Source of the DNA: a virus
Length of the DNA stretch: 64,000 nucleotides
IMG/VR virus record: IMGVR_UViG_3300045421_000501
Location: 32,001-96,000 of that record
Reading direction: 5' to 3' (one strand)
Position numbers and translations under genes: made by a program. Position 1 is the stretch's first letter. Every line of letters starts with the position of its first letter. The notes beneath the pieces are model-generated. The model made no database searches. It was not told the DNA's origin and was given only the letters and a program-made list of their open reading frames with translations. Of the stretch, positions 1 to 64,000 are shown piece after piece.

Positions 1-242
1 AAGAACAAAATGGAGTTTTATATGATTATCAAATGATAAATATCATTCCTGTAGATGAAAGAAGTGTAAGAGAACAATATATTTCGGGAGACATATTTAC
101 ATTAGGATCACTTATAGAATCAAATGGAATGATTGGTAAAATTGTGAGAAGAGGATCAAATCATTTAATTTGCACAACGAATGATGGAAATATGTTTAAG
201 TCCTTTATAAATAATGCAAGTGAAATAAAAATAAATTTATGA
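1..242 (+). CDS. C-terminal part of a conserved cyanomyovirus protein (cytidylyltransferase-associated region); probably truncated by the window edge
   Basis: Frame is open from base 3; 'REQYISGDIF..G..IE...G.IVRRGSNHLIC' resembles C-termini seen in T4-like cyanophages. Confidence 0.45.
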   Translation, partial: EQNGVLYDYQMINIIPVDERSVREQYISGDIFTLGSLIESNGMIGKIVRRGSNHLICTTNDGNMFKSFINNASEIKINL

Positions 243-940
243 CTAATTTAATTTTGACAAATGGAAAAGTTGAAAATACTTGGTTTAGGGATTTTTTTGA
301 AAATAAAAAATATAAAAATATAGGGTTGAGATTATCAAGTGGAACAGATTCTGCTTTAGTATTATTTTTTCTTGCAAAATTTATTTTAGAAACTGAAAGT
401 TTTGATATTAAAGTATTTCCTTTTCTTGGATTAAATTTAAATAATAAAAGTTATAATCCCGAACCAAAAGCAAAAAAAATTGTAGATATAATTCAAAAAT
501 TATATTCAAAATCTAAAATTGAAGATTTAAAAGTATTTGAATATTCTCATTTAGACTCTTCTGTAAATAAAAATGTTTATATAGATATTGGAAAAAATGC
601 ATATACTGAGGAAAAAAATATTGAACTTTGGTTGACAGGAGCGACATTAAATCCACCTAAAGCAATTCGTGACTTATATGATATAAATTCACAAAAAGTT
701 GGGTTTAGGGATGATTCAGTTCAACATGCAAAATTTAATAATCCAGAAACTGCTCCTTGGTTGATGGTGAATAAAAAATTTATAGCACATCAGTATTATA
801 AATATAATTTAATGGAAAATATATTTCCATTAACAGAATCTTGTATATCTCAAGTAAAACCGTTTCCATGTAAAAAATGCTTTTGGTGTGTTGAAAAATA
901 TTGGGCATTTGGAATGTATGATAATTGTGACACTAAATAA
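239..940 (+). CDS. QueC-like PP-loop ATPase
   Basis: LSSGTDS PP-loop; C-terminal TESC...PCKKCFWC zinc motif. Confidence 0.65.
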   Translation: MTNLILTNGKVENTWFRDFFENKKYKNIGLRLSSGTDSALVLFFLAKFILETESFDIKVFPFLGLNLNNKSYNPEPKAKKIVDIIQKLYSKSKIEDLKVFEYSHLDSSVNKNVYIDIGKNAYTEEKNIELWLTGATLNPPKAIRDLYDINSQKVGFRDDSVQHAKFNNPETAPWLMVNKKFIAHQYYKYNLMENIFPLTESCISQVKPFPCKKCFWCVEKYWAFGMYDNCDTK

Positions 941-965
941 AGTATAGAAAACATTTACGAGTAAA

Positions 966-2381
966 ATGAGTAATCCTTGGGTAGAATCGTTCGAAGAACT
1001 CCGTAGACCATTTTTGTTTGAGGGTGAGGAAAAACTCAAGCAAAGAAATAAAAATGAGATGCTGCGTAAGGCAGGCAATCTTGCTCGTGAAGTAGTTTCT
1101 ACTCCTAACACTGAGAAAAATGCTGTAAAAAGAGGCGCAGCAATGGATAGAATGAGCAAACTTGTACGTGCGATTGCTGGTGATGACGAAAGAAAGAGAT
1201 TTGAACGTACTGGACAATCACCAGCACATAATCCAGGATATCGAGGTGAAGAAGTTGAAATGAAAGGAGAAGATCCCTGTTGGAAAGGGTATCAGATGGT
1301 CGGAACAAAGAAAAAAGGAAATCGTGAAGTTCCTAACTGTGTTCCTAAAAAAACTAATGAAGAAGTTAAAATGAAAGGAGAAGATCCCTGTTGGAAAGGG
1401 TATCAGATGGTCGGAACAAAGAAAAAAGGAAATCGTGAAGTTCCTAACTGTGTTCCTAAAAAAACTAATGAAGCCGTAGATCAGGACAACGATGGCGATA
1501 ACGATTTTGCCGACATTATGATTCGAAGAATGGTTAGTTCTGGAAAAATGTCGAAGGCACAAGCAATTGAAAAAACTAAAAATAAATCTTATAATAAAAA
1601 ATCAGGAATTAAAAAAGAACAGTATTCAAATTGGAGAAATGAATTAGAAGAATTTGAAAATATTATAGAGGCATTAGTTTCTTCTGGAGAACAAACCGAA
1701 AAAATTGAGGATAGAAGAAAGAGTGGAAATAAAAATAAAGTAGATATTAATCCCACTTTAAAATTAGAAGAAGATCAGTATGAAGATAATGAATTAAATG
1801 AAAAAACATTAACTGCTGCCGAAACTAAAAAAAAAGAACATATTGTAATGTCAATGAAATCTAAATTGAAAGATTTTGAACAAAGATATCCTGGTCGTGG
1901 AAAGGAAGTAATGTATGCAACAGCTACTAAAATGGCAAAAGAAAATTCTTTAGACTATTGGTTAGATGAGGCAAGAAATGAAACCTCGGCAGAACGTTAT
2001 GCAAGACTTCGTGCATCTGAAATGTCTTCTGTTGATAAAAATAGACAAAAAAAACAGAGAGAAAGGCAAACAAAATTAGAATCTGAAGCAGATAAAATTC
2101 TTGCTGGATTTAGTAAAAAAGGAACCGGAATTTCAAAAACAAAATCTCCAGAAAAACCAGAGACTCCAGAAGCAAATCGTAGATTAAAACCTGGAGAAAA
2201 AAAAGATACTCTTGCAACAAGAGCTTCTCAGGCAATGAAAGAAGAGGAAGAAAAAAATAATAAAAAACCAAAATACATGTATTCTAAAAATCCAAAATAT
2301 GCTCGTCCACAAAAAGATGATCCTTATGGTAGAGGTGGTGGGTCAAAAGTAAGAACTCACGATAAAGGATGGGACGAATAA
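966..2381 (+). CDS. Modular, highly charged late protein, putative internal head protein
   Basis: CTAAATA late-type promoter upstream; modules PCWKGY..VPNCVP x2, YSNWRNEL, EVMYATATKMAKE separated by Glu-rich linkers. Confidence 0.55.
   Translation: MSNPWVESFEELRRPFLFEGEEKLKQRNKNEMLRKAGNLAREVVSTPNTEKNAVKRGAAMDRMSKLVRAIAGDDERKRFERTGQSPAHNPGYRGEEVEMKGEDPCWKGYQMVGTKKKGNREVPNCVPKKTNEEVKMKGEDPCWKGYQMVGTKKKGNREVPNCVPKKTNEAVDQDNDGDNDFADIMIRRMVSSGKMSKAQAIEKTKNKSYNKKSGIKKEQYSNWRNELEEFENIIEALVSSGEQTEKIEDRRKSGNKNKVDINPTLKLEEDQYEDNELNEKTLTAAETKKKEHIVMSMKSKLKDFEQRYPGRGKEVMYATATKMAKENSLDYWLDEARNETSAERYARLRASEMSSVDKNRQKKQRERQTKLESEADKILAGFSKKGTGISKTKSPEKPETPEANRRLKPGEKKDTLATRASQAMKEEEEKNNKKPKYMYSKNPKYARPQKDDPYGRGGGSKVRTHDKGWDE
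1247..1473 (+). repeat. 111-bp tandem repeat (2 near-identical copies) encoding MKGEDPCWKGYQMVGTKKKGNREVPNCVPKKTNE
   Basis: Unit starts at ATG 1260 and ATG 1371. Confidence 0.95.
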
Positions 2382-2383
2382 AT

Positions 2384-2391
2384 TATAAATA
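2384..2391 (+). promoter_or_regulatory. T4-type late promoter TATAAATA
   Basis: Exact consensus upstream of ATG 2416. Confidence 0.7.
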
Positions 2392-2415
2392 AATAGCTAA
2401 AAAGTATTTAAAAAA

Positions 2416-3049
2416 ATGAATTTTCAGAAAAGAGCAGAGAAAGATGAAGAAAAATATGGTGATTCTATATATACACAATCAGTTGCACAACAATCAAGAG
2501 ACGCACTCAAACGTTATTTGAGGGCAGGTTATAGTAAGCATGGTGCTGGTGATGTGAGAGGAAGAGGTAATAGAGCAAGAAGAAGAGCAGCAACACTTCA
2601 AAGAAACCATTATGACCCTTATGATCTTATCTTCTCACACTTACTTGATGAAGGATATGTTGAAACACCAGAAGCAGCAGAAGTAATTATGGTGAATATG
2701 AGTGAAGAATGAATAGAGGCGTATGGCGTTGAATTGCATGAAATCTCACAAACGACAGCAACTAAAGAATATGCTGCAAGTTCAGCTGGTGAGTTTGGAG
2801 ATCAAAATTCTTAAAGAGATATAAACAGAACTGATAACCTTAGACAACATATTGAAAGAAAGTTTGGAAAAAAGCAGCAGAGCACGCAGATGCGGCTGTG
2901 GACGCTCAAACCTTTGGTCGTAAAGATAAAAGTGGAAGAAGACAACAAAGACCAGAACCAAGAATTCAAACGAGTGATTACAGAATCACTAAAGATGGTA
3001 AAATGCATAAGCAAGACCAGAGACAGTTAAAGACAAAGTTAGGTGGGTA
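2416..3049 (+). pseudogene. Decaying internal-protein-like gene (intact part 2416-2712)
   Basis: HLLDEGY...MVNMSEE motif ends in TGA where W is usual; protein-like reading continues through TAA ~2812 and a 1-nt shift in the A-run ~2868-2873. Confidence 0.6.
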
Positions 3050-3111
3050 GACTGAAATTATTTTCAAAAAATCAATATAATAAATAAAATTGAATACATA
3101 TAGAGGATAAT

Positions 3112-3303
3112 ATGACACCAGTAATTCTTTTTGCAGCAGCTTCTCAAATTTTTACAGCAGCAAATGTTCAGTTAGGATTGGGAATTCTTTTGGCAATATC
3201 TGAAGTTTTAGGGGCAGATTCTAGAATTAAAGCAAATGGAATTGTTTCATTTATTATAATTCAAGTTCAAAATTTAATCAAAACTCAAAAGACAAAAGTT
3301 TAA
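3112..3303 (+). CDS. Small hydrophobic membrane protein
   Basis: AGAGGA SD; 'LLAISEVLG...IKANGIV' hydrophobic segments. Confidence 0.6.
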   Translation: MTPVILFAAASQIFTAANVQLGLGILLAISEVLGADSRIKANGIVSFIIIQVQNLIKTQKTKV

Positions 3304-3327
3304 TTTTAATTTCAAAATTCAAAAAAT

Positions 3328-3353
3328 GAGTCCTGAGAAAGGGCTCTTTTTTT
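3328..3353 (+). terminator. Rho-independent terminator
   Basis: GAGTCCT-gagaa-AGGGCTC followed by a T-run. Confidence 0.7.
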
Positions 3354-3355
3354 AT

Positions 3356-3363
3356 TATAAATA
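3356..3363 (+). promoter_or_regulatory. T4-type late promoter TATAAATA
   Basis: Exact consensus upstream of ATG 3391. Confidence 0.75.
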
Positions 3364-3390
3364 TTTAAACAAAAGTAGTAAAAATCTAAA

Positions 3391-4224
3391 ATGGCACTCT
3401 GGGGAAAATCTGATAGTCTTTACTCAACCGGAACAGTATCCGTAAATTATGCAACAAAAGTGATTACCGGTTCTGGTACTTCATTTACCGCTGCTGGTAT
3501 TTCCACTGGAGATGTTATTAGTATTGGTGTTGGAAAAACTTATGGTGAAGCAGTAATCAGAACGGTTGTTTCTAATACTCAAATTACAATTGCATCTACT
3601 CAATTTTTGAGTGGAAGTGCAATTTCTGGAATTGGATATACAATTTCAGAAAAACCATCATATACATTACATGATTCTGATCTTTCGGTATTGACTGCAC
3701 CAGCAACAACTCGAATTGTTGGTGTTGATACTACCGAAGTTCATTCTGCAGATCATTATGCTCATGCGGGATGGGTTGGAATTTTAACTTATATTGATCA
3801 GCATGGAAGATTGAGAAGGAAAAGTGAAGTTTTAGTTGCATTTTCTGGAATTACTACAGGAACTCCTTCTTATACTTCTTCTGGAGATGCTGATGGTGAT
3901 GATCAAATTGCACCAGATCGTAGAATTACAATTAATACACAACCATCCAGTGTAGGTGTTGGAACTACAGCAGTAGCAACATTTGTTGTGCTTGCATCAG
4001 TACTTCCATCTGCAGCACTAACATATCAATGGCAATACTCATCTAATGCTGGTATTGCTTATACAGCACTTTCAAATGGTGGAGCATATGCAGGAACGGG
4101 AACTACTACACTAACAGTAACTAATAGTAGTAATGCACTCAATGGATACTATTATCGCGCAGTTGTAACTTCTCCAGATGCAAATCCACAAACATCCAAT
4201 GCAGCTTTAATGACAGTTTCTTAA
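3391..4224 (+). CDS. Virion structural protein with C-terminal Ig-like domain
   Basis: MALWG start, HAGWV motif, 'TYQWQ...GYYYRAVV' Ig-like signature; late promoter. Confidence 0.7.
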   Translation: MALWGKSDSLYSTGTVSVNYATKVITGSGTSFTAAGISTGDVISIGVGKTYGEAVIRTVVSNTQITIASTQFLSGSAISGIGYTISEKPSYTLHDSDLSVLTAPATTRIVGVDTTEVHSADHYAHAGWVGILTYIDQHGRLRRKSEVLVAFSGITTGTPSYTSSGDADGDDQIAPDRRITINTQPSSVGVGTTAVATFVVLASVLPSAALTYQWQYSSNAGIAYTALSNGGAYAGTGTTTLTVTNSSNALNGYYYRAVVTSPDANPQTSNAALMTVS

Positions 4225-4231
4225 TATAATA

Positions 4232-4603
4232 ATGAAGTTTGAACATCTGAATGAAGATAATTATCTTCTCTTTGCCATAAAATATTATGAAAATCCCTAT
4301 GGATCAACCATGGAGGATTTTGAAGAAGATTTGAGAAGATTTAAGTATATAAAAAGATTATTGAAAAAATATGCAACACAAAATGAATTGAAACATCATT
4401 TGATTTTGAATCATATTATTATTTGTTTTAATATTTTTGGAGATGCAACAATACCTCTTTTATTTTTTAAAATTGAAAAAGAATATTGGTCGATCTTAAA
4501 AACCTTTTTATTATTTCTAAATCGAATACCAGAATATCCAAAAAGTGAATTGAATGATATTCCAATAGATGAAAAATGCAATAATATTTTAAGTTCAATC
4601 TAA
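4232..4603 (+). CDS. Conserved T4-like hypothetical protein
   Basis: 'LNEDNYLLFAIKYYENP...FEEDLRRFKYIKRL...LILNHII' pattern typical of T4-like phages upstream of primase. Confidence 0.7.
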   Translation: MKFEHLNEDNYLLFAIKYYENPYGSTMEDFEEDLRRFKYIKRLLKKYATQNELKHHLILNHIIICFNIFGDATIPLLFFKIEKEYWSILKTFLLFLNRIPEYPKSELNDIPIDEKCNNILSSI

Positions 4604-4845
4604 TGAATAATTCAAAGTTGGATCGTATAATAAATATTATTAGAGAAGATATGATGGTAACTGACCCAGCTAAGACAAATACGCCAGGATTTAGTGCTAG
4701 TGCAAATCAACCAGTTTCTGGATTTGATCCGATTATGGACCTTAGGCGTAAATATGGTAAAAAATTGAATCTTTTTTATCGTACACGTATCAAGGATATA
4801 AAAAATGCTGAACGGAGATCTAAAGGCACGAACCGCAGTGCTTGA
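4603..4845 (+). CDS. Hypothetical protein
   Basis: ORF coupled to neighbours by overlap. Confidence 0.55.
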   Translation: MNNSKLDRIINIIREDMMVTDPAKTNTPGFSASANQPVSGFDPIMDLRRKYGKKLNLFYRTRIKDIKNAERRSKGTNRSA

Positions 4846-5242
4846 ACAAAAAAGTTCAAATCAAGAAAAATTAATTGAAAAAGTTGACGCTGCAATTCAA
4901 GTAATGAAAGAAGTGGTGGAAAATGTTTCAAAAATGTTAGCTGTTCATAATGAAAGAATTGAACAATCTAGCAAAGCTGATAATATTATTATCAGTATGA
5001 TTAAGGAAATGAAAACAGAACTTGAAGCAGAAGATGTAGATCTTGGTGATAGAATAGACGAAATTAGTATAAAACTAGAAGATATGAAAAAAGTAAAGTG
5101 GATAACAGTGGGAGTAGGATTATTTACTGCTGTTACTGTAGGAGCTATTTCGACACTTGCTTCTGGATTATTGACACCTGGAGAATTAGGTGTTAGAATG
5201 GAGCATCGTTATGTTCCGAATCCAGAAAATATTAAAAAATGA
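4805..5242 (+). CDS. Coiled-coil protein with C-terminal transmembrane helix
   Basis: 'MLAVHNERIE' heptad region; hydrophobic WITVGVGLFTAVTVGAI. Confidence 0.6.
   Translation: MLNGDLKARTAVLEQKSSNQEKLIEKVDAAIQVMKEVVENVSKMLAVHNERIEQSSKADNIIISMIKEMKTELEAEDVDLGDRIDEISIKLEDMKKVKWITVGVGLFTAVTVGAISTLASGLLTPGELGVRMEHRYVPNPENIKK
5171..5199 (+). promoter_or_regulatory. Sigma70-type promoter upstream of primase
   Basis: TTGACA-N17-TAGAAT. Confidence 0.6.
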
Positions 5243-6252
5243 TTTATGTTGATGTAAAATATATTGGACTAATTTCTTGCAGACTACAAAAATTTAGTAA
5301 AAAAAAGGAAAATCTTTATAATTTTAGATGCCCTTATTGTGGCGATTCTCAAAAAAATAAAAATCGTACAAGAGCATATTTTTATCAACGCAAATCTGAT
5401 TTTAATTTTAAGTGCCATAATTGTGGAATTTCAAAATCATTCACATATTTTTTGAAAGATTTGGATAGTCAAATCTATGATGAATATATTTTGGAAAGAT
5501 ATCGAGAAGGATTATCCGGAAAGGGAACAGTGTGTCCTGAACCCGAGTTCAAATTTAAAAAACCAGTTTTTGGTGCAAGTAAACCTGTAAATAAATTAAA
5601 TATTCCAACGATTGCAGATTTGGATAAACTTCATCCTGCAAGAGTATATTTGGAGAATAGAAAAATACCGGAAAAATTCTATTCCAAATTATACTATGCA
5701 GAAAAATTTAAGGAATGGACAAACACTCAAAAACACACATTCAATTCAATTGAGAAAGATGAGTCTCGAATTATTATTCCTCTTATAAATCATGGCGAAA
5801 TATTTGGATATCAGGGAAGAAGTTTGAATAAAGATTCAAATGTTAAGTATATTACAATTATTCTAAATGATAAACATCCTAAAATATTTGGATTAGATAA
5901 TCTAAATTATGAAAAACCAGTTTACATCGTAGAAGGTCCTTTTGATTCGATGTTTTTGAACAATTCAATAGCAATGGTTGGAGCGGATTTTGATAAAATG
6001 TTTTTTATTAGTAATTTTAATGTTGACTTTGTGATGGTTTATGATAATGAAAAACGTAATAAAGAAATTGTGAATCGAATTGAAACTGCAATTGATTATA
6101 AATTTCCCGTAGTAATTTGGCCAAATGATCTAAAGGAAAAAGATATTAATGATATGATACTAGCAGGTAAATGTCCTGAAAAAATAATTAGTGAAAATAC
6201 TTTTAGTGGTTTAGAAGCAAAAACAAAACTTATTGGATGGAAAAGAGTATGA
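5239..6252 (+). CDS. gp61: DNA primase (T4 gp61)
   Basis: CPYCGDS/CHNC zinc finger, EGPFDS and DIND TOPRIM motifs. Confidence 0.95.
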   Translation: MIYVDVKYIGLISCRLQKFSKKKENLYNFRCPYCGDSQKNKNRTRAYFYQRKSDFNFKCHNCGISKSFTYFLKDLDSQIYDEYILERYREGLSGKGTVCPEPEFKFKKPVFGASKPVNKLNIPTIADLDKLHPARVYLENRKIPEKFYSKLYYAEKFKEWTNTQKHTFNSIEKDESRIIIPLINHGEIFGYQGRSLNKDSNVKYITIILNDKHPKIFGLDNLNYEKPVYIVEGPFDSMFLNNSIAMVGADFDKMFFISNFNVDFVMVYDNEKRNKEIVNRIETAIDYKFPVVIWPNDLKEKDINDMILAGKCPEKIISENTFSGLEAKTKLIGWKRV

Positions 6253-8543
6253 CAAGTCAAATATCAGTAAAAAAAAGAGACGGAAGAATTGAACTTTTAA
6301 ATTTAGATAAAATACATGTGATGGTTGATGAAGCATGTAGAGATCTTGCAGGAGTATCTGCATCTCAAGTTGAAATGACATCAGGAATTCAATTTTATAA
6401 TGGTATTACTACAGCAGAAATACAAGAAATTTTGATTCGTTCTGCATCTGATTTAATTTCATTAGAAACACCAAATTATCAGTATGTTGCAGCAAGACTT
6501 TTATTATTTTCTCTTCGAAAGTCTTTGTATGGTAAAAAGAAAGAATTTCCTTCTTTTATAAATCATATAAAATTTTGTATCAATAAATTAGTTTATGATT
6601 CAGAAATTCTTGACTCCTATAGTGAAGATGAGATTGATATACTTGATAGACATATCAATCATGAACGGGATTTTATTTTTACTTATGCTGGCATTCGTCA
6701 GGTAGTTGATAAATATTTGGTTCAGGATAGAAGTTCTGGGCAGGTATATGAGACTCCACAGTTTGCTTATATGATGATTGCAGCTACAATATTTGCAAAA
6801 TATTCAAAAGAAACTCGAATTTCTTATGTAAAGAGGTACTATGATGCAATCTCAAAACACAAAATCAACATTCCAACTCCCATCATGGCAGGAGTGCGAA
6901 CACCACTTCGTCAATTTGCATCTTGTGTTCTGGTTGATATTGATGACTCCCTCGATAGCATCTTTAGTTCTGATATGGCTATTGGCAAATACGTCGCACA
7001 GAGGGCTGGTATTGGCATTAATGTTGGTAGAATCCGTGGTATCAACAGTAAAATCAGAGGAGGAGAAGTTAAGCACACTGGTGTTATTCCTTTCCTTAAA
7101 AAGTTTGAATCAACTGTACGATGCTGTACGCAAAATGGAATCCGTGGGGGATCAGCTACTGCCCATTTTCCAATTTGGCATAAAGAAATAGAAGATATTA
7201 TTGTATTAAAAAATAACAAGGGAACCGAAGATAATCGTGTTCGTAAATTAGATTATTCAATTCAAATTAGTAAAATATTTTATGAGAGGTTTATTCAAAA
7301 TGGTGAGATTACGCTTTTCTCCCCACATGATGTTCCTGGACTTTATGATTCTTTTGGAACAGACAAGTTTGACGATTTGTATGTTAAATATGAAAACGAT
7401 TCGTCCATTCCGGCGAAAACTATTAAGGCACAAGAACTTATTCTTGATATCATTAAAGAAAGGGCAGAAACGGGTCGCATCTATATTATGAATATAGATC
7501 ACTGCAATTCTCATTCTTCATTTTTAGATAAAATTGAGATGAGCAATTTATGTCAAGAAATTACACTTCCAACAAGACCAATTGAACATATAGATTCAAA
7601 GAAAGGTGAAATCGCATTATGCATTCTTTCTGCAATTAATGTTGGAAGAGTAAAATCAGATGATGAACTAGAAGATCTTTGTGATCTTTCTGTTCGTTCT
7701 TTGGATGAATTGATTGATCATCAAAAGTATCCTGTAGTATCTGCAGAAATTGCTACAAAGGCACGGAGATCTCTTGGAATCGGTTTTATTGGTCTTGCAC
7801 ATTATCTTGCTAAACTTGGATTTAAGTATGAATCACAGGGAGCCTGGGACGCAGTTCATGGACTTGCAGAATCTTTTCAATATTTTTTATTGAAATCATC
7901 TTGTAATTTGGCAAAAGAAAAGGGTGCTTGCGAATACTACAATCGAACAAAATATTCTTGTGGAATTCTTCCAATAGATACATATAAGAAGGACGTGGAT
8001 GAAATTTCAAATATTCCTCTTCAACACGATTGGGAGGATTTACGATCAAAAATAAAACAATATGGTATTAGGAATTCTACTTTATCGGCACAAATGCCAT
8101 CTGAAAGTAGTTCAGTAGTCTCCAATGCTACGAATGGAATAGAACCTCCCAGAGCTTATCTATCAGTTAAAAAAAGTAAAAAGGGTCCACTGAAACAAAT
8201 AGTTCCTCAATATCAAACACTAAAAAATAACTATACCCTATTATGGGACATGCTTGATAATTCTGGATATATTCGAATTGTTGCAGTCATGCAAAAATTC
8301 TTTGATCAGGCAATCTCGGGAAATTGGAGTTATAATCCAGAACACTATTCCGACAATGAAGTTCCAGTATCAGTAATGGTGCAGGACTTACTTATAACCT
8401 ACAAGTTCGGATGGAAGACTTCTTATTATCAGAATACTTATGACAATAAATCTGATGAAATTGAAGTTAAACCTGAACTGAAATCACTTATAACAGAAAT
8501 TCTAGATTCAAAGGAAGACGATTGTGAAAGCTGCAAAATTTAG
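6249..8543 (+). CDS. nrdA: Class Ia ribonucleotide reductase alpha subunit
   Basis: ATP cone (VKKRDGR), FASCVL, SNLCQEI, C-terminal CESC. Confidence 0.97.
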   Translation: MTSQISVKKRDGRIELLNLDKIHVMVDEACRDLAGVSASQVEMTSGIQFYNGITTAEIQEILIRSASDLISLETPNYQYVAARLLLFSLRKSLYGKKKEFPSFINHIKFCINKLVYDSEILDSYSEDEIDILDRHINHERDFIFTYAGIRQVVDKYLVQDRSSGQVYETPQFAYMMIAATIFAKYSKETRISYVKRYYDAISKHKINIPTPIMAGVRTPLRQFASCVLVDIDDSLDSIFSSDMAIGKYVAQRAGIGINVGRIRGINSKIRGGEVKHTGVIPFLKKFESTVRCCTQNGIRGGSATAHFPIWHKEIEDIIVLKNNKGTEDNRVRKLDYSIQISKIFYERFIQNGEITLFSPHDVPGLYDSFGTDKFDDLYVKYENDSSIPAKTIKAQELILDIIKERAETGRIYIMNIDHCNSHSSFLDKIEMSNLCQEITLPTRPIEHIDSKKGEIALCILSAINVGRVKSDDELEDLCDLSVRSLDELIDHQKYPVVSAEIATKARRSLGIGFIGLAHYLAKLGFKYESQGAWDAVHGLAESFQYFLLKSSCNLAKEKGACEYYNRTKYSCGILPIDTYKKDVDEISNIPLQHDWEDLRSKIKQYGIRNSTLSAQMPSESSSVVSNATNGIEPPRAYLSVKKSKKGPLKQIVPQYQTLKNNYTLLWDMLDNSGYIRIVAVMQKFFDQAISGNWSYNPEHYSDNEVPVSVMVQDLLITYKFGWKTSYYQNTYDNKSDEIEVKPELKSLITEILDSKEDDCESCKI

Positions 8544-9738
8544 GAAGTCATCTAAAAGGACATCTAAAACAGTCAACTCGCAAAAAACAAAAATGGCCAT
8601 AGACGGAATGACCGTTTTTAATGATGCTTATGTTGACACCAAAAAACAACCAATGTTTTTTGGAGCACCTTTAGGAATTCAGAGATACGATACCTATAAA
8701 TATCCAATTTTTGAAAAACTTACTCAACAACAACTGGGATATTTTTGGAGACCTGAAGAAATTTCTCTTCAAAAGGATAGGGGAGATTACGAAAGTCTTC
8801 GTCCGGAACAAAAGCATATTTTTACTTCAAATTTGAAGTATCAAATTATGCTTGATTCTATTCAAGGACGTGCTCCAGGAATGGCATTTTCCCCATATTG
8901 TTCACTTCCGGAATTGGAAGGATGTATGAAAGTTTGGGAATTTATGGAAATGATTCATTCTCGTTCATATACTTATATTATTAAAAACATTTATTCTGAT
9001 CCCTCAGAAGTATTTGATACAATTATTGATGATGATCGAATTATGTCGAGGGCGAAAAGTGTAACTCAATCATATAATGATTTTATTATTGCTGCTCAGG
9101 AATTTGGAAGTAGTAATCAATGGAAGCATTCTTTAGAGGGTGTATCAAGTGCAAAATCTACTTTATATGAACTCAAAAGAAAATTATATCGAGCAGTTGT
9201 AAATGTTAATATTTTAGAAGGAATACGTTTTTATGTAAGTTTTGCATGTAGTTTTGCATTTGGCGAAATTAAACTCATGGAAGGATCCGCAAAAATTATT
9301 TCTTTGATTGCAAGAGATGAAAATCAACATCTAGCTTTGACTCAAAATATTATAAACAAATGGGCAAGCGGAGATGATCCAGAAATGATACAAATTTCTC
9401 AAGAAGAAAATGAAAATGTAATGCAAATGTTTAGAACTGCAGTGGAACAAGAAAAAGAATGGGCAAATTATTTGTTTAAAGATGGTTCTATGATTGGTTT
9501 AAATGAAAAACTTCTTTCTTCTTATGTTGAATGGATTGCTAATCGCAGAATGAAATCGATTGGAATAAAACCAATTTACGATATCTCTTCAAAAACAAAT
9601 CCTCTACCATGGACGGAACATTGGATTTCTTCAAAGGGACTTCAAGTTGCTCCTCAAGAAACAGAGGTTGAAAGTTATTTGGTTGGCGGAATTAAACAAG
9701 ATTTAAAGACAGATAGTTTTGCTGGATTTAAACTATAA
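8524..9738 (+). CDS. nrdB: Ribonucleotide reductase beta subunit
   Basis: FWRPEE, EMIHSRSY, LEGIRFY, RDENQH, APQETE. Confidence 0.97.
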   Translation: MKAAKFRKSSKRTSKTVNSQKTKMAIDGMTVFNDAYVDTKKQPMFFGAPLGIQRYDTYKYPIFEKLTQQQLGYFWRPEEISLQKDRGDYESLRPEQKHIFTSNLKYQIMLDSIQGRAPGMAFSPYCSLPELEGCMKVWEFMEMIHSRSYTYIIKNIYSDPSEVFDTIIDDDRIMSRAKSVTQSYNDFIIAAQEFGSSNQWKHSLEGVSSAKSTLYELKRKLYRAVVNVNILEGIRFYVSFACSFAFGEIKLMEGSAKIISLIARDENQHLALTQNIINKWASGDDPEMIQISQEENENVMQMFRTAVEQEKEWANYLFKDGSMIGLNEKLLSSYVEWIANRRMKSIGIKPIYDISSKTNPLPWTEHWISSKGLQVAPQETEVESYLVGGIKQDLKTDSFAGFKL

Positions 9739-9746
9739 TTGTAAAT

Positions 9747-9782
9747 AAATACCTCAAGTGGCATCCCATTTGAGGTATTTTT
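9747..9782 (+). terminator. Stem-loop/terminator after nrdB
   Basis: AAATACCTCAA...TTGAGGTATTT inverted repeat with T tail. Confidence 0.55.
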
Positions 9783-10121
9783 ATGAATTCTCAATCTGCT
9801 AAAGCAAAGGGTCGTCGTCTACAACAGTGGGTTCGAGAAAAATTAATTGAGGCACTTGATATACATCCAGAAGATATTGAAAGTCGTAGCATGGGTGCTG
9901 GTGGAGAAGATCTCGTCATGGCTCGTGCTGCTAGATTAAAGTTTCCACATAGCATTGAATGCAAAAATGTAGAGAAACTAAATATATGGGATGCATATGA
10001 ACAGGCAAAGGCAAACAGCAATCAATATGAACCTTTATTAGTAATTAAAAAAAATCATAAAAATCCTTTAGTAGTAATTGATGCTGAATATTTTATAAAA
10101 TTATTTGGAGATAATAAATGA
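9783..10121 (+). CDS. PD-(D/E)XK nuclease, Holliday-junction-resolvase-like
   Basis: KAKGRRLQ, GED, SIECKN motifs. Confidence 0.7.
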   Translation: MNSQSAKAKGRRLQQWVREKLIEALDIHPEDIESRSMGAGGEDLVMARAARLKFPHSIECKNVEKLNIWDAYEQAKANSNQYEPLLVIKKNHKNPLVVIDAEYFIKLFGDNK

Positions 10122-10804
10122 AAATAGATTTACATAGTTTTTTTAAATTTTATGATGATAAAAATCCGAAACATGTTGCTGCAGTAGAACAACTTGAAAA
10201 GGAATTGAAAGATTCTCCTCTAATGGACGATACTTCAAATTGGGTGAGAATTTACCGAAGTAAAGTTGATCGTCCAAAATCATCCATTCGTTTGGATGTT
10301 CCTTATTATCCGCAAACAGATAATTATCGGGATGCTCCACGCACCTGTAATTCATCTTCTTGTGCGATGTGCCTTCAATACTTCAAACCAGGAACTCTTA
10401 AGGGTGTGACTGGTGATGATGCTTATATTCAAAAAGTATTTTCAATTGGCGATACCACAGATCATACAGTTCAAACAAAAGTATTACAATCTTATGGTGT
10501 TTCTTCTGAGTTTAGTTATAATCTTTCTTTTGAGATTCTGGATTCTGAACTTGCTGCGGATCGTCCTGTAGTTATCGGTATTCTTCACCGTGGTCCATTA
10601 TCTGCTCCTACAGGCGGGCATATGGTGGTTGTAATTGGTAAAACAGAATCTGGTGATTATGTTGTAAATGATCCTTATGGAAGTTTGAATGATGGTTACA
10701 CTGGAAATGTGATGAATGGTAAAGGTGCGATTTATAAGAAATCAGAACTTATGTCTAGATGGTGTCCAAATAAAAACGATGGATGGGGGAGAATTTTCAA
10801 ATGA
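10118..10804 (+). CDS. Peptidase C39-like protein (putative endolysin)
   Basis: [29 protein letters not shown] (Cys-His-Asp). Confidence 0.8.
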
Positions 10805-11475
10805 CAAACATCAGATTTGCAGATGCTGTAAAATACAATAAAGATACTCCTGAGCAACAAAAGGCTTGGGAGTATCTTCAAAATAATGTCCCAGCAAATA
10901 TTCTTGATGAGTTTGCAAGACTTTATCGTCTCAAACCAGTTTATGGAATGCAGTTAGTTACAAAGGAACAACTGGCTCATATTTGGGGATGTAGCACCAA
11001 TTTAATTTTAAGTGAAGAAATAGTAGAATTGAATAAGTGTCTAAATCAATTTGGAATTATTACACCAGTTCGTATTCGTCATTTTCTTTCACAGATTTCT
11101 CATGAATCTGGTGGTGGAAGATATAAGCAAGAACTTGCTTCAGGGGATGATTATGAATGGAGAAGTGATCTGGGAAATAATCAATCTGGAGATGGTCCTA
11201 AGTATAAGGGTGCTGGATATATTCAATTGACTGGTCGTGCAAACTATCAAGATTTTGCAAATTATATGAAAGATCCTAGAATTATGGAAGGTGTTTCTTA
11301 TGTTGCTAAAAATTATCCCTTTACTAGTGCTGGATTCTGGTGGCACAATAACAAAATGAATCAACTCTGTGATGCAAATCCTTCAGTTGAACAAGTTACT
11401 CGCAGAGTAAATGGTGGATATAATGGTCTGGATGATCGTAAGATGTATTATAAAAGATGTTGTTCTGTAATTTAA
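10801..11475 (+). CDS. GH19 chitinase-like endolysin
   Basis: [40 protein letters not shown]. Confidence 0.9.
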
Positions 11476-11489
11476 TTTTTTACTTTTGC

Positions 11490-11518
11490 TTGACAAATCC
11501 TAAATAATCACTTATAAT
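11490..11518 (+). promoter_or_regulatory. Sigma70 promoter with nested late-type CTAAATA
   Basis: TTGACA-N17-TATAAT; CTAAATA in the spacer. Confidence 0.8.
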
Positions 11519-11574
11519 GTTTAAGCAATTTTTAAAAAAAGATTGCTTTTTTATTATGAGATTTTGAGTGCGAT

Positions 11575-11642
11575 TTAGAGCCGTGGAAAGTGCCCTTTGA
11601 GAAAAGGGTATACCCCCTTTCTATACGGATGTAGAGTTCTAT
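11575..11642 (+). ncRNA. Candidate structured cis-regulatory RNA in the 5' UTR of the lysozyme-like gene
   Basis: CCGTGGAAAG/CTTTCTATACGG outer stem enclosing a CCCTTT-GAGA-AAAGGG GNRA hairpin; GC-rich island in an AT-rich UTR. Confidence 0.5.
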
Positions 11643-11650
11643 TATTTTAA

Positions 11651-12310
11651 ATGCTATTTTCAACAATTACAGCCTTCTCAGTGTCTGCCTTAACTGCTTT
11701 CAATTCACCTTTATTACTTCCAGTGAATGAACCCCCAGCAGTTTCACAAGATAGTTTAGAGTTGACAATTCAAGACTATCTAAAAAGAGCAGAATCCAAA
11801 CCAGAAAAACCGAATATTGCAGAACAAGAAACAAAGGTCGAAAAAATAGAAAAGGTTTGGAAATGTAAAGGGTGTAATCATACCGAAACTTATACTTTGG
11901 AATACCTACAAAAACAAGGTATCAAAGATAAGAATGCTCTCGCCACCATTATGGGTAATATCAAACAAGAAAGTGATTTTATTCCAAACATTTGTGAAGG
12001 TGGTGCGATTACAAGATACGAATTTTGTAATGCTGGTTACGGATTAATTCAGTGGACTTCAAGTGACAGATATTACAGATTAGGTTCTGTTGCTCGTGCT
12101 GTTGGATTGAGTCCCTCATCATTGGAAGGTCAACTCAAACATATGTTGACTGAACCTCAATGGAAAGAGATTGAATATCAAATGAAATCTCCTGGAAGAT
12201 CTATTGACGGTTATATGAATGTTGCTTATCGTTGGATTGGTTGGGGCATTCATGGTGCTCGCACCAACTTTGCTTATCGATACGCAAATAAAATGTATCT
12301 CGATAGTTGA
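11651..12310 (+). CDS. Secreted phage-tail-lysozyme-like cell wall hydrolase
   Basis: Signal-peptide-like N-terminus; ATIMGNIKQES and GYGLIQWT motifs. Confidence 0.8.
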   Translation: MLFSTITAFSVSALTAFNSPLLLPVNEPPAVSQDSLELTIQDYLKRAESKPEKPNIAEQETKVEKIEKVWKCKGCNHTETYTLEYLQKQGIKDKNALATIMGNIKQESDFIPNICEGGAITRYEFCNAGYGLIQWTSSDRYYRLGSVARAVGLSPSSLEGQLKHMLTEPQWKEIEYQMKSPGRSIDGYMNVAYRWIGWGIHGARTNFAYRYANKMYLDS

Positions 12311-12318
12311 ATAAATAT

Positions 12319-12345
12319 GGGAAGACTGGCCATCTTCCCTTTTTT
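12319..12345 (+). terminator. Rho-independent terminator
   Basis: GGGAAGA-ctggcca-TCTTCCC-TTTTTT. Confidence 0.7.
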
Positions 12346-12756
12346 ATGAATTTTAACTTTGGAAAGAAATCAAAAAGTATTTTTCAATACGCAATTATTG
12401 GAATCGTCTTTACTTCAATTGTAACTGGAGTTTCTAGATGTACCAAGATTCCAGAAGAGCAACTTTATGATATTGTAGATGAAGTTCAAAGAAAACTTCC
12501 TGGAAAACCTTTGAATGATTATATAATCACAGATCCAGTTCTTTTGGATCGTAGAGTCAAAAGAGATGTAGACAGAGCAATTCGTGTCGTGGCACCAGAG
12601 TATGATCGGATTATTTCCGATTATGATAAAAAATATAAACAAAAATACGTAGAAGAAAAAAATGATGAAACATTATGCTATACTGATGAATGTAAAACAC
12701 TTGCTCCGCCAATGAGAATCTGTTCTCCATGGATTGACGATTGCTCTAAAGAATGA
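12346..12756 (+). CDS. Membrane-anchored hypothetical protein with Cys-rich C-terminus
   Basis: MNFNFGKK start, TM helix, CYTDEC..PPMRIC. Confidence 0.6.
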   Translation: MNFNFGKKSKSIFQYAIIGIVFTSIVTGVSRCTKIPEEQLYDIVDEVQRKLPGKPLNDYIITDPVLLDRRVKRDVDRAIRVVAPEYDRIISDYDKKYKQKYVEEKNDETLCYTDECKTLAPPMRICSPWIDDCSKE

Positions 12757-12770
12757 TATACTATGTTCAT

Positions 12771-12844
12771 GTCTCAGTAACTCAGTGGACAAGAGTATCC
12801 GCCTTCTAAGCGGTTAGCCGTTGGTTCGAATCCAACCTGAGACG
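12771..12844 (+). tRNA. tRNA-Arg(UCU)
   Basis: Cloverleaf; anticodon loop CTTCTAA; TTCGAAT T-loop. Confidence 0.92.
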
Positions 12845-12846
12845 TT

Positions 12847-12920
12847 CGGGCATTAGCGCAGTTTGGTAGCGCGTCCCGTTTGGGGCGGGAAGGTCAAAGG
12901 TTCAAATCCTTTATGCCCGA
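12847..12920 (+). tRNA. tRNA-Pro(UGG)
   Basis: CGGGCAT/ATGCCCG acceptor; loop TTTGGGG. Confidence 0.92.
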
Positions 12921-12923
12921 CTT

Positions 12924-12996
12924 GGAACCATAGCTTAGTTGGTAGAGCATTCGACTGATAATCGAAAGGTCATTGGTTCAAATCCAATTGGTTTCA
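12924..12996 (+). tRNA. tRNA-Ile(GAU)
   Basis: TTCGA-CTGATAA-TCGAA anticodon arm. Confidence 0.92.
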
Positions 12997-13005
12997 TCCT
13001 TTTTC

Positions 13006-13076
13006 GGGGAATTAGTTTAGTGGTAAAACAGATGCTTTGCAAGCATCAATCACCAGTTCGACTCTGGTATTCTCCA
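13006..13076 (+). tRNA. tRNA-Ala(UGC)
   Basis: GGGGAAT/ATTCTCC acceptor with G3-U70; loop TTTGCAA. Confidence 0.92.
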
Positions 13077-13141
13077 TTGCTCATATAAATATTTTGAGCA
13101 AGTTTGTACATAAAATTGAAGTAGCAACTTCATTATTATAT

Positions 13142-13213
13142 TCCCTTGTAGCTCAGCGGTAGAGTCGTCGGCTGTTAACCGATTTGTCGCAAGTTCGAAT
13201 CTTGCCGGGGGAG
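13142..13213 (+). tRNA. tRNA-Asn(GUU)
   Basis: GTCGG-CTGTTAA-CCGAT anticodon arm. Confidence 0.92.
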
Positions 13214-13215
13214 TT

Positions 13216-13286
13216 GCCCTATAAGCATTGTGGTGATGCAGCAGTTTTGTAAACTGCAGAGGATGGTTCAATTCCGTCATGGGGCT
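13216..13286 (+). tRNA. tRNA-Thr(UGU)
   Basis: GCAGT-TTTGTAA-ACTGC anticodon arm. Confidence 0.9.
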
Positions 13287-13314
13287 TGACAAAACAAATA
13301 ATACGTTTTATAAT
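13286..13314 (+). promoter_or_regulatory. Sigma70 promoter
   Basis: TTGACA-N17-TATAAT. Confidence 0.8.
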
Positions 13315-13334
13315 TTGTTTATCCGTGTGAAGGA

Positions 13335-13706
13335 ATGATGCTTGATACAATATTGACAATCGTGATAAGTCTTTCTCAACAGAAACTTTATGCTCATACT
13401 AGTGATGGAAATATTGTATCTTTTCCAGTTTCAACTGGAAAGAAATCTACACCGACTCCTATTACTGAAGATAAAATTTCGATAAAACGTAAAGTTACTG
13501 ATTTTTATGGACCGGGATATTACATTAAGGATGTTCCTTATGTGATGTGTTTGGATAAGTATCCTTCACACTGTATTCATCCAAATCTTTCTAGCAGACC
13601 TTTGGGACATCCTTATTCTGGTGGATGTATTCGTATGAATGAAAAAGATGTTCAATGGGTTTTTGAAAGAACACCATTGAATACTCCAGTTAAAATTATA
13701 TCTTAA
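13335..13706 (+). CDS. L,D-transpeptidase (YkuD-family) catalytic domain
   Basis: ISLSQQKLY, FPVSTGK..TPTP, IH...SGGCIRM. Confidence 0.8.
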   Translation: MMLDTILTIVISLSQQKLYAHTSDGNIVSFPVSTGKKSTPTPITEDKISIKRKVTDFYGPGYYIKDVPYVMCLDKYPSHCIHPNLSSRPLGHPYSGGCIRMNEKDVQWVFERTPLNTPVKIIS

Positions 13707-13820
13707 TAAATATAAGTAAATATGATATTTTAGACTGTTCTAATTTTCTAGATGAAATAAAAATATGTAAAGAAACAGTTAGAGAATATTTTAGAAAAAA
13801 AAGAATAATTTTTTTATTTT

Positions 13821-13892
13821 GCGGAATTAGTTCAGTGGTAGAACGCCATCCTTCCAAGTTGGATGTCACCGGTTCGAATCCGGTATTCCGCT
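13821..13892 (+). tRNA. tRNA-Gly(UCC)
   Basis: GCGGAAT/ATTCCGC acceptor; loop CTTCCAA. Confidence 0.9.
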
Positions 13893-13895
13893 TAT

Positions 13896-13975
13896 GCCCA
13901 AGTGGTGAAACTGGTATACACGCTTGACTTAGGATCAAGTGCTTCGGCGTGGAGGTTCGAGTCCTCTCTTGGGCA
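13896..13975 (+). tRNA. tRNA-Leu(UAG)
   Basis: CTTGA-CTTAGGA-TCAAG; long variable arm. Confidence 0.92.
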
Positions 13976-14010
13976 TGTATAAAAACCATATATAAAAATA
14001 AATATCTGCA

Positions 14011-14598
14011 ATGAAAGAACTTTGTAAAAATTTATATACATGTCACTTAGGATTCGATTGGTGTACACCAGAAGAACTTTCAATTATTGAAAATAAACTT
14101 ATAATTGGACATCTATTTAGAAAAAAATATTATAATACACGTCAATATTCCTACCCCAATATTTTTGTAAATTCACGCATTGAACATCTAATTAAAATAA
14201 TAAAAACTAAAATATTTGAATGTTTTCCAAAAGTTATTTTGGAAAATGAAGAACCAAATAAATTTTTTTACATATCAAATTTAGATTGGGGAAAATGTGT
14301 GTTGCATCATCATTTAAATATTCCTAATCATTTGCGTAGTGTTGTTTGCGATCTGTCTAAATATGAGAAAGGAATAACCACAGTTTTTTATTTAAAAAAG
14401 CAAATAATAAATCAATACGATGGGGCATTTGCTTATCTATTGAATGATAGATGCTATATTCATCAAGGAATTGCTGGGGACTTATTAGTTTTGCCTTCGA
14501 ATGCATATCATGCACCATTATTAACTAAATCAAAGGAATATAGAATATCTTTGAATATTAATTTTAAAACTGTAAATAATATAAATGATTTTACATGA
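14011..14598 (+). CDS. Putative 2OG-Fe(II) oxygenase-like protein
   Basis: HxH, TTVFYL, GDLLVLPSNAYH, RISLNIN double-stranded beta-helix pattern. Confidence 0.55.
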   Translation: MKELCKNLYTCHLGFDWCTPEELSIIENKLIIGHLFRKKYYNTRQYSYPNIFVNSRIEHLIKIIKTKIFECFPKVILENEEPNKFFYISNLDWGKCVLHHHLNIPNHLRSVVCDLSKYEKGITTVFYLKKQIINQYDGAFAYLLNDRCYIHQGIAGDLLVLPSNAYHAPLLTKSKEYRISLNINFKTVNNINDFT

Positions 14599-14789
14599 AA
14601 AAAACCAAATTTCAAAAATTAATTCAAAAACCATTAAGATTTCATCATCAAGATATTCACGAAGAAATTGATAACATAAAGGTACTATTATATGAACTTA
14701 ACAATCAGATGCAAGGTTTGCAATACAGAATTGACCAGCTCCTCCAAAAAACAGATTTGTGGATGCCAGAATATGATGACGTTGAATGA
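14595..14789 (+). CDS. Hypothetical protein
   Basis: 'PLRFHHQDIHEE' small conserved-type cyanophage ORF. Confidence 0.5.
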   Translation: MKKTKFQKLIQKPLRFHHQDIHEEIDNIKVLLYELNNQMQGLQYRIDQLLQKTDLWMPEYDDVE

Positions 14790-14940
14790 TAATAAAATTT
14801 CTGCAGTTGACCTTTCTCAGGTGATTGTGGTAAAATCTATTAATTCATTTGAAGGAAAATATCTTTCGGATGAAGATCTTGAATATCAAGAATCTCGTAA
14901 GAAAAGAAAAGTTCGTAAAATGGAATTTGAAATTAAATAG
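14692..14940 (+). CDS. Zn-ribbon hypothetical protein
   Basis: RCKVC..CGCQN; ends RKKRKVRKMEFEIK. Confidence 0.65.
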   Translation: MNLTIRCKVCNTELTSSSKKQICGCQNMMTLNDNKISAVDLSQVIVVKSINSFEGKYLSDEDLEYQESRKKRKVRKMEFEIK

Positions 14941-15025
14941 GGAAAGGTGGCCGAGTGGTTTAAGGCAACAGTCTTGAAAACTGTCGAGGTGAAATCCTCC
15001 GTGAGTTCGAATCTCACTCTTTCCG
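14941..15025 (+). tRNA. tRNA-Ser(UGA)
   Basis: ACAGT-CTTGAAA-ACTGT; long variable arm. Confidence 0.92.
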
Positions 15026-15032
15026 TTTGCTC

Positions 15033-15061
15033 TTGACAACCGAGAGCATTTTTGCTATAAT
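15033..15061 (+). promoter_or_regulatory. Sigma70 promoter
   Basis: TTGACA-N17-TATAAT. Confidence 0.8.
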
Positions 15062-15085
15062 ACACGAGTAAACAAATTTTTAAAA

Positions 15086-15313
15086 ATGTCCAGGAGTCCA
15101 TTTTTTTCAAAATTCAAAACTGATATTAAAAAACTTACTGCAGCAATTGAAGGAAACATCTATCTAGATGAAGAATATCCAAAATTATATGATAAACTTT
15201 ATAAGTATTATAAGTCTCGCGGAGTTTATTTTTATGATGATGCAGAAAAGGATTATAATGTAATTCTTGATAGTGTTGAATATGATTTGATGGATTCTGG
15301 TGTATTAGTCTAA
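15086..15313 (+). CDS. Conserved cyanophage hypothetical protein
   Basis: ORF directly after promoter; 'PKLYDKLYKYY..GVYF...DY'. Confidence 0.6.
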   Translation: MSRSPFFSKFKTDIKKLTAAIEGNIYLDEEYPKLYDKLYKYYKSRGVYFYDDAEKDYNVILDSVEYDLMDSGVLV

Positions 15314-15357
15314 ATAAATAATTTTTGGAATAATGTACAAAAATCCAGCCTTCACTA

Positions 15358-15579
15358 ATGACAAAAACAAGTATTCTTCGTTACTTGGGTAATATTCTTC
15401 TTATATTTGGATATTACATTATGTTATGGGGAAGTTTTAAAAATGGATTATTAATAAAATGTGTAGGAGGAATTATGACGTTTCCTTTTGCACTTAAATA
15501 TAAATTGTGGGATATGGTATTTCTATGTGTATTTTTTTCTAGCATAGAAATATCTAAACTCATATGTCTATTTTCCTAG
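15358..15579 (+). CDS. Small membrane protein
   Basis: Three hydrophobic segments; LRYLGN, KLWD. Confidence 0.6.
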   Translation: MTKTSILRYLGNILLIFGYYIMLWGSFKNGLLIKCVGGIMTFPFALKYKLWDMVFLCVFFSSIEISKLICLFS

Positions 15580-15712
15580 TTTATAAAAACTAGGTGGTGG
15601 AGTCAAATCGACCCATGTGCTCGTCGGATGCACAATAAATTATGCCGACTGGTGTGGATGAGGTAATCCCGCTTAGTTTCTTATTTCTAATTAAAAAATA
15701 AGTGGCGAGCAT
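15573..15712 (+). ncRNA. wcaG-like RNA motif (three UGGYG-containing structured units)
   Basis: UGGYG at 15595, 15650 and 15703, each after a paired region; lies 5' of an NAD-dependent epimerase as known wcaG RNAs do. Confidence 0.65.
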
Positions 15713-15762
15713 AATTGCAATTAATTTATTATAATATGTACAAATAATTTTTATTAAATAGT

Positions 15763-16821
15763 ATGTCAAATTATACTAAAACTGCATTAGTTCTTGGTGC
15801 AGGTGGTTTTATTGGAAGCCATATGGTAAAAAGACTTCGTTCAGAAGGATATTGGGTTCGTGGGGTTGATCTAAAACAACCAGAATTTTCTGAAACCGGA
15901 GCAAATGAATTTATTGTTGGAGATCTTAGAAATGTAGAATTTGTTTCTAGATGTATAAGATTTAAAGGAGATCAGGGAAATTTTTATCATCCAGTTCCAC
16001 ATCGATATCATCAAGCATTTGATGAAATTTATCAATTTGCTGCCGATATGGGTGGAGCAGGATTTGTTTTTACTGGAGAAAATGATGCTGACATTATGCA
16101 TAATTCAGTATCAATTAATCTAAATGTTCTAGAAGAACAGAAAAAATTTAATGATCAACTTGGCATGAATTTCACTAAAATTTTTTATAGTGGATCCGCA
16201 TGTATGTATCCAGAACATAATCAGTTAGATCCTGATAATCCTGATTGTCGTGAACAATCTGCATACCCAGCAAATCCAGATTCTGAATATGGATGGGAAA
16301 AACTGTTCTCGGAACGTCTTTACTTTGCTTATCATCGCAACTATGGTATTCCTGTACGTGTTGCTCGATATCATAATATATTCGGGCCAGAAGGGACCTG
16401 GAAAGGCGGAAGGGAAAAAGCACCCGCAGCAATCTGCCGTAAGGTAGCAGAACTTCCAGTATGTGGTGGTACTATTGAGGTATGGGGTGACGGAAAACAA
16501 ACTCGTTCTTTCCTTTATATCGATGAGTGTATTGAAGCAACTCGTAGATTAATGGACTCTGACTTCATTGGACCAGTGAATATTGGTTCCGAAGAAATGG
16601 TGACTATCAATCAACTTGTCGATATTGCTGCAAAGGTTGCGGGTAAACCAGTGCAAAAAATGCACAAGTTGGATGCTCCTCTTGGAGTTCGTGGTCGTAA
16701 TTCAAATAATGATTTAATCCGACAAAAATTGGGATGGGATTATTCACAAACACTTGAAGAAGGAATTCGAAAAACATATAATTGGATTCAAAATCAAATC
16801 TTAAATAATGTTTTTGAATAA
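15763..16821 (+). CDS. NAD-dependent epimerase, GDP-mannose 3,5-epimerase-like
   Basis: GAGGFIG, AADMGG, YGWEK, GGREKAPAAICRK. Confidence 0.9.
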   Translation: MSNYTKTALVLGAGGFIGSHMVKRLRSEGYWVRGVDLKQPEFSETGANEFIVGDLRNVEFVSRCIRFKGDQGNFYHPVPHRYHQAFDEIYQFAADMGGAGFVFTGENDADIMHNSVSINLNVLEEQKKFNDQLGMNFTKIFYSGSACMYPEHNQLDPDNPDCREQSAYPANPDSEYGWEKLFSERLYFAYHRNYGIPVRVARYHNIFGPEGTWKGGREKAPAAICRKVAELPVCGGTIEVWGDGKQTRSFLYIDECIEATRRLMDSDFIGPVNIGSEEMVTINQLVDIAAKVAGKPVQKMHKLDAPLGVRGRNSNNDLIRQKLGWDYSQTLEEGIRKTYNWIQNQILNNVFE

Positions 16822-16847
16822 TTAGTTGCGGATATTAATTGAATCAA

Positions 16848-17504
16848 ATGAATACACAGTACAATTTTGAAACGGATAAACTAAAGAATTTATTCAAAGA
16901 TTCTGATAAAATTGAAAAAAATTTTTCACAGGCTTATCAGGACCTTTTTGTTCTCACAATGTTGAATGGAAAAACTTCAGGAAAATATATTGAAATTGGT
17001 GGAAATAATCCTGTAGTTATTAATAATACATATTTACTTGAAAGTCAATTTAAGTGGAAAGGATTTTCTTTAGATATTGATGATTCTATGGCAAAAATTT
17101 ATAATTTAGTTAGGGCAAACAAATGTGAATGTTTTGATGCTACAAAGTTTGATTATAATAAAAAAATAAAATCATTGAAATGGAAGACAAATCAAATTGA
17201 TTATCTATCAGTTGATTGTGAACCTGCAATGACTACTTTTGCAGCTCTCAAAAAAATTCCACATGATGAATATAGATTTTCTGTAATTACATATGAGACG
17301 GATGTATATAAAGATGGAAATCAAGCAAAAGAATTATCAAGAAATTTTTTACAAAAATTGGGATATCAATTGGTATCTGCAGATGTCTGCAATGGAGGAA
17401 ATCCATATGAAGATTGGTATGTAGATCCTCAAATAGTAAGTGAAAATATTTGGAAAAGTTTTGAAAGCAATGGTGCAGAAGCTAGAATATTATTTGTAAA
17501 ATGA
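16848..17504 (+). CDS. FkbM-like SAM-dependent methyltransferase
   Basis: SQAYQD, YIEIG, NNTYLLE..WKG, IDYLSVDCE. Confidence 0.75.
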   Translation: MNTQYNFETDKLKNLFKDSDKIEKNFSQAYQDLFVLTMLNGKTSGKYIEIGGNNPVVINNTYLLESQFKWKGFSLDIDDSMAKIYNLVRANKCECFDATKFDYNKKIKSLKWKTNQIDYLSVDCEPAMTTFAALKKIPHDEYRFSVITYETDVYKDGNQAKELSRNFLQKLGYQLVSADVCNGGNPYEDWYVDPQIVSENIWKSFESNGAEARILFVK

Positions 17505-18280
17505 CACTTAAGATTTCTCATTGGTATGGTCGTCTTGGAAATAATATTCAACAATGTGCTGTTGGTATTATGGCTGCAGAATTGATTGGGGGAACATTTG
17601 AAAGTATAAATCATGATACAATTGATACAATTAATGTTTCTTTTGGTGATAATTCGCAAGATGCATTATCAAAATTTTTTTATTGGGAAGGATCAAATAA
17701 AGAAATCGATATTGATTCCGAATACGTTCGAAAAAATATACGAAGAATCTGCAAAAATCACATTTCAAAACGTCTTAAGATCCCTAAGCAAGAACTTTTT
17801 TCAGATAATACTATTGTTATTCATGTTCGTAGTGGCGATATTTTTAGCATTGAACATAAAGATGGTCATAATTACGTTCCTAATCCTTTGGATTATTATG
17901 AATCGTTAATTGATAAGTTTGATCAAGCAATTATTGTTACTGAAAATGATAATCACAATCCAATTGTAGAGATTTTGAAAAATAATTCAAAAGTAATAAT
18001 TCAGTCTTCTTCAATAGAAAATGATTTTGCAACTTTAATGTCGGCAAAGAATTTAGCTTCTTCTGGAGTAGGAACTTTTTGTGTTGCAGCAGCTTTGTGT
18101 TCAAATAATATTCGCAATTTTTATTGTACGGATTTAATGTTGACAGAACATTTAAATTATAGTATGATTGTTAATACTGATATAGAAGTATTTGTTTGCA
18201 ATTTGAAAAATTATATACCAATAGGTGAATGGAAAAACACAAATGAACAAAGAAAATTTATTTTGGAATATAAGATATGA
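17501..18280 (+). CDS. GT11-like (fucosyltransferase-fold) glycosyltransferase
   Basis: GRLGNN, IHVRSGD, GTF motif. Confidence 0.65.
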   Translation: MTLKISHWYGRLGNNIQQCAVGIMAAELIGGTFESINHDTIDTINVSFGDNSQDALSKFFYWEGSNKEIDIDSEYVRKNIRRICKNHISKRLKIPKQELFSDNTIVIHVRSGDIFSIEHKDGHNYVPNPLDYYESLIDKFDQAIIVTENDNHNPIVEILKNNSKVIIQSSSIENDFATLMSAKNLASSGVGTFCVAAALCSNNIRNFYCTDLMLTEHLNYSMIVNTDIEVFVCNLKNYIPIGEWKNTNEQRKFILEYKI

Positions 18281-19116
18281 AAATATTTGATTCTCTTCTT
18301 TTCTTCAATGAATTAGATTTATTGGAACTCAGAATGAATATTCTTGGGGATTATGTAGATTATTTTGTGATCAATGAAGCAAATGTTACATTTACTGGAA
18401 AAGAAAAACAATTATATTTTCAGGAAAATCGTCAAAGATTTAAAAAATGGGATGATAAAATAATACATAATGTGATTATAGATAATAATGATAATTTTGA
18501 AAATTATATTGACGGCAAATTATATCATCGACCATTGAAGGAAGATAACATATATAAACTTCCAATGCACTATCAAAGAGATGTTTTTCACAGAGACAGT
18601 TGCATCTATGGAATTTTGCAAGAAGCACAGGATGATGATATTATATTCACGAGTGATGCTGATGAAATTGCAAATCCGTTGGTTGTCGAAAGAATGGGTG
18701 ATTGGTTTGATCGAAGCAATCATTATGTAATGGTTGGCCCTTGTTATTATTATTACTTAAATGTTCAGGTAGAAGATAATTGGATGGGAACAAGAGTATG
18801 TACTTTAGAGCATCTTAAAACTACTAGTATAGATAAACTAAGGCAATCTCATAAAGATGCTTGGAAAATAATGAGTGGTGGGTGGCATTGGAGTTTTTTT
18901 GGTGGAGCTGATCGAGTTCGTGCTAAAATTGAAGCATACGCTCATCAAGAACATAATATAGAACAATTAAAAATGTCAATGGAAAGTAGAATCGAAAATA
19001 ATGAAGATCCTTGTGGTAGAGATTATTTTAAGCTAAGAACTGTTCCAATTGATAATAGTTTTCCGGAATATATTCAATATAATAAAAATAAACTTTTGCA
19101 ATATATTAAAAAATGA
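18277..19116 (+). CDS. GT17 (GnT-III-like) glycosyltransferase
   Basis: FFNELDLLELR, VDYFVINE, SDADEI, GGWHWSF. Confidence 0.85.
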   Translation: MKIFDSLLFFNELDLLELRMNILGDYVDYFVINEANVTFTGKEKQLYFQENRQRFKKWDDKIIHNVIIDNNDNFENYIDGKLYHRPLKEDNIYKLPMHYQRDVFHRDSCIYGILQEAQDDDIIFTSDADEIANPLVVERMGDWFDRSNHYVMVGPCYYYYLNVQVEDNWMGTRVCTLEHLKTTSIDKLRQSHKDAWKIMSGGWHWSFFGGADRVRAKIEAYAHQEHNIEQLKMSMESRIENNEDPCGRDYFKLRTVPIDNSFPEYIQYNKNKLLQYIKK

Positions 19117-20054
19117 ATTTTATTGAAGGTGTAGCAGTTTCAAATCTGTGTGATTATTCATTTGGAGATCAGGCTGGATGTTTGGGAAGAGTTCCTGGAG
19201 CATTCATGAAACAAGCTGATTTAGTCAATCAAGAATTTATTTCAATTTGCAATCAAAATATTGCAAAAGGAAAAAATTTGATGACTCTTTTTATTGATAA
19301 TATTCGATTATATAAAAGACAAATTAAAGCTTCTAATGAAAGGGATCAGAAATGGATTGATGCATTGCATGAAACAAATGATCTTTTAGAACTTTGTGGA
19401 AAGATTGAGAAAATAAATTTTATCATCTTCACAAATCTTGAAGACACACCAATCGATGAAACAATTCATAAAATAATTCCAGACAATGTAATTTCCATAC
19501 ATGCTGTAAATGCAATTTCTTTTGGTAAAAAAGTAATTCCTTTTCCATATGGATTACAAAGAATTTTAAATAATAGTGATAATAGAATTCCGATTATTAG
19601 TAATTTGATCGAAAAGGAAGTAACACCTAAAAAATTAGTTTATATTAATCACACCAAAGATACCAATTTAAGTGAACGTGGAGATATTAAAAAAATTCTT
19701 GGTAAACACAATTATGTTACTGTGGATGATCGAATTCCATTTGAGCAATATTGCAAACAAATACAAAATCATAAATTTATGATTTGTCCACAAGGAAATG
19801 GTGTAGATTGTCATCGAAATTGGGAAGTTCTTTATTTAAAAAGAGTTCCAATTATGAAAAAAACTGAATATCTTATGGAACTTTATAAGGAATATCCTGT
19901 TCTTTGGGTAGATGATTATTCAAAAATTACTAAAACATTATTAATAAATAATGATCATCTTTATGTAAGAGCGAAAAATATAGAAAATAATTTACTCGAT
20001 TTGTATTCGTTATTTAATAGGATTGTAAGAGATGGAAAAGATAAAATTAAATGA
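19113..20054 (+). CDS. Exostosin/GT47-like glycosyltransferase
   Basis: KFMICPQGNGVDCHRNWEVLYL..VPI. Confidence 0.7.
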   Translation: MNFIEGVAVSNLCDYSFGDQAGCLGRVPGAFMKQADLVNQEFISICNQNIAKGKNLMTLFIDNIRLYKRQIKASNERDQKWIDALHETNDLLELCGKIEKINFIIFTNLEDTPIDETIHKIIPDNVISIHAVNAISFGKKVIPFPYGLQRILNNSDNRIPIISNLIEKEVTPKKLVYINHTKDTNLSERGDIKKILGKHNYVTVDDRIPFEQYCKQIQNHKFMICPQGNGVDCHRNWEVLYLKRVPIMKKTEYLMELYKEYPVLWVDDYSKITKTLLINNDHLYVRAKNIENNLLDLYSLFNRIVRDGKDKIK

Positions 20055-20712
20055 TGTGACTTTATGCTGCATCTCTTCCGTAAAATTAGAAGAAACTGTA
20101 TATGCTCTAATAAAAAGTTGTGAGGGATTAGAATTTGCAGAAGCAAAACTCATCGGACATCAAAAACCAGATAACCTTCCAGACTATATTAAGTTTGAAG
20201 AAACATATCAGATAAAAAGTATTGACGATTATAGTTATTATTGCATCTATAATCTTACAAATCATATTCAAACAAGTCATTGTCTTTTGATTCAATCTGA
20301 TGGATATGTAATTCGTCCTTGGTTATGGAATGATTCGTGGATGCAATATGATTATATTGGAGCTCCTTGGCCGGATCGTCAAAAACAACAAGATGCTTTT
20401 ATTGATCCTTGGGGAAAAGCTCATAGAGTTGGAAATGGTGGATTTACTCTTCGAAGTAAAAAATTATTAGATGTTCCCAAACAAGCACACATTCAATTTG
20501 ATGTGAATTGGGGTAGATTTTATAAACACATGGGAGCAAAACTTACTGCAGAAGATGGAAATATTTGTGTTCATAATCGACATATATATGAAGTACTTGG
20601 ATGCAAATTTGCTCCAGTAGAAGTTGCATCTAAATTTTCCAGAGAACAAACTTTACCTGATAGTGAAGAAGACACCTTCGGGTTTCATTATTATTTTCAA
20701 GATATAAAATGA
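20032..20712 (+). CDS. DUF5672-like putative glycosyltransferase
   Basis: LLIQSDG, YDYIGAPW, VGNGGFTLRS, ED, FGFH. Confidence 0.75.
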   Translation: MEKIKLNDVTLCCISSVKLEETVYALIKSCEGLEFAEAKLIGHQKPDNLPDYIKFEETYQIKSIDDYSYYCIYNLTNHIQTSHCLLIQSDGYVIRPWLWNDSWMQYDYIGAPWPDRQKQQDAFIDPWGKAHRVGNGGFTLRSKKLLDVPKQAHIQFDVNWGRFYKHMGAKLTAEDGNICVHNRHIYEVLGCKFAPVEVASKFSREQTLPDSEEDTFGFHYYFQDIK

Positions 20713-21503
20713 AAGCATCAATTTATCAATTATGGTGGAATCCTTGGGGTGAAGAAGGATTAGATTTTAATAAAAACGTAAGTATATCTGTAGACAATCT
20801 TCAAAATAATTTTGATGCAGATTTAAAAATTTTATTTTTAGCAGAACCATATTCAATTGCACCTACAGTTAATGAAGGAGCATTAAATTCCTCAATATTT
20901 TTTGATAAAATATATACATTCAATCAAGCAATATTGAACGAATACCCTCAAGCAGAATTATTTCCTTGGGGATCTTCGTGGTTAGATTTTGACAATCTAA
21001 ATATTGAGAAGCAAGATGTAATAACATTTGTCACTAGTAATAAATCTCAAACATTGGGGCATAAACTTCGTTTAGATATTTTTGATTATTTGAATCCGAT
21101 AGATGAAATTAATGGAATGGAAATTTTTAGTCATATGTCTCCACCATTTCATCAAATTCGAAATGACTTTTTTTATAATGCAAAATTTCATATATGTGTA
21201 GAAAATTCGATTCAAAAAAATTATTTTACAGAAAAAATTATTGATTGTTTTGCAAGTAAAACTATTCCAATTTATTTTGGTTGCCCAAATTTAGGAGATT
21301 GGTTTAATATGAATGGAGTTTATCAATTTGAAAATCTAAAAGAATTAAATGATATTTTAGATTTATTGTCTCCAGATGTATATGAGAAAAAAATAAAAGC
21401 AATCGAAGAAAATTATGAAATTGCAAAACAATTTTATGGAGAAAATGACGTTGTACCCAGACTTACTAAAAAAATTACTGAATTTGTAAATCATGCCATT
21501 TAA
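20709..21503 (+). CDS. GT10 alpha-1,3-fucosyltransferase-like protein
   Basis: KFHICVENS..NYFTEKIIDCF...TIPIYFG. Confidence 0.85.
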   Translation: MKASIYQLWWNPWGEEGLDFNKNVSISVDNLQNNFDADLKILFLAEPYSIAPTVNEGALNSSIFFDKIYTFNQAILNEYPQAELFPWGSSWLDFDNLNIEKQDVITFVTSNKSQTLGHKLRLDIFDYLNPIDEINGMEIFSHMSPPFHQIRNDFFYNAKFHICVENSIQKNYFTEKIIDCFASKTIPIYFGCPNLGDWFNMNGVYQFENLKELNDILDLLSPDVYEKKIKAIEENYEIAKQFYGENDVVPRLTKKITEFVNHAI

Positions 21504-22170
21504 CGGATCAAATCAGACAAACTACATACAAAAAGATTATTCATTTCTAAGAATCAAACCCGAAGGAATGAAAAATTTAAAAACAAACTATTCACAAGTT
21601 TGGCAAGATATTTTTGCGTTGGTTGTAAATGATGCAAAACAAGAAGGTACGTTCATTGAAATTGGAGGAGGACAACCAAAAATTGGTAATAATACATGGC
21701 TTCTTGAAGAACAATATAATTGGAAAGGGTTTTCAATTGAACTTGATGATGAATTATGTTTGATGTGGGAAAATGCAGATCGAAAAAATACAAAAATATT
21801 TAAAGACAATGCACTTATTTTTGATTATGTCCATGCAGTTGAAGAATTAAAATTACCATACCATATGGATTATTTGTCATTTGATTTAGAACCACCAGAG
21901 ATAACATTGGAGTGTTTGAAAAAATTTCCTTTTGATAAATTGTCATTCAATTGTGTGACGTATGAGCATGATGCATATCGACAATGGGGAGATATTTATG
22001 CTCATCGAAATATATTTTTTGAAAATGGATATAGATTAGTTGGTGAAAATTTAAAGAATCGTGGATGTACTATGGAAGAATGGTTTCTTCATGAAGATGT
22101 TGATTCTCAAATTTATAGTAAACTGTATAGTGAAGATTGCGAAGCGTATGAATTGTTATTGGACTTATGA
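21493..22170 (+). CDS. FkbM-like SAM-dependent methyltransferase (paralogue of 16848)
   Basis: SQVWQD, FIEIG, NNTWLLE..WKG, DYLSFDLEP, TYEHD. Confidence 0.75.
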   Translation: MPFNGSNQTNYIQKDYSFLRIKPEGMKNLKTNYSQVWQDIFALVVNDAKQEGTFIEIGGGQPKIGNNTWLLEEQYNWKGFSIELDDELCLMWENADRKNTKIFKDNALIFDYVHAVEELKLPYHMDYLSFDLEPPEITLECLKKFPFDKLSFNCVTYEHDAYRQWGDIYAHRNIFFENGYRLVGENLKNRGCTMEEWFLHEDVDSQIYSKLYSEDCEAYELLLDL

Positions 22171-22859
22171 CAAGAATCAGTTTTTGTATTCCTTGCTATG
22201 AAGCCCATGGTAAAGGATATAATTATCTACTTGATGTTTTTTATGCATTAAATAATCAAGTATTCAAGGACTTTAATGTATGGATTTCCGATCAAAGTAA
22301 AGACGATAAAGTATATCAAGCATGTGAAGAATATGCAGATTGCTTTGAAATTAATTATATTAAATATCAAGAAAATATTGGCAATGTTTCTGCAAATACA
22401 AATAATGCAATCAAGTATGCTGACGGCGAAATTTTAAAAATTCATTATCAAGATGATTTTATTCTTACAGAAAATCTTACTTTTGAACTTGACAAAGTAT
22501 TTGTTAATGATGTAGAATGGGCAGTAAGTTGTTTTGCACATTCTATTGATGATGGTAGAACACATTATAATGCTAAAACTCCATACTGGAATGATAAAAT
22601 TTTAGAAGGAGTGAATACATTTAGTTCTCCATCCATACTTGCAATGAGAAAAGATTTGAAAGTATATTTTGATCAAAATATTACATTACTTTTGGATTGT
22701 GATATGTTTTATCAGTTGTATATCAAATATGGAGAACCTATAATAATGACAGATGTTCATATTTCAAATCGTGAACATGCAAATCAAACACAAAGAAAAG
22801 TTGAACATTTATTATCAACCGAGATTGAATATTTAAAGAGGAAATATGATAGGATTTAA
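22167..22859 (+). CDS. GT2 glycosyltransferase
   Basis: ISFCIPCY, ISDQS, QDD. Confidence 0.85.
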   Translation: MTRISFCIPCYEAHGKGYNYLLDVFYALNNQVFKDFNVWISDQSKDDKVYQACEEYADCFEINYIKYQENIGNVSANTNNAIKYADGEILKIHYQDDFILTENLTFELDKVFVNDVEWAVSCFAHSIDDGRTHYNAKTPYWNDKILEGVNTFSSPSILAMRKDLKVYFDQNITLLLDCDMFYQLYIKYGEPIIMTDVHISNREHANQTQRKVEHLLSTEIEYLKRKYDRI

Positions 22860-23628
22860 TCATCTAGGTCGTCATGGGAGACTTGGAAATCAAATGTTTC
22901 AGTACGCTGGACTCATGGGAATTGCAGATCATAATGATTATGAATTTGCAATTCCACCTAGTAATTTTCAAGATCCTTGGAATGATCATCAATTATTTGA
23001 GGCATTTAAACTTACAAGTTTAGTCAATATTAAATTTGTAGATGGTCCATATGTTCAGGAAAAAACATTTTCGTTTGATGAGGATTTATTTAATACTATT
23101 CCCGACAATCACAATGTTTTTGGATATCTTCAAACTGCGAAATATTTTTACCATATTCAAAGTGAAGTAAGAGAAAATTTTAAATTTAAAAATGATATTC
23201 TTGGACCATGTGAAGATATGATTCAAAGTGTAGAAAATCCAATTGCATTACACGTTCGTCGAGGAGATTATATTTCAAATTCGGACAATCATCCCCCTTG
23301 TCCGAAAGAGTATTATGATGAAGCATTAAAAAAATTTGATAATAATCGAAATGTGATTGTATTTTCTGATGATCCAGAATGGTGTAGTCGGGAATTTACT
23401 GAGGATAGATTTTTGATATCTGAGGGAGGAGACAATCTTGCAGATCTTTGTATGATGAGTTTATGTGAAGATTTTATTATTGCAAATTCATCATTTTCCT
23501 GGTGGGGATCATGGTTATCTGAAAATGAAAAGAAAAAAATTATTGCACCCAGTCGTTGGTTCGGTAGTGGTTACACTTCGTCTCACGACATTTCTGATCT
23601 CTATTGCTCAAATTGGGAGGTAATCTAA
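22846..23628 (+). CDS. GT11 alpha-1,2-fucosyltransferase-like protein
   Basis: GRLGNQMFQYA, HVRRGDY, FSDD, IIANSSFSWWG. Confidence 0.92.
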   Translation: MIGFNHLGRHGRLGNQMFQYAGLMGIADHNDYEFAIPPSNFQDPWNDHQLFEAFKLTSLVNIKFVDGPYVQEKTFSFDEDLFNTIPDNHNVFGYLQTAKYFYHIQSEVRENFKFKNDILGPCEDMIQSVENPIALHVRRGDYISNSDNHPPCPKEYYDEALKKFDNNRNVIVFSDDPEWCSREFTEDRFLISEGGDNLADLCMMSLCEDFIIANSSFSWWGSWLSENEKKKIIAPSRWFGSGYTSSHDISDLYCSNWEVI

Positions 23629-24525
23629 ATGAAAAATAATGATCTTGAAATATTGGAACAAAACTGGATGCCCTTGGAAGATGTTACTTTTTTAATTCCA
23701 TTGAGAATTGAAAGTCAAGATAGAATGCGTAATATTATCACAACGATGATTTATTTGCTTCGAAATTTTAATACCAATGTCATGATAAAAGAATATGACA
23801 TGGAGCAAATCTTTATGCAATCTGCTTTTCCTACAATTGAAGATGCAGTTGGAGATAAAGTAAAAAATATTAATTATATTTTTGAGAAAACTGATGAATT
23901 TATTTTTCATCGAACACGACTTCTCAATGATATGATTCAAAATGCAGAAACTCCAATCGTAGTCAATTATGATAGTGATGTTCTTCTTCCAAAGGAGACA
24001 TATTTACATGCAAGGCATCTTATTTTGAATGGATATACTAATCCAGAACAACCAAATATAAAACCGGAACCAATTAAAGTTGTTTATCCGTATGGTTATG
24101 GAAATTTTCAGTTTCAAATAAGTGCCACAGATGAAGAAGTTACTAATTTTATAAACAGTAATTTTAATTTTACTGCATTTACAAGCATGAGGCAGTATGA
24201 TGCAAAGTTTGGATTCTGTCAATTTTTTGATCGAGAAGAATATATTCGATTTGGAATGGAAAATGAGAACTTTGTATCCTATGGATATGAAGATGATGAA
24301 AGATATAATCGATTTAATACACTTTCTCATGTTGCTCGAATCAATGATTATGTTTATCATTTGGAGCATGTAAGAACTCAAAATTCTTGGTTTAATAATC
24401 CACATATTGAATCAAATAGATTTCTTTGGGAAAAATTAAAAATTCTTCCCAAAGAAAATATAATTGAGTATTATAATAATCAGAAATATTTAATTGATAG
24501 GGGTGTTATTTGTGGACAAAAATAA
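23629..24525 (+). CDS. Glycosyltransferase with GT7 C-terminal-like domain
   Basis: DSD motif, GMENENFVSYGYEDDER, YHLEH. Confidence 0.75.
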   Translation: MKNNDLEILEQNWMPLEDVTFLIPLRIESQDRMRNIITTMIYLLRNFNTNVMIKEYDMEQIFMQSAFPTIEDAVGDKVKNINYIFEKTDEFIFHRTRLLNDMIQNAETPIVVNYDSDVLLPKETYLHARHLILNGYTNPEQPNIKPEPIKVVYPYGYGNFQFQISATDEEVTNFINSNFNFTAFTSMRQYDAKFGFCQFFDREEYIRFGMENENFVSYGYEDDERYNRFNTLSHVARINDYVYHLEHVRTQNSWFNNPHIESNRFLWEKLKILPKENIIEYYNNQKYLIDRGVICGQK

Positions 24526-25327
24526 AGCATCCTACAAACTAAAAGGATTTCCAAAATGCTTATGGATTAATTTAAATCGTTGTGTTCAAAGAAAGGAATA
24601 CATGGAAAATCAATTCAAGTATTGGGAAATCTATGATCATGTAAGAATTTCTGGTATTGATGGTAAGGAAGATGATCCAACTTCATATTTAAAAGGAAGT
24701 GTACCTCACAATATGAATAACGGTGAAATTGGTTGTGTTTTATCTCATTTGAATGCAATTAAATATTTTGTTGAGAAAACAGATCTCAATGAAATCATGA
24801 TTATGGAAGATGATTTGGATATGAATACTGTTAAGTATTGGAATTTTACTTGGAGTGATGTAAGATCAAAATTACCAATTAATTTTGATACTTGTCAGTT
24901 TACAATTATCAATCCAAATGGAATAACATTGAAATTGCACCAACGGTTTATTAATGATTTTTCTGCTGCATGTTATTTAATTACAAGACATCATGCAATA
25001 AAAATAATGAAATTGCATAATAGAGGAAATCAATGGAAAATTGATCAAAACATTCGACCAAGAGCAGTATCCGAAGATCTAATTTTGGATAGTGGAAAGG
25101 GGTATTCTACTCCACTTTTTAACTATAGATTAGACTTAGGATCTGCAATTCACGAAGAGCATATTGATATTTTTCATAAGGATAGTGGAAATGCTTTAGA
25201 TGAATTTTGGAAAATGAATGGACAGGATCAAAACATTTCTCAAATTATGGAATTAGATGAATATTGTGGTAGAATACCACCACAGGTTTATATAAATCAA
25301 GCAAATTTAGAGAAACAAAACTCATGA
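24512..25327 (+). CDS. GT25 glycosyltransferase
   Basis: WINLNR...R, GEIGCVLSH, IMEDD, SAACYLI. Confidence 0.85.
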   Translation: MDKNKASYKLKGFPKCLWINLNRCVQRKEYMENQFKYWEIYDHVRISGIDGKEDDPTSYLKGSVPHNMNNGEIGCVLSHLNAIKYFVEKTDLNEIMIMEDDLDMNTVKYWNFTWSDVRSKLPINFDTCQFTIINPNGITLKLHQRFINDFSAACYLITRHHAIKIMKLHNRGNQWKIDQNIRPRAVSEDLILDSGKGYSTPLFNYRLDLGSAIHEEHIDIFHKDSGNALDEFWKMNGQDQNISQIMELDEYCGRIPPQVYINQANLEKQNS

Positions 25328-26025
25328 AAATTATAGATCATATTGGAATATTTGAAAACTTTGCAAATGAAAACTTTTGCAAAGAACTAATTACTATTTT
25401 TGAATATTGGTTTGAACGAAAATATACATTACAGGAGAATGTAAATTCTCATATAACAGAAGAAAGAAAAGTGAGTTTATTTAATGAAGGTATTACTCAG
25501 TTTCCTGGGAAATCCCTTGGTAGAAAAGATGTTCAATTTTATTTGGAAACAATGGACATTCAAATGGCAATGAATGTTAATGGTATAGTTGGACAAGCCT
25601 TTGAGCAATACATTTCAGAATATCCAGGATTACTAAAAAATGCAGATCCAGTTTCATCCTGGACTACTAAAATACAAAAAACTAATTCTGGTGGAGGGTA
25701 TCATACATGGCATTGCGAGAATGGTGATTTTGGATATCGGGATAGAGTTTTGACTTGGATGATTTATCTAAATGATATTCCTCATGAAAATGGTGGAGCA
25801 ACAGAATTTTTTCATCAAAAACTATCCATTCAACCTAGTGTAGGAACACTAGTTCTTTGGCCTGCATGTTATACTCATATGCATCGAGGTGGATTTTTGA
25901 CTGGAGATATTTCTAAATATATTGCTACCGGATGGTTTCTTCGAGAACCGGGACAAGTTTTTAATAAAAGAATGGGAGAAGAATGTGGACAAATACAACC
26001 TCAAAAATTTGATTTGAATGAATAA
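25324..26025 (+). CDS. 2OG-Fe(II) oxygenase
   Basis: YHTWHCE, WMIYLND, GGATEF, THMHRG, KYIATGW. Confidence 0.9.
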   Translation: MKIIDHIGIFENFANENFCKELITIFEYWFERKYTLQENVNSHITEERKVSLFNEGITQFPGKSLGRKDVQFYLETMDIQMAMNVNGIVGQAFEQYISEYPGLLKNADPVSSWTTKIQKTNSGGGYHTWHCENGDFGYRDRVLTWMIYLNDIPHENGGATEFFHQKLSIQPSVGTLVLWPACYTHMHRGGFLTGDISKYIATGWFLREPGQVFNKRMGEECGQIQPQKFDLNE

Positions 26026-27445
26026 TATTTTTGTAGGAATAGGTGATGCACTTCACGATACCAGTATTTGTGCATTGATTGATGGTGAATTTAAGTATCG
26101 AAAATCTGAAAGATACTTTGGAGTAAAGCATCACGAAGCTAAAAGTCAATGGTATGCAAATACTTTAAATGATTGGAATATAACCAAAGTTGATAAATTG
26201 GTTTACACTCATAAAGGTGGAATTGGAAGGGGTAGAAAACCATATGATGGAGAAGAATTTTTGGTCAACGAATCCTTCCCCCATATAAAATGCAATGATA
26301 CAATATGTTTAGATCACCATATTGCTCATATGTTTAGCACATTATCAAGTGCTAAACAACATGCGGTATTTGATGGAAAAGGATCTGGATCAAAGGCAAA
26401 AGGAAGATTTACTGGATTAATAAAAACTGAAACAAAATTTCAAAGATATAAAAAAATGGGTGCTGGAAGATATTTACAATATCTTGGAACAGTATTAAAT
26501 TTTTCTGGATTGGAAATAGATTTCCCCGGAAAAATTATGGGATTGCAATCATATGGAGTTCCTGATTTAAATCTGGCATCTCAAATTAACGAAGAGAATA
26601 TTCTTGATTTTATTGAACCTTGGGTAAGAAAAATACCAAAAAGTACTGATAAAGATTTTCAGAATTTTGTTGCAACTGTACATAAGGCATGTGAACTTCA
26701 GCAATTAGAATATTTTAAAGAGTTTGATTCGAATGAACTAATTGCATGTTCTGGTGGAGTAATGTTAAACACTGTAATTAATACGGAACTTCGAAAAAAA
26801 TATAATCTTTATATTCCACCACATGTATATGATGGAGGATTGTCAATTGGATGTCTTAATTATATTGTAAAGAATTTAAATATTCCAAACTTTCCTTTTA
26901 TTCAGGATGATGAAAGACCATTAGAAAATCCATCAGATGATACAATTGAATTCATTGCAGAAAAACTTGCACTTGGTAAAATTATTGGATGGTATCAGGG
27001 AAATGGTGAGATTGGACCAAGAGCACTTGGCAATCGTAGTATTTTGATGAGTCCTTTAGTTAAAAATGGAAAGGAAATTCTCAATCAAAAAGTAAAAAAA
27101 AGAGAATGGTGGAGACCTTTTGGTGCTTCGGTAATCAAAGAAAAAGCACATGAATATTTTGATATTGATAATAATCCATATATGCTATATAATAGTAAAG
27201 TATTAGTCGATGAACTATATTCAATTACTCATGTTGATGGTACTTGTAGACATCAAACAGTAACTTCCGATCATAAATTTTATTATAAACTCTTAGAAAA
27301 ATTTGAAGAAAAAACTGGTTTGCCAATACTGTTAAATACATCATTGAATATTGGGGGAAAACCAATTTCATCCAAACTGGAAAATGCACATGTTCCTGGA
27401 TTAGATATACTTTGTTGTGGTAATGAAATACATTCTTATAGCTAA
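26018..27445 (+). CDS. O-carbamoyltransferase (NodU/CmcH family)
   Basis: HD, SER, DHHIAH, DGKG, GKIMGL, GPRALGNRS, HVDGTCR, LLNTSLN. Confidence 0.92.
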   Translation: MNNIFVGIGDALHDTSICALIDGEFKYRKSERYFGVKHHEAKSQWYANTLNDWNITKVDKLVYTHKGGIGRGRKPYDGEEFLVNESFPHIKCNDTICLDHHIAHMFSTLSSAKQHAVFDGKGSGSKAKGRFTGLIKTETKFQRYKKMGAGRYLQYLGTVLNFSGLEIDFPGKIMGLQSYGVPDLNLASQINEENILDFIEPWVRKIPKSTDKDFQNFVATVHKACELQQLEYFKEFDSNELIACSGGVMLNTVINTELRKKYNLYIPPHVYDGGLSIGCLNYIVKNLNIPNFPFIQDDERPLENPSDDTIEFIAEKLALGKIIGWYQGNGEIGPRALGNRSILMSPLVKNGKEILNQKVKKREWWRPFGASVIKEKAHEYFDIDNNPYMLYNSKVLVDELYSITHVDGTCRHQTVTSDHKFYYKLLEKFEEKTGLPILLNTSLNIGGKPISSKLENAHVPGLDILCCGNEIHSYS

Positions 27446-27459
27446 ATGTAAAAAATTAT

Positions 27460-29133
27460 ATGATAATTTATAGTTGTATTACAAATCAGTATGATAATAT
27501 ATCGAATGATCATTATTATGATCCAGAAGTTCGTTATGTCATGTTTCATGATGGAACCATTGAAAAAAAAGGTTCATGGGAATTTATAGAACTTGATATT
27601 GATGAAAATTCACATACAAAAAAATCATATCATCCAAAACATCTACCACATTTATATTTTGACTATGGTGAATGCACTGTTTGGATTGATGGTTGCTATA
27701 TTATAACTGAAGATTTTGTAAATTTTTCAAAAAAAATATTTGAAACCCATAATTTAGTACTACAAAATCATCCATCAAAACGAACTTTAGTTGAAGAATT
27801 TGCAAAACTTTATTATCGTGGATTTGTAGATGAGGAGAAGTGTTATGAATTGGCTGAAAAAATTTATAACAGTGGATATAAATGTTGGATGTATGATCAA
27901 ACTATCAATTGTTGTGTATGGAGAAAAATAAATAAAGAAGTTATTGATTGGAATAATTCTTGGCATAAGTGGTTTATTTTCGGTGATATAAGAGATCAAA
28001 TAGCAAGTTCCTTGGCAGATTATGAAACATTTTCCAGCCATAAAATTGAATTAATTGTAGATTTAAATCATACAACTAGGAATAAAAAATATTCACAATC
28101 ATATGAACTATTAGAACATTCAGATCTTCAACACTTAAAAGTCTTTATTTCAAATATTTCAAATAAATTAGTTACTAATTCAAAATTATCTTTTCATTCA
28201 AATAAAGTTCTTGATGAGAATGAAAATAAATTATACAATTCAGAAATTAAAGTAGTTCCAATTGATAAAAATGAAAATAAATTATACAATTCAGAAATTG
28301 AAGTAGTTCCAATTAATAAAAATGAAATGATAATATACTCTTGTATTACAAATGGATATGATGAAATTCCAGATCATTATTATGATCCAGAAGTTCGTTA
28401 TGTCATGTTTCATGATGGAACGATTGAAAAAAAAGATCCATGGGAATTTATAGATATTCGAGATTATTGTGATCTAGAATGTCCTCTCAGATTATCTAAT
28501 TATCCCAAAACCAATCCACATTTATTTTTTGAAGAAGGATCTAATACAATTTGGATTGATGGTTGTTATGTAATGACAGAAGAATTTGTCAAAGTCTCTA
28601 AAAAAACTTTTCCATTTACAATTCTTAGGCATCCATTTAAATTTTCTTATTACGATGAAATGCTGGAAGGATTTTTATCTGCTTTTTTTTCTTTTGATGA
28701 TGGAATTGAGTTCACAAAATTATTATTCGATGATAACTATAACTTCAAGCAATATAGTAGTCCTTTGTGTACTATTGTTTATAGAACAACAAATTCAGAA
28801 AATCAAAAATTTAATGAGTGTTGGTGGAAATATTCACTCATAGGACCAAATCGAGATCAAGTTGCTTTTGATGCAGCTATTCAATTCACTAATGTCTTCC
28901 CAAATTATATTGAAAAGAGAAATGATTGTGGAATAATTTTAGGGTCTGGATCTAAAATTGGAAGAAAGAAAAAACATGAACAAAGAGGAAAAATTTCTCA
29001 GTGGAAAATGAAACAAAACTTTATTGATGAAATGCGGAAATATGCTAAATTACATCCACATTTTTATGCAAAACATGATCATTATGATATGATGATCAAT
29101 AATAATATTATATCTTCGGATAAATCATTATGA
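27460..29133 (+). CDS. Tandem two-domain DUF616-like putative glycosyltransferase
   Basis: Two copies of IYSCITN.YD, WIDG, HP, RDQ. Confidence 0.7.
   Translation: MIIYSCITNQYDNISNDHYYDPEVRYVMFHDGTIEKKGSWEFIELDIDENSHTKKSYHPKHLPHLYFDYGECTVWIDGCYIITEDFVNFSKKIFETHNLVLQNHPSKRTLVEEFAKLYYRGFVDEEKCYELAEKIYNSGYKCWMYDQTINCCVWRKINKEVIDWNNSWHKWFIFGDIRDQIASSLADYETFSSHKIELIVDLNHTTRNKKYSQSYELLEHSDLQHLKVFISNISNKLVTNSKLSFHSNKVLDENENKLYNSEIKVVPIDKNENKLYNSEIEVVPINKNEMIIYSCITNGYDEIPDHYYDPEVRYVMFHDGTIEKKDPWEFIDIRDYCDLECPLRLSNYPKTNPHLFFEEGSNTIWIDGCYVMTEEFVKVSKKTFPFTILRHPFKFSYYDEMLEGFLSAFFSFDDGIEFTKLLFDDNYNFKQYSSPLCTIVYRTTNSENQKFNECWWKYSLIGPNRDQVAFDAAIQFTNVFPNYIEKRNDCGIILGSGSKIGRKKKHEQRGKISQWKMKQNFIDEMRKYAKLHPHFYAKHDHYDMMINNNIISSDKSL
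28219..28320 (+). repeat. 51-bp tandem repeat x2 (NENKLYNSEI.VVPI.K linker)
   Basis: 28219-28269 and 28270-28320 differ at 2 positions. Confidence 0.9.
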
Positions 29134-29324
29134 TAATATACTCTTGTATTACAAATGGATATGATGAAATTCCAGATCATTATTATGATCCAGAAGTTCG
29201 TTATGTCATGTTTCATGATGGAACGATTGAAAAAAAAGGTCCATGGGAATTTATAGATATTCGAGATTATTGTGATCTAGAATGTCCTAAAAGATTATCT
29301 TCTTATCCCAAAATCAATCCACAT
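28327..29324 (+). repeat. ~195-bp near-identical direct repeats (28327-28521, 29130-29324); partial third copy at 27508-27590
   Basis: Sequences visibly identical except for a few substitutions. Confidence 0.9.
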
Positions 29325-29957
29325 AAGTTTTTTTCTGAGGGTGAAGATACTGTTTGGATTGATGGTTGTTATGTTCAAACTCAAGAATGGGTAAATTTAT
29401 CAAAAGAAATATTTAAAAAAAATAAATTTACTCATATTCGACATCCTCTAAAATTTAACTTTATTGAAGAAGCGATTGAGAAATATGTGGGATCTTTTAG
29501 TACTAGAGAAGACATACTCGAAATTTGTAATTTATTGAAAGAAAAAAATTATAATTTTTATAAGTATTCTAGTCCAATTTTATGCTGCATTTGGAGAACA
29601 ATCACCGAAGAAATGAATATTTTTCATGATACTTGGTGGGAATATTCTTTAATTGGACTAAATCGAGATCAAATTTCTTTTGATTATGCTAAACAAAAAC
29701 ATAATTTGAATTGGCAAATTATTGAAGACTGGCTTTCTGTGGGAGTGGATTGGTCTCGTGTAACTGGGAAATTGGCAAGAAAAAAAATACATCCGCAAAA
29801 AGGAGATCTTGAGCAATATTTAAGAAAAGAAGAAATGCTTTCTGAAATATCTAAAATAACAAAAATGCCTTGGAAATTATATTTGAAACATGATTTTTCT
29901 ATATCTATTTATAGATGGGTAACTAATCCAGAACTTCCGAGATCAACTTCGAAGTAG
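29130..29957 (+). CDS. DUF616-like putative glycosyltransferase
   Basis: IYSCITNGYD, WIDG, RHP, RDQISF. Confidence 0.7.
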   Translation: MIIYSCITNGYDEIPDHYYDPEVRYVMFHDGTIEKKGPWEFIDIRDYCDLECPKRLSSYPKINPHKFFSEGEDTVWIDGCYVQTQEWVNLSKEIFKKNKFTHIRHPLKFNFIEEAIEKYVGSFSTREDILEICNLLKEKNYNFYKYSSPILCCIWRTITEEMNIFHDTWWEYSLIGLNRDQISFDYAKQKHNLNWQIIEDWLSVGVDWSRVTGKLARKKIHPQKGDLEQYLRKEEMLSEISKITKMPWKLYLKHDFSISIYRWVTNPELPRSTSK

Positions 29958-29971
29958 AGTATTTATGCTTA

Positions 29972-30005
29972 TTGACATGTATTCCAAAATACATTATACT
30001 AAATA
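29972..30005 (+). promoter_or_regulatory. psbA sigma70 promoter with overlapping late-type CTAAATA
   Basis: TTGACA-N17-TATACT, continuing as CTAAATA. Confidence 0.75.
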
Positions 30006-30032
30006 TTGTTAAGAAATCAAAACATTTCTTAC

Positions 30033-30156
30033 TCACTCCCGCTAACCGAGACCTATGGGAGTCTAAATACGTCCCTTATACCTATGCAGGAGGGTTGCAT
30101 AGGAATACTTGTACCGTTCAGCACCTCCTGGACTAATTTACTACCCATTTAATTAA
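30033..30156 (+). ncRNA. PhotoRC-II-like structured psbA leader
   Basis: ACCGAGACCTAT core; stems ACTCCC/GGGAGT and CCTATGCA/TGCATAGG in the psbA 5' UTR. Confidence 0.6.
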
Positions 30157-32053
30157 ATGACTGCTACAATTGCTTTACAAAAACAATCTAATCCATGGAA
30201 TCAATTCTGCGATTGGATTACTTCTACCAATAACCGCCTTTATGTGGGTTGGTTTGGTACTCTGATGATTCCTACTCTTCTTGCAGCAACGATTTGTTTC
30301 ATCATCGCCTTCGTTGGCGCACCCCCGGTGGACATTGATGGTATTAGGGAACCAGTTGCTGGTTCTCTTATGTGGGGCAACAACATCATCTCTGGTGCTG
30401 TTGTTCCTTCTAGCAACGCAATCGGATTGCATCTATACAATATTTGGGATGCAGCAAGTCTTGATGAGTGGCTTTATAAATAATATTGGGTCACTTTAAA
30501 TCGGGTGAACTGCTGGAAAGCTAAGTTCTCTTATGAAACACAAACATCATCTTACTCCAAAATATCTTGGTGGGTCTGACGAACCACAAAATCTTGTAGA
30601 GGTTTCTCCAACACAACACGCTATGTTTCATTATTGCAACTGGCGTCTTTGGGAAAATAAAGAAGATATGATTGCTTGGAAAGCACTTGCAGGGTATTCT
30701 TCAAAAGAAGAAATAATCCAACAAGTTATTTCTCTTGCAGGTAAGAAGGGTGGTAAGGTTGCAAAAGAAAGCGGACAACTTCGTGCTGCTGCTCTTAAAC
30801 AACCTAAAAGTGTTAGGCAGAAAATTGGTAAAAACCTTATCAACTTTGCCTACAAAAATCCAAAAAATGCAACACAAGAAACTCTAACTAATAGAAAGTA
30901 TAAGAAAGTATTTCACATTTACGAAAAACTAACTGAACGGTCTATTGGTAAACATCTTGGAAATGTTGAGTTTAATCCAGAACAAGATAAAACACTTAAA
31001 ACTGTTTGTTCTATGATACTGGAAAAGTATGGGGTAAAAGTTTATCCTTCACATCTTAATAGTGTTGCTAACGGAAATAGACTTTTAACGAGTGGTATTT
31101 CTTGCAGTTGGGTTTTAGAGAATACGCCAATCAGCAGCCAAGCCACAGACGATACTTCTGTGGAAGGTTCAGAGACTAGTCGGTTCAACAAGCGTGTTGA
31201 GTAATACGACATTAGCGCCCGACACCTTATGAAGATAATAGGGTGAAGATATAGTCCAGTCCATATGGAAACATATGGTTCCCCCGACTGCTATAATGGG
31301 GGTCCTTATCAACTCGTCGTCTTCCACTTTCTTATCGGCATCTTCTGCTATATGGGTCGTGAGTGGGAACTATCTTACCGACTGGGTATGAGACCCTGGA
31401 TTTGTGTTGCTTACTCTGCACCTGTTGCTGCTGCTAGTGCGGTATTCCTTGTTTATCCTTTCGGTCAGGGTTCCTTCTCAGACGGTATGCCCCTGGGCAT
31501 CTCCGGCACCTTCAATTACATGTTGGTGTTCCAGGCTGAGCACAACATTTTGATGCACCCCTTCCACATGCTTGGTGTGGCTGGTGTGTTCGGCGGCAGC
31601 CTGTTCTCCGCCATGCACGGTTCACTGGTTACCTCTTCCTTAGTGCGTGAAACCACCGAGAGCGAGAGCCAGAACTACGGCTACAAGTTCGGTCAAGAGG
31701 AAGAAACTTATAACATTGTTGCTGCTCACGGTTATTTTGGAAGACTTATTTTCCAATATGCATCATTCAACAACTCTCGTTCACTTCACTTCTTCCTTGC
31801 TGCTTGGCCTGTAGTTGGCATCTGGTTCACTGCTTTAGGTGTTTCTACAATGGCTTTTAATCTCAATGGACTGAATTTTAATCAGAGTATTCTGGATAAT
31901 CAGGGTCATGTTATTAAAACTTGGGCAGATATTTTAAATTCTGCTGGACTTGGGCTCGAAGTAATGCACGAAAGAAACGCACATAATTTTCCTTTGGATC
32001 TAGCCGCAGCAGAGACAACTATGGTTGCCTTGACTGCTCCTGCCATCGGATAA
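30157..32053 (+). CDS. psbA: Photosystem II D1 protein; exons 30157-30473 and 31291-32053, 359 aa spliced
   Basis: Unmistakable D1 sequence; joining TGG CT|C TAT AAT GGG restores EWLYNGGPY and gives 1080 nt. Confidence 0.97.
30474..31290 (+). mobile_element. Group I self-splicing intron (817 nt) in psbA
   Basis: Exon ends in U paired with G of IGS GGTCACTT; P AACTGCTGGAAA, Q AATCAGCAG, R GTTCAGAGACTA, S AAGATATAGTCC; terminal G. Confidence 0.93.
30533..31204 (+). CDS. Intron-encoded HNH homing endonuclease
   Basis: [32 protein letters not shown]-terminal HNH motif. Confidence 0.85.
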   Translation: MKHKHHLTPKYLGGSDEPQNLVEVSPTQHAMFHYCNWRLWENKEDMIAWKALAGYSSKEEIIQQVISLAGKKGGKVAKESGQLRAAALKQPKSVRQKIGKNLINFAYKNPKNATQETLTNRKYKKVFHIYEKLTERSIGKHLGNVEFNPEQDKTLKTVCSMILEKYGVKVYPSHLNSVANGNRLLTSGISCSWVLENTPISSQATDDTSVEGSETSRFNKRVE

Positions 32054-32072
32054 TAACCACTCCAATAATGAG

Positions 32073-32102
32073 TAATACCACCCCCAAAAAGGGTGGTATT
32101 CT
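32073..32102 (+). terminator. Stem-loop/terminator after psbA
   Basis: AATACCACCC...GGGTGGTATT inverted repeat. Confidence 0.65.
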
Positions 32103-32110
32103 TATAAATA
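32103..32110 (+). promoter_or_regulatory. T4-type late promoter TATAAATA
   Basis: Exact consensus upstream of ATG 32133. Confidence 0.7.
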
Positions 32111-32132
32111 AATTATCTTTATATTAAGATAA

Positions 32133-32531
32133 ATGGGAAACTTATCTTGGTTTCTCTCATTTTGTCTTTCACTCACTCCCATTACAATTGAACCAATTGG
32201 TTCAGATTGTTTTCATAACCCCGAACTGATGGGTCAATACGAAGCAAAAACAGAGACTATCACACTTTGCGAAAATAACATCACACTTTCTAAATACTCA
32301 AAGGAAGAAGTAGTAAAACACGAACTCATACATTACATTTATCATAAGCATCAAATAGAATCAATCATTCCTGAACCACTCATCACTTGGTTGGTAAGAA
32401 AAAATATTCCTTCAGATCAAGTAATGTATGTAATTTTAAATGAAGATAAGTATTCTTCAAACGAAGAATTTTCAGCAAGATTACTACAGAAACTTCCTTC
32501 GTGGATAATTGGAATTGGTATTATTGTATAA
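32133..32531 (+). CDS. Putative HExxH zinc metallopeptidase-like protein
   Basis: VKHELIH motif, downstream EE, hydrophobic termini. Confidence 0.5.
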   Translation: MGNLSWFLSFCLSLTPITIEPIGSDCFHNPELMGQYEAKTETITLCENNITLSKYSKEEVVKHELIHYIYHKHQIESIIPEPLITWLVRKNIPSDQVMYVILNEDKYSSNEEFSARLLQKLPSWIIGIGIIV

Positions 32532-32575
32532 GAAATCTTGTCAAACAAAATCTTTTGTGTTATACTAGAAGTTCA

Positions 32576-32613
32576 ATAAAAATTCCTAAAATAAAAATTC
32601 CTAAAATAAAAAT
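32576..32613 (+). repeat. 15-bp tandem repeat ATAAAAATTCCTAAA (about 2.5 copies) in the glutaredoxin leader
   Basis: Directly visible. Confidence 0.85.
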
Positions 32614-32848
32614 GAATTCAATAGTTTATTCTAAAGATAATTGTCCTTATTGTGAAAAAATTAAACAAGTATTTGAATTGGCAAATATTGAATATCTAGA
32701 ATATAAATTGGATATAAATTTTAATAAGGAAGAATTTTATTCCGAATTTGGACAAGGATCAACTTTTCCTCAAATTATAATCAACAATATGCACATTGGC
32801 GGATGTACAGAAACAATAAAATATCTAATGGAAACCAAAGTAATTTAA
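32612..32848 (+). CDS. nrdC: Glutaredoxin
   Basis: CPYC, TFPQI, IGGC. Confidence 0.92.
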   Translation: MNSIVYSKDNCPYCEKIKQVFELANIEYLEYKLDINFNKEEFYSEFGQGSTFPQIIINNMHIGGCTETIKYLMETKVI

Positions 32849-32982
32849 AAATATCAATAAATAAAGGTGTTGAACTTTTACTCAGGAGGAAACCACCAAT
32901 AAAAGTTATAAACTTTGGTAGATGGTTTTTTCCAATTATCAATAAGGAATTTACCGTTTATTTGGAGATCAAAGATAGGTAA
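32803..32982 (+). CDS. Small hypothetical protein (not in ORF track; 59 aa)
   Basis: Open frame ...INKGVELLLRRK...EIKDR* overlapping the glutaredoxin end. Confidence 0.45.
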   Translation: MYRNNKISNGNQSNLKISINKGVELLLRRKPPIKVINFGRWFFPIINKEFTVYLEIKDR

Positions 32983-33000
32983 CTTCTAGGAGGAACGACA

Positions 33001-33216
33001 ATGTTAGCAGCGATAATTTGCTTATCAACATTATGTTGTCTGTTGACATTAGGATTAGGGATTGTAGTCGGATATCTTGCACGTCAATATGTTCATGACA
33101 CAACCCCACAATATTCTCATCCTGAAATGTATGATTTAAATGGAAATAAATTACCAGATGAAATAATTGCTTTTAGGTTTGAGGGATCTGAATACTTAGA
33201 TGAATTTGAAGAATAA
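33001..33216 (+). CDS. Conserved cyanophage membrane protein
   Basis: AGGAGG SD; TM helix; HPEMYD.NG..PDE..AFRFE. Confidence 0.7.
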   Translation: MLAAIICLSTLCCLLTLGLGIVVGYLARQYVHDTTPQYSHPEMYDLNGNKLPDEIIAFRFEGSEYLDEFEE

Positions 33217-33221
33217 CAATC

Positions 33222-33671
33222 ATGACAAAATTACCGAATAATCCCCTTGTTTTTGAAATTTTCAAAGCAGCTCATGGGGCTAAAACTGTTGAAAGAAAAT
33301 TAGAGATTCTCACAGAATATAAAGGGGATCATATTAAGGCATTATTTATTTGGAACTTCGATAAAGGAATTGAAAGTGCTCTCCCAAAAGGAGAAGTTCC
33401 TTATCGAAAAAATCAAGCACCAGCAAATACTCCATCTCATACACGACTTGAGCATGAATGGCACATTCTTTATAACTTTATAAGAGGTGGAAATGACTCT
33501 CTTTCTCAAATGAAGAAAGAGCAAATGTTTATTCAATTGTTAGAAGGTCTTCATGCAGAAGATGCAGAAATTCTTTTGCTTGTGAAGGATAAAGAATTGC
33601 AATCAAAGTATAGAATTACTCGAAATGTAGTTGAACAAGCTTATCCTGAAATTGTTTGGAGGGATAGATGA
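33222..33671 (+). CDS. Conserved T4-like hypothetical protein
   Basis: WNFD...LP.GEVPY; EQMFIQLLEGLH. Confidence 0.7.
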   Translation: MTKLPNNPLVFEIFKAAHGAKTVERKLEILTEYKGDHIKALFIWNFDKGIESALPKGEVPYRKNQAPANTPSHTRLEHEWHILYNFIRGGNDSLSQMKKEQMFIQLLEGLHAEDAEILLLVKDKELQSKYRITRNVVEQAYPEIVWRDR

Positions 33672-33976
33672 GTATATGGACAACCGAAGAAATTGCAAAT
33701 CTTAAAAAATATAGGATATCACTATTCAAAGAGTCTTGTAGTATAGAGGATTCTTTGAATCCAGATATGCCATATGATGTATATTTGGTGGTTTATCATT
33801 TTAATGATAGTGAATGTATGGATTTAGTTAGATGTGCAAAAACTGTCGATATATTTGATGCATACTATGATAAATTTGGAAAAGAATCTATCAAAAAAAT
33901 CAAACAGTCTGCAGGAAAAATAAATCCGAAATTATTTTCTACAAAACAAGAATCTAAATCTAAAAGTCGAAGTTGA
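33668..33976 (+). CDS. Conserved cyanophage hypothetical protein
   Basis: VDIFDAYYD, G.INPKL. Confidence 0.65.
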   Translation: MSIWTTEEIANLKKYRISLFKESCSIEDSLNPDMPYDVYLVVYHFNDSECMDLVRCAKTVDIFDAYYDKFGKESIKKIKQSAGKINPKLFSTKQESKSKSRS

Positions 33977-34001
33977 CATTTTTTGCAGTTTTTGCTATGA
34001 T
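33973..34001 (+). promoter_or_regulatory. Sigma70 promoter
   Basis: TTGACA-N17-TATGAT. Confidence 0.7.
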
Positions 34002-34023
34002 GTAACAAGGAAACAATCATATT

Positions 34024-34191
34024 ATGAACAAAGACAAACTTAAAGTTATTGTAAAAAATTTAGAAATATTAATCCAATCTCTAAAATCAGAAATTTATTC
34101 TGACGTTGATTTTTATAATCAAGATGTTCCTGAAAAAATATTCAATAGAGTTGTAGATTATGATGAAATATTCGAAGATGATGATGACTAA
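34024..34191 (+). CDS. Small conserved hypothetical protein (not in ORF track; 55 aa)
   Basis: MNKDKLKVIVKNLEILIQSLKSEIYSD...YDEIFEDDDD*. Confidence 0.7.
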   Translation: MNKDKLKVIVKNLEILIQSLKSEIYSDVDFYNQDVPEKIFNRVVDYDEIFEDDDD

Positions 34192-34379
34192 TGAGACTTA
34201 AAGAAACTATTCGACTTGTAAAAGAAGCACTTCAGAATCCTCATCTATATTCTGAAGCCGAGATTGCTTATATGAAAAAATCACTTGATATGGCACTTAT
34301 TGAACGTGCTCGTAAGCAATATAAAAATAAACAAAAGGGATTTGGAAATTATGAAGACCCAAATAGTCAGACCAATTAG
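34191..34379 (+). CDS. Hypothetical protein
   Basis: 'NPHLYSEAEIAYMKK...KGFG'. Confidence 0.6.
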   Translation: MRLKETIRLVKEALQNPHLYSEAEIAYMKKSLDMALIERARKQYKNKQKGFGNYEDPNSQTN

Positions 34380-35022
34380 TGTTACTCCAAATGCAGAGGA
34401 GCATATTGCATATTGTGCTCGTGTAAGTAATCCAAGTAATCAAACTAATAATTCTTTTGAGGGATTGTTAAAATATTGTATTCAACATCAGCACTGGAGT
34501 ATTTTTGAACACGCATTTATGACTGTTGAAATTAATACTTCATTAGCAATTGCCACACAGATTTTGCGTCATCGAAGTTTTACTTTCCAACAGTTTTCTC
34601 AAAGATATGCTGATGCAAATTTAATTACTGAAGAGATTCCAATTCCAGAACTTCGTCGTCAAGATACAAAAAATCGTCAAAATTCAATTGCTGATTTAGA
34701 CGAAGAAACAATTTTTGCAATGAATAAAATGATTCAAGATTTGTTTCGAGATGCTCAGGATGTTTATAGGTTTCTATTAGAGCAAGGTGTAGCAAAAGAA
34801 TGTGCTCGTTTTGTACTTCCACAGGCAACACAGACACGTCTTTATATGACAGGAAGTATTCGTAGTTGGATTCATTACATCGACCTTCGAAGTGCTCACG
34901 GAACTCAGGTAGAACATCAAAGAATTGCCGAGAAATGTAAGTGTGTATTTGTAGAAAAATTTCCAACGATTGCTTCTGCATTAAATTGGATTTGTATTGA
35001 GCCACCTTTTAATCTATTTTAG
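34351..35022 (+). CDS. thyX: Flavin-dependent thymidylate synthase
   Basis: HWSIFEH, RHRSFTFQQFSQRY. Confidence 0.95.
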   Translation: MKTQIVRPISVTPNAEEHIAYCARVSNPSNQTNNSFEGLLKYCIQHQHWSIFEHAFMTVEINTSLAIATQILRHRSFTFQQFSQRYADANLITEEIPIPELRRQDTKNRQNSIADLDEETIFAMNKMIQDLFRDAQDVYRFLLEQGVAKECARFVLPQATQTRLYMTGSIRSWIHYIDLRSAHGTQVEHQRIAEKCKCVFVEKFPTIASALNWICIEPPFNLF

Positions 35023-35066
35023 ATATGAAAGTCTTGTGAAATAAATAGCTAAGAATTGAAAACATT

Positions 35067-35318
35067 ATGCCTGATTATCCTATTGTAAATAAAATAACTG
35101 GTGAGAAAAAAGAAATAACAATGAGCATTTCTCAATATGAGAAATGGAGAAAAGAAAATCCAGACTGGGATAAAGACTGGTCTGCAGGTATAGCATCTTC
35201 AGTTAGTGCAGTTGGCGATTTTCAAAGTAAAACTGATGGTGGATGGAACGAAGTTCTACACAAAGTCAGTAAAGTTCCTGGTTCTGTAGTCAAACCCTAC
35301 AAAACGGTACATTTCTAA
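35067..35318 (+). CDS. Conserved cyanophage hypothetical protein
   Basis: MP.YP..N..TGE; GGWNEVL.KV.K.PGS. Confidence 0.7.
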   Translation: MPDYPIVNKITGEKKEITMSISQYEKWRKENPDWDKDWSAGIASSVSAVGDFQSKTDGGWNEVLHKVSKVPGSVVKPYKTVHF

Positions 35319-35319
35319 G

Positions 35320-36075
35320 ATGACGCAAAGGAAAAAAAGAACTCCTTCTCAAGTCGGTGCTGGTATGTCTGCAAAACAAATATCCAGAAAAAAACCATTT
35401 AATGTTGATATGATGGTCGATATTGAACCATTAACAGAGAATCAAAGAAAAGTTTTTAATTCCTATAAAGAAGATAAAAATTTGTTTATATATGGGTCAG
35501 CAGGAACAGGTAAGACATTCATTACTCTCTATCTGGCACTCAAAGAAGTTTTAAATCCTTTGACACCTTATAATCGAGTTGTGATTGTAAGATCTTTAGT
35601 TGCTACTAGAGAAATTGGATTTCTTCCTGGAGATCACGACGACAAATCAAGTCTTTATCAGATTCCATATAAGAATATGGTAAAGTATATGTTTGAGTTA
35701 CCTACAGACAATGATTTTGAAATGCTGTGGGGAAATCTCAAAACTCAAGAAAGTGTAAAATTTTGGTCTACAAGTTTCATTCGTGGAACAACACTAGATG
35801 ACTGCATCATTGTTGTGGATGAGTGTCAAAACTTGAATTTTCATGAATTAGATAGTATAATTACTAGAGTTGGTGAAAATTGTAAGATTCATTTTTGCGG
35901 TGATGCTTCGCAATCAGATCTAATTAAATCGAATGAGCGTAATGGAATTTTAGATTTCATGAAAATTATTCAAGCAATGCCTGAATTCGATTCAGTTGAA
36001 TTTGGGATACAAGATATCGTAAGATCTGGTCTTGTAAAAAGTTACATTCTTAATAAAATCGAATTGGGGTATTGA
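35320..36075 (+). CDS. phoH: PhoH-family ATPase
   Basis: GSAGTGKT, IGFLPG, RGTTLD, DECQN, GD..QSDL. Confidence 0.95.
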   Translation: MTQRKKRTPSQVGAGMSAKQISRKKPFNVDMMVDIEPLTENQRKVFNSYKEDKNLFIYGSAGTGKTFITLYLALKEVLNPLTPYNRVVIVRSLVATREIGFLPGDHDDKSSLYQIPYKNMVKYMFELPTDNDFEMLWGNLKTQESVKFWSTSFIRGTTLDDCIIVVDECQNLNFHELDSIITRVGENCKIHFCGDASQSDLIKSNERNGILDFMKIIQAMPEFDSVEFGIQDIVRSGLVKSYILNKIELGY

Positions 36076-36755
36076 TGTTTACACATGTTAAAATGGAGTT
36101 TCCCAAACTCAAAAGGGAAACGATTGATGGGGTAAGATATTATACGGTGAATGGAAAACCAATGGTTTCCATTACATCGGTGACTTCTCATTTTAATAAA
36201 GAAATATTTTCAAAATGGAGAAAAAGAGTAGGTGAAGAAGAAGCAAATCGTATAAGCAAACGTTCTACAGATCGTGGAACTAAAGTTCATACTTGCATTG
36301 AAAATTTTCTTTATAATAAAGAGATTCCTTCGACGGATCCTTTGCCAAAACAATTATTTCTTCAGGCAAAAAATGCTCTGAGTAATATCAATAACATTTA
36401 TGCACTCGAAGAAAGTCTTTATAGTGAATTTCTTGGAGTCGCTGGAACTGTTGATTGTATTGCAGAATATACTGGAGAAAATGGAATTCCTGAATTAGCA
36501 ATTATTGATTTCAAAACCGCAGAAAAACCAAAACCAGTAAACTGGATTGAAAATTATTTTGTTCAGGCAACTGCATATGGAGTCATGTTTCATGAAATGA
36601 TGAGCATTGATGTAAAAAAATTAGTCATACTGATGACTTGTGAGAATGGAGAAGTTGCAGTTTATGAAGAATATGATATTGAAAAATACTATAAACTTTT
36701 AGAAGATTACATTAACAAATTTATTGAGGATAAAATGAATGGCAACAAAATCTGA
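36075..36755 (+). CDS. PD-(D/E)XK exonuclease (RecB/Cas4-like)
   Basis: SITSVT, RGTKVH, AGTVDCIA, IIDFKT, QATAY. Confidence 0.85.
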   Translation: MFTHVKMEFPKLKRETIDGVRYYTVNGKPMVSITSVTSHFNKEIFSKWRKRVGEEEANRISKRSTDRGTKVHTCIENFLYNKEIPSTDPLPKQLFLQAKNALSNINNIYALEESLYSEFLGVAGTVDCIAEYTGENGIPELAIIDFKTAEKPKPVNWIENYFVQATAYGVMFHEMMSIDVKKLVILMTCENGEVAVYEEYDIEKYYKLLEDYINKFIEDKMNGNKI

Positions 36756-37005
36756 AATCAAAGAATTACTTAAACAAAAATTTCTTTGTCAGGATAAGTT
36801 TTCAAATGATATTGAAAATATAGTACAGCAAAATTCTGGAATGAACTATATTGAAGCAATTTGCCTTTATTGCGAGCAAAATAATATTGAGATAGAAACT
36901 ATTTCAAAACTAATTACAAAACCACTGAAAGAAAAATTAAAATGGAATGCAATAGATTTGAATTATCTGAAAAAAACATCTAGAGCTAAGTTGTCATTAT
37001 TTTAA
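36739..37005 (+). CDS. gp33: Late transcription co-activator
   Basis: YIEAI..YCE.N.IE....KLI.KPLKEKL...A..LNYL. Confidence 0.9.
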   Translation: MATKSEIKELLKQKFLCQDKFSNDIENIVQQNSGMNYIEAICLYCEQNNIEIETISKLITKPLKEKLKWNAIDLNYLKKTSRAKLSLF

Positions 37006-37015
37006 TCTAGATTTT

Positions 37016-37714
37016 ATGGAAAATTTTTGTGTAATTTGCTTAAAAATTGGTAATCATTATTCCTCCAATTATGTAAATAATCTTTATTCTAAGATTAGAA
37101 AATTTACGAACAGTGATTTTATTTGCTTCACAGATAATTCATATGGAATTGATGATGGTGTAATTTGTTATGAATTATTACCAAGACAATCTGAAGGATG
37201 GTGGCCAACTTGGAGTAAGATTGAAATTTTTGGAAGAAATGAGATAAAAAAATATTCAAAGAAAATATATTTTGATTTAGATTTAGTTATACAAGGGGAT
37301 ATTAATCCCATTTTAAATCATGATGCCGATTGGGCAGTAATAAAATCTGTTTGGAAAGGACTAAAATTTAAAAAACAATATCCGAAAGAACCATGGTATA
37401 ATACCAGCGTTATGGTTTGGAAAGATATTGAATGGATTTATGATAAATGGCAGTCTGATTGGGAAAATATTGTAAAAATTTGGATTGGAACTGATAAGTG
37501 GTATTATAATAATAAAATTATTCCCACATATTTACCTAAAGTTTTTTATTCATATCGTGAAGGATCTAAACCAATTCATTATTGGGAAAATAATTATCAA
37601 CCATATATGAAGTTTCAACCAGATTTTTCGGTATGTTTATTTCATCAGAAACCAGATATACATGAACTTGATCCTCAAGATCACATCGTAAAAATTTGGA
37701 ATGACACCCTTTGA
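37016..37714 (+). CDS. GT-A fold glycosyltransferase-like protein
   Basis: CLK.G..Y...YV..L, FICFTD, W.KI, YFDLD, NTSVM, FHQKP. Confidence 0.7.
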   Translation: MENFCVICLKIGNHYSSNYVNNLYSKIRKFTNSDFICFTDNSYGIDDGVICYELLPRQSEGWWPTWSKIEIFGRNEIKKYSKKIYFDLDLVIQGDINPILNHDADWAVIKSVWKGLKFKKQYPKEPWYNTSVMVWKDIEWIYDKWQSDWENIVKIWIGTDKWYYNNKIIPTYLPKVFYSYREGSKPIHYWENNYQPYMKFQPDFSVCLFHQKPDIHELDPQDHIVKIWNDTL

Positions 37715-47785: not shown

Positions 47786-49059
47786 TGTCTAATTTTCTAA
47801 GAGGGCATAAGTTAGTAGAATGTATTATATCTTCTCCTGACGAGTCTCAGAGAAGAGATTTTCGTTTGGATGTTGGAGATATTGATTATTATGAAAGTAT
47901 TTTTGATTATTCAATTTCAATGAATATGATGGTGGGAAATGCAAAAGGATTGTTTAGCAATCTTCCGGTTCGAAGTGGATGTAGAGTAACAATTAAAATT
48001 ACTCACCCAAGTGGAGATTTAGTTTTTAATACTGAAAATGATGGATTGTATTTGAGTACTATAAATGCAAATTTCTCAGAACCCACAAGAGAATTATTCT
48101 CAATTAAATTGGAAGGAAGGGAAGTATTCACAAATCAATCAACAAGAATTTATAAAAAATATACAGGGAAAATAAGTGATATTGTTCAAAATATTTTGAA
48201 AAATGATTTAAAAACAAATAAGATCAATCAAATTGATTTGACATCAAATGTTTATAGTTTTATGGGAAACTATAAAAAACCATTTCAGACTTTAGTTTGG
48301 TTATGTCCAAAATCAATTCCAGTGATTGAAGAAAATTCAAAAGAAACTGGATCTGCAGGGTATTTTTTCTATGAAACTTTGAATGGGTATAATTTTAGAA
48401 GTATTGATAGTCTTTTTAGTCAAATTAGAAATGGTGAATTAACTAAAAATCAAAATGTTTTTGTTTATACTTATACTCCAACTTCAACTGCATTTGATTC
48501 TAGAAATAATTTTAGAATTGTTTCTACTCCAGTATGGGCAAATCAAAATGATATTCTTTCTCAAATGAGAAATGGTATGTATCGATCCAAAAACATTTAT
48601 TTTGATATTAATAGTAGAAGATATGAAACCGTTGATTATAATATCAAAGATAGTATTGGAAATCAAATTAAAACAGCAAATCCAAAAACATTTATTCCAT
48701 TAAATTTGGTGGATGAATCTTCGAGATATATGTTTACGGCTCTGGATACAGGAACTCTTTCTCCTGATGGTGACCTTACTACGCCACAAAATCAAGCTTT
48801 TTATCAAGCACAAAGTGTTGCACGATACTATACACTTTTTAGTCAGACACTTACAATAACAGTTCCACTAAATAATCAATTGAGAGCGGGAAATATAATT
48901 TATTGTCAATTTCCAAAAGTTAGCACCAGTGCTGGAGATTATGGAAAGGATCCAAATTCTGGATATTATTTAATTACTAGACTTAGACATAATTATGGAA
49001 CGGTTGGGGATTTTACAGGATTAGAACTTGTTAGAGACTCTTACGGAGAATATACATGA
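47785..49059 (+). CDS. Baseplate hub protein (gp27-like)
   Basis: YYESI, GYFFYET..GYNFRSID, L.AG..I, SG.YLI..L.H, L.RDS; precedes gp5. Confidence 0.6.
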   Translation: MSNFLRGHKLVECIISSPDESQRRDFRLDVGDIDYYESIFDYSISMNMMVGNAKGLFSNLPVRSGCRVTIKITHPSGDLVFNTENDGLYLSTINANFSEPTRELFSIKLEGREVFTNQSTRIYKKYTGKISDIVQNILKNDLKTNKINQIDLTSNVYSFMGNYKKPFQTLVWLCPKSIPVIEENSKETGSAGYFFYETLNGYNFRSIDSLFSQIRNGELTKNQNVFVYTYTPTSTAFDSRNNFRIVSTPVWANQNDILSQMRNGMYRSKNIYFDINSRRYETVDYNIKDSIGNQIKTANPKTFIPLNLVDESSRYMFTALDTGTLSPDGDLTTPQNQAFYQAQSVARYYTLFSQTLTITVPLNNQLRAGNIIYCQFPKVSTSAGDYGKDPNSGYYLITRLRHNYGTVGDFTGLELVRDSYGEYT

Positions 49060-49268
49060 CACCAGTAGAAATGCATATTGAAAATATTTTAAATGAATTA
49101 TATGAACCTGAAATTTCAATGCAACGTCGTCGGCATTTAGAAATCGAGATATATAATTTAAAAAATTATCAAAAAAATAATCCAAAGGAAACTAAAATTC
49201 CTTCTACCTTAGAATTATTTTGCGATTCAAATCCAAATGCTCCAGAATGTAAAATCTACGAAAATTAA
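49056..49268 (+). CDS. cp12: CP12 Calvin-cycle inhibitor (phage type)
   Basis: QRRRH.E.E; C-terminal LELFCDSNPNAPECKIYEN. Confidence 0.85.
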   Translation: MTPVEMHIENILNELYEPEISMQRRRHLEIEIYNLKNYQKNNPKETKIPSTLELFCDSNPNAPECKIYEN

Positions 49269-51241
49269 TGTCACTAATTGATTTTAATACAAATAGTAAC
49301 TATTTTGGCAAAGATGGCCTCAAATTTTGGATTGGGCAAGTCACAACAGATAAAACTTGGATAGAATCTTCTGAATGTTTTGGATATCGAGCGAAGGTAA
49401 GAATACAGGGATGGCATCCTCCAACAGCAGAAGTTTCAGATTCAGATCTTCCTTGGGCACATGTTCCAGTTCCACTTGCATTTGGATCTGGAAATGGATT
49501 AGCAGGAATATCTTTAAATTTGCAGGGTGGTGAAACTTGTTTTGGATTCTTTTTAGATCCTCCACATTGTCAACAACCAGTAATTTTAAGTTCACTTTTT
49601 ACAAATTCTGGAACAGAAAAAGCTTACACTGAAAGTGGTCCAACACCAATTCAGGTGATACCATATTCCGAAGTAAATCAAAAAAATACCTCAGAATTTA
49701 AATTATTTGGATATGATCCAAAAATTGAATTACATGCTGGAAATTCTCCTCAGGGAGGAGTCAAACCAGCAAATTTTGGACTAACAAAAGGAAATTTAGA
49801 TCCAAATGGAAATTCAAATAAACAACTTTATTATGATAATTATAAGTATGTGGTTAGTGTTGCAGAAAAATGTAAAAGTGGAAAGGGAATAACTGGAGAA
49901 ATTACAAAAATTTTTCGTACTTTTATTAATGTTACGAATGGACTCAAACAAGTTAAATCTGGATATTTAGATCCTATTCTAAATGAAATTGTAAAAATAG
50001 ATCAATTGATTTTAGAAGCCGCAAATGCAATTGCAGGATTATTTGCTCAAATTCTTAGAACTGCAAGAAAATGGCTAATCAAAGAAATTTATAGTTTGGT
50101 TACAAATATTCCAGCAATAAACAATTTATTGAAAGATATTGCAGTTGGAAAGGCAGTGGATGCAATTTATTGTGTTATTGAAAAAATAATTAAAGGACTT
50201 GTAAATTTAGTTGCAAAATATCTGACATCTTTAATTGGAAAACTAACATCAATTCCGATTTGTGCTGCAGAACAATTTGTTGGAGGAATACTTAGTGATC
50301 TTTCGGATACAATTCAAACTCAACTTGGTCCTGCACTAAATGAAATTCAAAAACTTGTAGGACCAATAAACACATTCTTTTCTTATGTTCAAAGGGCATT
50401 AAATTATGCTCAACAAGCAGTTAATTTTCTATCATGTGAAGGTAATGATTGCCAAGAAAAAGGTTATGATTGGTCAGTAAATTTTGGTCCGGTTCCAAAA
50501 AATGCTCAAGATTTTCAAAGAGTCATTAATGTTTCGAGTTCGATTAGTAATTTGCAAGGAGATGCTTCTAGAAATATTGATAATTGGTTCGGGAATCCGA
50601 ATTCTCCGGGAATTTCTGAGTTGGATGGGTGCAATCCATTCACTATAAATTGTGGAGCGCCAAGCATAACTATTTTTGGTGGTGGTGGATCCGGAGCAAT
50701 TGCAAATGCAGTGATTAATGATCTTGGGCAGATTGTAGGAGTTAATATGAGTTCACTAGGATTTGGATATACAAGTGAACCTTTTGTTTCTTTTATTGAT
50801 GAATGCGATAATGGCAAGGGTGCTACAGGAACTGCAATTATTAATAATGGTGAAGTCGTGAATATTGTAATTACCAATCCTGGAAATGGATATTTGCAAC
50901 CACAGACGGGAACTTCCGATGATACTGGTGTAGATGTTGCAGGTAAACTTGATGGAATTCAAATCATTAATACTGGATATGCATATTCTTCTAATGATAT
51001 AATTACTTCAGAATGTGGAACAATTCAACCAGAATTAGATGATGAAGGAAGAATTATTGGAGGAACTGTTTTATCTGCAGAATTAGGATGCACAAGTATT
51101 CCAGATTTGACGATAAATACAGTGACTGGATATGGAGCAATTATTCGTCCAATTATAAAATATACCAAGAGAAGTGAAATATCTACATTTGTTCCACAAA
51201 ATAAATTGATTCGTATTGTTGATTGTATTTCTAGTTACTAA
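49268..51241 (+). CDS. gp5: Baseplate hub/spike gp5 N-terminal part (OB fold; no lysozyme domain seen)
   Basis: FG.DG..FWIGQV, R.KVRI.G.H, LPWA, GFFLD...QQPVI. Confidence 0.85.
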   Translation: MSLIDFNTNSNYFGKDGLKFWIGQVTTDKTWIESSECFGYRAKVRIQGWHPPTAEVSDSDLPWAHVPVPLAFGSGNGLAGISLNLQGGETCFGFFLDPPHCQQPVILSSLFTNSGTEKAYTESGPTPIQVIPYSEVNQKNTSEFKLFGYDPKIELHAGNSPQGGVKPANFGLTKGNLDPNGNSNKQLYYDNYKYVVSVAEKCKSGKGITGEITKIFRTFINVTNGLKQVKSGYLDPILNEIVKIDQLILEAANAIAGLFAQILRTARKWLIKEIYSLVTNIPAINNLLKDIAVGKAVDAIYCVIEKIIKGLVNLVAKYLTSLIGKLTSIPICAAEQFVGGILSDLSDTIQTQLGPALNEIQKLVGPINTFFSYVQRALNYAQQAVNFLSCEGNDCQEKGYDWSVNFGPVPKNAQDFQRVINVSSSISNLQGDASRNIDNWFGNPNSPGISELDGCNPFTINCGAPSITIFGGGGSGAIANAVINDLGQIVGVNMSSLGFGYTSEPFVSFIDECDNGKGATGTAIINNGEVVNIVITNPGNGYLQPQTGTSDDTGVDVAGKLDGIQIINTGYAYSSNDIITSECGTIQPELDDEGRIIGGTVLSAELGCTSIPDLTINTVTGYGAIIRPIIKYTKRSEISTFVPQNKLIRIVDCISSY

Positions 51242-51774
51242 TGAATAAAAAAGCCCTTATTATTTCTCATCCTTCGGGTGGTTTTATTGCCCTTGGAAAA
51301 GAAGAGGACAATAAAGATATTGTTCGAAATAGATCTTCTCAAATAACTGGTAAAACTGGTGCAAGTCTAAGAATATTTGATGATGGAGCCTGGGAATTAA
51401 GATCAACTCAAAATAAAAAAGGATCATCTTTAATTCAAAGCGGAAAAGGTCCACTTACGATTTATTCTGAAGGTGATATTAATTTAGAATCAAAAGGAAC
51501 TTTTTCCGTAAAGGCAAAAGATATTGTAATGCAGGCAACAAATGATATAATTGCAAATGTTGGACATGACTATAGAGTGGATGCGAGCAATAATGTAAAA
51601 ATATTAGGAACTTTGGTTGGTGTTTTTTCTGATAGTAAATTAGTATTAGCATCTCAAGGATGGACATTTATTCGAGGACAACCAATTCGTCTTATCGAAC
51701 CAAAATCAAAACTTCTTCCAACTTCATTGAAAGAGTTTGCAGATAATATCATTAACAATTTTCTTCTAAACTAA
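51241..51774 (+). CDS. gp5 C-terminal-like beta-helix spike segment
   Basis: Repeating beta-strand pattern (I.S.GDI.L.S.G...AK.I); synteny. Confidence 0.55.
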   Translation: MNKKALIISHPSGGFIALGKEEDNKDIVRNRSSQITGKTGASLRIFDDGAWELRSTQNKKGSSLIQSGKGPLTIYSEGDINLESKGTFSVKAKDIVMQATNDIIANVGHDYRVDASNNVKILGTLVGVFSDSKLVLASQGWTFIRGQPIRLIEPKSKLLPTSLKEFADNIINNFLLN

Positions 51775-51775
51775 A

Positions 51776-52618
51776 ATGGCAAGCGCATCAGAATTTTCAG
51801 CACAAAAAATTTATATTGGACCAGAAATTCCAGCAAGAGTGGATGCTTCTGAACTTACTTTGGATGAAAAAGCAATTCCTTTTTCTGGAACTTTAGCCTG
51901 TGTGGGACCAGCATTTTTTGGAATGCCGACAAATCTTGGATTTGCACGAGGTGTAGTTAATGTTGGACCATCGTTGCCACCATTTAGTGCTACAATTCCT
52001 GGATTATCTTTAGATGTGACTGGAGCAACTCATCATAATGGATTAGTAAATAATTTTGGATTGAGTAATCATATAGGATCTACTAATCATATAGGTGCAG
52101 CATTTAGTCTTGGTGCTATAATGGATATAGGAGTATCGACAAGAGTTGGAGCTTCTGCAGCTGTTGGTGGAGAAATAAACGCACAACCAAATCAAAACGA
52201 TTCGGCTGTTTATATGACATCAGCAGCACCATTTTATCAACATTTTGGAAATATGAACGTGGCTGGAGCATTTTCTGCATCTACAAAAGCATTTGAAATT
52301 GATCATCCTACAAAACCGGGAATGAAATTACGTTATGGATCACTTGAAGGTCCAGAAAATGGAGTATATACTCGTGGAACTGTGACTGTGGATGGAATTA
52401 TTGAACTTCCCGATTATTGGTCAAAATTAGTTGATCCTGCAAGTCTGACTGTCCAATTAACTTCAATTGGAGTATATCAAGAATTGTATGTGGATCATAT
52501 TGAATGGGGGCAAAAAATTGTGATTAGAAACTCAAGTGGTGGCAAAATTAATGCTTACTATTTTGTTCAAGGTGAACGAATTGATGTGGATAAACTTGTT
52601 GTCGAATTTCAGGCTTGA
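51776..52618 (+). CDS. Tail spike/fibre-associated protein
   Basis: C-terminal KAF.IDHPTK...LRYGSLEGPENGVY.RG domain typical of phage fibres. Confidence 0.6.
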   Translation: MASASEFSAQKIYIGPEIPARVDASELTLDEKAIPFSGTLACVGPAFFGMPTNLGFARGVVNVGPSLPPFSATIPGLSLDVTGATHHNGLVNNFGLSNHIGSTNHIGAAFSLGAIMDIGVSTRVGASAAVGGEINAQPNQNDSAVYMTSAAPFYQHFGNMNVAGAFSASTKAFEIDHPTKPGMKLRYGSLEGPENGVYTRGTVTVDGIIELPDYWSKLVDPASLTVQLTSIGVYQELYVDHIEWGQKIVIRNSSGGKINAYYFVQGERIDVDKLVVEFQA

Positions 52619-52643
52619 CACCGTTGCTTAAGTGTGCTAGAAT
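52615..52643 (+). promoter_or_regulatory. Sigma70 promoter
   Basis: TTGACA-N17-TAGAAT. Confidence 0.75.
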
Positions 52644-52664
52644 ACCAAAGTAATTCAAAATCTC

Positions 52665-52856
52665 ATGTCAAATCTAAATCTTCAAAACGAATATGTAGAC
52701 AATCTTAAAGTACATATTGAGAAAAAGTGTTTTTACTTATATGGTTCGGATGGATCTTATGAAACCATAAGTTGTGATACTTCGGAGCAATTTATTGGTA
52801 TACTAGAATTTGCTAAATCTAGTATACCAAGTCGAATTACATATGGCACAAATTAG
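52665..52856 (+). CDS. Conserved hypothetical protein
   Basis: FYLYGSDG...C.T.EQF. Confidence 0.6.
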   Translation: MSNLNLQNEYVDNLKVHIEKKCFYLYGSDGSYETISCDTSEQFIGILEFAKSSIPSRITYGTN

Positions 52857-53001
52857 ATGTCCATATTGTGGGCATATTCTTGGAAATAGAATTGAATTTG
52901 GATCTCACCTTAAAAGATGTAAAGAAAATAATAAATTCAAATTTGATTCTCCAAAAAATAATTCAAAAAGAAGACCCTGGCAAAGAAATAATCCAAGGTA
53001 A
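52843..53001 (+). CDS. Small C2HC zinc-finger protein
   Basis: CPYC...H..RC. Confidence 0.5.
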   Translation: MAQIRCPYCGHILGNRIEFGSHLKRCKENNKFKFDSPKNNSKRRPWQRNNPR

Positions 53002-53003
53002 AT

Positions 53004-53091
53004 GCGAGTGAGACTTGGTAGTCAGAGGAGTTTTATAAACTCTTTCCGCCAGATTAGCGGCTTTGAAGTGGTTCGAATCCACTCACTCGCA
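53004..53091 (+). tRNA. Atypical tRNA-Ile(UAU) with long variable arm
   Basis: GCGAGTG/CACTCGC acceptor; AGGAGT-TTTATAA-ACTCTT; extra arm CCGC-CAGATTA-GCGG; AGTGG-TTCGAAT-CCACT. Confidence 0.8.
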
Positions 53092-53114
53092 TTCGTTATT
53101 TGCGAATAACGAAT

Positions 53115-53187
53115 GCTCGTTTAGCAATCTGGTGAATGCAATCGACTCATAATCGATCCGAGGTGAGTTCAATTCTCACAACGAGCA
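53115..53187 (+). tRNA. tRNA-Met or Ile2 (CAU)
   Basis: ATCGA-CTCATAA-TCGAT anticodon arm. Confidence 0.88.
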
Positions 53188-53189
53188 TT

Positions 53190-53262
53190 GCCCGTGTAGT
53201 CCAATGGCAGAGACAGAGGACTTAAAATCCTTCCAGTATCGGTTCGAATCCGATCACGGGTA
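53190..53262 (+). tRNA. tRNA-Leu(UAA) with short variable loop
   Basis: GAGGA-CTTAAAA-TCCTT; variable loop CCAGT. Confidence 0.88.
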
Positions 53263-53297
53263 TTTACTAAATAAAATTGAAAAAAATTTTTATAAAA

Positions 53298-53486
53298 ATG
53301 GCATATAGAGTTAAATTGGAAATCGACGGACAAACTTCTTATTTGAAATCAATTACAAATCAAATTTTTCTGGATGATCCAAAATTTGCAAAAAAATTTA
53401 AAAATTCGGAACTTGCAGAAATTGCAATCGAAAAATCTAAGTGGCAGTATCAAAGATATTGTATTGTAGAAGAGGTTGAAGTTTGA
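53298..53486 (+). CDS. Hypothetical protein
   Basis: ATG-start ORF after late-type CTAAATA. Confidence 0.5.
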   Translation: MAYRVKLEIDGQTSYLKSITNQIFLDDPKFAKKFKNSELAEIAIEKSKWQYQRYCIVEEVEV

Positions 53487-53495
53487 TCAAATAGT

Positions 53496-54215
53496 TTATT
53501 CAAAAAAATACTGCTGATTATTTGAATTTTCAAAAACAGAAATAATTTCTGATTTTTTACTAATTTGAGCATCAAGTTGCATCTTTGCAGTCTGATATGA
53601 ATATCTTTGCAATTCCCAAGAAGATCTTGCCTCTTTGAGAAGATTAACTTGAGTTATTAAAGAATTTCTTTGTGTCTGTAGCGGTGTAATTTGATTTTCA
53701 AGAGTACTAATTGATGCTGCATATCCGGTGCAAATGATATCTGTATCAAACGTATAATATGTTCCAATTGCAACTGTAGATGAAATTTGATTATATGTTC
53801 CAATACCAATTGTATTGGATGTAAGAAGTTGTGTTGTTTTTGAAAATGGATTTGGAGAAGTAAATTGCCAAGAATGTAAAGTTATATCGTCTCTTGTGAT
53901 GGTAGTAATTCCTGTAATTATTCCTGGGCATCCAAATAAATTTGCGGATACCCCAAGACCAATAATTTGAGATTGTAATTTTTGAATGTTTGTATTTAAT
54001 TCTAAAATTTTATGATCAAGTCCGTTGATGGAAGGATTGAATTTTAAGATCTGTTCATTTACACCTTCAAGAATATATTGTGGATCTGAATTTGAATCTG
54101 TTTGAATTATAAGTCCGGAAATTGTTTGATCTAATTGCTTTTTTTGCTCCAAATCTTGAGCAATAGATCTTTTATATGATGCAATCAAGTACTGAGTTTT
54201 TGAACCAAGTGGCAT
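53496..54215 (-). CDS. Coiled-coil virion-associated protein
   Basis: Late promoter on minus strand at 54244-54251; GIGT motifs as in neighbouring fibre proteins. Confidence 0.6.
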   Translation of the reverse strand: MPLGSKTQYLIASYKRSIAQDLEQKKQLDQTISGLIIQTDSNSDPQYILEGVNEQILKFNPSINGLDHKILELNTNIQKLQSQIIGLGVSANLFGCPGIITGITTITRDDITLHSWQFTSPNPFSKTTQLLTSNTIGIGTYNQISSTVAIGTYYTFDTDIICTGYAASISTLENQITPLQTQRNSLITQVNLLKEARSSWELQRYSYQTAKMQLDAQISKKSEIISVFENSNNQQYFFE

Positions 54216-54217
54216 AG

Positions 54218-54251
54218 TATAAATATAGTGAAGAAGGTGTCTGTATTTATA
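54218..54251. promoter_or_regulatory. Pair of oppositely oriented T4 late promoters
   Basis: TATAAATA at 54218 (+) and TATTTATA at 54244 (= TATAAATA on -). Confidence 0.75.
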
Positions 54252-54255
54252 GTCA

Positions 54256-57200
54256 ATGCCATTAAGTAGATTAGAAAATTTTCTCAAAGATGTTCAAGGA
54301 AACGTAATTTATGTTAATCCTTCAGAACTTGATGCTACAGACGATATTAATAATCAAGGAAATTCAAGGACTCGTCCATTTAAGACAATCCAAAGGGCTT
54401 TACTTGAATCTGCAAGATTTTCATATCAGTTAGGAAAAAATAACGATAAGATTGATAAAACAACAATCTTTGTTGCACCTGGAATTCATTATATTGATAA
54501 TCGTCCGGGACTTGCCATTGATACTGGAGGAAATTTAACAGATATTAATGGTTCTTCTGCAACAATTGATCAATTGTCTGTAGGAACTAATTTTGATATT
54601 AATGATCCAAATAATGTTCTTTGGAAATTCAATTCAATTCATGGTGGCGTAATTTTACCAAGAGGAACTTCTGTTGTTGGACAAGATTTAAGAAAAACAA
54701 AAATTCGTCCAAAATATGTTCCCGAACCAGGAAATTCAAATATTCAAAGATCTGCAATTTTTAGAGTAACTGGAACGTGTTGGTTTTTTGGATTTAGTTT
54801 TTTTGATGCAGATCCAAATGATCGAGTTTATCGAGATTATACTACTAGTGTCTATTCTCCTAATTATTCTCACCATAAACTAACTTGCTTTGAATATGCA
54901 GATGGAGTTAATATAGTTCCTGGAAAAGGAAATACTGATCTTGATATGTATTACCATAAGCTATCTTTAGCTTATGGTGTTAATTCTGGTAGAGCACTTC
55001 CGGATTATCCTACAAACACTGATTTTGAAGCAGTTGTTGATGAATATCGAATTGTTGGAGCATTGTCTCAAATTGGAGATATCTTAATTGAAGACATCTA
55101 TTCCGGAACAAATCCAACTGATTCTGTTGCAACTTCAATTGTTACTGTTGTTACAAGAACAAATCATAATCTTTCTGTAGGAACTCCTATTTTAATTACA
55201 GGAGTTGATAATCCGGAATATGACGGAAGTTGGGTAGTCGCACAAGTAACTTCCGAAACAAATTTTACATATCAAAGAGCAACATCTCCAACATCTACTG
55301 CAACTCCAGATTTGAGTGGAAAAAATCCAAGAGTATTTGTTGAAAGTGATAGTGTATCTTCTGCTTCTCCATATGTTTTCAATTGTTCTGTTCGTTCGGT
55401 ATATGGATTGAATGGAATGTGGGCTGATGGAGATAAGGCAACCGGATTTAAGTCTATGGTTGTCGCGCAATTTACTGGCATTTCTTTGAATAAAGATGAT
55501 AATGCATATGTCAAATATAATACAACTACAGGAGTATGGGAGGATCAAACAACTCTTGGATCCTCAATTTCACTTCATACAAATAGTCTTGCAAAACATA
55601 AGCCGGATTGGCAAAACTTTCACATAAAAGTATCCAATTCTGGATTGATTCAAGCAGTTTCTGTGTTTGCAATTGGATATGCACAGCACTTTGTTGCTGA
55701 AAATGGTGGAGACATGTCCATCACAAACTCAAACTCTAATTTTGGAGCAAAAGCATTAGAATCTGACAGATTTAGAGGAGATGCATTTCTTCGAGATGAT
55801 TATGGGTATATTACAGATATTGTTCCTCCTCAAAAGAATACGTCAAAAGAAACAAATATTAATTATCTTGCATTGGATGTAAATGCGACTGCAGGAGTAG
55901 CAACTGATACTAAATTATATCTTTATGGATATAATCAAAAGGATACTGTTCCACCAAGGTCAATATCTGGTTATATTGTTGGAAATAGAGTAGGAGATAA
56001 TCTTTATTGTGAAATTAATAATATCGTTTATGAAGCACCAATTTTGATGCCGGTTCCTCAATCAAATCCTAATTTACGAATATCCGCAAGAAAGGAATAT
56101 TTTGTTGGAAGATCTTCTGGAATTAATTCAATTACTGGAAATACTTTTACACTCGAAACTTCACATAGACTTAATAATGGAGAATCTGTTCGTATTGTTT
56201 CTGAGAATGGTAGTATTCCGGATGGCATCGAATATCGAAAAATTTATTATGCAATTACAAATGGATTAAATCCAGATCAAATTCAACTTGCAACTACTTT
56301 CAATAATGCTCTCTCTGGAGATGAAATTGTAGGTATTAATAATCTTGGTGGAAAAATAAAAATTGTTTCAAATGTTTCTGACAAATTACCAGGAGAACCA
56401 GGACATCCAATTCAATTTGATGGTACTGGATGGTATATTGGAGTCGGAGTAAGTAATTCTCTTCGATCTGCAATTGCAATAAATCAAGCAAAAATTACTC
56501 CAAAAACATCAAACACAACAATTCGAAGAACTCCAGACATTAGAACTGATTCGAGAAAAATTTATCGTTTACGTTATGCAATTCCTGAAAATGCATTAAA
56601 TGCAACACCACCAGCAAATGGATATATTTTACAGGAAAGTAGTTCCGAAATTGATGATACGATTTATCAAAATGATTCGACAAATATAACTTCTGTCACC
56701 AATCTAAGAACAAATACAAATATTATTAATGCTTCTTGGAATTCGAATGTTGGTATTATTACTACACAATATCCACATAATCTAAAAGTTGGAAATTTAG
56801 TTTCAATTAAGCGTCTGAAGAGTACAGTCAATGTAATTGGATCAAATAATCTTGGATTCAATGGACTTTTTGATGTACTTAAAATTGATGATAGTAAAAC
56901 ATTTAGAATTGGACTAAGCACAAATCCTGGATCAATTTCTACAGTTGCATCAAAGGCTCCATATACATTTGAAGATATATCTGTAGTCGGTTCTGGAAGA
57001 ACTGACAGTCCTTATTTTTCAAGAAAAGATTTTGGTCCAGCTTTTCAGATATATAATCAGCAGACAATTCAAGAATATAAGTCAAATATTCAAGATGGAA
57101 TATATGATTTGGGCATAAATGCATTCATTTATACCCCTGAGGTTTCTCCATTCTCAACATCTCGAAATAGATTTTCTCAAAATTTGGATAATTTTTATCC

Positions 57201-64000: not shown

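Follow-up and report, generated by a model that had tools for sequence, protein, structure and literature searches.

Cyanophage sugar islands of this kind have been known since 2005. P-SSM2 carries one of 24 genes (PMC1079782), S-SCSM2R one of 22 genes including 13 glycosyltransferases (PMC12801897) and S-SCSM1 a comparable island (PMC9602691), and cyanomyophage LPS gene clusters have been described elsewhere as well (PMC3037559). In these T4-like cyanophages, among them also S-SSM7, S-SM2 and S-B05, nucleotide-sugar epimerases and many glycosyltransferases lie on one strand near tRNA and photosynthesis genes. The island analyzed here, at positions 15763–29957 of a 64,000-nt window, shares this background and arrangement, along with the same GDP-mannose 3,5-epimerase (GME)-type enzyme (75–84% identical in these phages, 75–87% over the cyanomyophages compared) and homologues of GT11, GT25, GT17, GT2, DUF5672, and phrog_15655; S-B05 has homologues of g01, g04, g06, g09, g10, g11, and g12 (Table 1). 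It differs in that g02–g08 have no PHROG family, that no homologue of the three DUF616 domains was found in the part of S-B05 examined, that it lacks the rhamnose-type module which, in S-B05 and many relatives, separates the wcaG RNA from the epimerase, and that the GDP-fucose synthesis genes of S-SCSM1 (GMD, fcl) have no counterpart beside the epimerase. An earlier note on this DNA had considered such a pathway more typical of giant viruses, but at least 597 IMG/VR contigs encode the same epimerase, and in the 80 loci examined among them it stands at the head of a co-oriented transferase cluster; similar islands are also on record for cultured cyanomyophages.

Judged by its gene content, the genome that carries the island is an uncultured T4-like cyanomyovirus: the 114-kb contig examined, a genome about 60% complete, encodes ribonucleotide reductase and T4-type baseplate and tail genes, and psbA lies just downstream of the island, accompanied by a PhotoRC-II RNA and a group I intron. 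The ORF listing of 15763–29957 gives 16 same-strand ORFs of 218–557 aa, not the 15 genes counted before, with a coding fraction of 99.7%. The tight coupling claimed for them is borne out, as 13 of the 15 junctions leave no gap: neighbors overlap at 12 of them and abut exactly at one, and the remaining two have short gaps (range −32 to +17 nt). All 16 open frames reach at least 200 aa, a length attained by none across 200 shuffles, in which the longest frame was 196 aa. We corrected two start codons, placing that of g02 most likely at ATG 16848 and that of g12 at GTG 24512; TTG 16839 and TTG 24494 are the respective alternatives. No hydrophobic 19-residue stretch, and hence no membrane segment, was found in any of the 16 proteins; all appear soluble, so that assembly would be cytoplasmic.

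Table 1. Features of the island and its leader (positions in the 64,000-nt window)
Feature	Position	Strand	Assignment	Evidence or remark
Promoter candidate	15033..15061	+	sigma-70-type	TTGACA-17-TATAAT with TG; 12/12 consensus match
s1	15086..15313	+	small conserved ORF, 75 aa	homologues upstream of island in >50 related loci
s2	15358..15579	+	small conserved hydrophobic ORF, 73 aa	about three hydrophobic segments
wcaG RNA	15615..15716	+	structured leader (Rfam RF01761)	46 nt before g01
g01	15763..16821	+	GDP-mannose 3,5-epimerase (GME)	PDB 2c59, E 3e-82
g02	16848..17504	+	FkbM-like SAM methyltransferase	paralogue of g08
g03	17501..18280	+	GT11-like, fucosyltransferase superfamily	GRLGNN and HVRSGD motifs
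g04	18277..19116	+	GT17-family glycosyltransferase	Pfam PF04724, E 5e-26; DAD motif
g05	19113..20054	+	putative glycosyltransferase, weakly RXYLT1_C / GT61-like	kept in 13 related loci
g06	20032..20712	+	DUF5672 protein, putative glycosyltransferase	Pfam PF18922, E 3e-19
g07	20709..21503	+	GT10 alpha-1,3-fucosyltransferase-type	Pfam PF00852, E 2e-8; ENS...YFTEK motif
g08	21493..22170	+	second FkbM-like methyltransferase	36% identical to g02, E 9e-39
g09	22167..22859	+	GT2 glycosyltransferase, short, soluble	Pfam PF00535, E 2e-9
g10	22846..23628	+	GT11 alpha-1,2-fucosyltransferase-type	PF01531 E 1e-30; phrog_2644 E 6e-102; HVRRGD
g11	23629..24525	+	phrog_15655 cyanophage family, putative glycosyltransferase	phrog E 6e-92
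g12	24512..25327	+	GT25 glycosyltransferase	PF01755 E 6e-12; phrog_2835 E 1e-96; DLD motif
g13	25324..26025	+	2OG-Fe(II) oxygenase, prolyl/lysyl-hydroxylase-type domain	2OG-FeII_Oxy_3 PF13640 E 3e-11; phrog_61
g14	26018..27445	+	O-carbamoyltransferase, NodU/CmcH/TobZ family	Carbam_trans_C E 6e-50
g15	27460..29133	+	two tandem DUF616 (TOD1/MUCI70) GT-A-like domains	halves both match g16
g16	29130..29957	+	single DUF616 (TOD1/MUCI70) GT-A-like domain	Pfam E 1.6e-4, just above cut-off

Ahead of the epimerase lies a full-length match to the wcaG RNA motif (69 bits, where the gathering score is 42; E 1e-10), a leader absent from the earlier note. This RNA has been reported in cyanophages of this kind (PMC2864571, PMC9602691), and its context here, in a marine cyanophage upstream of an exopolysaccharide-type nucleotide-sugar gene, matches that given by Weinberg et al. 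(2010). Using a purpose-built covariance model, we found that 59 of 80 related loci have exactly one copy, which precedes the epimerase on the same strand; the terminator-promoter hairpin present in 42 of the 80 relatives is missing here, where the RNA adjoins the epimerase. Of the two small ORFs preceding the RNA, s1 returned no match in a Pfam search, and in all but one of the 28 loci carrying both, s2 ends 20–42 nt before the RNA. The promoter candidate sits within a terminator-like hairpin directly after tRNA-Ser and is likely, from its sequence, to be the start of a transcript running into the island. Consensus scanning, which suggests its assignment as an early promoter, found no excess of sites across the whole island (107, against 105.6 in shuffled sequence). 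The late motif TATAAATA does not occur on the plus strand between 13091 and 30475.

HMM annotation, which had been proposed as a check, was run with Pfam and matched eight proteins directly, and together with PHROG, PDB, hhalign, paralogue, and relative searches it verified almost all of the family names given earlier. The epimerase keeps all four catalytic residues, with C147, Y176, K180, and K219 aligning with Arabidopsis C145, Y174, K178, and K217. A second GT11 protein is upheld: g03, a GT11-like paralogue, aligns with the GT11 family in hhalign (94.5% probability, E 8e-8) and carries the HVRSGD motif. Of the 50 epimerase loci that extend 8 kb or more downstream, 45 have a fucosyltransferase-superfamily gene after the epimerase and 40 a GT11 gene; the recurrent core is thus an epimerase plus a fucosyltransferase-type enzyme. 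The two FkbM methyltransferases are confirmed by their paralogy, by Methyltransf_21 matches in 7 of 12 members of the g02/g08 family, and by a g02 model with a class I SAM-methyltransferase fold (pLDDT 88). The three DUF616 domains are likewise real, g15 consisting of the g16 domain twice in tandem; TOD1_MUCI70 is matched by 30 of 40 relatives (g15 has 1256 relatives), the g16 model has a GT-A fold (pLDDT 88.5), and an 83-nt stretch is 96–98% identical among all three domains. Two names proved to be weak calls: "GT47-like" g05 resembles RXYLT1 and GT61 (RXYLT1_C E 3e-4, GT61 E 0.015, both below cut-off), and the GT7C match of "GT7-like" g11 (E 1e-3) is also below cut-off. Pfam scores are weak or sub-threshold for g05, g11, and g16. 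An HxE...H motif is present in g13, and g14 aligns with TobZ residues 402–548 (E 2e-33) and matches phrog_1601 (E 9e-124); its position inside the island is seen only in this genome among the related loci compared.

Comparison with related phages, also proposed earlier, revealed that the whole gene order is kept: g01–g13 and the DUF616 genes recur in eight or more further viral contigs (L170, L171, L174, L177, L180, L187, L194, and L195) at 58–83% amino-acid identity, which argues for function. Collinearity with this genome extends to a 172-kb relative (G001), whose tail protein is only 47% identical. Across the 80 epimerase loci, homologues lie on the epimerase strand in 376 of 376 cases, and among 80 DUF616 loci a GT25 gene is found in 66 and a prolyl/lysyl-hydroxylase-type oxygenase in 77. 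By these sequence comparisons the island is under selection, and we consider it probable that this glycan-assembly island is functional, is inherited vertically, and belongs to the cyanomyophage "LPS / cell-wall synthesis" islands.

The enzymes look active, judging from the g01 catalytic residues, the ENS..YFTEK, HxRxGD, and DxD motifs, and the g02 and g16 fold models. With motifs intact and order kept, the set could make a methylated, carbamoylated hetero-oligosaccharide, probably with L-sugar content; this part of the earlier proposal stands, and its near-complete and giant-virus parts do not. We found no GDP-mannose synthesis gene in the 114-kb contig (genome about 60% complete) and no polytopic membrane protein there except psbA, indicating that the contig has no initiating transferase, flippase, polymerase, or exporter; given its incompleteness, genes for export, initiation, and GDP-mannose synthesis may lie elsewhere in the genome. 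The host must supply substrate and, for a surface glycan, export. We propose that one translationally coupled message, probably transcribed from the 15033 promoter by host RNA polymerase in its unmodified form, would pass through s1, s2, and then the wcaG leader. GT10 g07, GT11 g10, and GT11-like g03 would transfer an epimerase-derived L-sugar or host GDP-L-fucose (the donor not being readable from the family), and seven further transferase-like proteins (GT17, GT2, GT25, DUF5672, g05, g11, and the DUF616 domains) would extend a non-repeating hetero-oligosaccharide. The two FkbM-like methyltransferases and the carbamoyltransferase would cap hydroxyls, the 2OG oxygenase would hydroxylate the acceptor or a sugar, and precursors, plus any export, would come from the host.

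As acceptor, we tentatively favor a host envelope glycolipid (LPS core, LOS-like), assembled at the inner face and moved outward by host export machinery, with slightly less than even confidence. Bacterial lipo-oligosaccharide outer-core loci use the same CAZy families GT10, GT11, and GT25, exemplified by the Helicobacter Lewis-antigen fucosyltransferases and the Haemophilus and Neisseria GT25 galactosyltransferases, and their enzymes are soluble or peripheral at the cytoplasmic face with no dedicated flippase or polymerase, as here. Compared with those loci, this island is phage-borne, adds methyl and carbamoyl tailoring, and has an epimerase that would point to L-galactose or L-gulose, not fucose. 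New here are the whole order kept in relatives, the epimerase and fucosyltransferase-type core, and the 16/16 soluble proteins without membrane steps.

Virion proteins are a possible but more doubtful acceptor, with the soluble enzymes glycosylating phage fibers, capsid, or decoration proteins in the cytoplasm and the glycan shielding or tuning the particle surface. Chloroviruses and some mycobacteriophages glycosylate structural proteins in the cytoplasm, and the soluble machinery of chloroviruses and giant viruses, with multi-domain transferases, methyltransferases, and virus-encoded GDP-sugar metabolism, may be paralleled here by multi-domain g15 and the methyltransferases; the viral proteins closest in fold to the DUF616 domain also include some from giant viruses (Tetraselmis virus 1, Indivirus, Fadolivirus). 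Virion glycosylation would further suit the lack of membrane segments and of any lipid-carrier initiation or export gene, the approximately 12 transferase-like domains without a polymerase, which fit a long non-repeating glycan, the coupling of GT25 to a prolyl/lysyl-hydroxylase-type oxygenase, which recalls hydroxylysine glycosylation, and Ser/Thr-rich fiber-like ORFs just outside the window. However, the T4-type late motif is absent in and before the island, and the sigma-70-like character of the nearest strong promoter suggests early expression. Structural genes are not adjacent to the island here, collagen-like repeats were not found in the contig, and a literature search returned no report of glycosylated cyanophage virions. 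This is, moreover, a bacteriophage, and no search run matched orthologues of chlorovirus glycosylation enzymes.

The remainder of our estimate falls to DNA or a soluble product. That the transferases decorate modified phage bases against host restriction is very unlikely, even though T-even phages glycosylate DNA and all the enzymes here would be cytoplasmic. The S-SCSM2R authors raised DNA modification for their 13 glycosyltransferases (PMC12801897). Against it, no thymidylate-synthase-like or dCMP-hydroxymethylase gene was found in the 114-kb contig, none of the 16 proteins matched the T4 alpha- or beta-glucosyltransferase families, and the GT10, GT11, GT17, and GT25 families act on glycans. 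Ten transferases also far exceed, to our knowledge, the needs of any known DNA modification.

Least probable is non-functional cargo, either the "stuffer DNA" left open for cyanophage LPS clusters by Sullivan et al. 2010 (PMC3037559) or a host cluster that was acquired recently and plays no part in infection: island content does vary among phage lineages, but the 16 coupled ORFs and their catalytic residues are intact, the gene order outlasts divergence of the tail protein, the structured leader is conserved, island GC (30%; 26–37% per gene) is in line with that of the genome, and phage epimerases group on one side of a branch, apart from cellular ones, with no cyanobacterium among the 80 best cellular matches. 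The only other SDR match in the contig lies within a separate cluster. A second, smaller sugar cluster is present elsewhere in the same genome, as it is in P-SSM2, and the Ser/Thr-rich fiber-like ORFs adjoin it.

The island consists of 16 consecutive ORFs of 218–557 aa on the + strand (15763–29957; g01–g16 in order), one more than the 15 genes counted in the earlier note. Of their junctions, 12 are overlaps, 1 is an abutment and 2 are short gaps (range −32 to +17 nt), and coding density is 99.7%. Homologue alignments and local sequence place the likely starts of g02 and g12 at ATG 16848 and GTG 24512, not at upstream TTG codons. Open frames of at least 200 aa numbered 16 in the real region and 0 in 200 shuffles of this 30% GC DNA, and GC content per island gene (26–37%) is similar to that of the remaining window. 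The window spans bases 32001–96000 of its source, a 114-kb IMG/VR viral contig. This contig, ~60% complete according to CheckV, encodes a class Ia ribonucleotide reductase, T4-type baseplate and tail proteins and 12 tRNA genes, and a tail protein is 31–37% identical to its counterparts in S-SRM01, S-SKS1 and P-SSM2. The T4-type genes, psbA with its PhotoRC-II RNA and the divergent tail protein therefore identify the genome as that of an uncultured, divergent T4-like cyanomyovirus. The island lies between tRNA genes upstream and psbA downstream, the siting published for cyanophage LPS clusters. Between the ribonucleotide reductase and the tRNA cluster are a Peptidase_C39-like cysteine protease (10118–10804) and a phage tail lysozyme-domain protein (11651–12310). 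Around psbA (30023–32053) GC content reaches 42%, and an ORF at 30533–31204 lies inside or overlaps the psbA intron region.

Features flanking the island, in window coordinates
Feature	Position	Strand	Details
Nine tRNA genes (Arg, Pro, Ile, Ala, Asn, Thr, Gly, Leu, Ser)	12770–15025		Directly upstream of island
Perfect sigma-70 promoter	15033–15061	+	Consensus match
wcaG RNA (Rfam RF01761)	15615–15716	+	69.0 bits (gathering score 42); model positions 1–98 of 98
PhotoRC-II RNA	30023–30116		71 bits; precedes psbA
psbA	start ~30157		Directly downstream of island
Group I intron	30925–31278		Rfam match; interrupts psbA

The closest similarity of g01 is to characterised GDP-mannose 3,5-epimerase (GME), with PDB entries 2c59 and 8sg0 matching residues 10–346 at E values of 3e-82 to 3e-80 and the next-best SDR at only 1e-21. 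Residues C147, K219, Y176 and K180 align with Arabidopsis Cys145, Lys217, Tyr174 and Lys178, of which we take the first two to be the acid-base pair and the last two the redox pair, so that g01 is a predicted GME with its catalytic residues intact. At 75–87% identity, the epimerase recurs in many cultured myophages of Synechococcus and Prochlorococcus and in no fewer than 597 IMG/VR contigs. Its best 80 cellular matches are 61–71% identical, none of them labelled as a cyanobacterium, and the phage epimerases fall on one side of a branch in a quick tree (short search, SH-aLRT 84). We considered a host origin for the gene and rejected it on these two grounds. Three "cellular" MAG/SAG contigs (L086, L087 and L088), labelled Bifidobacterium breve, Pelagibacteraceae and Actinomycetota, carry epimerases 69–71% identical to the phage one that the tree places with the phage clade (SH-aLRT 99), and these contigs may be phage-derived or mis-binned sequence.

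For the remaining genes, direct Pfam, PHROG or PDB matches identified g04 (GT17), g06 (DUF5672), g07 (GT10), g09 (GT2), g10 (GT11), g12 (GT25), g13 (2OG-FeII_Oxy_3) and g14, a carbamoyltransferase (TobZ C-terminal domain, E 2e-33); cyanophage PHROGs 2644, 15655, 2835 and 1601 are represented in the island. Four proteins (g02, g03, g08 and g15) gave no direct Pfam match and were identified through paralogy and relatives. The paralogues g02 and g08 share 36% identity, 7 of the 12 members of their family match the FkbM domain (PF05050; best E 4.6e-5), and a confident model of g02 (pLDDT 88) structurally matches only class I SAM methyltransferases. In profile-profile comparison g03 matches the GT11 family (94.5% probability, E 8e-8), and it keeps the GRLGN and HxRxGD motifs. 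Searches of PDB sequences found no significant match for the g02/g08 or g03 family profiles, and none for the g13 sequence. The g15 protein is the g16 domain twice in tandem; 30 of 40 representatives of this family match TOD1/MUCI70 (formerly DUF616), and the g16 model (pLDDT 88.5) has a GT-A fold that, among viral proteins, best matches those with DUF616 from Tetraselmis virus 1, a Cellulophaga phage and Indivirus. Weak matches would assign g05 to RXYLT1_C/GT61 and g11 to GT7C. Motifs are intact in GT10 (ENS..YFTEK), GT11 (HVRRGD), g04 and g12 (DxD) and g13 (HxE..H), and no island protein among the 16 has an equivalog-level NCBIfam match. Taken together, the Pfam, PHROG, PDB, paralogy, profile and model evidence bears out, in essence, the list of families read earlier from the sequence. 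The three DUF616 domains are only 46–55% identical as proteins overall, and they share an 83-nt stretch that is 96–98% identical (27508–27590, 28372–28454, 29175–29257); together with a 51-bp tandem duplication in the g15 linker (28211–28312), this near-identity points to probable recent duplication or gene conversion.

We compared the island with those of relatives by using 80 epimerase-containing viral loci. Gene content downstream of the epimerase is mosaic across lineages, and all 376 homologue matches run in the same direction as the epimerase. Of the 50 loci with enough sequence, 45 have a fucosyltransferase-superfamily gene after the epimerase and 40 have GT11 there, making the epimerase and a fucosyltransferase-type gene the conserved core. 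The recurrence of this pairing suggests that the transferases use the epimerase product, and on the basis of this core, L-galactose or L-gulose, both rare L-sugars, is the predicted chemical marker. Scanning viral contigs with the single g15 sequence found nothing; an alignment-based DUF616 scan recovered the window's own lineage. Within it, g01–g13 followed by the DUF616 genes occur in the same order at 58–83% identity in at least eight related viral contigs, the conserved synteny that the earlier note had proposed looking for. One of these contigs (G001, 172 kb) shares a collinear layout with this genome, with a ribonucleotide reductase 78% and a tail protein 47% identical. Set against the tail protein, the gene order and identities of the island indicate that, by these measures, it varies no more within the lineage than structural genes do; this argues that every island gene is under purifying selection. 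The one exception to the shared arrangement is the carbamoyltransferase gene, placed between g13 and g15 only here; its homologue in the relatives is 34–45% identical and located 7–10 kb downstream.

A wcaG RNA, absent from the earlier description, ends 46 nt before g01, which fits the characteristic setting of RF01761 ahead of exopolysaccharide-type genes in marine cyanophages. Running a covariance model built from 24 wcaG instances over the 80 loci, we found exactly one such RNA in 59, without exception upstream of the epimerase and on its strand. The distance to the epimerase is at most 150 nt in 38 loci and 0.5–5.6 kb in the other 21; in the loci checked, the extra space holds TagD-, RmlB-, RmlC- and RmlD-like nucleotide-sugar genes, and in a close relative (L047) a cupin, an RmlB-like gene, an SDR and a 438-aa ORF. 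The wcaG RNA thus delimits the sugar island on its 5′ side. Weinberg et al. (2010) reported the same association and considered the motif a riboswitch candidate of unknown ligand (PMC2864571); the structured leader is a candidate orphan riboswitch.

Between the promoter and the wcaG RNA are two small conserved ORFs (15086–15579). The second, s2, encodes 73 aa with about three hydrophobic segments and no Pfam family; of the 28 loci in which s2 and the wcaG RNA occur together, 27 have s2 ending 20–42 nt ahead of the RNA, and 31 of the 59 RNA-bearing loci lack s2. In 42 of the 80 relatives (for example, L002, L006, L007, L010 and L011), a composite element lies at most 100 nt before the epimerase: a GC-rich hairpin and T-run, the loop carrying a −35-like hexamer (TTGACA or TTTACA) and a −10-like hexamer following immediately. 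Both hexamers are present in 38 of the 42. In the window this element occurs at 15028–15061, after tRNA-Ser, and none lies between the wcaG RNA and g01. The late motif TATAAATA is lacking on the + strand from 13091 to 30475, and sigma-70-like and terminator-like sites inside the island occur at chance level only. Judging by consensus matches only, we infer early transcription by the host polymerase. The sequencing runs listed as containing the island included no RNA run, a result neutral as to expression.

Islands of this sort have been described in several cultured cyanomyophages: P-SSM2 has 24 "LPS" genes in two clusters (2005; PMC1079782), in S-SCSM1 an annotated GME is accompanied by fucosyltransferases and a wcaG RNA (PMC9602691), and S-SCSM2R has 22 such genes, 13 of them glycosyltransferases (PMC12801897). 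In the ~17-kb island of S-B05 we found homologues of g01 (83%), g04 (29%), g06 (43%), g09 (32%), g10 (46%), g11 (47%) and g12 (47%). Like cyanomyophage LPS or cell-wall islands, ours sits in a T4-like genome beside tRNA genes and psbA and has orthologues in the islands of cultured phages. At the nucleotide level, megablast against cultured phages returned only a 62-nt match. The island therefore belongs to a known kind; its lineage-specific content comprises the FkbM-like paralogues, the three DUF616 domains and the carbamoyltransferase located within the island. The suggestion that giant viruses are the more typical setting for a pathway of this sort fails for this group of phages. In the larger cyanophage genomes, Sullivan et al. 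(2010) observed such clusters in the vicinity of tRNA and hli genes and raised the question of whether they are functional (PMC3037559).

None of the 16 island proteins has hydrophobic membrane segments, and psbA is the only gene in the 114-kb contig (~60% complete) encoding four or more. This sets the island apart from a Wzx/Wzy or ABC-transporter O-antigen or capsule locus, with its polytopic initiation and export proteins: we found no initiating phosphoglycosyltransferase, flippase, polymerase or ABC exporter in the same ~60% complete contig. Since the enzymes appear soluble, psbA is the only polytopic protein and the contig contains no ManC-type nucleotidyltransferase, the host would have to supply GDP-mannose and the other nucleotide sugars for a glycan built in the cytoplasm. 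The presence of some 12 transferase-like domains but no polymerase fits a long, non-repeating oligosaccharide with methyl and carbamoyl caps. We rejected a Nod-factor-like product (carbamoyl, methyl, fucosyl), as there is no chitin-synthase-type processive GT2 and g09 is a 230-aa soluble protein.

The phage is uncultured, and the island is of practical use in guiding work on cultured relatives. Two acceptors of the glycan are plausible. GT10, GT11 and GT25 enzymes work on lipo-oligosaccharide in bacteria and the promoter looks early, which makes a host envelope glycolipid a plausible acceptor, at perhaps slightly under even chances. It is also the usual reading of cyanophage islands in the literature (PMC1079782, PMC2984593). 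Virion proteins are a possible acceptor at rather longer odds: the enzymes are soluble, one is multi-domain, the genes for GT25 and a hydroxylase-type oxygenase are coupled, and just outside the window a second sugar cluster has Ser/Thr-rich fibre-like ORFs beside it; collagen-like Gly-X-Y repeats, possible acceptors for hydroxylase and GT25, are lacking in the contig. Soluble virus-encoded transferases, including multi-domain ones, and methyltransferases are features shared with virion glycosylation in giant viruses. A more specific proposal, in which an L-galactose-containing, methyl- and carbamoyl-capped glycan would be placed on the phage's own virion proteins in the cytoplasm while the wcaG RNA, as a nucleotide-sugar riboswitch, would set island expression, seems improbable to us; if true, it would represent chlorovirus-like self-glycosylation in a phage that infects the main primary producers of the ocean. 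A large share of marine Prochlorococcus and Synechococcus falls victim to cyanomyophages.

DNA modification is unlikely: unlike in T-even DNA glycosylation, with its hydroxymethyl-pyrimidine synthesis gene and DNA glucosyltransferases, we found no thymidylate-synthase-like gene (PF00303) in the ~60% complete contig, and no island protein matches the T-even DNA glucosyltransferase families. To our knowledge, cyanophage sugar-gene islands have been noted since 2005 with no function demonstrated, and the question of "stuffer" DNA has been raised; this island is a clean example in which a 15–16-gene order conserved across a whole uncultured lineage argues for function, and non-functional cargo is very unlikely.

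The two Ser/Thr-rich ORFs (723 and 213 aa; source contig G000 96619–99469, +; locus L085:619–3469) reach 50% Ser+Thr per 40-aa window, and the C-terminal 75 aa of the larger match cyanophage "virion structural proteins"; both ORFs are candidate glycan acceptors. The neighbouring second sugar cluster (G000 101192–104927, −; L085:5192–8927) encodes an SDR of 4,6-dehydratase type, a DegT-family aminotransferase, a 232-aa unknown protein, a CTP_transf_3 cytidylyltransferase and a 159-aa unknown protein, and may represent a partial amino-sugar or nonulosonic-acid-type pathway. With this cluster, the genome mirrors the two-cluster arrangement of P-SSM2.
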